The position numbers were made by a program, and so were the translations under genes. Shown here one piece after another: positions 1 through 64,000 of a stretch of 64,000 nt of DNA. The stretch is from Octopus sinensis. Its lineage: Eukaryota. Location of the stretch: the NCBI RefSeq assembly GCF_006345805.1, contig NC_043006.1, positions 13,144,001-13,208,000 of the forward strand. The letters run 5' to 3'. Position 1 is the first letter of the stretch; each line of letters opens with the position of its first letter. Below the pieces are notes generated by a model. It made no database searches. It saw nothing but the letters and a program-made list of their open reading frames with translations, and was not told the origin of the DNA.

Positions 1-27
1 GCACTAGCAGCATAGTGTAGCAGTTCT

Positions 28-70
28 TCACCTTCTTCTTCTTCTTCTTCTTCTTATTATTATTATTATA

Positions 71-106
<36 letters not shown>

Positions 107-170
107 GTTGTTGTTGTTGTTGTGTTGTTGTTGTTGTTGTGTTGTTGTTGTTGCTGCTGTTGTTGTTGTA
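28..170. repeat. Compound trinucleotide microsatellite (CTT)n-(TTA)n-(TTG)n
   Basis: Directly visible tandem triplets; ORF 28..216 is only its translation. Confidence 0.95.
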
Positions 171-289
171 AACATGTTGATATATATACATATACGGTTA
201 TCAATTTGTATTGCAAGATTCCTGATGTGAAATCGTGTGTTGAAACCGATCTTGTATTTCGGGATATTCTTTTTTTTTTGTTCTTTTTG

Positions 290-585
290 TGCTAAATAAA
301 CACATGCTCTATATATATATTTACCCTACACTCGTTTATTACAGTTCGTATTTTATTATTTTAACTCATGTCTATTGCCCGGAAAGTTTTCGTCACACAT
401 TTGTGACCTCTTCAGTGACACTTTTCGTTTTCGTGTGTGTTCTTGCTCCACAACGAAAAGAGTCGCAGAAGAGGTCACAAATGTGTGATAAACAATATCT
501 GGGCAATATACATGAGTTAAAATAATCAAATAAGAACACTAATAAACGAGTGAAGAATAAATATAGTGCGTGTGTTAATTTGGCA

Positions 586-586
<1 letters not shown>
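290..586. mobile_element. Foldback (long inverted repeat) element, probable Penelope-like pLTR remnant (family E)
   Basis: Imperfect inverted arms about 290-430 and 450-586, e.g. ttaactcatgtctattgccc vs gggcaatatacatgagttaa. Minus strand carries CTGAAGA-G-GTCAC/GTGAC-GAAA. Related copy at about 19385-19590. Confidence 0.55.
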
Positions 587-631
<45 letters not shown>

Positions 632-1529
632 ATTCGTACGTGTTATTTAGGCAATTAGTTTCTTGATGATAATGACATTGTTGTCTTTCGTTCTTTCGTT
701 CCTAACAGAAATATTTGAGATATTAGAAGCCTCTTCAGACTAGAAATAGACAATGAATTTGTCAATATAGCTTGCTTGCACCAGCTGTAAGCGCTAAATA
801 ATATATTGTATTTTTATATTGGATTGTCGCATCTTTATGAAATAACCGTATAAAAGACACTACCGCTATTGCTGCTGCTGCTGCTGCTGCTGTTTTTGTT
901 GCTGCAACGCTTTTTCTTTTTGCTGCTATTTAGCCCAAGGTAAGTTCTGATCAAGGAGATCTCTGATTAATAACGTGGCCTCCATTAATAGCCAGCATAT
1001 TTTATTTCCTCTTTCCTTTACTGCTCTTTCACATTTATTGTAGATAGTATTACGCTGTCTTATGTGTTCCATGCAGTTTATTATTGAGTGGTTAGAGCAG
1101 GGCTCGCACTTATTTTTCCTTTTTTTTTCTTGTTTTCGTTTGCTTTCTCCTAATTTTATCAGTCGGTGGAAATTCGGTCCCACTAGAATACCCTGCAGAA
1201 AGATTTTATCGAACATTTCTAAATCCAGTAATTGTTCTCTCGGTAGAATTTTATGGAACTCTTAATTCATGGAACGTAAAGCATTCATCAAGCTGTAGGG
1301 CAGGACCAAGCACAAACACAAAGATATACACACATAGATACATACATAAATACACGCACACCTACATATATAGGTGCGGCTGTGTGGTAAGAAGATTGCT
1401 TCCCAGCCACATGATTCTGGGTTCGATCTTACTGCGTGGCATGTTGGGAAAGTGTCTTCTACTATAGCCTCGGGTCAACCAAAGTCTTGTGAGTGGATTT
1501 AATATATAGGAACTGAAAGAAGCCCGTCG

Positions 1530-1581
<52 letters not shown>

Positions 1582-1583
<2 letters not shown>

Positions 1584-1771
1584 CCATGTAAATCGTTAGC
1601 CACTACACACATATTTTCTCTCCTTGTTTTTTTTTTCTGTGTCCCTTTCTGTAGAAGAGCGTAGGCTCGAAACGTAAAAGACTTTTTCTATTCCTGAGCG
1701 TTATACTAATACATCTGTTTAATTTTGTATACCACCTGTCCTCGACTTTTGTTTTTTTCGTAAACTCTTCC

Positions 1772-1772
<1 letters not shown>
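1582..1772 (+). mobile_element. (TA)n-embedded Penelope-like pLTR-type element, family A
   Basis: About 190 bp unit flanked by (TA)n, with a hammerhead-like motif. Homologues at 30385-30580, 30670-30745, 43222-43519, 47876-48050. Confidence 0.65.
1641..1682 (+). ncRNA. Minimal type I hammerhead-like motif, family A (variant core CUGUAGA)
   Basis: CTTT-CTGTAGA-A-GAG(CGTAGG)CTC-GAAAC-GT-A-AAAG: stem I CTTT/AAAG, stem II GAG/CTC, ACGT palindromic stem III, GUA triplet. Confidence 0.55.
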
Positions 1773-1807
<35 letters not shown>

Positions 1808-2266
1808 CTTAAATCTGTATGTGTGTGTTTGTTTGTCCTTCCATCACGGCTTCAAAACCGGTGCTGGTGTGTTTACGTCTACGTAACTCGACCGTTCGTC
1901 AAAATACCGATAGAATAAGTACTAGGCTTTAAAAAAGTAAGTCCTGGTGTAGATTTGATCGACCAAAACATTTTAAGACAATGCTCCAGCATGACTGTAG
2001 TCAAATGACTGAAACAAGTAAAAGAATAAAACCATAAGAGAATATATCATTTTACGTGTTTCAGTCATTTAACTGCAGCCATGCTGGAGCACCACCTTTA
2101 GTCGAGAAAATCGACTCCAGGACTTGTTCTTTGAAAGTCTAGTACTTACTCTATCATTCACTTTTGCCGAAAGGCTAAGTTACGGGGACGTACACAAACC
2201 AGCATCGGTTGTCAAGCGATGATGGGGGAATAGACACACACACAAGCATATGCACACACACGCACA

Positions 2267-2333
<67 letters not shown>

Positions 2334-2351
2334 ATATATATATATATATAA

Positions 2352-2683
2352 TAATAAATATTAGGGAATAAATCCAAATTTACAGGGAAAAAATCAGATT
2401 TAGGATTAAATCCATTTTATAGTAAAATATTATAAAATATTATTAGAGACAAAACCACTATTTTGCAAAACAAACAAGGAAAGACTTAATCAATACATAA
2501 AATTTTAATAAATAGTCAAAAAACCGCCACTACAATTGTTTCTTGTCTTGATCGACAATCTTCAGGTGGACTCCAATAAGTCAGTTTCAAATTTTTTGAC
2601 TATTTATTAAAATTTTATGTATTGATTAAGTCTTTCCTTGTTTGTTTTGCAAAATAGTGGTTTTGTCTCTAATAATATTTTAT
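2352..2683 (-). mobile_element. Penelope-like pLTR with inverted partial copy, family B
   Basis: Arms about 2431-2523 and 2592-2683 are inverted; (TA)n on both sides; near-identical to 9718-10150. Confidence 0.7.
2527..2569 (-). ncRNA. Minimal type I hammerhead ribozyme motif, family B
   Basis: Minus strand reads CCAC-CTGAAGA-TTGTC(GATCAA)GACAA-GAA-ACAATTGT-A-GTGG: canonical core, 5-bp stem II, palindromic stem III, 4-bp stem I, GUA triplet. Confidence 0.8.
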
Positions 2684-2709
2684 ATATATATATATATAAT
2701 ATATATAAT

Positions 2710-2747
<38 letters not shown>

Positions 2748-2912
2748 CGACGGACTTCTTTCAGTTTCCGTCTACCAAATCCACTCACAAGGCTTTGGTC
2801 TGTCCGAGGCTATAGTAGAAGACACTTGCCCAAGGGGCTACGTAGGTGCTACGGAACAGTGTGGTTGGTAAGCAAGTTACTTGCTACGCTGCCACTCCTT
2901 TGCCTATATATA

Positions 2913-3905
2913 CAGGGGTTGGACAAAATAGTGGAAACACCTGAAAATTTAAAACAAATTTATTTTAATATGGGTAGCTTGAATTCTACGAGGTATGGAC
3001 TCATACAAAGTTTGAATTGTTTCCAAAGGAATTTCTGTTCATTCTTCAGCTAAAACAGTCTGCAGTTCTTGTAGTGATGATGGTGGAGGATATCGGCTCC
3101 TTACTTGTTTTTCTAAAATACACCATAAATGTGCTGGCCAGATAAAATAGATGTTCGACTTCACTAGAATGTTCTGCGTGCCATTCAGTAACAAATTTAG
3201 CTGTGTGAATTGGAGCATTAACATTCTGAAAGATTGCGTTTCCCTCTGGAAACAGTTCCGGAACCATAGGATGAATTTGATCAGATACAATGCTTAAATA
3301 GTCGTGACTATTAATTCTGCCATGAAGGGAAACCATTGAGCTGGCGGATTTCCAAGATATTACAGATCCTCCACCATATTTAACAGTTAGAAGAAGGCAG
3401 TCTTGGTTAAATGCTTCTTTTGGCTGTCTCCACAGGTACAATCGGCCTGTGGTCGGAAATAAGGTAAAGGATGACTCATCCGAGAAAATAACATTCTTCC
3501 ATTGCTCTAGGTACCAATTCTGTAAGTTTTTACCCCTCTCTAAAGGCTTTGCAAAATTTGTTTTTGAAAGTAGTGGTTTTGTGATTGCAGCCCTCCCGGA
3601 AAATCCAGCTTTGTGGAAAATGGGTTCTCGAGGTGGTCATTAAGCACTACAGTAATTTTGGGAGCTGTACTTTGTGATCCTTTCTAACAATTCGCGTAAG
3701 AGTCCGACTGTCCCTGTCTGAAAGTTTTGTTTTTTCTGGAGTTTTCTTTCGACGAGGAAGTTTTTCCCTCTTTCCCAAAGGCTATCATTACTTTCGAGGC
3801 AGTACTTCTTGACACACCAAACACTTCGGCTGCTTTCGTTACGCTAGCGTCTGCCATACGAGCACCAACAATTTGACCTCGTTGAAAGTCTGATAGAGCT
3901 GTCGT
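2913..3905 (-). pseudogene. Tc1-like (DD34E-type) transposon, disrupted transposase, one TIR visible
   Basis: TA|CAGGGGTTGGACAAAATAGTGG TIR at 2913. Minus-strand peptides LSDFQRGQIVGARMA, WKNVIFSDESSFTLF, TVKYGGGSV, FQNVNAPIHTA, WPAHLW, with frameshifts and stops. Confidence 0.9.
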
Positions 3906-4152
3906 TTTAATGAATTTTAATTATCTTTTTCTGCTGATATCTGAAAAAAAAACAGTAACAGATTGACTTATTTCTTGTTACTTCAAGTTTCACGTCCACA
4001 AAATATAAAGGAACATAATGCAACTCTGACAGTAAGTGTTGAGTGGAGTAAGTGTTCAATTGTTCGCTCATGCTTATACATATTCGTACACACAAATACA
4101 TATATGTATGTGTGTGGCTGTCCGTGCGTGTATACACATATATGCATGCATA

Positions 4153-4262
4153 CATGGCCTAGTGGTTAGCGTGTTGCCCTCATGATTGCGAGTTCGTGGT
4201 TTCAATTCTTGGACTGGGTGATAAATTTTGTCCTTGAACTAGACACTTCACTTCATATTATT
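4153..4262 (+). mobile_element. Degenerate SINE head of the family forming the 55-58 kb array
   Basis: tggcctagtggttagcgtg...ggtttcaattcttggactggg...tccttgaactagacacttca. Confidence 0.6.
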
Positions 4263-4611
4263 TCATGACCATTTCGACACCTGACGTGTGGAATACCGTA
4301 CTCCTATTCAGACAATCTCGATTGAATGGAGCATGTAAGCTAATACACAGCACATACATTTGATCATTGTAAACGAATATCACTTCTGCAGATCGTTCAG
4401 CAGAATCTGATCTCTCATACGTCGTCATCGATGGAAAATTCTTTTAGTTTCTGTCCACGATAGTCACTCATAACGCATTGGTCGATCCCATGGCTAAGGC
4501 AGATATTCCTTGCCTAAACTAAACAATGACTCTGGAAACCCGAAACCAAGTGTACGTAATGGGAAATTCTTAACCACACACAATCGCATCTGCACCTTAA
4601 TGTATGCACCT

Positions 4612-4644
4612 GTGTGTGTGTGCGTATGTGTGTGTGTGTGTCTG

Positions 4645-4695
<51 letters not shown>

Positions 4696-4760
4696 TGTGT
4701 CTGTGTGTGTCTGTGTGTGTGTGTGTGTGTCTGTGTCTGTGTCTGTGTCTGTGTCTGTGT
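4612..4760. repeat. (GT)n/(GTGTCT)n microsatellite
   Basis: Visible tandem repeat. Confidence 0.95.
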
Positions 4761-6004
4761 TCTTTTCGGGAAGTGTGGTAGAATTCTCGAGTCGGAAATG
4801 TCTGGTTGGAATGATTCCAAAAGCGTGGTCCCCGTATAAAGGTAGCCATAAGATAGATGTTAGGAGTAAATCAGATGACATATTAAGTCTGGTTTCCAAA
4901 TTTGGTGAGATTTTGATTTCAGAGATGAAGGGTTTAATAGATATTACTTGAAGGCTGAGCAACCACGTAAATTTTTCCCCTCATATTTTGATTATTTTAA
5001 AGCACATTTATTATACAGGGTGCAACAAAATAATCCTCCCTTATTCAGGATTCTTATAAACCTTTCATCTATGCATTGTGCGCATAGATACAAATCATGA
5101 TGGTTACTGACAAGGAAAAAAAAGTGGCAAAACATTGACTACGTGAAGACACCGTTACCATTTGCCTGAGTTCACCGAAGTTCACCAGCGTCACGTCAAT
5201 GAGCGCGTAATATAAAGAAGATTTTCCAGTAACACCATGTAATATTCAGGAGTTATATAAGCCTTAAATTCTTTTTATTTTATCTCATATATTATCAAAA
5301 ATTTCTTTGCTGTGTTCTTTGTAACATTTACCAAATTATAATTTTATGTGTTCAGATGTGTTTTAGCTTCTTTTTGTTTTGTTTTTTTTTCATTGCTTTT
5401 TAATTGATAAAGCACGAAACTTTATGTTTCCAATTTCAAGCAGAAATAATCCACTTATCAATGATCTTTATTTTTATTTTCATTTCTTTTCCAAAGTTTA
5501 GCAAATTCTCTTTTATTTGTTTTTAAGAAGTTAGAAACCATATTAATATTTAAAACACATTTCCCTTCCATCTGATAGCAAACTCTCAGATTAAAAGCAA
5601 TTTCCAAAACGTTTAAAATTCACACAAATTCCCGAAATAAAATTATAAATAGTCACACATACAACATCTTTTACGACTTTAATACTAATCTTATTAAGTT
5701 ATTTCAAACAGTTTGACTAATTCTGGTAAAATTGAGGTAAAATGCAGTTGATGAAGCATAAATGATAACTAAATAGATAATTATAATATCCATAATGAAT
5801 TAAATGGGTTTTTGTGTTCAACGTATTTGTATAGCATTACAGTGAAGTTCTGTGTGAAGACTCTTTCTCCTTATACAATCCGCTTCACATTCAATTACAT
5901 TTTGCTTAGCCAAAGCTGAAAATTTTTCTCTGCATTTTTATTGCACAGAGTGAGGTCAGTAAAAACTACCCGATTCTTGAAATAGGAACGATCCCTAAAC
6001 GATC

Positions 6005-6290
6005 TCTCCACAGGTACAATCGGCATGTGGTCGGAAATGAGATAAAGTATGACTCGTCCGAGAAAATAACATCCTTCCATTGCACTAAGGACCAATTCTG
6101 TAGGTTTTTACTCCACTCTAAACGCTTTGCAATGTTTGTTTTTGAAAGTAGTGGTTTTCTGATTGCAGCCCTCCCGGAAAATCTAGCTGTGTGGAAAATG
6201 GGTTCTCGAAGTGGTCATTAAGCACTGCAGTAATTTTGGGAGCTGTACTTTGTGATCCTTTCTAACAATTCACGTAAGAGTCCGACTGTC
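6005..6290 (-). pseudogene. Second internal fragment of the same Tc1 family
   Basis: 286 bp colinear with 3427-3712, about 21 mismatches by eye. Confidence 0.9.
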
Positions 6291-7247
6291 AAGGAATATA
6301 ATTACCACCGAAAAAAACCCCGAAAGTCCGTGGATTTGCGAACGAAATCTCTCAAGATACTTATTTAGTATCGGTTTACAAACACTTCCTTGTCCCACTT
6401 TCACTGTCAAAAATGCAGTGATTTGGTGATTGGTGCGTGAGAAAACCACAAACATCGCCGATATCTATCGTTCGCAACCTACTACTTGAAATAAATGAAT
6501 TAATTAATAGGACAACCAGCATGCTTAATTAGTAAATCTTAGTGGTAATATAAACAGTAAATACTTAGTACATTAATGAATGTTTTTACGCCTCATTTTG
6601 GGTTCAAGATTCTAAAAAATATTGTCTTCTATATGCAATAAATTATGCTTTCTCTGCTATTTTAAAAATGAAGGAAGCGTTCAGTGTTGGAGTAATAGAT
6701 ACACGATGACTGAGAAAAACTCACTAAATCATCAAGGCTGAAATGCACAGTAATATGCGCCTGTTAGAACATAGCTAACCTTGAGCTAAATAATAATAAT
6801 AATAATATCAAGAGCCATAACAACCACAACAATAACAACAGCATAAACATTTCGTGCAATATTTCTAAATTAGTGATAAAAGCTTATCAAAGTAGTTTTC
6901 GTGTTTTCTAGCTTTTGCAAGATGGAAACAGTTTCATTATTAATTTTCTTTTTTCTTTTTCTTTTTCTTTTCTTTTTTTTTTTGAATCTCATGTGATTCG
7001 GTTTACGTTGTTAACGCAACTGAGGTATATTTCTTTCCCATCTGCTCTAAAAAAAAATATAAGATATTAGTGCTCAGTTAAAACGTAACCAAGAATAATA
7101 TACGTACATTCAATATAATAGCTCTAATCTAAGTATATCTATCTATGTATGTAAGCGAAAAAATATTAGTGGTCTTTTTCTCACCATCCAACACACCGAC
7201 CCTAAGCAACACGTGCCTTATCACCGCCTCTGACACCAACTATCTCA

Positions 7248-7628
7248 TCTCTCTATATATAAACGGCAGTTTGTCTGTGCGTGTTTCTGTGTGTCTGTTT
7301 GCTTGTACCCTCACCCTGACCACGGCTTTCAACCGATTCTGATGAAACTTGACACACACATAGCCCAATGTCATAATTCAAAACTAACGCAGAGAAAATT
7401 TTGAAAAGTTCCCCCAGTTCTGAAAAAAATCGATAAATTCGACATGGGTCGAGAATCAGAAACACAAACCGCAAACTGTCTAGGGGACGCAACTCCACCT
7501 TTTTTAACTAAAAAAAAATTTACCATCATTTTTTTCCATTTTTTTGCTATTTTTTGGCTATAACTCTCTAAAAATGCTTTATAGTTATTTCCCTTACAAA
7601 CCTGAGCAACGCCGGGCGATACTGTTAG
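7248..7628 (+). mobile_element. Non-autonomous Helitron-like element
   Basis: A|TC...tctatatataaa 5' end; subterminal GC hairpin cctgagcaacgccggg; 3' end (C>T)TAG|T; no TSD. Confidence 0.65.
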
Positions 7629-7737
7629 TGTAGTAATAAAACAGAAGTAATACGTACCTCATATGTGCCACGTCTCCGAAGAAATGGGAGTGAAAGTATT
7701 CTTATCCCTGAGATTTATTGTTATTAATTCAAGATTT

Positions 7738-7925
7738 TAGGCGGTGAGCTGGCAGAATCGTTAGCCCTCTTTGCGATATTTCGTCCGTCTTTACATTCTG
7801 AGTTCAAATTCTGCCGAGGTCGACTTTGCCTCTCATTCTTTCCGGGTCGATAAAATAAGTAGCATTTGAGCGCGGGAAATTATGTAATTGACTTTCTCCT
7901 TCCTCAGAAATTTTGAAATTTGAAA
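7738..7925 (+). mobile_element. Degenerate tRNA-derived SINE (gagctggcagaa...gagttcaaattc family)
   Basis: ggcggtgagctggcagaatcgttag, ctgagttcaaattctgccgaggtcgactttgcc. Confidence 0.8.
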
Positions 7926-8308
7926 TCATTAATTCAAGATTTGACATTCATTCTAAATACAGAGCCCGCGAGGGTATCATTATATGAGTGTGTGTGTGTG
8001 TCTGTGTCTGTGTATGTATGTGTGCGCGTGTGTGTGTGTTTAATATAAATAATATATGCATATGGATATATACATACGTATATGTACATACCTACATCTA
8101 TATGTATATATACATATATATGCATATGTGGGCACGAGACGTCACGAAAGGTGTACAACAAAGAAGTACGAAGCACGAGTACATGGAACATGAACTATTT
8201 TTTCGAACAACGAAAGACACAAATGGAAAACAAAACAAACAACAAAAAGAACGACCCCTCCTCAGTTGTTGGCTGTTTTTCTACTCTCGTATTTCGAGCA
8301 TTTAATAT

Positions 8309-8644
8309 GGCGCAAGGCTCAGTGGTTAGAGCGTCGAGCTTACGATCGTGAGGTTGTGAGCTCGAATCCCGGACCGGGCTGCGTGTTGTGTTCTTGAGCA
8401 AGGCACTTTATTTCACGTTGCTCCAGTTCACTCAACTGTAGAAATGAGTTGCGACGTCACAGGTGCCAAGCTGTATCGGCCTTTGCCTTTCCCTTGGTTA
8501 ACACTGGTGGCGTGGAGAGGGGGGGCCGGTATGCATGGGCGACTGCTGGTCTTCCATAAACAACCTCGCCCGGACTTGTGTCTAGGAGGGTAACTTTCTA
8601 GGTGCAATCCCATAGTCATTCATGACCGAAGGGGGTCTTTACCC
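8309..8644 (+). mobile_element. tRNA-derived SINE, middle module M1 plus tail T2
   Basis: Box A/B-like head; gtgttcttgagcaaggcactttatttcacgttgctccag shared with the array family; 3' part shared with 32964-33140. Confidence 0.8.
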
Positions 8645-9633
8645 TGCGTGTGTATACATATATGTGTGTGTATGTATGTATGTATTTATGTTTTTTTTTC
8701 TAGTTTCAGCTCAGAGCTGCGGCCATGCTGTATGTATGTATGTATGATGTATGTATGTATGTATGTATGTATGTATGTATGTATGTATGTATGTATGTAT
8801 TTATGTATGTATGTATATATGTATGTATGTATGTATAGAGACAGGCAGGCAGACAAACAAACAAACACAGAGACACAGAGTACCATATTACACGTATATA
8901 TTTATATATATATATATACGAATTGAGAGCCGAAACTTTGGTATTCCCTTCCTCTCCAACGGCATAGAAACATCCAAATTTACGAACTCCAATAATCAAA
9001 TACTGTTTACTTAGCTTCCAGTGCTGAATTCTTCCTTTGGGTACAAAATACAGACAAATAATCAGGAACAAGATTACTTGATTTAGATACACTGAAAGAA
9101 AACCAGAAAAAATATAGATTTCAAATGTTCGTACAAAGCCTGCAAGTTCGTGTGAGGAGATAAGTGGATTACATCGGCCCAGTATTCCAGTAGTACTTAT
9201 TTTACTCCCGAAATTTGAACGTTGTATGTAAAAACGGACGAAAAAGCATCAAAACATTTTGTCCGGCGTGCTAAGGAATCTGCTAGCTTTCCACCAGAAA
9301 AAAATTATATGTATATAATATATCGTTATTTAACATCTAATACTATGTTATCTAGCTTATGTTTATTGTTACACCTATAGGCTACCATACCAATGCACTA
9401 CAAAAGTAAGACGCATCACAGATTTCAATTCCTCTATTTGCTGAAATCGATAAGTTGCCTTGATATCTTTAATCAGAAGAAGAAAAAATTCAAGAAATCG
9501 ACTTCATTTATCGTTCTAGATTGTGGGATAAATAATATCATTTCTACGCACTTCTTAATCTAATATCTGTTTCCAGATTTCATTGTTAAGAAGGAATTAT
9601 TTATCACTTCACAAATGATTCTTCAGCGATTTA

Positions 9634-9669
<36 letters not shown>

Positions 9670-9671
9670 TA

Positions 9672-9721
<50 letters not shown>

Positions 9722-9894
9722 ATAAATATTAGGGAATAAATCCAAATTTACAGGGAAAAAATCAGATTAGGATTAAATCGATTTTATAGTAAAATATTAT
9801 AAAATATTATTCGAGACAAAACCACTATTTTGCAAAACAAACAAGGAAAGACTTAATCAATACATAAAATTTTAATAAATAGTCAAAAAAACCG

Positions 9895-9937
9895 CCACTA
9901 CAATCGTTTCTTGTCTTGATCGACAATCTTCAGGTGG
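9895..9937 (-). ncRNA. Hammerhead ribozyme motif, family B (minus-strand arm)
   Basis: Reverse complement of 10012-10054. Confidence 0.75.
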
Positions 9938-10011
9938 ACTTCCAATAATTCAGTGTCAAATTATGAACTATCTATCTATCTATCTAAATTTGACACTGAA
10001 TTATTGGAAGT

Positions 10012-10054
10012 CCACCTGAAGATTGTCGATCAAGACAAGAAACGATTGTAGTGG
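10012..10054 (+). ncRNA. Hammerhead ribozyme motif, family B (plus-strand arm)
   Basis: CCAC-CTGAAGA-TTGTC(GATCAA)GACAA-GAAAC-GATT-GT-A-GTGG; predicted cleavage after 10050. Confidence 0.75.
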
Positions 10055-10141
10055 CGGTTTTTTTGACTATTTATTAAAATTTTATGTATTGATTAAGTCT
10101 TTCCTTGTTTGTTTTGCAAAATAGTGGTTTTGTCTCGAATA

Positions 10142-10183
<42 letters not shown>

Positions 10184-10810
10184 CATAACTTTATAGATAG
10201 ATAGTTAGATAGATAGGTAGATATAGATACACACACACATATATATAGATGGACACATACACACGCAGGCACACACACATATGTGTATATATATATATAT
10301 ATATATACGAGAGCAGATGAAAACAGCCTATGATTTTTATTGTAACATCGCAAATTACATAATCTTTGGATATTCAATGAATTCCATGGAGTTCGAAGCA
10401 TTGGTTAACTGTTATGCTATCTCATTCGATACAGCAATTCTTTAATAGATGGTAGATAAATAAATTGATAGATAGATAGATAGAGGGAGAGAGAGAGATA
10501 CATACATACATACATACATACATACATACATACATACATACATACATACATACATACATACATACATACATACATTCATACATACATACATACATACATA
10601 CATGTATAGACACACACATACATATATACATGCATACATGCAGACAGACAGAGAGAAAAGAAGAAATTAGTACGTCTGCATACATGAATGTATGTGTCAT
10701 TTTTCATCGGTGTATGTAAATAGTAGATCTATTAGAGCAGACTTATTTATGAATATCAAAAGAAATTAATGAATGTCTTACATTGAATTTACAAAATATA
10801 GGCATACAGC

Positions 10811-10880
<70 letters not shown>

Positions 10881-11484
10881 CTGAGAGAGAAAGATAGACT
10901 TACATATATACCTACATATACACATACATGCATATATACATATGAAAACTATTCAAGAACTTATCATTATTTTAATCTTTTCTTTTGTATTAATCACGAC
11001 GCATATTATAATTCATTATTCATACCGGCTTATTTTCAATCTGAATTTTAGATTTGAGCATGACTGACAAATCTTGATTAACGACAATAAATCTCAAGAA
11101 CGAGATTGTTGATTTTGTAATCTCGTTCATCAAACACAATCTGTTGATTATTAAGAGAAATACGACGAGGCTTAGTGATATCCTTGACAGGATATATTAC
11201 CGAGATGTTTCATTTTTATTGCATAAGAACATCAAACTAATTTATAATTATTGAAGTTGGCAAGCCTATAACATCTTTGTAAACAATACGAAATATACTT
11301 TAACAATAATAATCTCAATCTTCTAAGCTGATAAACTTATTATTTTAACTGGCATCAAGTTACGTTCTTTCTTTCGTATGAAATAATAACGCGTATTTTA
11401 TTGTACACTGTATCGTTCATACATTTACCCAACTCTCTTTATGGTTGTATTCTTATACGTATAACAGGTATGTTTGTCCTATCT

Positions 11485-11841
11485 GGGATGGAAGCACTCC
11501 GTCGGTTACGACGATGAGGGTTCCGGTTGATCCGAATCAACGGAACAGCCTGCTCGTGAAATTAACGGGTAAGTGGCTGAGCACTCCACAGACACGTGTA
11601 CCCTTAACGTAGTTCTCGGGGATATTCAGCGTGACACAGAGAGTGACAAGGCCGGCCCTTTGAAATACAGGTACAACAGAAACAGGAAGTAAGAGTGAGA
11701 GAAAGTTGTGGTGAAAGAGTACAGCAGGGATCACCACCATCCCCTGCCGGAGCCTCGTGGAGCTTTTAGGTGTTTTCGCTCAATAAACGCTCACAACGCC
11801 CGGTCTGGGAATCGAAACCGCGAGTCCGCTGCCCTAGCCAC
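11485..11841 (-). mobile_element. 5'-truncated tRNA-derived SINE (M2 long plus tail T3) flanked by a 79-bp direct duplication
   Basis: Matches 32691-32963 in reverse; 11406-11484 identical to 11839-11917. Confidence 0.85.
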
Positions 11842-12159
11842 TGTATCGTTCATACATTTACCCAACTCTCTTTATGGTTGTATTCTTATACGTATAACAG
11901 GTATGTTTGTCCTATCTAACAAATTTCCACTCATTTATTTCATTTTTGTGTTCAATAAGAAAATATATATTACCTTCAATTTTATCTCTCTATTCTCTCT
12001 CTTTCATTGTCCCTTTCTCTGTCTGTCTGTCTCTCTCACTCCCTCTTTCTCTCTCTGTCTCCACTTCGTCTGTTTTGGCATCTATCTTTCTCATATTTCA
12101 TATATATTTGTGTGTGTGTGTGTTGTGTGTGTTGTGTGTGTGAGCGTTTGTGTGAGTGT

Positions 12160-13748
12160 GCTTAGCTTCGTGCTGGGAAGAATCCTCTTAAGTGATATAC
12201 TACAGAAAGCACAGTTGGGGTATGATCTGGGAAGAAGTAAAGGAAAACTGAACCACTTGTTATTCATGGACGACCTGAAGCTATTCACAAAAACTGAGGA
12301 AGAACTGGACAGCCTAGTCCAGTCTGTGCGGATTTTCTCCAATGATATTAAGATGGTGTTTGGACTCTGAAAAATGTGCTACGATGGTGATGAGATGTGG
12401 AAGTTTTTTTTTCAGAAAAGAAGGCATAAGTTTGCCAAGTGGTGGATTGATGAAGGCAATTCAACTTCAATCCAGCTATAAATAACTGGGAATACTTGGG
12501 GCAGATAGAATCAAGCACAATGACAGGAAGGAAAAGACAAAATGAGTGTACCTTCGACGAGTAAGAAAAATATTGGCTTCGAAGCTGAATGCTAGAAACA
12601 TAATTTCGGCAATAAATTCGCGCGCAGTCCTAGTAATTCGGTATGGCGCTGGAATCCTGAAGTAGACAGAGGAGGAACTAAAGGAGATGGACAGTCAAGA
12701 AAGCTTCTAACAATGCGTGGAGCCCATCATCCACGTGCAGACACTGATCTTCCATAAATGAAGAGAGCAAAGGCAGATAGAGGACTGATAAGTATGGAAG
12801 ACTGCGTGCATATCGAACTCCAGAGCTTAATGAGATACCTAGTCCAAAGTAAGGAAATCTTGCTAGTGTCAGTTAGGAAAAAGGGAGTATTGAAAACAAT
12901 GAAACATAGAAAAACAAAAGAAGTGCAAAGCGAACATGAAGAAGAATTATGCAAGAAGGCACGATACAATCAATGCCATGCAGCCACAACAGAATTTGCT
13001 TGAAAAAGGTAGGTGAGATTGACTGATGAAAGGAATACTAAAAAAAGAGACCGAGAGCACCATAAGCAAGTGTCTCCGCTGTGCCACATCTGCAATAGAG
13101 TGGAAGAAACTATTGCCCATATCACGAACGAATGCCCTAGACTTGCCCAAAGCCACTACAAGTTGTGGCAACACGATCAGGTAGCGAAACTGCTGCATTG
13201 GAAACTGTGCGGAAAATGGGGGCTAGAGAAAGGCAAGATGTGGTATGAGCACAAACTACAGTGTGGCGGAGTTGGAGAATCCTAAAATCCTCTGGGATTT
13301 CCCAGTCCAAACGGATCAGGTGCTACAGCTTAACAGACTGGACTTAGCGGTGATGGACATGATGCACCACATATGCTATATAATTGATGTTATATGCCCC
13401 TTTGACCCACGAACAGTCATGAAGAAAGGCAAAAGGATAGATAAATACAACCCTCTTAAATACAAAATAGCCCAGGTATGGAAAATGAAGGTGAAGATAG
13501 TGCCAATTATTGTTGGGTCCTTGGGAACAGAGGGTATCAGAGGGTATCAAGAGGAATATAAAGGAAATTGGAATAGAGTGCCCAGTAGAACTGTTACAAA
13601 AGGTTTGCATCTTTGGTACGGCCAGAATAATGAGGGAAGTAGTAGATAGCTGAAGAGAATGGATAGCACTGTAGCGTAGGCTGCAGGTCGCAAGCCCTCT
13701 ACGTAAGTAAGAATTCATGAGCTCCAACAAAACCTATGATAAAGAGAA

Positions 13749-13750
<2 letters not shown>
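12160..13750 (+). pseudogene. 5'-truncated R4/Dong-like non-LTR retrotransposon (RT, CCHC, restriction-like endonuclease)
   Basis: LNHLLFMDDLKLF (RT), CHICNRVEETIAHITNEC (CCHC), ILWDFPVQTD...RLDL...IIDVICP (degenerate PD..D), VPIIVGSLG; frameshifted; ends at (GAT)n. Confidence 0.85.
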
Positions 13751-13786
<36 letters not shown>

Positions 13787-13990
13787 ACTTTCTACTAAAG
13801 GCACAAGGCCTAAAATTTTGCGAGAGGGCCCTAGTTGATTACGTCGACCCCAGTGTTTCACTGGTACATAACTTATCGACACCGTAAGGATGAAAGACAA
13901 TGTCGACATCAGCGGAATTTGAACTCAGACCGTAAAGATGGGCGAAATGCCGTGAAGTATTTCACCTGGCGGGCTAACGATTCTGCCATC
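13787..13990 (-). mobile_element. tRNA-derived SINE with alternative tail (cttgtgcctttagtagaaag)
   Basis: gcggaatttgaactcag box B-like; head ctaacgattctgcca; same tail type at 49215-49392. Confidence 0.75.
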
Positions 13991-14055
<65 letters not shown>

Positions 14056-14180
14056 AGTAGTAGTAGTACTAGTAGCAGTAGTAGTAGTAGTAGAAGAAGA
14101 AGAAGAAGAAGAAGAAGAAGATGGTGGAGGAGGAGAAGAAGAAGAAGAAGAAGAAGAAGAGAAGAAGAAGAAGAAGAAGT
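13991..14180. repeat. (TAG)n-(GAA)n microsatellite
   Basis: Visible. Confidence 0.95.
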
Positions 14181-14578
14181 AGTTAATGTTAATACATCTA
14201 CTACACCTCGTTCCCTTCCTTTATGCGAACAAAATAGCGAAGAAAGGAAGAAAGAAACTGAGCTGATGACGACGATTCGGAGTCGGCGTGCTTAGAAGTA
14301 AAGATAACCGCATCTCGAATGTCTAATCGTGGATTTCAAAAGAGTGAACTGAGTTATTATCTGAAAATAATACTAATATTGTAGACCAGCTGTGCATTTC
14401 TACTGTAACTGAAAATTAGCTGAAGCAGGTATTCAAATAATGTTTACACAGAGGTCTGTCAGAAATCCTAACATTCGAACTTACATCCGGATGAATTCTT
14501 AACTTAAAAAAGAAGCTAGTACACATGCGTAGTTATGTATGTATATGGTGGGGGGGCGTTTTGTTACATTTTGTTTCT

Positions 14579-14995
14579 TATTTCTTTACTGCCCATAAGG
14601 GGATACACACAGAGGGGACAAACAAGGACAGACAAACGGATTAAGTCGATTATATCGACCCCAGTGCGTAACTGGTACTTATTTAATCGATCCCAAAAGG
14701 ATGAAAGGCAAAGTCCACCTCGGCGGAATTTGAACTCAGAACGTAGCGGCAGACGGAATACCTATTTCTTTATTACCCACAAGGGGCTAAACACAGAGGG
14801 GACAAACAAGGACAGACATAGGTATTAAGTCGATTACATCGACCCCAGTGCGTGATTGGTACTTAATTTATCGACCCCGAAAGGACCAAAGGCAAAGTTG
14901 ACCTCGGCGGAATTTGAACTCAGAACGCAGTGGCAGACGAAATACCGCTAAGCATTTCGCCCGGTGTGCTAACGTTTCTGCCAGCTCGCCGCCTT
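14579..14995 (-). mobile_element. SINE dimer, second unit headless, 17-bp TSD
   Basis: Two tandem bodies joined at 14762/14763; gttttgttacattttgt at 14558-14574 and 14998-15014. Confidence 0.9.
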
Positions 14996-15407
14996 CTGTT
15001 TTGTTACATTTTGTATCTAATCTCATTACTTTCACGCAGCGCATGAGCAACGAACGTTATTTTAAGCAGTTGCTTCTGGATAAGAACCCCTTAGTACACA
15101 CGTCCAATAATACAGGTATTCTAACGATTCCGTTTTTAAGTGAATACCCCTACTCATTAGATAATTCCTATGGTATTACCTTCATTCTTGTAGGCATCCG
15201 CATAAAAATATTTCTCTATTAATTATATGTTTTAAGCCGCTTTAACAAATCTATCTGTGATACCAATCAGCAGCGGAATTAATTATTACTATCAACATAT
15301 TCAATCAGATTTTGTTGTAATTTCTGAATGGTATCTGAGTTCATTTACATATATTAAGGATATCTGATCGAAGTTCGAAGCTGATAGAGCTATTCATAGA
15401 TTATTTT

Positions 15408-15409
15408 GT

Positions 15410-15464
<55 letters not shown>

Positions 15465-15499
15465 TATATATATATATATATAGATATATATATATATGT

Positions 15500-15562
<63 letters not shown>

Positions 15563-15687
15563 ATATGTATATATATATATATCTATATATATATATATAT
15601 TATATATATATATATATTATATATATATATATATATATGTATATAATATATATATATATAGATATTATATATATATTATATATTATA

Positions 15688-15732
<45 letters not shown>

Positions 15733-15742
15733 GTATATATAT
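15408..15742. repeat. Long imperfect (TA)n tract
   Basis: Visible. Confidence 0.95.
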
Positions 15743-16789
15743 AAATCATTATTTTTCAAATCAACTCGTATTTTAGACCCTGATAGTCTCAGCACTTATT
15801 TATTTCGTGTATGGTTTAGGAGACATACTAACGTAGGCAATACAATTTTACATTAGCGTAGATGAAAAGTATCAGTAAAGTAGCCATATGTGTGTTCATC
15901 GATATTTCCAATAGCATACTGTGGATTATTGCATACTGACTCTTTCGCATGACTTATATCCGTTTTAATTACACGGGGAGATGCTAACATCAGCGTATAA
16001 GTACTTCAGCACTTCACCTCAGGACATGATGCAACAGGATACGAAACAACACACGACGACTAAAACCAACACTTTTTACACGTAACACACACATACTTTA
16101 CTACTAAGCATTGAAATGGTGTTAATTATACATTTGTGCTTCATGACAAGTCGATGAGTGTGGTCCTACCAGATGAAACATTTCATGTTTTCTCAATCAA
16201 CTTTTCTGATTGGCTGTTTGTCGTCGTTATATATGCAGAACTACAGAACAATACTTTTTTTGTTATTTTACTTGCAAACTAGCTCAGCCTTATTTTTTTT
16301 TATATGTACTTTTATCCATTACAATAGATGATCAATTATATTTTCTAATGTTGACTCTGCTGCAAGCTCAACTCATAAAATAATAAAACAAATACAGAAC
16401 TGCCTCACAGGTAATACTAATTGCCAGACTAGGATCAAACACCTGAATATTTCTCATTACCAGAAAGCTAACATCTGACTAATTCTCATTAATAGACCGC
16501 TATTCACTAAATTAATATTAAATTTAGGTCTCGACTTCAAAATACTCCCATAACGCAATAAGTATTAACATTATTTACTTTTTTTAACGATACTCATTTT
16601 TTAAGTTTAAAAAAAGTTAATTCAAACTATTTTATTATGAGACTCCAACTAGTTTAGAGATTAACATAGTAAGAACCAGAAAAAGTAAATATGGATATGA
16701 TTCTATTCTTCTTATTGTAACTGCTTCGCATTAATACGAAAATGATATAAACGCCAGAGTTCCCACTCCCGACACCCAAAAGCCAACAA

Positions 16790-17090
16790 TCTGATCACCT
16801 GTTAATGAATATCTCTGCTCACGTCATGTCGTCCTCTCTCGGTTTTGTTCTAGTGATTGCGTCGTCCATATTGTGACAAACCGTAAACCTGTTTTCTCCA
16901 TCTATCGCTATTGTATCATGAACCGGGCCTCCGCTAACGACTTGCCCATTCGTTTCTTTAAGCTATTCTATCCATCTTTTCCTCTGTCCATCCTTCTTTG
17001 TTTCACCTTCCATAGTTATTTGCCGAATGATCTTTGCGCTATCACAGATTTCTTTTCTTCTCCGTAGTGTGACGTTTGTTATGGGGTCCA
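16790..17090 (-). pseudogene. Degenerate 3' end of an RTE-like LINE
   Basis: Minus strand gives HVTLRR...AKIIRQITMEGETKKDGQRKRWIE*LKE, resembling the RTE C-terminal GHV-RR...QG-VEG-R-RGRQR-RW motif. Confidence 0.55.
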
Positions 17091-17524
17091 TTCTAGATAT
17101 TAGTAGAGGTTAGATTAAATAAAAAGCAATCTCAATGAAAGACACGAAAAAATTACTAATTTTGAGACAAAATAGATTAAATATTACTGAAACATTACAT
17201 CTTATAGTCACGCCTTCAACACATTAATTTCGTTTTAGATTTGACACAGATTACTAATTAGGAGAGATATGAATATAGATGAATGAAATGAAGCTAAAAT
17301 ATTACAGGTAGTTACCTGTGTTAGCCTTAGTATACGAAAGGTTGTAAGATATGTATACAGAAGAGTGAGTGAACGACGCCAGCAGAATTTGGATTCATAA
17401 TGCCTTAACACTATCAAGTCTGGTTTGAACATACGTTGGTGGTGTGCGGGCGTGAGTGTGTCCGTGTGTGCATACGTGCGTCTGTGTGCGTGTGTGTGTG
17501 TGTGTATTCGTGTGTGTGCATTTG

Positions 17525-17603
<79 letters not shown>

Positions 17604-17754
17604 ATGTGTGTGTATGTTTGCGTTTGATGTCAAGTCATAAAACACAACTTAACATTAAACCGAAAGATTGCTCATTAGTTTTTAGTATAAAGTTTGAAGG
17701 CTTTTAGTATGAAAAATAAAGGTTGACAGTGACTTCGAACTTTCAGATTGCTTG

Positions 17755-17797
<43 letters not shown>

Positions 17798-19384
17798 GTG
17801 TATCTATGTATGTATACATGTATGTATGCGTGCATATATATCTCTGTGTTTGCGTGTGCGTGTGTGTATGTGTGGGTTTATAAAACTTTGACACAGACCA
17901 CAAATTGTAGAGAAGAAAAGTAAAATTGATGGTTAAATTCCTCCAATACAATAACGATTATTATTTTATTGATCCATGAGGGATGAAATGCGTTCAAACC
18001 GAGTAGGATTTGATATGGAAATCATGATGTTTTAAAAAATACAAACATTTGATTTATTTGATTTATTTGATATATTAACTAACGATATATATAAATATGC
18101 CTGTTTATAAAATAAATGTGCAATTTGATATCCTTTATTATTTCGACATAAAACTGGTAGATTTTTTTTGCCTTTCTTCAACAGTTTTTATGCACTTAAC
18201 TCATCAACGGTGTAAATAAATCATAGATTTAAAAAATGTCTGGTGTTGTAATTACTTAAAGGTATGACGCGGAAACAAATCGAAATATATTGATTCCCCG
18301 TGAGCTTTATCGCAATTTGCAGCAAAATATAGTCAATAAATTTCGCCATGTTGTTTCAAGTGTGCGAAATTCACTATGGCAACACATATGTTTAATAATA
18401 ACTGGAAATCAAGTTCACAAACTAGTATATTCTCATCTCACCGTGTTTACTTACTCACTCAACAAAGAAGTGCAAGTTGCACACCCAGTAAGTATTTCTG
18501 TTTTTACTACTAATGTAAATATCAATCAATAAATATATTGGTCGCGGATTGAATTTACAACAGAGAATATTATTATTATTTATGCATTTGTGTCAATTAT
18601 CATTATTGTTGTTCTGCGTATTTCATATTATTTTTTGTCGTTTCTGCATATACACATATTTTCGTGTAGCATTTTTTCCCTTCCCTATTGTCTTGTCAAA
18701 GTCAGTGTTTGTTTTCAATCCAAGCATAAAGTTTGCTTTTCGAAAAAAAAAACCCCCATTAAATGCAATCAGTGTTAAATCTTTGATTAATTTGAGCTGA
18801 ACTGGGAATTGATGTCATTTTAGTAGAGACCAATCATGCGCTAAATCCAATTAGTGTCCGTCTAATGCTTCGGGTTACTTAACTATTTATCAATTTAGCT
18901 ATGTGTATGTTTGTGTCCGACTTTATCAACGTACGTGCAGTCATAAAAGGCAGGGAATCGGAAGAAAGGAAAACAGAAAAAGTCAGATTAAAATAAATAC
19001 CTATTGTATTAATTTCATTCCTTTAATGCCTCAGTTCGAATTCTTCCAGCGTTGACTTTATGTTTTCCCCTTACCGTACCGATAACATAAGTCCTAGTAG
19101 TACATATGATTGATTTGCTACCTCGTTTTCAAAAGTGGTCTTCTTATTTCGTCAAAGAATAATACTATGTATCAGAACTCTATGAGAATTGACTTTTCAG
19201 TTCAGGGTTTGTCGGTGTACGTCCATTTGGGTTTGATTTAACTCAATTTGAAAGCGGACTTCATAAAGAAGGTAGAAATAATATACATGGTTCAATGTAA
19301 TCGACTATTTTGCTTTTCAAACGCACTCTTTTAATTTAAATTTGAACTTCATATTTCTAAGGAAAATGTTTCTTCTTACGTTTG

Positions 19385-19590
19385 TGTATCAATTTGCAAG
19401 ATTCCTGAAGTGAAATCGTGTGTTGAAACATATATTGTAATACATAGAACAGGAGGAGACACGTGAGATGGAGAGTCGCTGAAGAAGTCACAGGTGTGTG
19501 ACGAAAGATTTCCAGACAATTGACATAAAATAAAAACAATAATAACCAAGTGAAGTACGAATATATAGTGCGTGTGTTTATTTGGCAAGG
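19385..19590 (+). mobile_element. Second copy of family E element
   Basis: Shares tgcaagattcctga.gtgaaatcgtgtgttgaaac and atatagtgcgtgtgtt.atttggcaa with 199-586; contains CTGAAGA-A-GTCAC/GTGAC-GAAA. Confidence 0.6.
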
Positions 19591-19769
19591 AAAATGACCA
19601 TCTTGAAATATAACAATGTTTCTCTTAGATTAACAAGAGATAAAATAGTTTAGATGCTTGGTAAATACTGCTTTTCTCCAAGAGTTGTTCAAAAATAATG
19701 TAGAAGAGAATATGGTTTTTGTATTCTTTCCAACTGCACAAGTTTCTAAAGTAACACTTCCTCAATACA

Positions 19770-20640
19770 AAAGTACTGCTCAGCGTATTCTGCATCACAA
19801 GCTATGCATTTTCGCCATCGATTTAATCCAACTCTCAGATCCTCTTTGAAGAATTCCAGTGTGTACTGTTATGTATACTACTTCACACTTGCTTTCACTT
19901 ACCGTCTGTGTCGTCAAATTGCTATCCCCGAGTATTGTTCGTCATCGCACGGAACAGGTAGAAGTCAGATAGCACCAGATCTAGCGTACTAGGGAGGACG
20001 AGAGAGCACTTACCATGCCAGTTTTCCGAATTCCTGATTTATTGTCAAGGTGTGTGTGGGCCGCTTATTGTCATGATGGTGGCGGATCGTTTTCAGATTC
20101 TTCCTCGATGTTCGGTTTCTTCCTCCTAATGGCTTCACTACGCTTTTTGAGTGTCGCATTGTACCACACGCTATACTCAAAATTGCCATAATTCAGACAA
20201 TCAGGACAAATGACGCCTTTGCTATTCCATAAAATAGCCACCATGAATTTTTGTGACAATCGTTTGCTCTTGAAATTCTTAAACATTGAGAATACATGTG
20301 CCGCCCTTCTACGGACTGAGCTTTCGTTTTTTGGGTCATTAAGATACGCCCACGTTTCCTCCCGTGTCACTAGACTGAAAAAAAACGTATCTTCATTGGC
20401 TGTAAATGCTCCCCCACATCAAATCAGACTTTTAACCTTCTCTCTTTCAAATCGGATGTCAACACGCATTTTACGATTCCCGAAGTCTTCCACCACTTTT
20501 GAGTCACAATGTAACACAAATGGACGGTAACCACGGTAACCACGGTCCATTTATGCAACAAGTTCACGGATTGAGACTCATCTATCCACGTGAATCAATT
20601 CCTACACTCCTTGACAGTTCATGTCAGACGTCAAATCTGA
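19770..20640 (-). pseudogene. Degenerate mariner (DD34D-type) transposase
   Basis: VTREETW, KFMVAILWNSKGVI, AIRRKKP, HDNKRP, FFKE...RWRKCI. Confidence 0.8.
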
Positions 20641-20652
20641 TGGTCTCTTACT

Positions 20653-20913
20653 AAAGTTACCTAGTAAAGTTACCTTCGCAAGTTATGCCGACTCATAAGG
20701 GCCGGTTTCTTGGTTTCGTGATGTATAAATTTCTTACCTGGACGGAACGCCGGTCCATCGCAAGATTACTCATTTTGCCGGCTGAGTGGACTGAAGCAAT
20801 GTGAACTGAAGTGTTTTGCTCAAGAACACAACGCGTTGCTCGGTTCAGGAATCGAAACCACAATCCTGCGATCATGAGTCCAACACCCTAACCTCTAAGC
20901 CACGTGCTTCCAC
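20653..20913 (-). mobile_element. Solo SINE (M1+T1) of the array family, 11-bp TSD
   Basis: Colinear with the 227-bp array unit; ggtctcttact at 20642-20652 and 20914-20924. Confidence 0.9.
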
Positions 20914-21210
20914 GGTCTCTTACTGAGTGGTTTGTCTTCATTATTGGCTTCCCTTTCTTTAGATTTCTTTATGCATTCAGTAACGTCATCGCCGTATGCA
21001 ACCTGTAGCCTCTGTAGATTTCGAACAACCTGCAACTTTCTTCTTCAAGAAATCAATGAAGGCGCGTTGGTCCAACATGGAACCCATATTTTTCTTGCAA
21101 TGAGAAAGGACAAGAAGAGCTACATTACAGAAATAGAAGCATCCGTTCTAGTTGCTTATACAAGTAGAGCAATTTGCACGATGTATGTGAGTATATAAAT
21201 AACTTACACC

Positions 21211-21610
21211 TATTTCTTTACTGCCCACAAGGGGCTACACACAGAGGGGACAAACAAGGACAGACAAACGGATTAAGTCGATTATATCAACCCCAGTGCG
21301 TAACTGGTACTTATTTAATCGACTCTGAAAAGCTGAAAGGCAAAGCCGACCTCGGCGGAATTAGAACTCAGAACGTAACGGTAGACGAAATACCTATTTC
21401 TTTATTAAACACAGAGGGGACAAACAAGGACAGACAAATGGATTAAGTCGATTATATCAAGCCCAGTGCGTAACTGGTACTTATTTAATCGACTCTGAAA
21501 AGATGAAAGGCAAAGTCGACCTCGGCGGAATTTGAACTCAGAACGTAACGGTAGACGAAATACCGCTTAGCATTTCGTCCGGCGTGCTATCGTTTCTGCC
21601 AGCACCGCCT
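21211..21610 (-). mobile_element. SINE dimer with headless second unit
   Basis: Junction 21394/21395; TSD taaataactta at 21196-21206 and 21611-21621. Confidence 0.9.
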
Positions 21611-21841
21611 TAAATAACTTATGCCTACTTTTGCATTACTTTTGGTATAACCATGTCAATAACATGGTGTTGTAGAGAAATGTGCTAATATAGTTATGGA
21701 AGAACATGAATGTCACAATGTGGATGAATGCTCTTTTCCATTAGCATACGAGGCCTGATTCCCTAATCGAAAATAATCTAATCCTCTGAACTCTACTTTT
21801 CAAAACAATACGTATCCTAAAACAACTTTTTATACCTGTCA

Positions 21842-22110
21842 AATTTTGTTATAAGATGATTTCTTATGATTTCCACGTTGCCTCAGAACATAATTTCTTA
21901 TGACAATCATATTTTGTCATAATGTAATTTCTAATTGCTATTACATTTTGTCATAACATAATTTCTTATGACTAACACATTTTGTCATAACATAATTCGT
22001 AACTACTACATTTTGTCATAGAATAATTAATTTCTTGTGACAACCACATGGTATCTTAAATTAATTTCGCATGTTTATCACATTGTATCATAACCTTATT
22101 TCCTGTGAAT
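21842..22110. repeat. Degenerate ~34-bp minisatellite with internal inverted repeat
   Basis: attttgtcata at 21911, 21945, 21979, 22010; unit contains TGTCATAA...TTATGACA. Confidence 0.75.
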
Positions 22111-22955
22111 ACAACAAGTGTTCATTCGGATGTTTTCCTCCTCTGATCTCGTAGAACATAGGGTTTTATCATGGTGCTAAGCATGGCAATGTTTCATATT
22201 AATCAGAAGAGAACAGCAACGCAAGAGAAGCAAAATAGTGAAAAACAGGAAACCAAAATTGAGTAGTACGTTCTGCTTCTATTTGTTATATTCTATGATA
22301 TTTGCCTCGTAGATGGAAAATTTTCGCTAGTGATTTCTACTGTAAACAGAACGTCGCATTCATAATGCCAGACTTTCATTTGAATATATGCTTTCTTTAT
22401 GAGATTGATAAATCAAGCATAGAACGAAAAAGCACTGTTGAGAAAACGACAAAATCTATCAGTTTCACTATAAGCAAACATTAAACTATTTACTTGTTTC
22501 ATCGCAATAATAATCGTAAAACATACATTGATATTCGTATGCAAATTGGAAATGATGTACATTAAATACCTGCGTTTTAATATTCACGTCCGCAGATTAT
22601 GTAAGTACATCTACCGTTAATCTTCAATTCATGTGCAATGTCAATATATAGGATAGTAAACATGTATAGAATTCTTTTGATAGAGCATCTTTTTTGTGTG
22701 ATGTATGTTTAAAACTTCATGTTTATACCTAATTTGTATTGCCTTAGCTAATTCGCAATTTTAATGTTAATATTTCAGTTTCAGTTGTTTGCCTTTTTAT
22801 TTTTTTGTCGTTTTCTTTTTTTTTCATTAATATCATCGACACGCACTAATTAAATAACTAAAATGCGTGAGTAACATTCACAAAATTGAAACATTAATCC
22901 TAATTTCCCATATGTGCATAAATCAGTGAAATATGTATATGAACACACACACACG

Positions 22956-22969
<14 letters not shown>

Positions 22970-23002
<33 letters not shown>

Positions 23003-23044
23003 TATATATATATAATATATATATATATATATTATATATATATA

Positions 23045-23086
<42 letters not shown>

Positions 23087-23295
23087 TATATACATATATA
23101 TATATATACATATATATATACATATACGTATAATATATATATATAATATATATATATATAATATATATACATATATATATATATGTATATATATGTATAT
23201 ATATGTATATATATGTAGAGAGAGATATAGATAGATAGATATATACATATAATATATATGTATATATATTACATATATATACATATATATTATAT
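22970..23295. repeat. Imperfect (TA)n tract
   Basis: Visible. Confidence 0.95.
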
Positions 23296-25394
23296 ATGTC
23301 GGGTTATGTATTATTTACATTAAGAGTCAAGGAGAACGTGGGAGAGAGAGAAAGAGAGAGAGAGAGAGGGGGAGAGGGAAAGAGAGATAGACAGATACTG
23401 AGGGTGAATTGATATTTAACGAAAAATTATTTCCCAGAAGTACTTTCCACAAATATTAGATGTAGATTACAACTTATTAAAATATGCATGGCTAAAAGAT
23501 CTTTAATGTTTTTCCCTCAGAAAAGCGAATCAACTGTAGTTAAAAGCTAATCAGAATTGTTCACAATAATGTATACGCTTGTATACGTTAGGATAACAGC
23601 TACTAATTAATTATTAATAAAAACAATAAGCTCGGTAATAAATTTATAAACCTAAGTAAATGACAAAGAATGGTCATTAGCTTCAAAGAATAAATATGTT
23701 CATTTCGAGAGTAATATTTATTTGTGGTCATGACTGTAGCCATACTTGTTTACTGCGTCGGACAAAGTGCTTTGCGCCATTTCTTCTGAATCTTTATGTT
23801 CTGAGTTCAAATTCCATTGACGTCAATTTCACCTTTCTTCCAACCGCAGTCGTTAAAACAAAATATTTCTGGGATCGATGTTATCCCCTAGCCTCTCCCT
23901 TCAACATTTCTGACCTTGTGTCTAAATTACAAACCATTACTTTTTAAACGAAGTATTCCAAAGAAGTAGCCGTATTCTCGGTCAATTCCTCAGCGACTCA
24001 AACATGAATATTAGATATAACTTGAAGATCGATTAATACTTTTGAAAAGGTTAATACAATAATTACCTAGAATGAGTTATTTTCTTGTATGTGACCACCA
24101 AGAATTTTCTCTCTTTTCTCTCGATTCCTAATCTAAGTTTCTATGCAATAATAAAAGAATGAATTTCAACCAAACTGCAATTATTTCCATCGGTAATGTA
24201 ATATCTCACCTCATAAAATGCGGATGATTTCTAAAAATAATGAAATAGTGCAGTGCATGATTTTCATTGACTAAGAATTTTAAGAACATCATATTAAGTA
24301 AACAAAAAATTAATAAGTGAATTCTACGTATTTTCCCCATATAATTCTTAATTTCTATTTCAAACTTTTAACAGTTTCGAAAATTGGAGAAAGGATTATC
24401 TCCCTTATAACAGCTTTGCCTGTTAGAGGGACCTAGTGTGCTTTATAGAACAAGATTCTTATTAATATATTTGTTGAAAAATACTAATTTTAATGCATTT
24501 TATTTTAAAAAAGGAACTTTTACAAAATATCTAGCTAAATGCGAGAAGTAGATATGCATTATGAGTTACTTTCTTATATTTTGATTCTGAGCATAGCGAC
24601 CAGCAATATTTCAAGGTCATCTCAATTAGTTATAATCCCTCCTTCATAATCAATGTTAGCTATTTAAGAAATCTGGCTTACTAAAAATAATTCTCAATGT
24701 TTACGTTAATGTATGTATTCTGTTTTTTGCTTTCCTCGGTTCAATAGGAATATAATTAGAATCCTTCCTCGGTGTATTTTTATGATATAAGAACACAGTA
24801 TATTAAATGAAAATGTGACTGAAGGAAGTGCTCTGTATACTAGATAAACATAGTAGAATCTCACACATAAAGAATGCAAAGACTCCGATTATCTGAGATT
24901 GTCCTTGCAATCACAAGATTAAAACTCCCTATATAACTTCAAAAAGCCCAGTTTGTCAAAAGGTTTTGGAAAATATAGACGTTGCCGTTAGAATTAGACC
25001 CTGTGTTTAAAGACGACCAGCGTAAGCAACGGACACATTTCAAATTTTCTAGATTTTATTAGCCGTATGTATTCAGCTAAATTGGCAAGACTAAAATATA
25101 TATTTTTTTATTTACAGAAACTGACTGAATCTAAAGTATGATAGGATTAGTAGAGCGTAGGACAAAATGTCTTGCGGTATTTAGTTAAGTCCTTTTAGGT
25201 TCTGATTCTAAACTACATTCGTGTTGACTTTACTCTCCAAACATCAATGTTCAGATAAACTAAGTACCAGTAAAATACTGGAGTCTATATTATCGATTAT
25301 GGCTGCTCATAAAATATGTATGTTTTAATATGTATGACCTCTGGTCCTTTTAGAGTCGTTAAATGAAGTACGTGTCCAGTGTAAGAAATATGTA

Positions 25395-25584
25395 TGCCCT
25401 CCGGTCGATCCTCGTTAACGGATTTGAAGTGTACTCATTCCGATCGCGGGGCCTCCACAGAGTCCCGCGTCGTGATTTTTCGTCACTACTTCCCTGTGCC
25501 GGGAGTGGGCAATTTGCGCGCCTGCTGCCTTCCTTGGATGTGGTAGCCGTTTCGCATACTCCCTCTCCGGAATCGAACCCTGAT
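25395..25584 (-). rRNA. 18S: Isolated 18S rRNA fragment (~190 bp, pseudogene)
   Basis: Minus strand contains the universal eukaryotic 18S segment ATCAGGGTTCGATTCCGGAGAGGGAG...AAACGGCTACCACATCCAAGGAAGGCAGCAGGCGCGCAAATT...GTAGTGACGAAAAAT...GGAATGAGTACAC; flanks are not rDNA. Confidence 0.95.
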
Positions 25585-26099
25585 TATAGGCTTACAAAGA
25601 AATTGATTATAGACTGTGCTTGAACTGTCAGAGACTTTAGACGACAGTTGTGTAATAAGAGTGTTTATTACATTTTCCTCCTCTGTTCAAATCAGCTTGG
25701 GGTGGAAATATCTTCTATTTATCTCCTTACTCCGGTATCGATCAAAGATGTATAAATCTCAAATTAGTATATCTCTCATACCCAGTGAAAATTGATTTGG
25801 TTTTGCTGATAATAGAATCTGTGAAGCCAGTGAAGGGTAGAATCTCGCAAAATGCCTTGCGGTATTTACTCGTATCTTAATACATTTTCTGAAGGTGACG
25901 GCTTGGCTAGGTTGTTGCAGTTCTGGATAAGTTGCCCTGCGGCATTGTTCCGGCTCTCTACTCTCTGGGTTCGTTTCACGTTATGCTCAACTTTGCCGTC
26001 ATGTCCTTCTTCCTCCTTTTAGGATCGTTAAATGAAGTACATGTCCAGTGTGGGAAACTGGTGGAATTATTATACAAGATGTCTGTTCCGGCTCTTCAG

Positions 26100-26400
26100 G
26101 AGGGGAGAGTATGGAGTGGTGGAGAGCAAGGAGTGGTGAAGAGCAGTTGGTGGAGAGCGAGGAGTTGTGGAGAGCAGTGGGTGGAGAGCAAGGAGTGGTG
26201 GGCAGCAAGGAGTGGTGGGCAGCAAGGAGTGGTGGGCAGCAAGGAGTGGTGGGCAGCAAGGAGTGGTGGGCAGCAAGGAGTGGTGGGCAGCAAGGAGTGG
26301 TGGGCAGCAAGGAGTGGTGGAGAGCAGGGTTGGGAGTGGGGTTGGAGAGCAGAGGGTGGCGAGCAAGGAGGGAGAGCAGGAGGTGGAGAGTGGGGGTGGT
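26100..26400. repeat. G-rich 17-bp minisatellite (AGGAGTGGTGGGCAGCA), 7 perfect units plus degenerate units
   Basis: Perfect units start at 26191, 26208, 26225, 26242, 26259, 26276, 26293; flanked by a direct repeat 26059-26096 / 26397-26431. Confidence 0.95.
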
Positions 26401-28248
26401 GGAATTATACAAGATGTCTGTTCCGGCTCTTTACGTTCAGTCGGCATCCTCGTCGCGGAAAAAATACTTATTATTACCGTGTCTTTCAGGACCTGACTAC
26501 CAGTGATGGAGTCCAATGACAGACGGATCAACATGTTGATATTTCTTGGTATTACACATTTAGAACAACAACTCCCAGCATGAAAAACGGATAAATGCTA
26601 TTGCAATTCTTTATTTTTATTTAGCTTCAGGTTAACCCAAGCGTTCTATCCATGACCATCTGGTTTTTAAACATTTAGTGAACTTTATTTTCTATTGCAA
26701 TTTTTCTTCATCTTAGACGGGAAGCTACTGTTTGAAGGAGACTTAACTGTTATTTCTTACCGGTGGAGAAAGTTTGTGACGGAGATCTATTTATATGATA
26801 CAATTCAGGAGCTATATGGTCACGACTTGACCTCCCAGAAATAGCAACCAAATTCCCATGAATTACTATCTTAGTAAAGAAACGGACAAGTTCGCTCATG
26901 TGGCCCTGCGTACGGGTTAACGTGACGAGGGGGTCACGACTGGAACGCCCTTGATCAAAGGCTTATTTGATCAGAATTAATCTCAGATTACAAACTAGAA
27001 CAACCACAGGGAAAGATAAATAGTTTAGTCGCTTTTTGTCGCGAATAGATTCAGTTTCAAAATGCTTATAAATGTCTGTGCTGCTATTGACAATGAACAT
27101 CTTTGAAGCAAACATCACTACAAACAAACCTGTAAAAATTGAAATCATTATTTCTCCTTAAGAACTTACGATCTTCTTAAAATTGTCAACATAAGCTACA
27201 GAAATAATTTTGTTGAATTGCGACTATTTTATAATTATTCACAAATAGAAATATATTCACAAATATATTCAGAAATACATGAATACTGCAAACAAAATTT
27301 GTGAGAGAAAGAAAATATTTTACTTCGATCTACGAAAATATGGATTTGTGAATTTCTATTTTCACTGACATAAGAGACATTTTAAGAGAAACCGAAACTA
27401 CGTCAAATTATTTTTCGATTTTCTTAACCTTAAAACTTTTACATTATTAGACTACTAAATTTCTTTTCAGAATTATCGCTTCAGATTTATCTGCTTTGCT
27501 CATATGAAGGCAATACTAATAAAGCTGGAAGTCGTATCATAACATAACACACCTTACATTTACTAAATAACATAAAGCTAAACAGATGGAACTCATGATA
27601 ATTACAGGTAAAATTATGCGACTAGCAATTTTTAAATGTCCAACCTTTTCCAATCTTCCAAGGTAAACAAGCATTGAAAGCTAAACCTTTCATGTTTTCG
27701 ACATTAATAGAGTTAATTTACTGTCATTTCACAATCTCTAAGAAGATATCTCAGATGATATATTGAAAAAAAATAATGTAATATTGATTTTCTAATATCG
27801 GTAGTGTCGCAGTAAAATCAATTTATGTACACGTTGTTTATATTCAATAGAGACGTAGATATAGAATATACTTTGAAAATATAGAGGAAGGAAACAACCA
27901 ACTATGCACCAGACACAACATGAAATATCTACGTTTACCATTTTCTCCAGAGACGTGTGTTATTTTCCCCCACGGATTACAACCTTATAAGTTAATGACA
28001 GGTGCTTAGATAATCCCATTATCTTTGCAGAGATGACATATATTAATTTTACAGAAAGCTAACTAAAATGAGCTTCTGATGACAGCATAAGTGACTGGTC
28101 AAAACAGAGGAGAAATAGGCAAAAGATTTAAAACTCTGGGGCTTGTATATACTGGTTAATAACCGAGGTTCAAATCAGTTGCAGTGGAACTCTGATGAAA
28201 ATTTGACACCAAATAATAAATTATTAGCAATTCCTGTATCTTTGAATA

Positions 28249-28630
28249 TTTTTCCTTACTACCCAGAAGGGGCTAAACATAGAGGGGACAAACAAGATCA
28301 GGGAGTAACTGGTACTTTATTTATCAACCCCGAAAGGATTAAAGGCAAAGTCGACATCGGCGGAATTTGAACTCAGAACGTAACGACAGACGAAATGCCT
28401 ATTTCTTTATTACCCACGAGGGGCTAAACACAGAAGGGACAAACAAGTACAGACAAACGGATCAAGTCGATTACATCGACTCCAGTGCGTAACTGGTACT
28501 TAATTTATCGACCCCGAAAGGATGAAAGGCAAAGTCGACCTCGGCGGAATTTGAACACAGAACGTAACGGCAGACGCAATCCCGCTAAGCATTTCGGCCG
28601 GCGCGCTAACGTTTCTGCCAGCTCGCCGCC
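28249..28630 (-). mobile_element. SINE dimer with headless second unit
   Basis: Junction 28399/28400; TSD gtatctttgaata at 28236-28248 and 28636-28648. Confidence 0.9.
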
Positions 28631-29271
28631 TTCCCGTATCTTTGAATAGCACACAAGATTACTCCCACGTTGCAATTACTAACTAGGATGTGTCATCTTT
28701 AATTCTCCTAATGAGCCCTTCCTCTTCACAATTATTTCCTTTATAATTTCTTAAACTTTTGACTAACATTTAAGATAAATAGAAATATATTTTGGTAACA
28801 ATTTGTTTAACTGTATATTTTAAGTTCCAATTTGAAAATGATTATAAAATCGCTACGTAACACACAATACTGCCTATCCTTATAAATTAATTTCCCAAAG
28901 TTATTCTCTCATCTATTAATGCTTTACTAAAAATATTTATTAACTCAATGTATATTAATACTAATCAATCCATAATGTATTATTGTCTCATCTACCGTAT
29001 TACATCATTATTTAATATCCGTTTCCATTGATTCTGTCACGTTTTTGCTCCCGCCGCATTCTAATAGTAAATTAATAACAGCCAAGTCTTATTGAAAAAT
29101 ATTTATACACAATCTTTCTATATTTGATCCTCCTTCTCTCTCTCTCCCTCTTTATATAACTATCTATCTAACTATCTATCTCTCCTTTCTGTCTTTATCT
29201 CTCTTTCTGTCGATATATATATATATGTATATATGTATGTATGTATATATGAGTATATTATATAATATATA

Positions 29272-29302
<31 letters not shown>

Positions 29303-29386
29303 TATATATATGTATGCATGTATGTATATATATATATATATGTGTATGTGTGTGTGTGTATGTATATCTATCTATCTATATATATA

Positions 29387-29432
<46 letters not shown>

Positions 29433-29517
29433 GTATATATGTATATATTATTGTATCTTATATATATATATAAAGACACGCATATTTATATACCTATGTG
29501 CGGGCATAAATATATAT

Positions 29518-29519
<2 letters not shown>

Positions 29520-29595
<76 letters not shown>
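29520..29595. repeat. (GATA)n microsatellite
   Basis: Visible. Confidence 0.95.
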
Positions 29596-30052
29596 TATAT
29601 GCTTGTAAACATACATAAATCTATACTAACAAACATATATGCATACATTCAAACATATATACAATATATAAGTACATAAATACTTCAGTTGTACCATATA
29701 ACACATGCAGCAGATTATGATATCGATGGATAAAAATGATTTTTGTCACGTGACAATTCGATATTGCGTCAAAATAGTCGCAAGAGAGATACGATAAGAG
29801 TCGATACTGTGTATATATGTGATTCAGTGATACGTTTCAATACATTGTACAATATCAGAATTTATATTAGTAGATGTGGCAATAAATATTTAATCATCTC
29901 CGCCTTAACATGATGTATGAAACGATAATAAACGTCTTGAGAAATGTTATTTAAATATTGATTTTGATATCTTTTAGTATACATTGTGTGGGTTTCTAGT
30001 ATATTTCAGTATATAGGTACACACGTACACACACACACTCGCATAGATAGGT

Positions 30053-30315
30053 ATATGTGTGTGTGTACATATGTATTTATATACATGTATATGTGTGCGT
30101 ATATAGGAATGTATATATATATGTCTATATACATATCTATATATATGTCTATATACATATGTGTGTATATATATATATATATATGTGTGTGTGTACATAT
30201 GTATTTATATACATGTATATGTGTGCGTATATAGGAATGTATATATATATGTCTATATACATATCTATATATATGTCTATATACATATGTGTGTATATAT
30301 ATATATATATATGTG
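30053..30315. repeat. Two-copy 128-bp tandem duplication of compound microsatellite
   Basis: tacatatgtatttatatac at 30066 and 30194. Confidence 0.85.
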
Positions 30316-30384
30316 TGTGTGTATATGTGTATATACGTATATGTATGTATATGTCTGAACATACATAATTATACATCATATATA

Positions 30385-30604
30385 TAGGGCGAATTCACGA
30401 AAAAAAGACAAAAGACGAAGACAGGTGGTGTAGAAAACGAACAGATGTATTTGTATAACGCTCGGGAATAGAAAAAGTCTTTTACGTTTCGAGCCTACGC
30501 TCTTCTACAGAAAGGGACACAGAAAGAACCAAGGAGAGAAACAGGGAGAGAAAAAAAGGAGACAAAAAAAGAGAGAAAAATATAATGTACATAGCTAAGT
30601 ATAT

Positions 30605-30669
<65 letters not shown>

Positions 30670-30745
30670 GAGGGAGAGTTTACGAAAACATAAAAGACGA
30701 AGACAGTTGGTGTACGAAACAAACAGATGTATTAGTATAACGCTC
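30385..30745 (-). mobile_element. Family A element plus partial tandem copy separated by (TA)n
   Basis: Reverse match to 1582-1772; hammerhead-like motif at 30477-30518. Confidence 0.7.
30477..30518 (-). ncRNA. Family A hammerhead-like motif (CUGUAGA)
   Basis: Exact reverse complement of the 1641-1682 motif. Confidence 0.55.
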
Positions 30746-32160
30746 ATATATATATATATATATATATACACACTCATACGTATGTATATTTATACATACA
30801 AACATGCATAAATACATACGTATGTATGTACGCGTATACGTTTAAGAGTAAATTTCTTGTAAGGGTTCAGCATAAATGAATAATGATAGAAAAATGTTTG
30901 AATTGATGGACTTATCTTTTCTTTATTTATGTATAGAAAGGTATAAAATGTCCGATTTTTCTGAGGAAGCGTTAAATACTTCTGTTTATGTACTGCTGTC
31001 TAACGCTGGTGGTTCTCCTTTGTATTATTTGACATCAGATATTATATTATCTTGTCCTAGATCCTCGCCTTCCTTCATTTATTTGTATTTCACTTCGTAT
31101 GGTGTAATTTCGGGGAAGTGAAGCAACGTTGAGACTTCAATGGCGTTGTCTTCTGTAATGATCGCTCTTGCTTCTGTCACTGAAGTATAGATTTTTAGCA
31201 AAACCGCATCCCGTGATGTCATCTTCTTTCAATACTTTCATTTTGGACAACTTTTATTTACCTTCGAAAGAGTTGATAGCATCTCCTTTTTGAATTATTG
31301 ATTCTATGCTGTTCATTTATATTTCATGTTGTCTACTTTTTACTACTTAACCGTTTATACATTTTTTATGTTTCTGTCTTGTTTCTAATAGAGTTTATTT
31401 TTCGTTCCTTCATCTGATCGTGTGTTTTCTAGGATAATTTGTTGACGTTTTTGTCACGTGTTTCTCTTTATCATTCACCTATTCTCTGAGAGCTTTTACT
31501 GTGTTGTTATTTGAAACTTAAATGTCGTCACTTTGTGTTTGTTCAACAATTATTGTTTTGTTAATGTCAGCTTGGAAAAGATCGATTTGACACTTAACGA
31601 TCCTAAGTGGTTTGCTTTCTGAATGAAACAGTTACTTTCTTTCCTTCGGCAAGTCGGTTTTGAGCATTTTTCTTCCCGTCCTGCGATCATTGTTTAACCT
31701 TGCTTATCACTTCACTGTTTCGAACCGTACAATGCCTTGTTTATTTGTTGCAATTTAATCTCAGATTTGCAATCCGAACCTTTCTCGTGTCATTTCTGTT
31801 GCTTCTTAATTTTTGAAGAGGTCACTTGCTATTTCTTTTAGGTCTTTAGAACTTTTAGACAGGCAAAAATATATAAGGTCTTTTCCCCTAACGTTTTCGT
31901 TATTCTCTGAGAATTTTCATAGTAATACGCATTTTCTTCCCTCTCATTTTCCTGGGGTTTATATTTCTCGTTACCAAAGTACAATGGTCAATTACTTCGT
32001 TAACGTATCTATAGATTCGCTTCAGTGCTTTGCTACTCGTAGAGGTGTTGATAGATATAAGTGGATTATTTTAAGGTGGCATCGTGTGATAATTTCAGGA
32101 CAATTCCAGCAACTCGATCAGAAATACCGTTCATTTCATATATGTATGTATATTTGTATA

Positions 32161-32202
<42 letters not shown>

Positions 32203-32239
32203 ATATATATATATAAATAAATACTTTAAATAAGTACTC

Positions 32240-32445
32240 ATTATCACTGTGGAAACCATGTAGGCAGACGGTAAGAAGCTTTTGTTCGTCTTGAAGCTGA
32301 TAGAGGTTCTTTGTATTTCCTGATGAGAAGATGGCATAATGCAACCTTCATTCCTTCGAAATTAAGAATATGCAGTCTTCGAAACATATATCGAAAAGTA
32401 AAGGAATTTTGATAAAATCTTCGTTCGACTCCATTCTTTTCATTT
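32240..32445 (+). mobile_element. Family C hammerhead-bearing pLTR-like element
   Basis: Highly similar to the reverse complement of 36556-36760. Confidence 0.75.
32316..32396 (+). ncRNA. Hammerhead motif, family C (stem III mutated, AUC triplet)
   Basis: TTTC-CTGATGA-GAAGAT...GTCTTC-GAAAC-ATAT-AT-C-GAAA. Confidence 0.6.
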
Positions 32446-32690
32446 ATTCATATAAAAAAACACACAAATTTCCACACACGAACACGGGATTCAGCCCTTG
32501 GCATGTAACTTCAACCGTGTTTTACTGAAGTGAATTCGCTACCCAGGTATCGATTAATAGAATTATCATTAACAGGATAATTCATTCATCTACTTAAATA
32601 TATATATATATATATATATATAATAAAAATAAGCACCAGGATATCAAGTAGTGATGAAATATATACATATATATTTATGTATACGTGTGT

Positions 32691-33140
32691 GTGGAGGCGC
32701 AATGGCCAAGTAGTTAGGGCAGCGGACTCGCGGTCGTAGGATCACGGTTTCGATTCCCAGACCGGGCATTGTGAGTGTTTATTGGGCGAAAACACCCGAG
32801 ATTCCGGCAGGGGGTGGTGGTGAACCCTGCTGTACTCTTTCACCACAAATTTTCCCTCACTCTTTCTTCCTTCCTGTTTCTGTTGTACATGTATTTCAAA
32901 GGGCCAGTCATGTCACACTCTGTGTCACGTTGAATTTCCCCGAGAACTACGTTAAGGGTACACTGGCCCCAAGCTGTATCAGCTGTTGCCTTTCTCTTGT
33001 ATAACATCAGTGGCGTGGGGAGGGGATGCTGATATGCGTGGGCGACTCCTGGTCTCCTAAAAACAACCTTGCTCAGACTTGTGCCTCGGAGGGTAACTTT
33101 CTAAGTGCAATCCCATTGACATTCATGACCGAAGGGGTCA
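32691..33140 (+). mobile_element. Chimeric tRNA-derived SINE (head, M2 long, then tail T2)
   Basis: 32691-32963 matches the 11.5 kb element; 32964-33140 matches the 3' half of the 8.3 kb element. Confidence 0.8.
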
Positions 33141-33182
33141 CAATATATATATATATATATACATTCTCTTATTCTTATATTG

Positions 33183-33487
33183 TTTTACTTGTTTCATACA
33201 GCCGTGCTGGACCACCGCCTTGAAATACTTTAGTCGAACAAATCAACCCCAGAACTTTTTTTAGGCATAGCACTTTGCCGAATCGCTATGTTGCGGGGAC
33301 GTAAGCACACTAACACCGGTTGTCAACGGTGGTTGAGGACAAGTACAGACGTAAAGACACACACACAGATATATTCATACATATGTATAAACCACGGTCT
33401 TCTTTCAGTGTTCTTCTACCAAATCCACTCACAAGGCTTTAGTCGGTCGGATGTTATAGTTGAAGACACTTGCCCAAGCTGCCACGC
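33183..33487 (-). mobile_element. 5'-truncated long SINE
   Basis: Matches body and tail of 2050-2905. Confidence 0.75.
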
Positions 33488-33492
33488 ATATA

Positions 33493-33551
<59 letters not shown>

Positions 33552-33556
<5 letters not shown>

Positions 33557-34332
33557 TTAAAAATAGGATAATATCTTTATAAGAATTTATCAAGTGGTTA
33601 GCGTGAAGGACCTCATACGGGAAAAAAATTATTAATTATTCCCTTTAGATATATTTATGTATATTAATTTTTGTGCACTAATTATGAAATCATATGATCT
33701 GCGGCTGAATCTGTTTTTAAATGACTCGCTTCGAGAGTTGCATTCCCTCGCGTTCGGTACAATGTGTTTATTATGTAGTTTTGACTTTAGGAGTCCCTCC
33801 TAGCGTGAAGCATTTATGTATAGCAATGCCCTTAATATAACTAAATATATTTAAAGGGAATAATTAATAATTTTTGTTTCCCTTATGAGGTTTTTCACGC
33901 TAACTACTTGATAAATTCTTATAATGATTTTATCTATTTTTAAATTGTTAATTTAACCAGAATATTTTCAATACTGAATTTTATTCTGGATAAACATGTG
34001 TACCGAGATGCAATTCGAAAAGCCGACCTCTTACATAGACATATATGTTTGAAAAAGTCTATGTACTATGCTGGATACATTCGGTGTTCGTCTGGTATGT
34101 TGAGTTTTTGTTCATTTTTATGTGTCTTGATTATGCTTGCACTGACGACTGAAAAGTTCATTTTTGTGCACTAATTATGAAATCATATGATCTGCGGCTG
34201 AATCTGTTTTTAAAAGGCTCGCTTCGAGAGTTGCATTCCCTCGCGTTCGGTACAATGTGTTTATTATGGTAGTTTTGACTTTAAGAGTCCCTCCTAGCCT
34301 GAGGCATTTATGTATAGTAATGCCCTTAATAT
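33552..34332. mobile_element. (TA)n-flanked element with inverted arms and a direct internal duplication (family D, PLE-like architecture)
   Basis: Inverted arms 33552-33657 / 33842-33948; direct repeat 33667-33838 / 34160-34332. Confidence 0.6.
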
Positions 34333-34346
34333 ATATATATATATAT

Positions 34347-34378
<32 letters not shown>

Positions 34379-34387
34379 ATATATATA

Positions 34388-34441
<54 letters not shown>

Positions 34442-36376
34442 ATATATATATGTATATATAACATATATATACAATATATATATAGATGTGTAATATATAC
34501 TATATTATATAATATATATATATATATATATATAAGAGATAATGGTCTCATTGAGACCTAAAAGTGTCAGGTAATGCTGAATAAGTGCTATAGACAGACC
34601 ATAGTTAAGTTCCAGATTCGGTAATATTGCGTATGTAATACAGCGTATGTATATAAGAATTTTTTGCGTAATAAAAAAACTAACGCTGTATAGATATTAG
34701 AGCATTTATAGATAGAAGGTCTTATAGCTCTTTCTAGGATATTTATTAATTAATATCCTGGAAACAACTGTAAGACCTTCCATCAATAAATGCTCTAATA
34801 TCTATACGGCCTTGGTTTTTTTATCTTATTACGCAAAAAATTCTTATATATATATATGCGTATATATGTACACACACATGCACACACAACCACACACACA
34901 AACACGGTTATAAAACGTGTAGGGTCTGTGTTGCTCCATCTAGGATGTAGTAAACTGAATGCAGGCCTCAACACAAGGTACAGTGAATAAGACACAGCAT
35001 TTAGCATCGCTGAGATTCCAGGGCGTTATAAGATATATATAACTGCTATAATACCATAAATTAAACACAGCTCACAGCAATTCTGCATAATGACATTTTG
35101 CTGTGTTTTATTCAGCCTTTTTGCAATCGTTTTCTGTATTTTTATCATATGTATATTTGCACAGTTCTCTCTGTACGTCAGGGTCTTGCACTCCGGACAC
35201 ATCTCACTGGTCTGTAACTACGAAAATATCTAAACCTCAATACCATTTCATTGAGTTGCCATATATTGACGACACCCTGCAGTCATATTCTGTAGCATTG
35301 CTCTACAGTTATTAGCTGCTTGTCAATAACCCTAACAGATATTTATATAGCTCTAGGTTTTTTTTATTACTTTTACATTTTATGATTTTGAGCACTTTGT
35401 GACAATTCATTTATATAACAAAAAAGATACCGCATTGTATGCTCTACAAGTTACAACTTGAATATGCGTGCGCATGTATATGTGTGTATGTGTGTGTGTA
35501 TGTATGTATGTGTATGTGTGGGTGTGGTTGTATTCTCGCTATTACACGGCTCTGTGTACAAGTTCTCTCATATTTTAGTACCACTGTACTTCACATGATT
35601 ATACATGAAAGGAAATGAAAATATTGATTGTCAAAACGAACGACATAGATAAAATATTTATCATTGCCCTTACTTTTAGTCACCTCTTTCTCTCTCCCTT
35701 TCTCTCTCACTCTTATAGTCTTACTCTTCTCTCCCTCCTTCGCTCTTTCTCCTTCTCCCTTTCACTCTCTCTATTCTTCTCTCTCTCTCTTTCGCTGCAT
35801 TCTCTCCTCTGTTCCTTATCGCGACAAATTTTGTTCCCATTTTTTATTTCCTTCCAATAGTAATCTTAATCTGTATTCGGTAATCTTTATTTAACTGCGT
35901 GCAAATTATTCATTGTTGAAGCTTAAGCCTGTTATAATGAAGTCATTAACATATTTAAAATAGTTCCTCGGAGGTTGGAGAGGAGGGTTGGGGGTGGGGG
36001 TCGCAGATGGCAAGGTGTCATATTATGACGGTACGTCATGCAACGGAATGGTAGAAACAAGCCAGGAGTCCAGGTGTGGGGTGGGTCGGGGTGAGAATAT
36101 GTCATCTATATATTTTGTTCACACTCTGGATGGTATTGGCATGGTAGGGTATGTTGTATTCAACTGTTTTCCCCCAACTCTCACTCTTCGCATTCGCGTT
36201 AAATTTTTCTCGGTCTTAATATCATTTTAATCAGAGAATGAAATTAAATGAACGGAAAATCTGAGCAAAGAGATTTGTGTCAAATAAAATACTTGTTGAA
36301 ATATTGATTTCTGGCGTAAAGACAACGATTCGGATTTACAGTGTAGGAAATTTGATTTCAAGTTTACATGTATGGC

Positions 36377-36530
36377 TGCATGGTAAAGAAGCTTGCGTTC
36401 TAAACCAAGTGAATTCGGGTTCGGTCCCATCGCGCAAGGCTTTCTCTAAATGTCTTCTACTGTAACCCCAGACTGACCAATGCCTAGTGAGAGAATATGG
36501 TAGACGGAAACTGTGTGGAAGCCCAACTTA
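36377..36530 (+). mobile_element. Long-SINE head and body fragment
   Basis: ggtaaagaagcttgc...gggttcggtccc...tgtcttctactgta...gacggaaactg. Confidence 0.7.
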
Positions 36531-36555
36531 TACATATATATATATATATATATAT

Positions 36556-36760
36556 AAATGAAAAGAATGGAGTCGAACGAAGATTTTATCAAAATTCCTT
36601 TACTTTCGACATATGTTTCGAAGACTGCATATTCTTAATTCCGAAGGAATGAAGGTTGCATTATGCCGTCATCTCATCAGGAAATACAAGGAACCTCTAT
36701 CAGCCTCAAGACGAACAAAAGCTTCTTACCGTCTGCCTACATGGTTTCCACAGTGATAAT
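36556..36760 (-). mobile_element. Family C element flanked by (TA)n on both sides
   Basis: Reverse match to 32240-32445. Confidence 0.75.
36604..36684 (-). ncRNA. Canonical type I hammerhead ribozyme motif with extended stem II, family C
   Basis: Minus: TTTC-CTGATGA-GATGAC-G-GCATA...TATGC-A-GTCTTC-GAA-ACATATGT-C-GAAA; GUC triplet, palindromic stem III, 4-bp stem I. Confidence 0.8.
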
Positions 36761-36973
36761 ATATATATATATATATACTAAGCAATAAAGGGTTTAGCAA
36801 CGAATTGCCTTACCACATACCGAATTTAGAAATAGCAGTCAAAGAGTTATAGCTATTTCTTCTACTAAAAAGGGAGATCTCAGTAAAAACAGCAATTGAG
36901 GCTTTTACATGCCGAAGTCTACTTGGTGTAATTGATAATTATTCCAAATTAATTAATTTCACCCTTCATTATT

Positions 36974-37014
<41 letters not shown>

Positions 37015-37017
<3 letters not shown>

Positions 37018-37419
37018 TGCTAAGCCCGGTTTCACCCGGTCTATTTGGATGATGTGGTTGTGATCGTTTTCAGTTAGCATAATCTATAACAGCGTTTGTC
37101 AATCTTATCATTTCGGGTCTCCTGTTTCGATTGGAGCCTCCAACTATATGAAAATGTCCTGATCCCACCCCGTCAGAAAACAGCTTCTAAGCAACTGGTT
37201 GTTTTAATGGCAGAAGAAAGAGGGAAATTCCATTAGAAAAGTTTTAATCGGTTTTCTCAGTAAATATGGGGATTAGGAAAAAATACAAACTGCATTCCAA
37301 TCTATGCACCCGTCACCACGTGTGTGCCATTTTTCATGTGAATCCACCCAGCCGTTTGGCTGTGAACCTCAAGACAAGAAAGAATACAACGATCGTCCAT
37401 GTCCAATTTATATTATAGA
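37015..37419 (-). mobile_element. Non-autonomous Helitron-like element
   Basis: Minus strand starts A|TCTATAATATAAA and ends with hairpin CCGG-GTGAAA-CCGG; terminal CTAG not intact. Confidence 0.5.
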
Positions 37420-37799
37420 TATGTGTCTGTCTGTTTGTGAGTGTGTGGCTGTGTGCGAGAGAGAGAGAGAGAGAGAGGGAGAGAGTGTGTGGTTGGATAG
37501 TCCCAGTTGGTCACACTCGGAAACCCAGCCAGCCAGACGATGTAATGACGGTTGTTTTTGGTAGGACCTTATGGAGGAAGTGCTTCCGACTCTACTCACA
37601 TAGCCCTCCGAAGAATAGTGGGCGGAGAAAATGAGTAGAGAGATGGAACAGTGTTATCACCTCGGCTTGACAAAAACTTATCTTTTGCTGCTAACCATTC
37701 CCAATTATTTCACAGAACATTCCTGAAATATTCGTCGATGGATGTGTAATAGGTGGAAATGGAAGACGGCTGAAAGAATACAAGTCAAAATTAAAATGT

Positions 37800-38170
37800 G
37801 GCACTGAAAGCTACACCAATGCTAGAACGGAACGACTCTGCATAGTGCCAAAGGTCCCAACAATGCCATCACGCTTCAGGACCAGTTACTGCAACAGCCT
37901 GGGTTTCAAGGGCCCACAGCTTTTTAATATTTTCCCAAAGACTCTGAGGAACTTGCACAAAGTAGATGTAGGTTTTTTTAAATCAAAGCTGGACCTCTTC
38001 CTGTCGAGAGTCCCAGATGAACCTACCTGAAGGCAAGAGGTGAAAATCAGGGTAGCAACATCAAACCCCATTCTTCACCAAGTGCCACATATTAGAGGAG
38101 GTTCTTAGTAATAACCGTGTAGCAAAACGGCGGTGCATTAGCATGGCCAGAGCTCTGAGCTGAAACTAGA
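37800..38170 (+). pseudogene. 3' fragment of a CR1/L2-group LINE
   Basis: NSLGFKGPQLFNIFPKTLRNL...FKSKLDLFLSRVPDEP resembles the C-terminal P-L(F/W)N-LP...FK--LD motif. Confidence 0.65.
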
Positions 38171-38694
38171 AAAAACAAAGAGATAGTGCGAAATGAGTGA
38201 AGATTGTTTATTGACAATTTTGCTCATTGGAATTTGACGGTAAATAAAACGGTTTAAATTTTTGGTTGCTAAATTTCAAGTATAAAAATTGACAAATTGA
38301 CAGTATGATACAAAAATCATATTAGAGTAATGTGAAGATAATTTCTATCATACTGGTATGTTCAAAGGCATGTGAAATAGTTGAACCAACTATCAATTTT
38401 TTTTTTATTAAAACAATAATGGCTGCGTCGGCAGAGGTGAAAGCAGATTCTCAAAGAAACAAGAAGGACGATACTATTTTACACCTGTAAAACGTGGACA
38501 CCATTCTTTCTATTTTCTTTTACGTCACATTAAACTTCGCTGAAGAGATCATATAAGACTGGAAAATGTCCATGGTTGTTGCTGTGTATTCTATATCAAA
38601 TTATCCTCCGAAGCATAGTTCGGATTTTCACTTTATAATATTTAGAAAATTGGTGCACTAGATCATTTTTAATATATATGCATATATATAATAT

Positions 38695-38725
<31 letters not shown>

Positions 38726-38736
38726 CTATATATATC

Positions 38737-38770
<34 letters not shown>

Positions 38771-39117
38771 ATAAAGTATATGCATGTATGTATGTATGTA
38801 TGATTATGTATCAGTATAATTACTAGCAGAAAACTGACTGATGGGTGATATTTGTTCGTATACCTATGATATACAGGTATCTCATAATATTGGCGATCGT
38901 AAACATCCATGAAAATTTATGACTGCAAAACTCATCACCTTATTTTACTGTATGTAACTACATAGATTTTTACTGAAATAATGGGAAAAGGCTATCATGT
39001 TAGTTCAGCACGTGCTCTGAAGAACTATGCAGGAACTGAAAGACAAAGTGGAATAGGCAGATAGAAAGAGAGCGTGAAAAGAGAGGAAGAATTGTCTATA
39101 GACCATATATAGAAAAA

Positions 39118-39534
39118 TGGATCTTTTCGGTTTGAACGGCAGTTTTTAACATAATTTCTAGGCAACTAAAAAATTTTAAACTTCGTATACTAGTAGAATG
39201 TGTTTATAAAACATCTTTTTCTCTTGGCTTTATTGAGAAAATTCTATAGTTTGTAAGATATTTGTTGTTTTTTTCTTCAATTTCTGCAATTTCAACCAAT
39301 CACTGACGTATTTGAGGTAAAAAAACATTATGTGCCGTATGAATATGTTCCTCGTTTAAGAAACAGATTGAGTTTATTTACATTTCTGAAAGAAAAAAAA
39401 AGATACCCTTCCCCCCACCCCTAACCCTAAAATAGATTGAAATGCAATAGATCGATACTAGGGTCATAATTAAGGGTGACAATTTCATATGACATCGCTA
39501 GTAAAAAAACTGCCGTTCAAACCGAAAAGATCCA
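39118..39534. mobile_element. MITE with perfect 30-bp TIRs
   Basis: tggatcttttcggtttgaacggcagttttt (39118-39147) vs 39505-39534; gaaaaa on both flanks. Confidence 0.9.
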
Positions 39535-39879
39535 GAAAAAGTGTGCATTGGAGAGCTAACACATGCTTCGTCAACCACAAGAAATACTAGTGAAAATTTT
39601 CACATATACACAACCAGCTTTAAAATCGCATATATTCCACAAATCAGTAAGTGATATTAAAACAAAGGGGCAGTGATATTTGAAACGGCTTCCATCAGAT
39701 TCGGTTTGATTGCGAATAATAACAACAAGGTTTACTTCGAGGCAACGCTGGAACTCAGAGAGGCAACCTAATTATAGTAATCGTCCTTATTCTCTTGCAG
39801 ATGTAAAATGGAAAAGTACTTGGCGAAACAAAAATCAAAAAACACGATGCGAGATACGAGAACTGTTGACATTTTATTA

Positions 39880-40029
39880 ATACATACATACATACACACG
39901 CACATACACACAAACACACGCACAAGCACACACACGCACATGCACGCACACACACACATGCACGCACACACACATGCACGCGCACACACATATATATAAT
40001 TATATACATATATGTATATATGTATTTGT

Positions 40030-40064
<35 letters not shown>

Positions 40065-40071
40065 CATATAC

Positions 40072-40105
<34 letters not shown>

Positions 40106-40312
40106 ATACATATATACATATATATATATACATATATACACATATATATATGTATACATATATACATACATATACACATACATACACACACATATGTATA
40201 ATTATATATATACATGTATATATGTATTTGTATATATATATGTATATATATATAAGTGCATATAGACATAGATATGTATGTATAGGTGTGTGTATATATA
40301 TATGTGTGTGTG

Positions 40313-40350
<38 letters not shown>

Positions 40351-40351
40351 T

Positions 40352-40390
<39 letters not shown>
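39880..40390. repeat. Compound (CA)n/(TA)n/(TG)n microsatellite
   Basis: Visible. Confidence 0.9.
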
Positions 40391-40704
40391 CATTCATAGA
40401 TACATATATATTTCTGCTGCCAATATGTATGCACAGGCCCCTATCATTTATGTAATTTTCATGGCCAGCAGAGAACAGCAGAAGGTGGGCGGTTTTTGCT
40501 GCCCGTATATTTGACGTTAAGCTGTCAAACTTGGTTGGGGGAAGGATTTAGGTTGACACACTTGGAAAGGAACTGAGGAGATGGGGCCACTATTAGCAGC
40601 TTGATCACGCACCTTATAATCCTGTCACTGACACGGTCAGAATAATATGCATGATACCGAAATTATATATATATATATGTGTGTATATATTTTTGTGCGC
40701 ATAC

Positions 40705-41462
40705 GTGTATGTATGTATTTATACGTGTGTATGTATGTATGTATGTATGTGTGTGTGTGTGTATGTGTGTATGTATGTATGTATGTATGTATGTATGTAT
40801 GTATGTATGTATGTGTGTGTGTATGTATGTATGTATGTGTGTATGTGTGTATGTATGTATGTATGTGTGTATGTATGTGTGTGTATGTATGTATGTATGT
40901 GTGTATGTGTGTGTATGTATGTATGTATGTGTGTGTATGTATGTATGTATGTATGTATGTATGCATGTATGTATGTATGTCTGTGTGTATGTATGTATGT
41001 ATGTGTGTATGCATGTATGTATGTATGTATGTATGTATGTATGTATGTATATGTGTGTATGTATGTATGTATGTATGATGTATGTATGTATGTATGTGTG
41101 TGTGTATGTATATATGTATGTATGTATGTATGTGTGTATGTATGTAGGTATGTGGATGTATGTATGTATGTATGTATGTATGTATTGTGTGTATGTATGT
41201 AGTCTGTATGTATGTATGTATGTATGTATGTGTGTGTATGTATGTATGTATGTATGTATGTATGTATGTATGTATGTATATGTGTGTATGTATGTATGTA
41301 TGTATGTATGTATGTATGTGTGTGTATGTATGTATGTATGTATGTATGTATTTATGTATGTATGTATGTATGTGTATGTATGTATGTATGTGTGTATGTA
41401 TGTGTATGTATGTATGTATGTGTGTATGTATGTATGTGTGTATGTGTGTATGTATGTATGTA
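40705..41462. repeat. ~760-bp (GTAT)n/(GT)n microsatellite
   Basis: Visible; source of the longest spurious ORFs. Confidence 0.95.
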
Positions 41463-42252
41463 CACGCACACATTTATATGAAAATAACTGGATATATATA
41501 TATTTATAAATATATACAAATATATATTCATGTATACAAATGTAGTAGTTCTATATATGTATATATACATATGCATATATACATATATTCATGCCTGCAT
41601 CTCTGCGTGCATCTATGCATGTAGGCATGTATGCATGTATGTATGTATGTAGTATGCATGTATGTATGTATGTGTGCATGTATGTATGTATGTATGTATG
41701 TATCTATGTATCTATGTATGTATGTATGTATTATGTATGTATGTATGTATGTATGTATGTATGTATGCATGTGTGTATGTATTTATGTATCTATGTATGT
41801 ATGTGTGTATGTATGTATGTATGTATGTATGTACGTACGCATGCAATCTTCAGGTATGTTTAACTAGTATAAAATCAACTTTGGATTTCTTGTCACCATA
41901 ATCTTTCATGCAGGAATTTTTCCTACTTTCCTATAATCTTATAGATTACGTACATACGTACATACATACATACACATACATACATACATACATACATACA
42001 TACATACATACATACATACATACATACGCACGTACCTATGTACTTATGTACGTATTGAAATCTGAGGCGTTTAGGATGTAAACATACCTATATGCATATC
42101 TGTAAGATACGAAATTCGCATGTTGCATAGGTGCGTATATTCGTGCAGTTAAATACATATATTGCATTTCAGTAACGACACCTGAATTCTATATAAATCA
42201 CTGCCTTCTATAGTCGCTCCACTAACATCTTTAACGATATACATATACATAC

Positions 42253-42285
<33 letters not shown>

Positions 42286-42344
42286 ATTATATACATATAT
42301 ATATAAGTATGTATGCATATAATATATATTATATATATATAATT

Positions 42345-42414
<70 letters not shown>

Positions 42415-42747
42415 ATAGTGTATATTACTTATGCTTACTGGCATATCACACGTGACCTAAATTGCTTTATGCGATATACATCTATGTACATTCTCTATGA
42501 GACGTGTATACTTATTCACATTCACGCATTAATAATATATACTTACACACACATATGCCTTTTGTGTGCATAAATATATATACATATATATGCACACATA
42601 TATATATGTGTGTGTGTGTAAATATATATACATATACATATATATACATATATATATATACATATATACTTATACATATATATATAGACAGATATATATA
42701 TATATATATATATATATATCTATATATATAACATATATATATATATA

Positions 42748-42842
<95 letters not shown>

Positions 42843-43221
42843 GTACATGCATACATGCATACAGATAGCATTTGATAGTAATTGGTATTGATTTTTTACG
42901 TATTATTTAATTTCAGAACGATACAGATTTAGTTAAAATAACTTACCTACTTAGTCTTCAGCGAATCAAGAGTCTGTATTAAATAAATGACGGACGACGT
43001 TATGTCTATTCACACACTCTTTATCCTAAGTGCATTATATCTAGGTCTTTAGATGTATGTGACTTCATTTACTTGTCACCCATATCGAGGAGAAAAGATA
43101 TAATCAAAACCTTGGGAATGTTACAGAAGGGAGGGAAAATCAATGAATTCATTTTGAAATAGTGTATATTGCAAAGAGTGTTTCTCGCTTCAAACTAATA
43201 CAGCTATACAAAATTTCACAG

Positions 43222-43519
43222 TCGCCATGATAGATCGGTAGCCACTACACACCTTTTTTTCTTTCCTTGTTTCTCTCCTTGCTTTTTTTTTTCGGTATCC
43301 CTTTCTGTAGAAGAGCGTAGGCTCGAAACGTAAAAGACGTTTTCAATTCCTGAGTGTTATACATACATACATACATACATACATACAAACATACGTACGT
43401 ACGTACCTATGTACTTATGTACGTATTGAAATGTAAGGCGTTTAGGATGTAAACATACCTATCTGTTTGTTTTGTATACCACCTGTCTACGTCTTTTGTC
43501 TTTTTTGTGAACTCTCCCT
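43222..43519 (+). mobile_element. Family A element carrying a ~100-bp insertion copied from 42.0 kb
   Basis: Colinear with 1582-1772 except 43363-43462; hammerhead-like motif 43300-43338. Confidence 0.75.
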
Positions 43520-43743
43520 ATATATATATACCTTATGGTATTTGCAAAGGGAGGTCATCCCTCTCTCGTCAAAAAAAAAAAAGACTTCCCTTTGCAAATG
43601 CCATAAGGGCACAGAAAGTGTGCTTAAAGCCAGCTGGAGACGATGATCTCCTGGGGCTAAAAGCTACAGTAACACCCACCCTTAGTGGTTAGCCATATTG
43701 AGATGGATAGTATACTTATATATTATAAGTTATCTATATATAT

Positions 43744-43778
<35 letters not shown>

Positions 43779-43779
43779 C

Positions 43780-43812
<33 letters not shown>

Positions 43813-44216
43813 ATATATATATGCGCGAGAGAGAGAGAGAGAGAGTAGACTAAAGAATTCACAGGCTGACTAATATACTCTCATGGGATGTGGTCAAATG
43901 AGATTCACTTTTCATCATAGTCCCCCTTGCAGTCCACAGACGTCTCCCATTGGTGTTGCAGTGCTTAGATCCCATTGGTGATGAGGCTTCCATCCTGTTA
44001 GTCAAAAAGGTCATCAACAGCGTGTCACCATCGCTGTAATAGGGCTGTTCAAGTTGGGAAAATCAGAATAGAGAAATTGATCAACCAAGTTAAAGCCACA
44101 GTCACGCATGCATCTACTGAAAGCAAGGACTTGTGTGCTGAAGCATTGTTCTTATGAAACAGGACCCCTTTCATCAGTTTTTCCTGGGCGTTTGGTCTTG
44201 ATAACCATTCGTATCT

Positions 44217-44851
44217 TATTTCTTTATTGCCCACAAGCGGCTAAACATAGAAGGGACACAAAAGGACAGACAAACGGATTAAGTCGATTATATCGACCCC
44301 AGTACGTAGCTGGTACTTAATCTATCGACCCCGAAAGGATGAAAGGCAAAGTCGACCTCGGCGGAATTTGAACTCAGAACATAACGGCATACGAAATACC
44401 TATTTCTTTATTACCCACAGGGGGCTAAACACAGAGTGGACAAACAAGGACAGACATAGGTATTAAGTCGATTACATCGACCCCCAGTGCATAACTGGTA
44501 CTTATTTAATCGACCCCGAAAGGATGAAAGGCAAAGTCGACCTTGGCGGAATTTGAACTCTGAACGTAACGGGAGACGAAATACGGCTACGCATTTCGCC
44601 CGGCCTGCTAACGTTTCTGCCAGCTCGCCGGCATACGAAATGCCTATTTCTTTATTACCCACAAGTGGCTAAACACAGAGCGGACAAACAACGACAGACA
44701 TAGGTATTAAGTCGATTACATCGACCCCAGTGCATAGCTGGTACTTAATTTATCGACCCCGAAAGGATGAAAGGCAAAGTCGACCTCGGTGGAATTTGAA
44801 CTCAGAACGTAACGGCATACGAAATACCGCTAAGCATTTCGCCCGGCGTGC
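44217..44851 (-). mobile_element. SINE trimer inside mariner, 15-bp TSD
   Basis: Junctions 44400/44401 and 44644/44645; taaccattcgtatct at 44202-44216 and 44852-44866. Confidence 0.9.
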
Positions 44852-45267
44852 TAACCATTCGTATCTGTCTCAGGAAGTTGGCATAGCACCGTCCATTGGT
44901 GAAGATGTCAATTAACACGATACCTTTCACATCTCGAAACACTGAGGCCATCACCTTCCCTGCAGATGAGACAACCTTGGTCTTCTTTGCGGCTGGCGAG
45001 GAGGCGTGTCTTCATTGTATGGAATACCTCTTTGTCCTTGGCTCAAAGTGATGAATCCAACACCTATCTTGACTTGGGAAACGTTCAAGGAAACCAGCTC
45101 CATCTGCTTCAAACAACGTCAGATTTTCCCATGATGTGATCAACCTGGTGCACATTTATCAAGCGTTACAAGATGTGGTGGCCACCGACCGGAAAATTTA
45201 GACATGCTAAGTTCATTGTGCAGAATGTTCTCAACTCTCTCGCACGAGCTATGCTAACGGTACTAGC

Positions 45268-45495
45268 TGGCGAGCTGGCAGAAACGTTAGCACGCCGGGC
45301 GAAATGCTTAGCGGTATTTCGTCTGCGTTACGTTGTGAGTTCAAATTCCGCCGAGGTCGACTTTGCCTTTCATCCTTTCGGGGTCGATAAATAAAGTACC
45401 AGTTACGAACTGGGGTCGATGTAATCGACTTAATACCTATGTCTGTCGTTGTTTGTCCCCTCTGTGTTTAGCCCCTTGTGGGTAGTAAAGAAATA
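45268..45495 (+). mobile_element. Full-length SINE monomer inside mariner
   Basis: Complete head, box B and tail ending aaagaaata; imperfect TSD ggtactagc/ggtattggc. Confidence 0.9.
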
Positions 45496-45953
45496 GGTAT
45501 TGGCGATTTGATACATGGTCAATCGCCTGTCATCTATCACTAAGTGGGGAAGGCGTTCAATGTTTTCCTCGGTGGTAATTTTACATCTTCAGAGCTTATC
45601 TTCCGACCTCTTTTCGTGATGAACACTAAACTTATTCATCTCAAACTGCATTCCAATATACTTGCTGAATATTCTTGCTGTTTGGATTAGAAAATCCAGG
45701 CCTTTTTTTCCATATTTCGTGTATACTTTGAGGTCATCCATGTATATTTTATTCGTACTTTCGTTTAAGTAAACTCATAGGCAAACTTGAATTTTTTCAG
45801 TACACTTGTGGAAGGGACTATTAAATAATGGCGAAGAGTAATAGAGGCAGTGAGCCCTCCCTGGAATATACTCCTGCGTACTTGCACGTTTCCTAACGAT
45901 ACACTTGCGCATGTTGGTTGGCACTATCATTCTCAATATTATTACAATCACTT

Positions 45954-45984
<31 letters not shown>

Positions 45985-46031
45985 CAGCAGCAGTAGTAGC
46001 AGTAGTAGCAGCAGCAGTAGTAGTAGTAGTA

Positions 46032-46069
<38 letters not shown>

Positions 46070-46087
46070 TAGTAGTAGTAGTACAAA

Positions 46088-46326
46088 AGGCGGCGAGCTA
46101 GCAGAATCGTTAGCACTCCGGCGGGCGAAATGCTCAGCGGTATTTCGACCTGCCGCTACGTTCTGAGTTCAAATTCCGCCGGGGTCGACTTTGCCTTTCA
46201 TCCGTTCGGGGTCGATAAATTAAGTACCAGTTACGCACTGGGGGTCGATGTAATCGACTTAATCCGTTTGTCTGTCGTTGTTTGTACCCCTCTGTGTGTA
46301 GCCCCTTGTGGGCTGTAAAGAAATAA
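46088..46326 (+). mobile_element. Full-length SINE monomer inserted in (TAG)n
   Basis: ggcggcgagctagcagaatcg...aaagaaata; (TAG)n on both sides. Confidence 0.9.
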
Positions 46327-46329
46327 GTG

Positions 46330-46373
<44 letters not shown>

Positions 46374-46380
46374 GGTGGTG

Positions 46381-46444
<64 letters not shown>

Positions 46445-46852
46445 CCGCAGCAGCAGCAGGGGAGGAGAGGCGTGGCGGAGTATAGTTATTGCTCTCGTTA
46501 TCATCATATTGGCATCTATTGCAGTGTTCCTCACTGCATCTCCATCCCTATTTTTGCACTTATGTACAGACCATGCATCCATGTATTTATCACTTGTCTA
46601 AAGAAACGAGAGACGTAACATCTGGCCATAACTGTAAGAAGAAAATCAATGCCACGTATATGAGTTTGTGTATGTATGCATATAGATATATGCATACATA
46701 TATATGAATATAAATACATACATACATATACATGAACATATGTGTGTGTACGTGTTTGCGTGTATTTATGTCTGTGTGTAACTATAAATATATATGTGTG
46801 TGTGTGTGTATGTATGTATCTGTATATATGTATATGTATATATGTATATATA

Positions 46853-46894
<42 letters not shown>

Positions 46895-47578
46895 GTGTGT
46901 GGTGTGTGTGTGTGTGTATAAATACATATATATATAGATATATATATATATGTATGTATATATATATATACATATATATATGTATTTAATATATATACAT
47001 ACATATATATACATGTATACATCTATGTTAAACATGCATACACACATACTTAGTTCGAATTGATTCGGAACACTAAGAGTGAAATTAATTCGTCGATGCT
47101 TAAGAAAACCAAGATCATGATACGAAACCAGTTTTGAAAATCTTCAGCAGTTACAATTGAATCTTTCTTCGATTGAATAGCGCAGGTAATTATCAACAGT
47201 AGTCCAGTGAAACCCAACCTTCCTAAGTAGCTTCCTTATCTCTTACCCACTGCCCTCACTCCCCTCTTAATCTCCCATGCACTATGTGTGTTTCATTGTT
47301 ACTTAAACCTTTCATTGTATAAAACTACTTGATAATGCTATTCACAGTCTAACCAGTAGAGTTTGCAATCCGTATTTATCTCACGCTATTTTATATTATT
47401 ATAAACACACACTATATATGTTTATATGTTGATAAAATTATTTTATCTTCAATTTTACGATAGTTATACGATTTATCTCAATTTTTTGTCCCATTTTGTG
47501 ACTATTAGTTGAAATTATGACACCAGAACTTCTGTGCTGTATGCGCGAGTGTGTGTGTGTATGTGTGTATATGTATAC

Positions 47579-47609
<31 letters not shown>

Positions 47610-47827
47610 TGTGTGTGTATGTATACGTGTGTGTGTGTGTGTGTGTGTGTGTGTATTAATTTTTACAAGGAAAAGGTTTACAGTGACTTAGAAATGTATG
47701 CAGGTATGCATGTAATATATTGTATGAATATATATTTTCTATGTATACGTGTATATATATATGCATATATGTGCCTGTGTATATATTCTAGTTTTGTATG
47801 TGTGTATGTATTATTGTATGTATGTGA

Positions 47828-47875
<48 letters not shown>

Positions 47876-48050
47876 CGGGAAAGTTTACGAAAATAAACAA
47901 AAGACGAAGGCAGGCGGAGTACAAAGAAACAAATGTATTAGTATAGCGCTCAGGAATAGACATAGAAAAAGTCTTTTACGCTCTTCGACAGAAAGATACA
48001 CAGAAAAAAAACAAGGAGAGAAACAAGGAGAGAGAAAAATTCGTGTAGGA
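47876..48050 (-). mobile_element. Family A element with 13-bp deletion in the hammerhead
   Basis: gtcttttacg|ctcttcgacag lacks tttcgagcctacg; core reads CTGTCGA. Confidence 0.7.
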
Positions 48051-48744
48051 GATAGGTCTGTACATATGTGCGTATATATGAATATATGCATATACATGTG
48101 TATGTAGTGTATGTATCCATGTATATGCGTGTATGTGTGTGTGCGTGTGTGTGTGTATGTATTGTATTATCCATATGCAGGTATATATACGTCTTCATGC
48201 GTGTATCTTCGTGCTTGCGTTTATCTTTCTCCGCTTCACAACAAGTGTTGGTTTACTTACGTCCCGTAATATAGTGTTTAGGCCCATAGCGTACGAAACC
48301 ACCAGCTTTGGTGACCCTAACTAAGAGTGCAAACGAACTGTTTTTAATGAACCATCAGCACTGTTAATTTTTTTCTTTGGCTGGCGGGGGGCGGTCAGTT
48401 CGTTTCTTTATGTTAAAGATCGATTTCATCATCACATTAATTATATTTCTATTTGTCGTACTATTGAACTTTTCAAATTTATTCTCTGCAATTTTGATAT
48501 GCCGACAGCACCATGCTTTGATGTTCGTTTCTCGACACAGAATATAATTACTACATTTAAAAATACATTTGCGTTGTATCAGAAAAAAATATATAAATAC
48601 ACAGTTTTATCGCAATATCATTTATACTACTCTACAATATCTTACAAGTATTTGTTTAGTCAGGTACAAGGCCAGGTTAGCATTAGCAAGATCGATTGTA
48701 TAGTCCATTCAATTAGCCTCCGTATCTTTTATCTATTACTTATT

Positions 48745-49165
48745 CCAGTCATTGGATGACGGTCATACTGGAACATCACCTTGAAGAATTTAGTCGAACA
48801 AATCGACTCCAGGACGCTCTTTTTTAAGTTTGATACTTCTATCGGTTACTTTGGTCGAACCGCTATGTTACGGGGACATTAACAAACCAACAATGGTTGT
48901 CAAGCGGTGGGGCTGGACAAACACAAATACATATACACGCACGCACACACACACACACACACACACACGCACATACGCACACGCATATATAGTTATGCGT
49001 ATCATATATACATGACGGGTTTCCACACAGTTTCCGTCTACCAGATTCACTTACAAGGCATTGGTCAGCCTTGTAGCTATAGAAGAAAACACTTATTCAA
49101 CGTGACGTACAGTAAGACTGAACCTGAAACCACATGGTTTCAAAACGGATTTCTTAACCCTACAG
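48745..49165 (-). mobile_element. Long SINE with internal (CA)n
   Basis: Matches 2050-2905 family. Confidence 0.8.
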
Positions 49166-49214
49166 CCACCCCTCGTAGTATTTTACACCCTCTGGAAAAA
49201 TAGAACAAATATTC

Positions 49215-49392
49215 GTTTCTACTCTAGGCCCAAGGCCCGAAATTTTGAGAGAGGAAGCCAGTCGATTAGATCGGCCCAAGTACGCAACTGTTACTTTATT
49301 TATCGACCCCGAAAGGATGAAAGGCAAAGTCGACCTCGGCGGAATTTGAACTTAGAACGTTGCAGCAGACGAAATACCGCTAAGCATTTCTC
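49215..49392 (-). mobile_element. SINE with alternative tail
   Basis: cgacctcggcggaatttgaac; tail like 13787-13990. Confidence 0.8.
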
Positions 49393-49459
49393 CCGGAGTG
49401 CTGTAGTATTACAACGAGATGGGGGTGGGGTTTATCAGTGGTTTTGACTATGGTGTGGA

Positions 49460-49637
49460 AATATTTTCTCTTGACAACCTGTGTCGATGTGATTATGCCT
49501 CCGTAGCTTATCGGTTCGACAAAAGAATCGATAGAATAAGTACCATACTGGGGTCGATTAATTCAACTAAAAATTCTTCGAGGCCGTGCCCCAGCATGGG
49601 CGCTGTCTAATGACTGAAACAAGTAAATTATAAAAGA
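49460..49637 (+). mobile_element. 3' part of long SINE
   Basis: gatagaataagtacc...ccagcatgg...tgactgaaacaagtaaa. Confidence 0.65.
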
Positions 49638-50159
49638 TGCGCATCTAAACATCAAACAATAAAGCCGCGATAATAAGAGCTCAACAAATAACAGGTCGTT
49701 AAACGCGAACGACCTCCTTACATTAAAGGAAATGCAAGTGGAACCGACTTACATGTATAGCCATATTCAGCGGAAACGATATTTAGGAGCATTATATTTA
49801 GCATAAAATCAGAGAGGTATAAATTTCACATATAGTTCTCACTTTAATTTTGCTCAACAGCTGTTTCATTACGATAAGTATCATTAAACGTATTATTACT
49901 TGATTGGGATACACAATTATTTTAAATCAAATCAATTTAAATTAAGCAAAATTCAAAGCAGTGTTTACCAATTGTTATAAAACCAATTCAGTGCGAATGT
50001 AGTTATGTTAATCAGAAAACTGTGACTGATTATTGCCATTATATTCACCTTATCAAACCAGTAAACATTCTCTCTCTTTCTCTCTCTGTCCATCTCTCTC
50101 TCTCTGTCCCGCTATCTCTCTGTCTTTCTTTCTCTATCTATCTATCTTTTTTCTTTCAG

Positions 50160-50235
<76 letters not shown>

Positions 50236-50836
50236 GATCAATACTTCTTCCCAGAACGGTAACCCTTTCTCCATCCTCACAACATAAATTTTTTTCCACT
50301 GTTTGAACTTTTTGCACAGTCGAAGCTATGTTTACTTTGAAATCTTTCTCTGACATTCTATTTTTCAAGTCCGAAGATATTATTGGTCGCAGATAAGGTC
50401 ATCATCTTGCTATTATTGCTATCAATAAAGGTCATCATTATAGTTCAAGGTTATTGAATAGTTTGTCGAGATATTTGATCCATTTAGATAACCTTTCCAA
50501 GCTGTGTAGCAACCTGTTACTTCATATTGAACTTCTATCATCAATTTTCGAAAAATATACCTTACTTTGCTTGTTCCTTCTTTTTCTTTTTTCCATTTTG
50601 TAAATAACTGCTCCATCGGTAATTACAATACAAGCGCTTAGATGTCTACATTTATGAGATGAGCTATAACAAGATAGGTAAGGATTTATCGTGCTATCTA
50701 CATTATTTTATGCGTTCTCATTTACATCAGAGAATATTTCTAGTTTCTAGCACCATATTGTCTGTTCATCTGCAGGCACCATATTTCGTATAGGAATTTT
50801 GCCTTTATATCAATGCCATGTTTCAGAGTGTTTGTA

Positions 50837-50882
<46 letters not shown>

Positions 50883-51633
50883 TGTGTGTGTGTGTCTTTG
50901 TGCTTTTTTTTTCTACCCAATGCAACGTATAAGCGTAAAAGCAAATAAAGAATATATCGATTCAGATCTTATATAAATATAAAAAAAAAAGCATTGTGCA
51001 AATACGAGATCAATGGAAATAAGAATGAGGTACGAACAATTCTAACGTTTCCCTTTAGACGCATGAATCACAATAGTATTTTCAACAATCAGTCTATTAG
51101 ATCAATAACAGTTCCAATCATATATGTTGATGTGTCCTTTCTCTGTCTCTTCTAATGCTTCTAAAATTACCTCGCTTCCTTTAAAATGGATAACTGCAGA
51201 GCTTCTCTATCCAACCAACATATTCGACACATCTCCCTTCTATCGATCATTCCTACTGTGCATCATTACCCGGCTCCAATCTTCACTACGAACTCTTCTC
51301 ACCCAAAAAAAAAAACCATTTTTTTAAAAATCTCATCCAGTCCACAATTATTTATCAGCATTAATCTTCAAATCGTCTGAATTTAACATAAGAACATTTC
51401 TTCCATTTCTCTGTTGTATGTTCATCCTTACCATAAAGTAGAGATAGCCGGAGATAATAATCTATAATCAACTCGGTTGATCAATCGCCAACCTGTTCCA
51501 AACATACAGAGGATAGTGACAATGAACGAGAAATATTGAGATATATACCTCTGGCATATTCAGTCGATCTTTCAAGAGACAAAAAGAACTTCTGTGATAA
51601 AGCTAGTACAAACCCCAAACACAACAAAATACC

Positions 51634-51865
51634 CATTTCTTTACTACCCAGAAGGGGCTAAACATAGAATGGACAAACAAGGACAGACAAACGATTAAGT
51701 CGATTATATCGACCCCAGTGCGTAACTGGTCCTTAATTTATCGAACCCGAAAGGATGAAAGGCAAAGTCGACCTCGGCGGAATTTGAACTCAGAACGTAA
51801 CGACAGACGAAATACCGCTAAGCATTTCGCCCGGTATGCTAACGTTTCTGCCAGCTCGCCGCCTT
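51634..51865 (-). mobile_element. Full-length SINE monomer, 16-bp TSD
   Basis: aacacaacaaaatacc at 51618-51633 and 51866-51881. Confidence 0.9.
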
Positions 51866-52516
51866 AACACAACAAAATACCATTAACATATCCGCCAACG
51901 CGCAGTGGAATGAGCCTACAGATGTGAGTAACACCTACAGAACTGAGTAACAGAATATAGAGCTCTTTACATATATTTCGGTAATCGTAATTGCTGATAT
52001 CTTGCAAACTGACTGAGAACACTTTATTGTTTATCGTCCTAGGACTAAAAAGTCCGTTCTTGATATCGTAAGCGGGTAACCGATTTGTATCATCTGGAAG
52101 ACTACTCATAACGAATAGCATCTTCACTTTGCTATGTCTCCGCTAAACCTTAAATGCCAGAACCTCTTGTTCGGTGAGAAGCGCCTTTGTTTAAAATGCG
52201 TTTACGACGTAGCATTTTGGTGATCAGCAAGTCCTAACAGCACTTGATTATTGCATCATCTCTAAGCCATCTGCAACCAGTCGATCAAACATGTGTACAG
52301 ACGATACCCAATGTAAGTGTAACTTATCATCAGATGAATACATACATTTGATTTCGAGAGAGGAGAGATCTGCTTTGTTTAAGGATATCGGGAACTTTTC
52401 TGGCCTCCAACAGCATCTATTTGAAGTACTAGGCGAGAAAAGCAGGATTCATAAATATAACGTATCTGTGTTATTCCATCTGTTCCAGCTGTTTTTGTTG
52501 TCTTGTACACCTACAT

Positions 52517-52820
52517 TTTATTTGTTCCTTCTCGAGTCACGCCTGGCACATTAGGGCCGGTTTCCCGGTTTCATTGGCGTACAGGTTTCCCACCTGGACG
52601 GGACGCCGGTCCGTCGCAGGTGAGCAGCAAGATGCAGGAGGAAAGAGTGAGAGAAAGTTGTGGCGAAGGAGTCAGCAGAAGTTCGCCATTACCTTCTGCC
52701 GGAGCCGTGTGAAGCTTAGGTGTTTCGCTCATAAACACACACATCGCTCGGTCTGAGATTCGAACTCGCGATCCCTCGACCGCGAGTCCACTGCTCTAAC
52801 CACTAGGCCATGTGCTTCCA
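52517..52820 (-). mobile_element. SINE (short M2 plus T1), 15-bp TSD
   Basis: cttgtacacctacat at 52502-52516 and 52821-52835. Confidence 0.85.
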
Positions 52821-53165
52821 CTTGTACACCTACATAGGAACAGGGTTCTCTTTACGCGTATTCTTTCGATTAACTTTAGTATGGAGGGTTCTTTTATGAT
52901 TATGTACGTCTTAACAGTGAGGCATCGATTATTTTCTTTGGGTGCTGCTAAACCGCTTCAGATCAAATATATATCTGTATGTATATATTTGCATGCATGT
53001 GGGTGTGTGCATATATGTCTGTATGTATGTTTGGTACATCGTTAAACAGACTAAAAAGAGCACAATACATGGGTATATATATTTTATTTTTTATCAGCAA
53101 CAATTACAGTGCTACTTGAATGGTCAAGAATTTGGTGCATTGCATTTATCAAACTCCGATGATAT

Positions 53166-53250
<85 letters not shown>

Positions 53251-53270
53251 TATATATATATATATTCTAG

Positions 53271-53320
53271 CAAAAACTGTCCGATGAACGGCAACGGAAA
53301 ACTCAGAGTAACAGGTTTTG
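53271..53320 (+). ncRNA. Type I hammerhead-like motif, variant core CCGAUGA (family G)
   Basis: CAAAAACTGT-CCGATGA-A-CG(GCAA)CG-GAAA-ACTCAGAGT-A-ACAGGTTTTG; stem I 10 bp with one mismatch. Confidence 0.6.
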
Positions 53321-53444
53321 TTAAATTTTCTGCTGCTTTAAATAAAGCATATCACTCTTCCACTGGTATTTGAGTACTCTTTTTTCCACCTTGTTTCACA
53401 TTTATGTGTTTACTCCGGTATATATATATATATTATATATATAT

Positions 53445-53505
<61 letters not shown>

Positions 53506-53516
53506 ATATATATATC

Positions 53517-53730
53517 ATGTGACCGCGTGTGTATCGTTGGCGATTTTTTTCCTCCGTCTTCCCTTCCTTGGACCTTTCCCTTTTCTATGTTTCTGATGAG
53601 AGCTCCGCTCGAAACGTTAAATCTTCCTTCCTTCTTTCTTTCCTTTCCCGAGCGTCCAATAACACTATACTTGTTCTATGTCCTCGCGTTGTTGTGTTTG
53701 TTTTCTCTTTGTTCATGTTTGGATTAACTA
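53517..53730 (+). mobile_element. (TA)n-flanked hammerhead-bearing element (family F)
   Basis: About 210 bp between (TA)n tracts; contains canonical motif. Confidence 0.6.
53589..53622 (+). ncRNA. Minimal type I hammerhead motif, family F
   Basis: GTTT-CTGATGA-GAGC(TCC)GCTC-GAAAC-GT-T-AAAT; AACGTT palindrome. Confidence 0.7.
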
Positions 53731-53975
53731 TATATATATATATATACATATACATATGATGGACTCTCTCGTCAAAGACGACCAATGAGCATTCAGCTTT
53801 TGCTGAAAGAGCTGAACAAATGATTTTCGTATAGTGGTCAAATGTTCGCGCCGCATAGTAATTCACTCTCTCGATCAAATCGACGTTGTCTAAGCAAGTA
53901 TACTGTGTACCACGCACCAGGTGGTATACATATACATGCGTGTGTGTGTGTGTGTACAGCATGACAGACAGAAAT

Positions 53976-54055
<80 letters not shown>

Positions 54056-55088
54056 ACAGATAGAATAAATAAATAAATAGACAGACAGCATACATTCATT
54101 CACACACATATATATATATGCGTGAATGCATGCATTTAGGTATGGATGAATGGATCGAATGATCGATGGATCAATTGATAGATCGATGAACGTACGCATG
54201 TGCAATGTGTGAGTAAGAAAGCATGGGTGTGTAGGCGTGTGTCTATGTATATATATATATATTACTGAAATCACACCTCACGCCGCTTGATATTGTTTTT
54301 TATAATACAGGAGATAAATCCGTCGACTGAATGTGTAAAATATTATCGCCAAGTAAGGACTAATTTTATTCCTATAAGCATTTGGGTAAAAGAGAACCGC
54401 AGCAATGATCGACTCCATTCATTTATGCGGTTTTATAGGTTTTTATTCCAGTGAAGTCAAAGAGGATGTTCTCTTTTTCTTTTAGTGGAATTCTATTTTG
54501 AAAAAAAAAAACCGGAAGTATAAAAAATACTTGGAAATCTATAAAATTCTTGTGAAAATAAATCTTCAAATAAAACGGTAAGCAGCGAAAACATTTATTA
54601 TATACAGCGTTTCTTATCTCTCGGAGACGGGAAACTATAATCAGTTACAAACTTCTGCCTGATGTCTTTTATCGTGGAGAGAAGGAGAAAGTGAGAGAGA
54701 AAGAATAGCAGAGAGGAAACAGTGGAGAGAGGGAGAGCGAGAGAGAGGGAGAGAGAGAGAGAGAGGGAAGGAGAGAGAGAGAGAGAGAGAGGTGGGGGAA
54801 AGGCTGATCGATTCTTAACAAACGTAACTCGGGTCTAACGAAATGGGTTTTCTCCACATCAGTTGGTATTTTCTTTGGAAATTCAACAATTCATTACCAA
54901 TGGAACTTGGATTAAAAGACAGCAAAGGAATCCAACGCCAAAAATCTACCACTATATACATGTGATTCTATGTTCTTAAACACACATACACACAGACACA
55001 AAAATATACATACATAACACACACACTCACGCACTGACACACACATGTACACACAGAGGCACGCAAAAATAGTTATGTTCCTAAAATA

Positions 55089-58000
55089 ATAATAATAAAA
55101 TAAATGCGCCCTTTTAAAGCCTAGCCAGGCTCATGGGCCCGGTTTCCCGGTTTCTATGGCGTATGTGTTCCCCAGCTGGACGGGACGCCAGTCCATCTCA
55201 GCGTTACTCATTTTTGCAAGTTGAGTGGATTGGAGCAACGTGAAGTGAAGTGTTTTGCTCAAGAACACAATGCGTCGCCCGGTCCAGGAATCGAAACCAC
55301 AATCTTACGATCATGATGCTGACACCCTAACCACTAAGCCACGCGCCTCCACTAGGCTCATGGGCCCGGTTTCCTGGTTTCTATGGCGTATGCGTTCCCC
55401 AGCTGGACGGGACGCCAGTCCATCTCAGCGTTACTCATTTTTGCCAGCTGAGTGGCCTGGAGCAACGTGAATGAAGTGTTTTGCTCAAGAACACAATGCG
55501 TCGCCCGGTCCAGGAATCGAAACCACAATCTTACGATCATGATGCTGACACCCTAACCACTAAGCCACGCGCCTCCACTAGGCTCATGGGCCCGGTTTCC
55601 TGGTTTCTATGGCGTATGTGTTCCCCAGCTGGACGGGACGCCAGTCCATCTCAGCGTTACTCATTTTTGCCAGCTGAGTGGCCTGGAGCAACGTGAAATG
55701 AAGTGTTGCTCAAGAACACAATGCGTCGCCCGGTCCAGGAATCGAAACCACAATCTTACGATCATGATGCTGACACCCTAACCACTAAGCCACGCGCCTC
55801 CACTAGGCTCATGGGCCCGGTTTCCTGGTTTCTATGGCGTATGTGTTCCCCAGCTGGACGGGACGCCAGTCCATCTCAGCGTTACTCATTTTTGCCCGCT
55901 GAGTGGACTGGAGCAACGTGAAATGAAGTGTTTTGCTCAAGAACACAATGCGTCGCCCGGTCCAGGAATCGAAACCACAATCTTACGATCATGATGCTGA
56001 CACCCTAACCACTAAGCCACGCGCCTCCACTAGGCTCATGGCCCGGTTTCCTGGTTTCTATGGCGTATGCGTTCCCCAGCTGGACGGGACGCCAGTCCAT
56101 CTCAGCGTTACTCATTTTTGCCAGCTGAGTGGCCTGGAGCAACGTGAAATGAAGTGTTTTGCTCAAGAACACAATGCGTCGCCCGGTCCAGGAATCGAAA
56201 CCACAATCTTACGATCATGATGCTGACACCCTAATCACTAAGCCACGCGCCTCCACTAGGCTCATGGGCCCGATTTCCCGGTTTCAATGGCCTATGTGTT
56301 CCCCAGCTGGACGGGACGCCAGTCCATCGCAGCGTTACTCATTTTTGCCCGCTGAGTGGACTGGAGCAACGTGAAATGAAGTGTTTTGCTCAAGAACACA
56401 ATGCGTCGCCCGGTCCAGGAATCGAAACCACAATCTTACGATCATGATGCTGACACCCTAACCACTAAGCCACGCGCCTCCACTAGGCTCATGGGCCCGA
56501 TTTCCCGGTTTCAATGGCCTATGTGTTCCCCAGCTGGACGGGACGCCAGTCCATCGCAGCGTTACTCATTTTTGCCCGCTGAGTGGACTGGAGCAACGTG
56601 AAATGAAGTGTTTTGCTCAAGAACACAATGCGTCGCCCGGTCCAGGAATCGAAACCACAATCTTACGATCATGATGCTGACACCCTAACCACTAAGCCAC
56701 GCGCCTCCACTAGGCTCATGGGCCCGATTTCCCGGTTTCAAGGCCTATGTGTTCCCCAGCTGGACGGGACGCCAGTCCATCGCAGCGTTACTCATTTTTG
56801 CCCGCTGAGTGGACTGGAGCAACGTGAAATGAAGTGTTTTCCTCAAGAACACAACGCATCGCCCGGTCCAGAATCGAAACCACAATCTTACGATCATGAT
56901 GCTGACACACCTAACCACTAAGCCACGCGCCTCCACTAGCTCATGGGCCCGTGTTTCCTGGTTTCTATGGCGTATGTGTTCCCCAGCTGGACGGGACGCC
57001 AGTCCATCTCAGCGTTACTCATTTTTGCCAGCTGAGTGGCCTGAGCAACGTGAAATGAAGTGTTTTGCTCAAGAACACAATGCGTCGCCCGGTCCAGGAA
57101 TCGAAACCACAATCTTACGATCATGATGCTGACACCCTAACCACTAAGCCACGCGCCTCCACTAGGCTCATGGCCCGGTTTCCCGGTTTCTATGGCGTAT
57201 GTGTTCCCCAGCTGGACGGGACGCCAGTCCATCGCAGCGTTACTCATTTTTGCCAGCTGAGTGGCCTGTAGCAACGTGAAATGAAGTGTTTGCTCAGAAC
57301 ACATGCGTCGCCCGGTCCAGGAATCGAAACCACAATCTTACGATCATGATGCTGACAACCCTAACCACTAAGCCACGCGCCTCCACTAGGCTCATGGGCC
57401 CGGTTTCCTGGTTTCTATGGCGTATGCGTTCCCCAGCTGGACGGGACGCCAGTCCATCGCAGCGTTACTCATTTTTGCCAGCTGAGTGGCCTGGAGCAAC
57501 GTGAATGAAGTGTTTTGCTCAAGAACACAATGCGTCGCCCGGTCCAGGAATCGAAACCACAATCTTAACGATCATGATGCTCACACCCTAACCCTAAGCC
57601 ACGCGCCTCCACTAGGCTCATGGGCCCGGTTTCCCGGTTTCATGGCCTATGTGTTCCCCAGCTGGACGGGACGCCAGTCCATCTCAGCGTTACTCATTTT
57701 TGCCAGCTGAGTGGACTGGAGCAACGTGAAATGAAGTGTTTTGCTCAAGAACACAATGCGTCGCCCGGTCCAGGAATCGAAACCACAATCTTACGATCAT
57801 GATGCTGACACCCTAACCACTAAGCCACGCGCCTCCACTAGGCTCATGGGCCCGGTTTCCTGGTTTCTATGGCGTATGCGTTCCCCAGCTGGACGGGACG
57901 CCAGTCCATCTCAGCGTTACTCATTTTTGCCAGCTGAGTGGCCTGGAGCAACGTGAAATGAAGTGTTTTGCTCAAGAACACAATGCGTCGCCCGGTCCAG

Positions 58001-58295
58001 GAATCGAAACCACAATCTTACGATCATGATGCTGACACCCTAACCACTAAGCCACGCGCCTCCACTAGGCTCATGGGCCCGGTTTCCTGGTTTCTATGGC
58101 GTATGCGTTCCCCAGCTGGACGGGACGCCAGTCCATCTCAGCGTTACTCATTTTTGCCAGCTGAGTGGCCTGGAGCAACGTGAAATGAAGTGTTTTGCTC
58201 AAGAACACAACGCGTCGCCCGGTCCAGGAATCGAAACCACAATCTTACGATCATGATGCTGACACCCTAACCACTGAACAACCGCACCTCCACTA
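55089..58295 (-). repeat. Head-to-tail array of 14 tRNA-derived SINE bodies (224-227 bp) with one tail and one TSD pair
   Basis: Units start at 55127, 55354, 55580, 55805, 56032, 56258, 56485, 56712, 56938, 57164, 57388, 57614, 57840, 58067; tatgttcctaaaata at 55074-55088 and 58296-58310. Confidence 0.95.
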
Positions 58296-58584
58296 TATGT
58301 TCCTAAAATAGACCGGCAAATTGATGAATCGGTATGGTTTGGAAATATAATCAGGGACTCGTCGAGTTCCATCGGCATTGCATTATATACGCGGTATGTA
58401 CAAGATACCCCTTAACATCATCTTCATTAGGCAAGGTAGAGGGATCCAAAATATACGAACTTTTCACTACAGTAAAAGGAAACGCTGTCAAACTGAATAT
58501 ATTACAAATTTGCGATTGTCATGAGAAATCGCGCATTTACCTGTTGGTATAGCTCAGGTGATGGTGGCGAGAAAAAGATATATT

Positions 58585-58678
58585 GTAGTAGTAGTAGTAT
58601 AGTAGTAGTATAGTAGTAGTAGTAGTAGTAGTGGTAGTAGTGGTAGCAGCAGCAGCAGTAGTAGTAACAGTAGTGGAG

Positions 58679-58727
<49 letters not shown>

Positions 58728-58740
58728 CAGCAGCAGTAGC

Positions 58741-58784
<44 letters not shown>

Positions 58785-58785
58785 C
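58585..58785. repeat. (TAG)n microsatellite
   Basis: Visible. Confidence 0.95.
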
Positions 58786-58789
58786 AAAA

Positions 58790-59010
58790 TTGTTAGCGCA
58801 TCGGACAAGATGACTATTGACTAGTGAAATTTCACTCGGTTCTTTATGCCTTTATGTTCTGAGTTCAAACTCAACCGACTTCAGTTATGACTTTCATCCC
58901 ACTCGGGACCCAATGAAATGAAGTAACAAGCATGTACTACGGTCCATTTAATTAACTAACAACCCGCTCCCGTGCACAGTTGCTGACCTCGTGCCCTAAA
59001 TTAGAAACAA
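58790..59010 (+). mobile_element. Degenerate SINE
   Basis: gttagcgcatcggacaag...ttctgagttcaaactc...cgtgccctaaattagaaa. Confidence 0.6.
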
Positions 59011-59541
59011 GTGCATAGGACTGATGGCGAATGAGTAGAGGCGAGCGAAGGCAGGCCGAAGGTGAAAAGTATCTAAAACTAACCTGGAACATAAAAACCT
59101 ACGTCGCTTGAGGAAGAAGGCTCGACACACCTAAGGTGAGATTTCAGTCTGAGATGGAGACCAGAGAACACACAGTAACATCCAGAGGGATTGACGAATT
59201 AGTTCTCAGAACGATCAAATCTACCACAGAATGGTCGAAGTACTCTTAGAAATATATATCTGCCGGCTAGCTGCAGCCGCTTTGCTATATCTGGGAATAC
59301 AAAGACTCTCGAATTGCAAGTCCACAGCGGTTGCTGTGAAGTTAGCGATTAGAATAGAATCACTAAGCTTGAATAAAGAAATAACAGTGGAGAAAAATAG
59401 ATTACAGTGTGAAATAGCGAATAGAATTTTAAAAGAGAATTAGGAAAGGCATCGCAGCCTACGTGTTAGTAACGAGAATGGCTCTCGATAATTTCTTCAA
59501 AGCGAAACACAAAGTTTACGTAAGCTCATATTGTAAATATT

Positions 59542-59627
<86 letters not shown>

Positions 59628-59665
59628 TATACACACACACACGCAGGGGTGAGGAATGCATATAT

Positions 59666-60644
59666 GTCGTGTCTGTGAATATATTCCTTCTTAGCCAGGA
59701 CTGGGCAGCCAGAGATAATATGATTTATTGTTTCTTGTCCATCTCCACATATTCTGCAGTTACTTGTTATGTTTATTTTCCTTATATGTTTTTGGTAATT
59801 TCTGGTGGGGTTGTTTTGGTCTTGTGCTGCAATTAAAAATCCTACTGTCTCTACTTTTAGTCCTGAGCTTTTCAGTCATTTCTGGGATTTTTCTCTGTCT
59901 ATTTCTTTTGCATTTAATTTAGCCCACTACTTATCATGAAGGCACTATTCTTGCCATCGTTTTATCATGGTCCGTTGCTGTCCTAGATTTAGTTTGGATT
60001 TCATTTGTTTCATAGCTTTTGTTGTTTCTTCTTCATATTTGTTACGTAGTATGATTTCTTGTTTGTATCTGTCAGCTTCCTTAAATACTGAGAACAGTTT
60101 TTTTTTTGTTTTGCTCGTGTTTTGTGGCTTTTTTTTTTGGTTTTCCTTGCTTCTGAAGTAGGTATTTTTGCAGTCCTATGGTGGTTATTTTATAATAGTT
60201 TTCCAGCTCTATAAGGCCTCTACCGCCTTCTATACATTGTATATATAGCCTTTCTATGTCAGGTTTTGGATGGTGCATCCTAGATCCTGTCATTATTTTC
60301 CTTGTTTTCCTATCTATTTTGGTTAGTTTATTTCGTGTCCAGTTAAGGATATTGTACCTGTAATTTATAACTGGGACTGCTAAAGTGTTAATAACTATTA
60401 TCTTGTTTTTAGCATTGAGCTCTGTTTCTAGTATTGATCTAACTCGTCTATAATATTCTTTCTTTATTTTCTCTTTCATTTGTGTGTGTCGTATCATATC
60501 TAGTCCATGGATTCCTACATATTTGTATGTCTGGCTTTGGTCTAATTCTCTTATTTCATTGGCTATATCTAGTGTGATGTTGCTACTCTTAGCTAGTTTT
60601 CCACTTTTCAGGGTTGCTTTGGCACATTTTTCTAATCCAAATTT
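59666..60644 (-). pseudogene. Internal fragment of a second R4/Dong-like LINE (end of RT to CCHC)
   Basis: KFGLEKCA, YKYVG, ELNAKNKIIVINTLAVPV, HHPKPDIERLY...GGRGL, SSGLKVETVGFLIAAQDQ, CRICGDGQETINHIISGC; frameshift near 60085. Confidence 0.9.
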
Positions 60645-60659
60645 ATTATTACCATTTTT

Positions 60660-60660
60660 A

Positions 60661-60713
<53 letters not shown>

Positions 60714-60801
60714 ATTATAATTATTATCATTATTATTATTATCATTATTATTATTATCATTATTATTATTATCATTATTATTATTATTGTTGTTATTGTT
60801 A

Positions 60802-60871
<70 letters not shown>

Positions 60872-60890
60872 CACCATCATCGTCATCGTC
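60660..60890. repeat. (ATT)n microsatellite abutting the Dong-like fragment
   Basis: Visible. Confidence 0.95.
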
Positions 60891-61599
60891 GGCGACAATA
60901 TCACGATCGTCATCATCTCCATCATCGTCGTTAATATTATCATTACCATTATCATTAAGTGGGTGTACGCTGTATGTGGATGCATGTAGTATGGAGAATA
61001 CTCTTTCTAATATAAAAAAAGAAATCCCTAATTCGTCTTGAGACAATGCAATCAGAGCCACTTTCTCTCTTGTAACAGCACTGGATTTTAAAGACTATAT
61101 CCCATTTATAATATTTCCTAGATCTCTATTAAAAACACCTCCTAACTGCTGCTTCTGCATTGTATTAGCGTGTTCTACTTAGACCTAAGCACATTAGCGA
61201 TTCTTCAAACCGATACTGGAAACTGCGATGAATACTCACAACACTATTCCATTTGCTTCTGTGTGCAGGCGAAGGGAATGTTTATGAAATCCCATTTTAA
61301 ATAGCTTTTGAAACCATTAATTTGTGCTTGTTCTCTGTGTGTGTGTTTTACGTTATGTATTCATTTTTTTATATGCTTGTTTTTGTTTTTTGTTATTTTG
61401 TTTTTGTTTTTTTTTATTTTTCGTTCTTTCTATAACATATCTAGAATTGGGAGAAATATAGATACTTTTCGCTGCAACCATTTCCTTTCTTTACACACAC
61501 ATATATAAACACATACATACATACATACAGATAGACAGACATACAGACAGACAGACAGAGAGACAGACAGACGTAAATATGTATACAAATGTATATATG

Positions 61600-61638
<39 letters not shown>

Positions 61639-61937
61639 ATATATATATATATATATATATGACGTTATGTCTTTCACACGTCTCGCGCAAAATTTGAATA
61701 GATCATATATATATATGTATTCGTACGTTTGTATATATATATATATATATACATATACGTGTACGTATCTTAATATGTGACTGAGTATGGTTGCATGGGT
61801 ATATGTATATGTGCATGTACGTATGCAATTATATATTTGAGTGCGTTTGTATGTATGTATGTATGTATGTATGTGTGTATGTATGTGTGTATGTATGTAT
61901 GTATGTATGTATGTATGTGTGTATGTATGTATGTATG

Positions 61938-61971
<34 letters not shown>

Positions 61972-62051
61972 CGCATTGAGGCTAATACAGTTTATGGGAT
62001 TATACTAAAAAATGAACACGTTTTATTCTACTCTGATATAAATATATAAAC

Positions 62052-62099
<48 letters not shown>

Positions 62100-62164
62100 G
62101 TGTATGTGTGTGCCTGTGTGTCTGTGACTGTCTATGTGTACAGTCAGTGAGAGACATACATATA

Positions 62165-62205
<41 letters not shown>

Positions 62206-62504
62206 TTCCTTATAATATTATATCATAATATATTATATTATTATATAGTATATTATAATAGATTTCATATGAATGTATACGTATACATATACGTGGTGAG
62301 TTTAATGCTCTGGATTTCCCTTGTGTCACAGAATTTATATCTGTATGCACATATAGACAAGCCCACGCACACATACACATATATACCCTAATATATATAG
62401 GGTGTGGTTTTGTGTGTGTATATTTAATGCTAATCTATAGATGCGCATGCACACACAAACATACACACAAGCACAGAAACAAGCCTGCACACACATATAA
62501 AGAC

Positions 62505-62565
<61 letters not shown>

Positions 62566-62604
62566 CAGACAGATAGGTAGGTAGTTAGGTAGGTAGGTAC
62601 CTAA

Positions 62605-62671
<67 letters not shown>

Positions 62672-62732
62672 TATAGATAGACAGACAGATAGGTAGGTAG
62701 GTAGGTAGGTAGGTAGGTAGGTAGGTAGCTAA

Positions 62733-62810
<78 letters not shown>

Positions 62811-62816
62811 TGACAG

Positions 62817-62877
<61 letters not shown>

Positions 62878-62878
62878 T
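62505..62878. repeat. (GATA)n/(GGTA)n/(GACA)n compound microsatellite
   Basis: Visible. Confidence 0.95.
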
Positions 62879-62927
62879 GCATTGTGTATGTGTGTTCTGT
62901 ACAGCATGCTGGTGAACTTTTAAATGT

Positions 62928-63225
62928 TTATTATTATTATTATTATCATTATTATTATTATTATTATTATTATCATTATTATTATTATATATTATTATTA
63001 TTATTATTATTATTATTATCATTATTATTATTATCCTTATTATCATTATTATTATTATTATCATTATTATTATTATTATTATTATCATTATTATTATTAT
63101 TATTATCATTATTATTATATTATATTATTATTATTATCTTATTATTATCATTATTATTATATCATTATTATTATTATTATCATTATTATTATTATTATTA
63201 TTATCATCATCATCATCATCATTTT
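62928..63225. repeat. (ATT)n/(ATC)n microsatellite
   Basis: Visible. Confidence 0.95.
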
Positions 63226-63654
63226 CATTAGATTCATGAGAATCCAGTAAAATTTTCAATACATTTAAGCTAATCGGTCAAGTATATACTCTTCACTAAA
63301 TTGAAATTTCCAATCTATGGTTTCTGTTCTCATACATCTGTCACTCTTCCTTAATTTCTTTCTGAATCACGAAAATTTATCGAGATATCTTTTAATTTAT
63401 ACTTCTACTAGTTGTATTTTTCGTATTTTATTATTATTATTTTATTCATTTATTTATTTATTTGTCTCTGAAACATACCGTTGATACACAGAGAGCTTTT
63501 AATTTTACACTAATGGTTTTTAAAATCACTGTAGAATCGCTGTGCTATAATATTGTTACACGAAATATATAGGAATTTATTATTGTTGTTGATGGTGATA
63601 GAAATGGTGGTGGTTGAAGCGTTTATGGTGGTGGCTTTTTCGTTGTGTTTAATA

Positions 63655-63865
63655 GAGCGGTGGATTAGCAGAAATAGTTAGAGTGCCAGACAAAATATTC
63701 CTGCAGTATAACTGTTCTTTACATTCTGAGTTCAAAGCCCGCCAAAGTTAGTTTGACCTTTTATCCCTCTCGGGTCGAGGAAATAAGGTACCACGTGAGT
63801 AGGGGTGACTGTATAATCGATTGAAAATCTCTCATCACAATTACTGGCCTTGTGCTAAAATTATA
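63655..63865 (+). mobile_element. Degenerate SINE
   Basis: tagcagaaatagttagagtgccagac...ttctgagttcaaa...ggccttgtgc. Confidence 0.65.
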
Positions 63866-63894
63866 AGAAATTATTATTTTATTAGTAATAAACG

Positions 63895-63975
63895 CAGGAG
63901 TGGCTGTGTGGTAAGAAGCTTGCTTCACAGCCACATCATTCCGGGTTCAGTCCCTTGCGTGGCTACTTGGGTCCC
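63895..63975 (+). mobile_element. Long-SINE head
   Basis: gcaggagtggctgtgtggtaagaagcttgc...ccgggttcagtccc. Confidence 0.8.
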
Positions 63976-64000
63976 AAAATAAACTCTCTCTCTTTTATAA

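What the first reader, a model, noticed from the sequence alone, without database searches (positions are those of the whole stretch)
55074..58310. Fourteen SINE bodies head-to-tail inside a single TSD with a single tail
One 15-bp TSD pair (tatgttcctaaaata) encloses 3.2 kb. Only the leftmost unit keeps the terminal segment and (ATT)-type tail. All 13 internal junctions are the same ccact-a-g(g)ctc fusion with about 1 bp of microhomology. Both end units have private variants (the outer head reads gaacaaccgcacc vs aagccacgcgcc). Interior units are mosaics of two haplotypes, with units 6-8 forming a block. A solo relative with its own TSD lies at 20.7 kb. Inference: a SINE turning into satellite DNA by unequal exchange, or a concatemer inserted in one event by rolling-circle or repeated template-jump RT. 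Each unit keeps Pol III box A/B-like motifs, giving 14 tandem potential promoters. Scattered 1-bp indels in the middle units look like long-read consensus noise.
Basis: partly seen in the sequence, partly recalled or inferred. Interest (0 to 1): 0.8.

Follow-up and report, generated by a model that had tools for sequence, protein, structure and literature searches.

The report
SINE tandem array inside one insertion site
A single insertion of a small tRNA-type retrotransposon (SINE) carries 14 head-to-tail copies of its body between one pair of target-site duplications; this is a clear but not unprecedented case of an interspersed repeat turning into a small satellite.

Summary
There are 14 units of about 227 bp (55089-58295; the SINE sense strand is the minus strand). 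A 15-bp TSD that occurs only twice in the window encloses them. There is one 3' terminal segment with one (ATT)n tail, and 13 identical internal junctions.

New points:
- The junction joins the SINE's natural 5' terminus (the Pol III start, shared within 2 nt by two other copies that have their own TSDs) to internal nt 227/228.
- No unit has a TTTT terminator on the sense strand.
- Both end units carry clustered private differences.
- The commonest interior unit is an exact chimera: 3'-end-unit head plus 5'-end-unit tail.
- Neighbouring units are more alike than random, and four-gamete failures show exchange between units.
- All 20 one-base indels are private and look like consensus noise.

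Best reading: one founding dimer, probably made by reverse-transcriptase template switching at insertion, later expanded by unequal exchange. Rolling-circle synthesis is disfavoured. Whether the junction exists elsewhere in the genome could not be tested, because no same-lineage DNA was reachable.

The same architecture, TSD-(SINE)n-TSD, is published for a bivalve, and SINE-derived satellites for squamates. This is a new member of a known kind.

The parts
55074..55088 (.). Target-site duplication, copy next to the SINE 3' tail (TATGTTCCTAAAATA)
   Evidence: Exact 15-mer, only two copies in the window; flush with the tail.
55089..55127 (-). The only 3' terminal part: nt 228-266 of the full-length SINE, TGGCTAGGCTTTAAAAGGGCGC followed by the ATTTATTTTATTATTATTAT tail. 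It holds the only TTTT (Pol III terminator-like run) of the whole array.
   Evidence: TTTT only at nt 255 of U14; segment unique in the window.
55128..55354 (-). Unit U14 body (nt 1-227), the 3'-most unit. Private cluster T110C, G125A, G126T, G134A, G137T.
   Evidence: Cluster of 5 of 6 changes within 28 nt, p=0.004.
55355..58067 (-). Twelve interior units U13-U02 (224-227 nt each). Each starts at the SINE 5' terminus (T)AGTGGAGGCGCG and ends at ...CCCATGAGCC. The beta-haplotype block U09-U07 lies at 56485-56713.
58068..58295 (-). Unit U01, the 5'-most unit, with the private head GGTGCGGTTGTTCAGTGG (weakened A box)
   Evidence: Five of 7 changes within 10 nt, p=1e-4.
58296..58310 (.). Target-site duplication, copy next to the SINE 5' end
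55346..55364 (-). Example of the internal junction CCCATGAGCC-T-AGTGGAGG. The other 12 recur about every 226 bp up to 58059-58077.
20653..20913 (-). Older solo copy of the same SINE family (81% identity) with its own 11-bp TSD (20642-20652 and 20914-20924). It fixes the natural 5' terminus of the family.
52541..52822 (-). Another old copy of the family with its own TSD (sense ATGTAGGTGTACAAG); same 5' terminus within 2 nt

Best explanation
A tRNA-type, Pol III-promoted SINE (266 nt: A/B-box head, CORE-like middle, 3' segment, (ATT)n tail) was inserted once by a LINE enzyme through target-primed reverse transcription, which made the 15-bp TSD (shown).

The first extra unit was probably created during that same event or a closely related RNA-templated one (inferred). 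The reverse transcriptase copied a tail-bearing SINE RNA to its very 5' end, then switched to a second, slightly different SINE RNA. It resumed at internal nt 227/228, with 1 nt of microhomology, at the edge of a small hairpin. This gives a dimer 5'-[body A, no tail]-[full unit B with tail]-3' inside one TSD.

Unequal sister-chromatid or homologue exchange and replication slippage between the two bodies then multiplied the 227-bp unit to about 14 copies (inferred from the variant pattern). This automatically copies the one founding junction and leaves only the two outermost half-units unhomogenised.

No unit has a T4 run on the sense strand, and 10 of 14 keep both promoter boxes. Any Pol III transcript started in the array would therefore run to the single terminal tail (inferred, not tested).
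For: - Single insertion: exact 15-bp TSD, one tail, one terminal segment.
- SINE nature: A box at nt 14 and B-like box at nt 58 with tRNA-gene spacing; dispersed older copies with their own TSDs.
- Junction at the true 5' terminus: the outer head follows the TSD as T-AGTGGAGG. The solo copy (TSD then GTGGAAGC) and the 52.6-kb copy (TSD then (AG)TGGAAGC) start within 2 nt of it, and the interior units start at the same nucleotide. A random DNA breakpoint would land there about 1% of the time.
- Two non-identical founders: U01 and U14 are the most different pair (12 substitutions). Their private differences are clustered (p=1e-4 and p=0.004), as subfamily or template differences would be, not as scattered decay.
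- Predicted first crossover product: the commonest interior unit (U02, equal to U13) equals U14[1 to 85-109] + U01[the rest] with 0 mismatches.
- DNA-level turnover: lag-1 similarity p=0.018; U08 = U09; 16 of 36 site pairs fail the four-gamete test, 4 of them free of CpG sites.
- No internal TTTT.
- In the same window another SINE family shows multimers inside single TSDs at four loci with one shared junction. Multimer formation at or around retrotransposition is therefore common in this genome.
Against: - One nucleotide of microhomology is equally typical of end-joining or replication template switching on DNA.
- The breakpoint sits at a small inverted repeat, GAGCCT-GGCT-AGGCTT, which could stall a fork.
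- The 'exact chimera' result is also expected if the end units simply acquired private changes after a DNA duplication.
- The beta haplotype (U07-U09, 7 linked changes; its states at sites 126, 157 and 207 match one or both older copies) matches neither end unit. It needs a third source, ectopic gene conversion or in-situ divergence.
- The clusters in U01 and U14 could be gene-conversion patches.
- No partner LINE 3' end was found in the window.
- No second locus and no reads were available.
Confidence: 0.5

Rival explanations
1. Purely DNA-level origin. One ordinary SINE insertion was followed by a microhomology-mediated tandem duplication of nt 1-227 (replication slippage or fork template switching near the small hairpin). 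Unequal exchange then expanded the array.
For: One nucleotide of microhomology at the junction. The breakpoint lies at the edge of the inverted repeat GAGCCT/AGGCTT. All turnover signals fit. This is the mechanism proposed for published SINE arrays and sSats.
Against: The left breakpoint would have to fall by chance on the exact SINE/TSD boundary, about 2-3 positions out of about 270. The interior heads should be copies of the outer head, yet they differ from it by 5 changes within 10 nt (p=1e-4), while the rest of U01 differs at only 2 sites.
Confidence: 0.28
2. The multimer arrived ready-made. A read-through transcript of a pre-existing master array was retrotransposed as one RNA (the units lack terminators, so a transcript starting at any unit ends at the single tail). 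Alternatively, the RT made many consecutive end-to-internal jumps in one event.
For: No TTTT in any unit, with one terminator in the tail. The outer 5' end is exactly a unit start, as a Pol III start would give. Promoter heads are variant-poor: 2 of 18 events against 6.3 expected, p=0.02. This is as expected if the variants come from transcribed source copies. Family 2 in the same window shows one junction at four loci with different TSDs.
Against: A 3.2-kb Pol III transcript would be unusual. No second locus with the family-1 junction exists in the 64 kb. The identical neighbours U08 = U09 and the neighbour-similarity gradient are more simply local. Thirteen identical acceptor sites with 1 nt of homology are improbable for independent jumps. 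In family 2 the upstream and downstream units do not cluster cleanly by position across loci.
Confidence: 0.14
3. Rolling-circle reverse transcription of a circularised 227-nt SINE RNA.
For: Uniform junctions and uniform unit length.
Against: The outermost unit ends at exactly the junction nucleotide, which is the linear RNA's 5' end. On a circle that is about a 1-in-227 coincidence. The units carry shared, block-wise and recombinant variants rather than only private ones. The outer head differs from all the others.
Confidence: 0.02
4. Assembly artefact: the true locus has 1-2 units, and the assembler expanded it or mixed two alleles.
For: Twenty private 1-base indels are concentrated in the interior units U04-U07, which shows that the interior consensus is of poor quality. 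The mosaic haplotypes could partly be allele mixing.
Against: There are at least 8 different units by substitutions alone, including a 7-site linked haplotype in three adjacent units and two distinct end units. That cannot come from 1-2 copies. The copy number may still be off by a few.
Confidence: 0.05

Closest known systems
TSD1-(SINE)n-TSD1 arrays of HCD tRNA-SINEs in the blood clam Scapharca broughtonii (Martelossi et al. 2024, PMC11481361)
   Same: Several units of one SINE family lie head-to-tail inside one TSD. The first unit has a complete head but a truncated tail, and the last unit has the complete tail. Arrays of 4-15 units occur in a mollusc.
   Different: In the clam the interior units are truncated at BOTH the tRNA head and the tail. 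Here every interior unit keeps the complete head down to the first nucleotide, so each keeps a full Pol III promoter.
SINE-derived satellites (sSats) of squamate reptiles (Vassetzky et al. 2023, PMC10702118)
   Same: Tandem repeats are made from part of a SINE, with a longer terminal unit that runs to the SINE terminus. They show partial homogenisation and are interpreted as an early stage of satellite birth.
   Different: sSats occur at many loci, reach up to about 1000 units and are enriched near telomeres. Here only one locus of 14 units is known, and genomic distribution could not be tested.
Template-switch chimeric retrocopies made by LINE reverse transcriptases (U6/L1 and other L1 chimeras, PMC4476161 and bioRxiv 10.1101/2025.02.02.635956; R2 end-to-end template jumping, from my own knowledge)
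   Same: The RT reaches the 5' end of one RNA and continues on a second RNA within one integration event. This gives two RNA-derived parts inside one TSD with one tail.
   Different: The known chimeras join different RNA species, usually at or near the acceptor's 3' end. Here both partners are the same SINE and the acceptor point is internal (nt 227/228). No experiment or second locus supports it here.
Dimeric or multimeric SINEs that retrotranspose as one unit (Alu; twin/dimeric tRNA SINEs), and B2/Dip multimers of up to 8 units (PMC8466645)
   Same: Head-to-tail SINE units.
   Different: [quoted passage not shown] Alu-type dimers recur at many loci with one junction. Here the units lack tails, and the junction is known from one locus only.

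Membership tests
tRNA-derived SINE (Pol III, LINE-mobilised) | Internal Pol III A and B boxes with tRNA-gene spacing | tested here: met
   TGGCTTAGTGG at nt 14 (11/11 to TRGCNNAGTGG) and GTTTCGATTCC at nt 58 (one mismatch to GGTTCGANNCC), 44 nt apart. Both are intact in 10 of 14 units; 0 expected in shuffles.
tRNA-derived SINE (Pol III, LINE-mobilised) | Head recognisable as a tRNA (cloverleaf or tRNA model) | tested here: not met
   ARAGORN finds 0 tRNAs in the window. There is no Rfam tRNA hit at E<=1 in 54000-59500. The head is tRNA-like only by its promoter boxes.
tRNA-derived SINE (Pol III, LINE-mobilised) | Flanking target-site duplications, and dispersed copies each with its own TSD | tested here: met
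   15-bp TSD here; 11-bp TSD at the 20.7-kb copy and 15-bp TSD at the 52.6-kb copy.
tRNA-derived SINE (Pol III, LINE-mobilised) | 3' end of short tandem repeats, with a 3' region shared with a partner LINE | tested here: inconclusive
   The (ATT)n-type tail is present. No LINE 3' end similar to the terminal segment exists in the window. The genome itself could not be searched.
CORE-SINE superfamily (includes octopus OR1/OR2 according to PMC4824008 and PMC5804259) | About 60-bp CORE central domain | not tested
   The middle part (TGTGTTCTTGAGCAAAACACTTCA...GCAAAAATGAGTAA) resembles the MIR/CORE domain as I recall it. No repeat library was available, and the source organism is not established (searches give only the literature statement).
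TSD1-(SINE)n-TSD1 tandem SINE array (Martelossi 2024) | More than 3 units of one family head-to-tail within one TSD; first unit with complete head and truncated tail; last unit with complete tail | tested here: met
TSD1-(SINE)n-TSD1 tandem SINE array (Martelossi 2024) | Interior and last units truncated in the tRNA head | tested here: not met
   All 13 downstream units start at the family's natural 5' terminus (T)AGTGGAGG.
SINE-derived satellite (sSat, Vassetzky 2023) | Tandem units derived from part of a SINE, with an extended terminal unit that reaches the SINE terminus | tested here: met
   U14 extends 39 nt to the 3' terminus and tail.
SINE-derived satellite (sSat, Vassetzky 2023) | Multiple genomic loci with satellite-like amplification and homogenisation between loci | not testable with these tools
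   No same-lineage genomic DNA is in any reachable collection.
Composite (dimeric/multimeric) SINE that retrotransposes as a unit | Same internal junction at several loci with different TSDs | tested here: inconclusive
   The junction occurs only inside this array within the 64 kb. The window holds no other young copy of the family, so the test has no power.

The most novel reading that the evidence does not exclude
The array is a self-propagating 'retro-satellite'. Its units keep full Pol III promoters and lack terminators, so read-through transcripts of 1 to n units, all ending in the single LINE-recognised tail, are made and retrotransposed. RT template jumps add further units. Under this reading SINE arrays in this genome would arise and spread at the RNA level rather than by local DNA exchange. 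The four same-junction multimers of a second SINE family in the same 64 kb would be another face of the same process.
Probability: 0.12. Interest if true: 0.7.

Novelty: new member of a known kind. Interest (0 to 1): 0.35.

Why it matters
The locus is a clean snapshot of an interspersed repeat becoming a tandem repeat. The insertion boundaries, the founding junction and the two unhomogenised end units are all still readable, so the order of events can be reconstructed. The junction at the exact transcript 5' end offers a testable link between reverse-transcriptase template switching and the seeding of satellites. Ten or more intact Pol III promoter cassettes in 3.2 kb could also matter locally, for example as a TFIIIC/Pol III binding cluster or through read-through transcripts. 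The general phenomenon is already described in bivalves and squamates, so the value lies in a well-resolved example and a lead for a genome-wide survey.

Tried and rejected
**Attempts to find the junction or the family elsewhere all failed to reach the source lineage**
- A protein search with the junction-spanning 71-aa ORF found no candidate.
- A metagenome scan with a 20-mer that would catch both solo and junction copies gave 9 hits. All were chance matches in 63-69% GC prokaryote-like contigs with no further SINE similarity.
- The conserved core 23-mer had 0 hits in viral contigs and in genome contigs.
- A protein search with the neighbouring LINE ORF found only 44-62% identical relatives; the few hits with a source name are cnidarian. 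The two loci fetched (L010, L011) contain neither SINE family.
- A family-2 SINE ORF found one 543-bp metagenome contig only.
- A full-text search for four SINE oligomers found 0 papers.

**Ideas considered and rejected**
- A higher-order 453-bp (dimer) repeat: the TRF score is only marginally above the 227-bp one, and the lag-2 similarity is not significant (p=0.29).
- Nested insertion of one SINE into another: this would leave a second tail, a second terminal segment and an inner TSD, and none is present.
- A large inverted-repeat or hairpin structure around the array: none was found.
- The Rfam miRNA-like hits at 54070-54151 are far below gathering scores and lie in a palindromic microsatellite.
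- The RNA fold of the full SINE (z=-3.2) gave no evidence that the 5' end and nt 228 are brought together. It showed only that the breakpoint lies at a 6-bp hairpin.
Full report
**1. The observation**

TRF finds one array at 55127-58295 with period 227, 14.0 copies, 96% matches and 1% indels. The SINE reads 5'->3' on the minus strand. Splitting that strand at the recurring AGTGGAGG gives 14 units of 224-228 nt. I number them U01 (58295-58068, 5'-most) to U14 (55354-55089, 3'-most).

The 15-mer TATGTTCCTAAAATA occurs exactly twice in the window, at 55074-55088 and 58296-58310. Both copies abut the element, and the flanking bases on both sides differ, so the TSD is exactly 15 bp. The chance expectation is about 1e-7.

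Only U14 continues past nt 227. It runs into TGGCTAGGCTTTAAAAGGGCGC followed by the tail ATTTATTTTATTATTATTAT, and that segment is unique in the window.

The 13 internal junctions read ...CCCATGAGCC-T-AGTGGAGGCGCG. Twelve match with at most 1 mismatch, and one (U06/U07) has a single-base deletion. There is no other occurrence in the window. The T could belong to either partner, because GAGCC-T-GGCTAGG is the uninterrupted 3' sequence.

- the outer head variant;
- private variants in the other end unit;
- a solo relative at 20653-20913 with an 11-bp TSD.

**2. What the unit is**

Each unit has a perfect A box (TGGCTTAGTGG, nt 14) and a B box with one mismatch (GTTTCGATTCC, nt 58). They lie 44 nt apart, as in tRNA genes. 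Both are intact in 10 of 14 units, and the other four are one change away (U01 by its head cluster).

The head is no longer recognisable as a tRNA by ARAGORN or Rfam.

Five older copies of the family (67-81% identity) are scattered in the window, and two of them have clear TSDs of their own. Those two start within 2 nt of the unit start: TSD|GTGGAAGC and TSD|(AG)TGGAAGC against T-AGTGGAGG here. Unit nt 1-2 is therefore the family's natural 5' terminus. It lies 12-13 nt upstream of the A box, where Pol III would be expected to start (established knowledge of type-2 promoters).

No unit contains TTTT on the sense strand. The first T4 run is at nt 255 of U14, in the tail.

The middle of the element looks CORE/MIR-like to me from memory. 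The literature lists the octopus SINEs OR1/OR2 as CORE-SINEs. I could establish neither the organism nor the superfamily with a tool.

**3. The junction**

The junction joins the exact 5' terminus of a full-length SINE to internal nt 227/228, skipping the 39-nt 3' part (terminal segment and tail). In the predicted fold of the full element, the breakpoint is the last base of the 5' arm of a 6-bp hairpin, GAGCCU-GGCU-AGGCUU.

A DNA duplication with random breakpoints would hit the SINE/TSD boundary only about 1% of the time. A reverse transcriptase that runs off the 5' end of its template and continues on another SINE RNA produces this junction naturally. It also gives exactly the observed order: tail-less unit upstream, tailed unit downstream, one TSD.

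A nested insertion is excluded, because there is no second tail, terminal segment or inner TSD.

Rolling-circle copying is disfavoured. The outermost unit ends at the same nucleotide as the junction, which has no meaning on a circle.

**4. Variation among units**

By substitutions there are 22 distinct events.

- *U01.* It differs from all the others by 5 changes within 10 nt of the head (p=1e-4 for such clustering) and by only 2 changes elsewhere.
- *U14.* It has 5 of its 6 changes within nt 110-137 (p=0.004).
- *End units compared.* U01 and U14 differ at 12 sites.
- *Commonest interior type.* U02 equals U13 and differs from U10 by one substitution. U02 equals U14[1 to 85-109] + U01[the rest] with zero mismatches. 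That is the product expected from the first unequal crossover in a U01-U14 founder dimer. It is also what one would see if both end units had simply acquired private changes.
- *Beta haplotype.* U07-U09 share 7 linked changes, and U08 and U09 are identical. Subsets of these changes occur in U03, U04, U05 and U11.
- *Evidence of exchange.* Adjacent units are more similar than in random orders (p=0.018), with no period-2 signal (p=0.29). Sixteen of 36 pairs of shared sites fail the four-gamete test, and four of those pairs involve no CpG-transition site. Exchange between units has therefore occurred.
- *Variant-poor heads.* Shared variants avoid the promoter head: 2 of 18 events in nt 1-80 against 6.3 expected (p=0.02). 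This is a weak hint that some variation predates the array.
- *Indels.* There are 20 one-base indels. None is shared by descent, three sites recur in non-adjacent units at homopolymers, and 14 fall in U04-U07. An indel-to-substitution ratio near 1:1 with this pattern is what unpolished long-read consensus looks like.

**5. Mechanism**

Identical junctions need only one founding junction, because unequal exchange copies it. I therefore favour (0.5) a founding heterodimer made by RT template switching between two slightly different SINE RNAs, followed by DNA-level expansion and partial homogenisation.

The expansion half of this is well supported. The RT half rests on the exact-terminus junction and on the clustered differences of the two end units.

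The rivals are:
- a purely DNA-level first duplication (0.28);
- arrival as a ready-made multimer, either from a read-through transcript of a master array or from many jumps in one event (0.14);
- rolling circle (0.02);
- assembly artefact (0.05; the copy number may in any case be off by a few).

The beta haplotype is not explained by two founders. It needs ectopic gene conversion, a third template or in-situ divergence.

**6. Comparison with what is known**

Martelossi et al. 2024 describe TSD1-(SINE)n-TSD1 arrays of 4-15 units in the clam S. broughtonii. There the first unit has a complete head, the last has a complete tail, and the interior units are truncated at both ends.

Vassetzky et al. 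2023 describe SINE-derived satellites in squamates with an extended terminal unit. They discuss primary duplication followed by amplification and homogenisation.

Multimers of full-length units are common for B2 and Dip.

The present locus fits this known kind. Its distinguishing detail is that every repeated unit keeps the complete head from the first transcribed nucleotide, and so keeps a whole promoter.

**7. Limits**

None of the reachable collections contains this lineage's genome.

**8. Seen in passing**

A second SINE family is very dense in the window. It forms multimers inside single TSDs at four loci, all with the same internal junction: complete 3' end ...AAAGAAATA joined to nt 52 of the next unit. 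Upstream and downstream units do not sort cleanly by position across loci. It is therefore unclear whether this is a dimeric master or a recurrent site-specific event. Either way, multimer formation linked to retrotransposition seems frequent in this genome, which raises the prior for an RNA-level step at the 14-mer.

Noticed in passing
window 14579-14997, 21211-21611, 28251-28633, 44217-44855 (all minus-strand sense): A second tRNA-type SINE family (head GGCGAGCTGGCAGAAACGTTAGCAC, B box GAGTTCAAATTCC, 3' end GTAAAGAAATA) forms dimers or a trimer inside single TSDs. The TSDs are ACAAAATGTAACAAAAC, TAAGTTATTTA, ATTCAAAGATAC and AGATACGAATGGTTA. All four loci share the same internal junction...AAAGAAATA|GG(T/C)ATT(T/C)CGTC, which is nt 52 of the next unit. 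Four of 7 near-full copies in the window are such multimers. A distance tree does not separate upstream from downstream units cleanly.
   Followed up: partly
window 44585-44660: The family-2 trimer has a second junction type. The 3' end AAAGAAATA is followed by 15 nt of a downstream-type unit (GGCATTTCGTATGCC) and then directly by nt 7 of a new full unit (GGCGAGCTGGCAG). This looks like a template switch or a deletion within a longer multimer.
   Followed up: no
window 45269-45510 (+): A family-2 'monomer' ends AAAGAAATA-GGTATT before unrelated sequence. It carries the first 6 nt of the dimer junction, so it may be a truncated dimer.
   Followed up: no
window 60081-61061 (-): A 326-aa ORF whose C-terminal 187 aa are the C-terminal part of a non-LTR retrotransposon ORF2. 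Its homologues are 44-62% identical; several carry PF00078, and the few with a source name are cnidarian (Actinia, Porites). The N-terminal half is an expanded (TTATTA)n microsatellite read as poly-Asn. No Pfam hit of its own.
   Followed up: partly
window 11708-12367 (+) and 13245-13649 (+): Further degenerate retroelement ORFs. The first has a weak RVT_1 match (E=0.0013, below the cut-off); the second has no Pfam hit.
   Followed up: partly
window 3046-3441 (-): A 131-aa ORF that looks to me like a Tc1/mariner transposase C-terminus (...NAPIHTAK...). Pfam found nothing at E<=0.01.
   Followed up: partly
window 26113-26399: A G-rich 17-bp minisatellite (GGAGTGGTGGACAGCAA, 12.9 copies, with 27- and 31-bp variants) that produces long ORFs on both strands.
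   Followed up: no
window 21839-22102 and 30052-30346: A 34-bp tandem repeat (7.7 copies, 68% matches) lies just downstream of a family-2 dimer. A separate 128-bp repeat (2.3 copies, 96%) is embedded in TA/TG microsatellite.
   Followed up: no
whole window, e.g. 40706-41837, 42237-42841, 15409-15743, 22961-23297: Microsatellite density is extreme: 138 TRF rows in 64 kb, including (TGTA)n of 1.1 kb and several (AT)n of 0.3-0.6 kb. The repeat landscape reminds me of coleoid cephalopod genomes, but no tool result establishes the organism.
   Followed up: no
window 54070-54151: Sub-threshold Rfam microRNA-family hits (mir-3149, mir-297 and others; 22-31 bits against gathering scores of 81-100) fall on a palindromic TA/TG-rich stretch. 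These are chance matches.
   Followed up: yes
L012 (ENA ERZ23499442, scaffold_285125, 543 bp): This is the only public sequence found that carries one of the window's SINE families. A metagenome contig has an ORF 88% identical to the family-2 antisense translation, so it is presumably host DNA in a metagenome.
   Followed up: no
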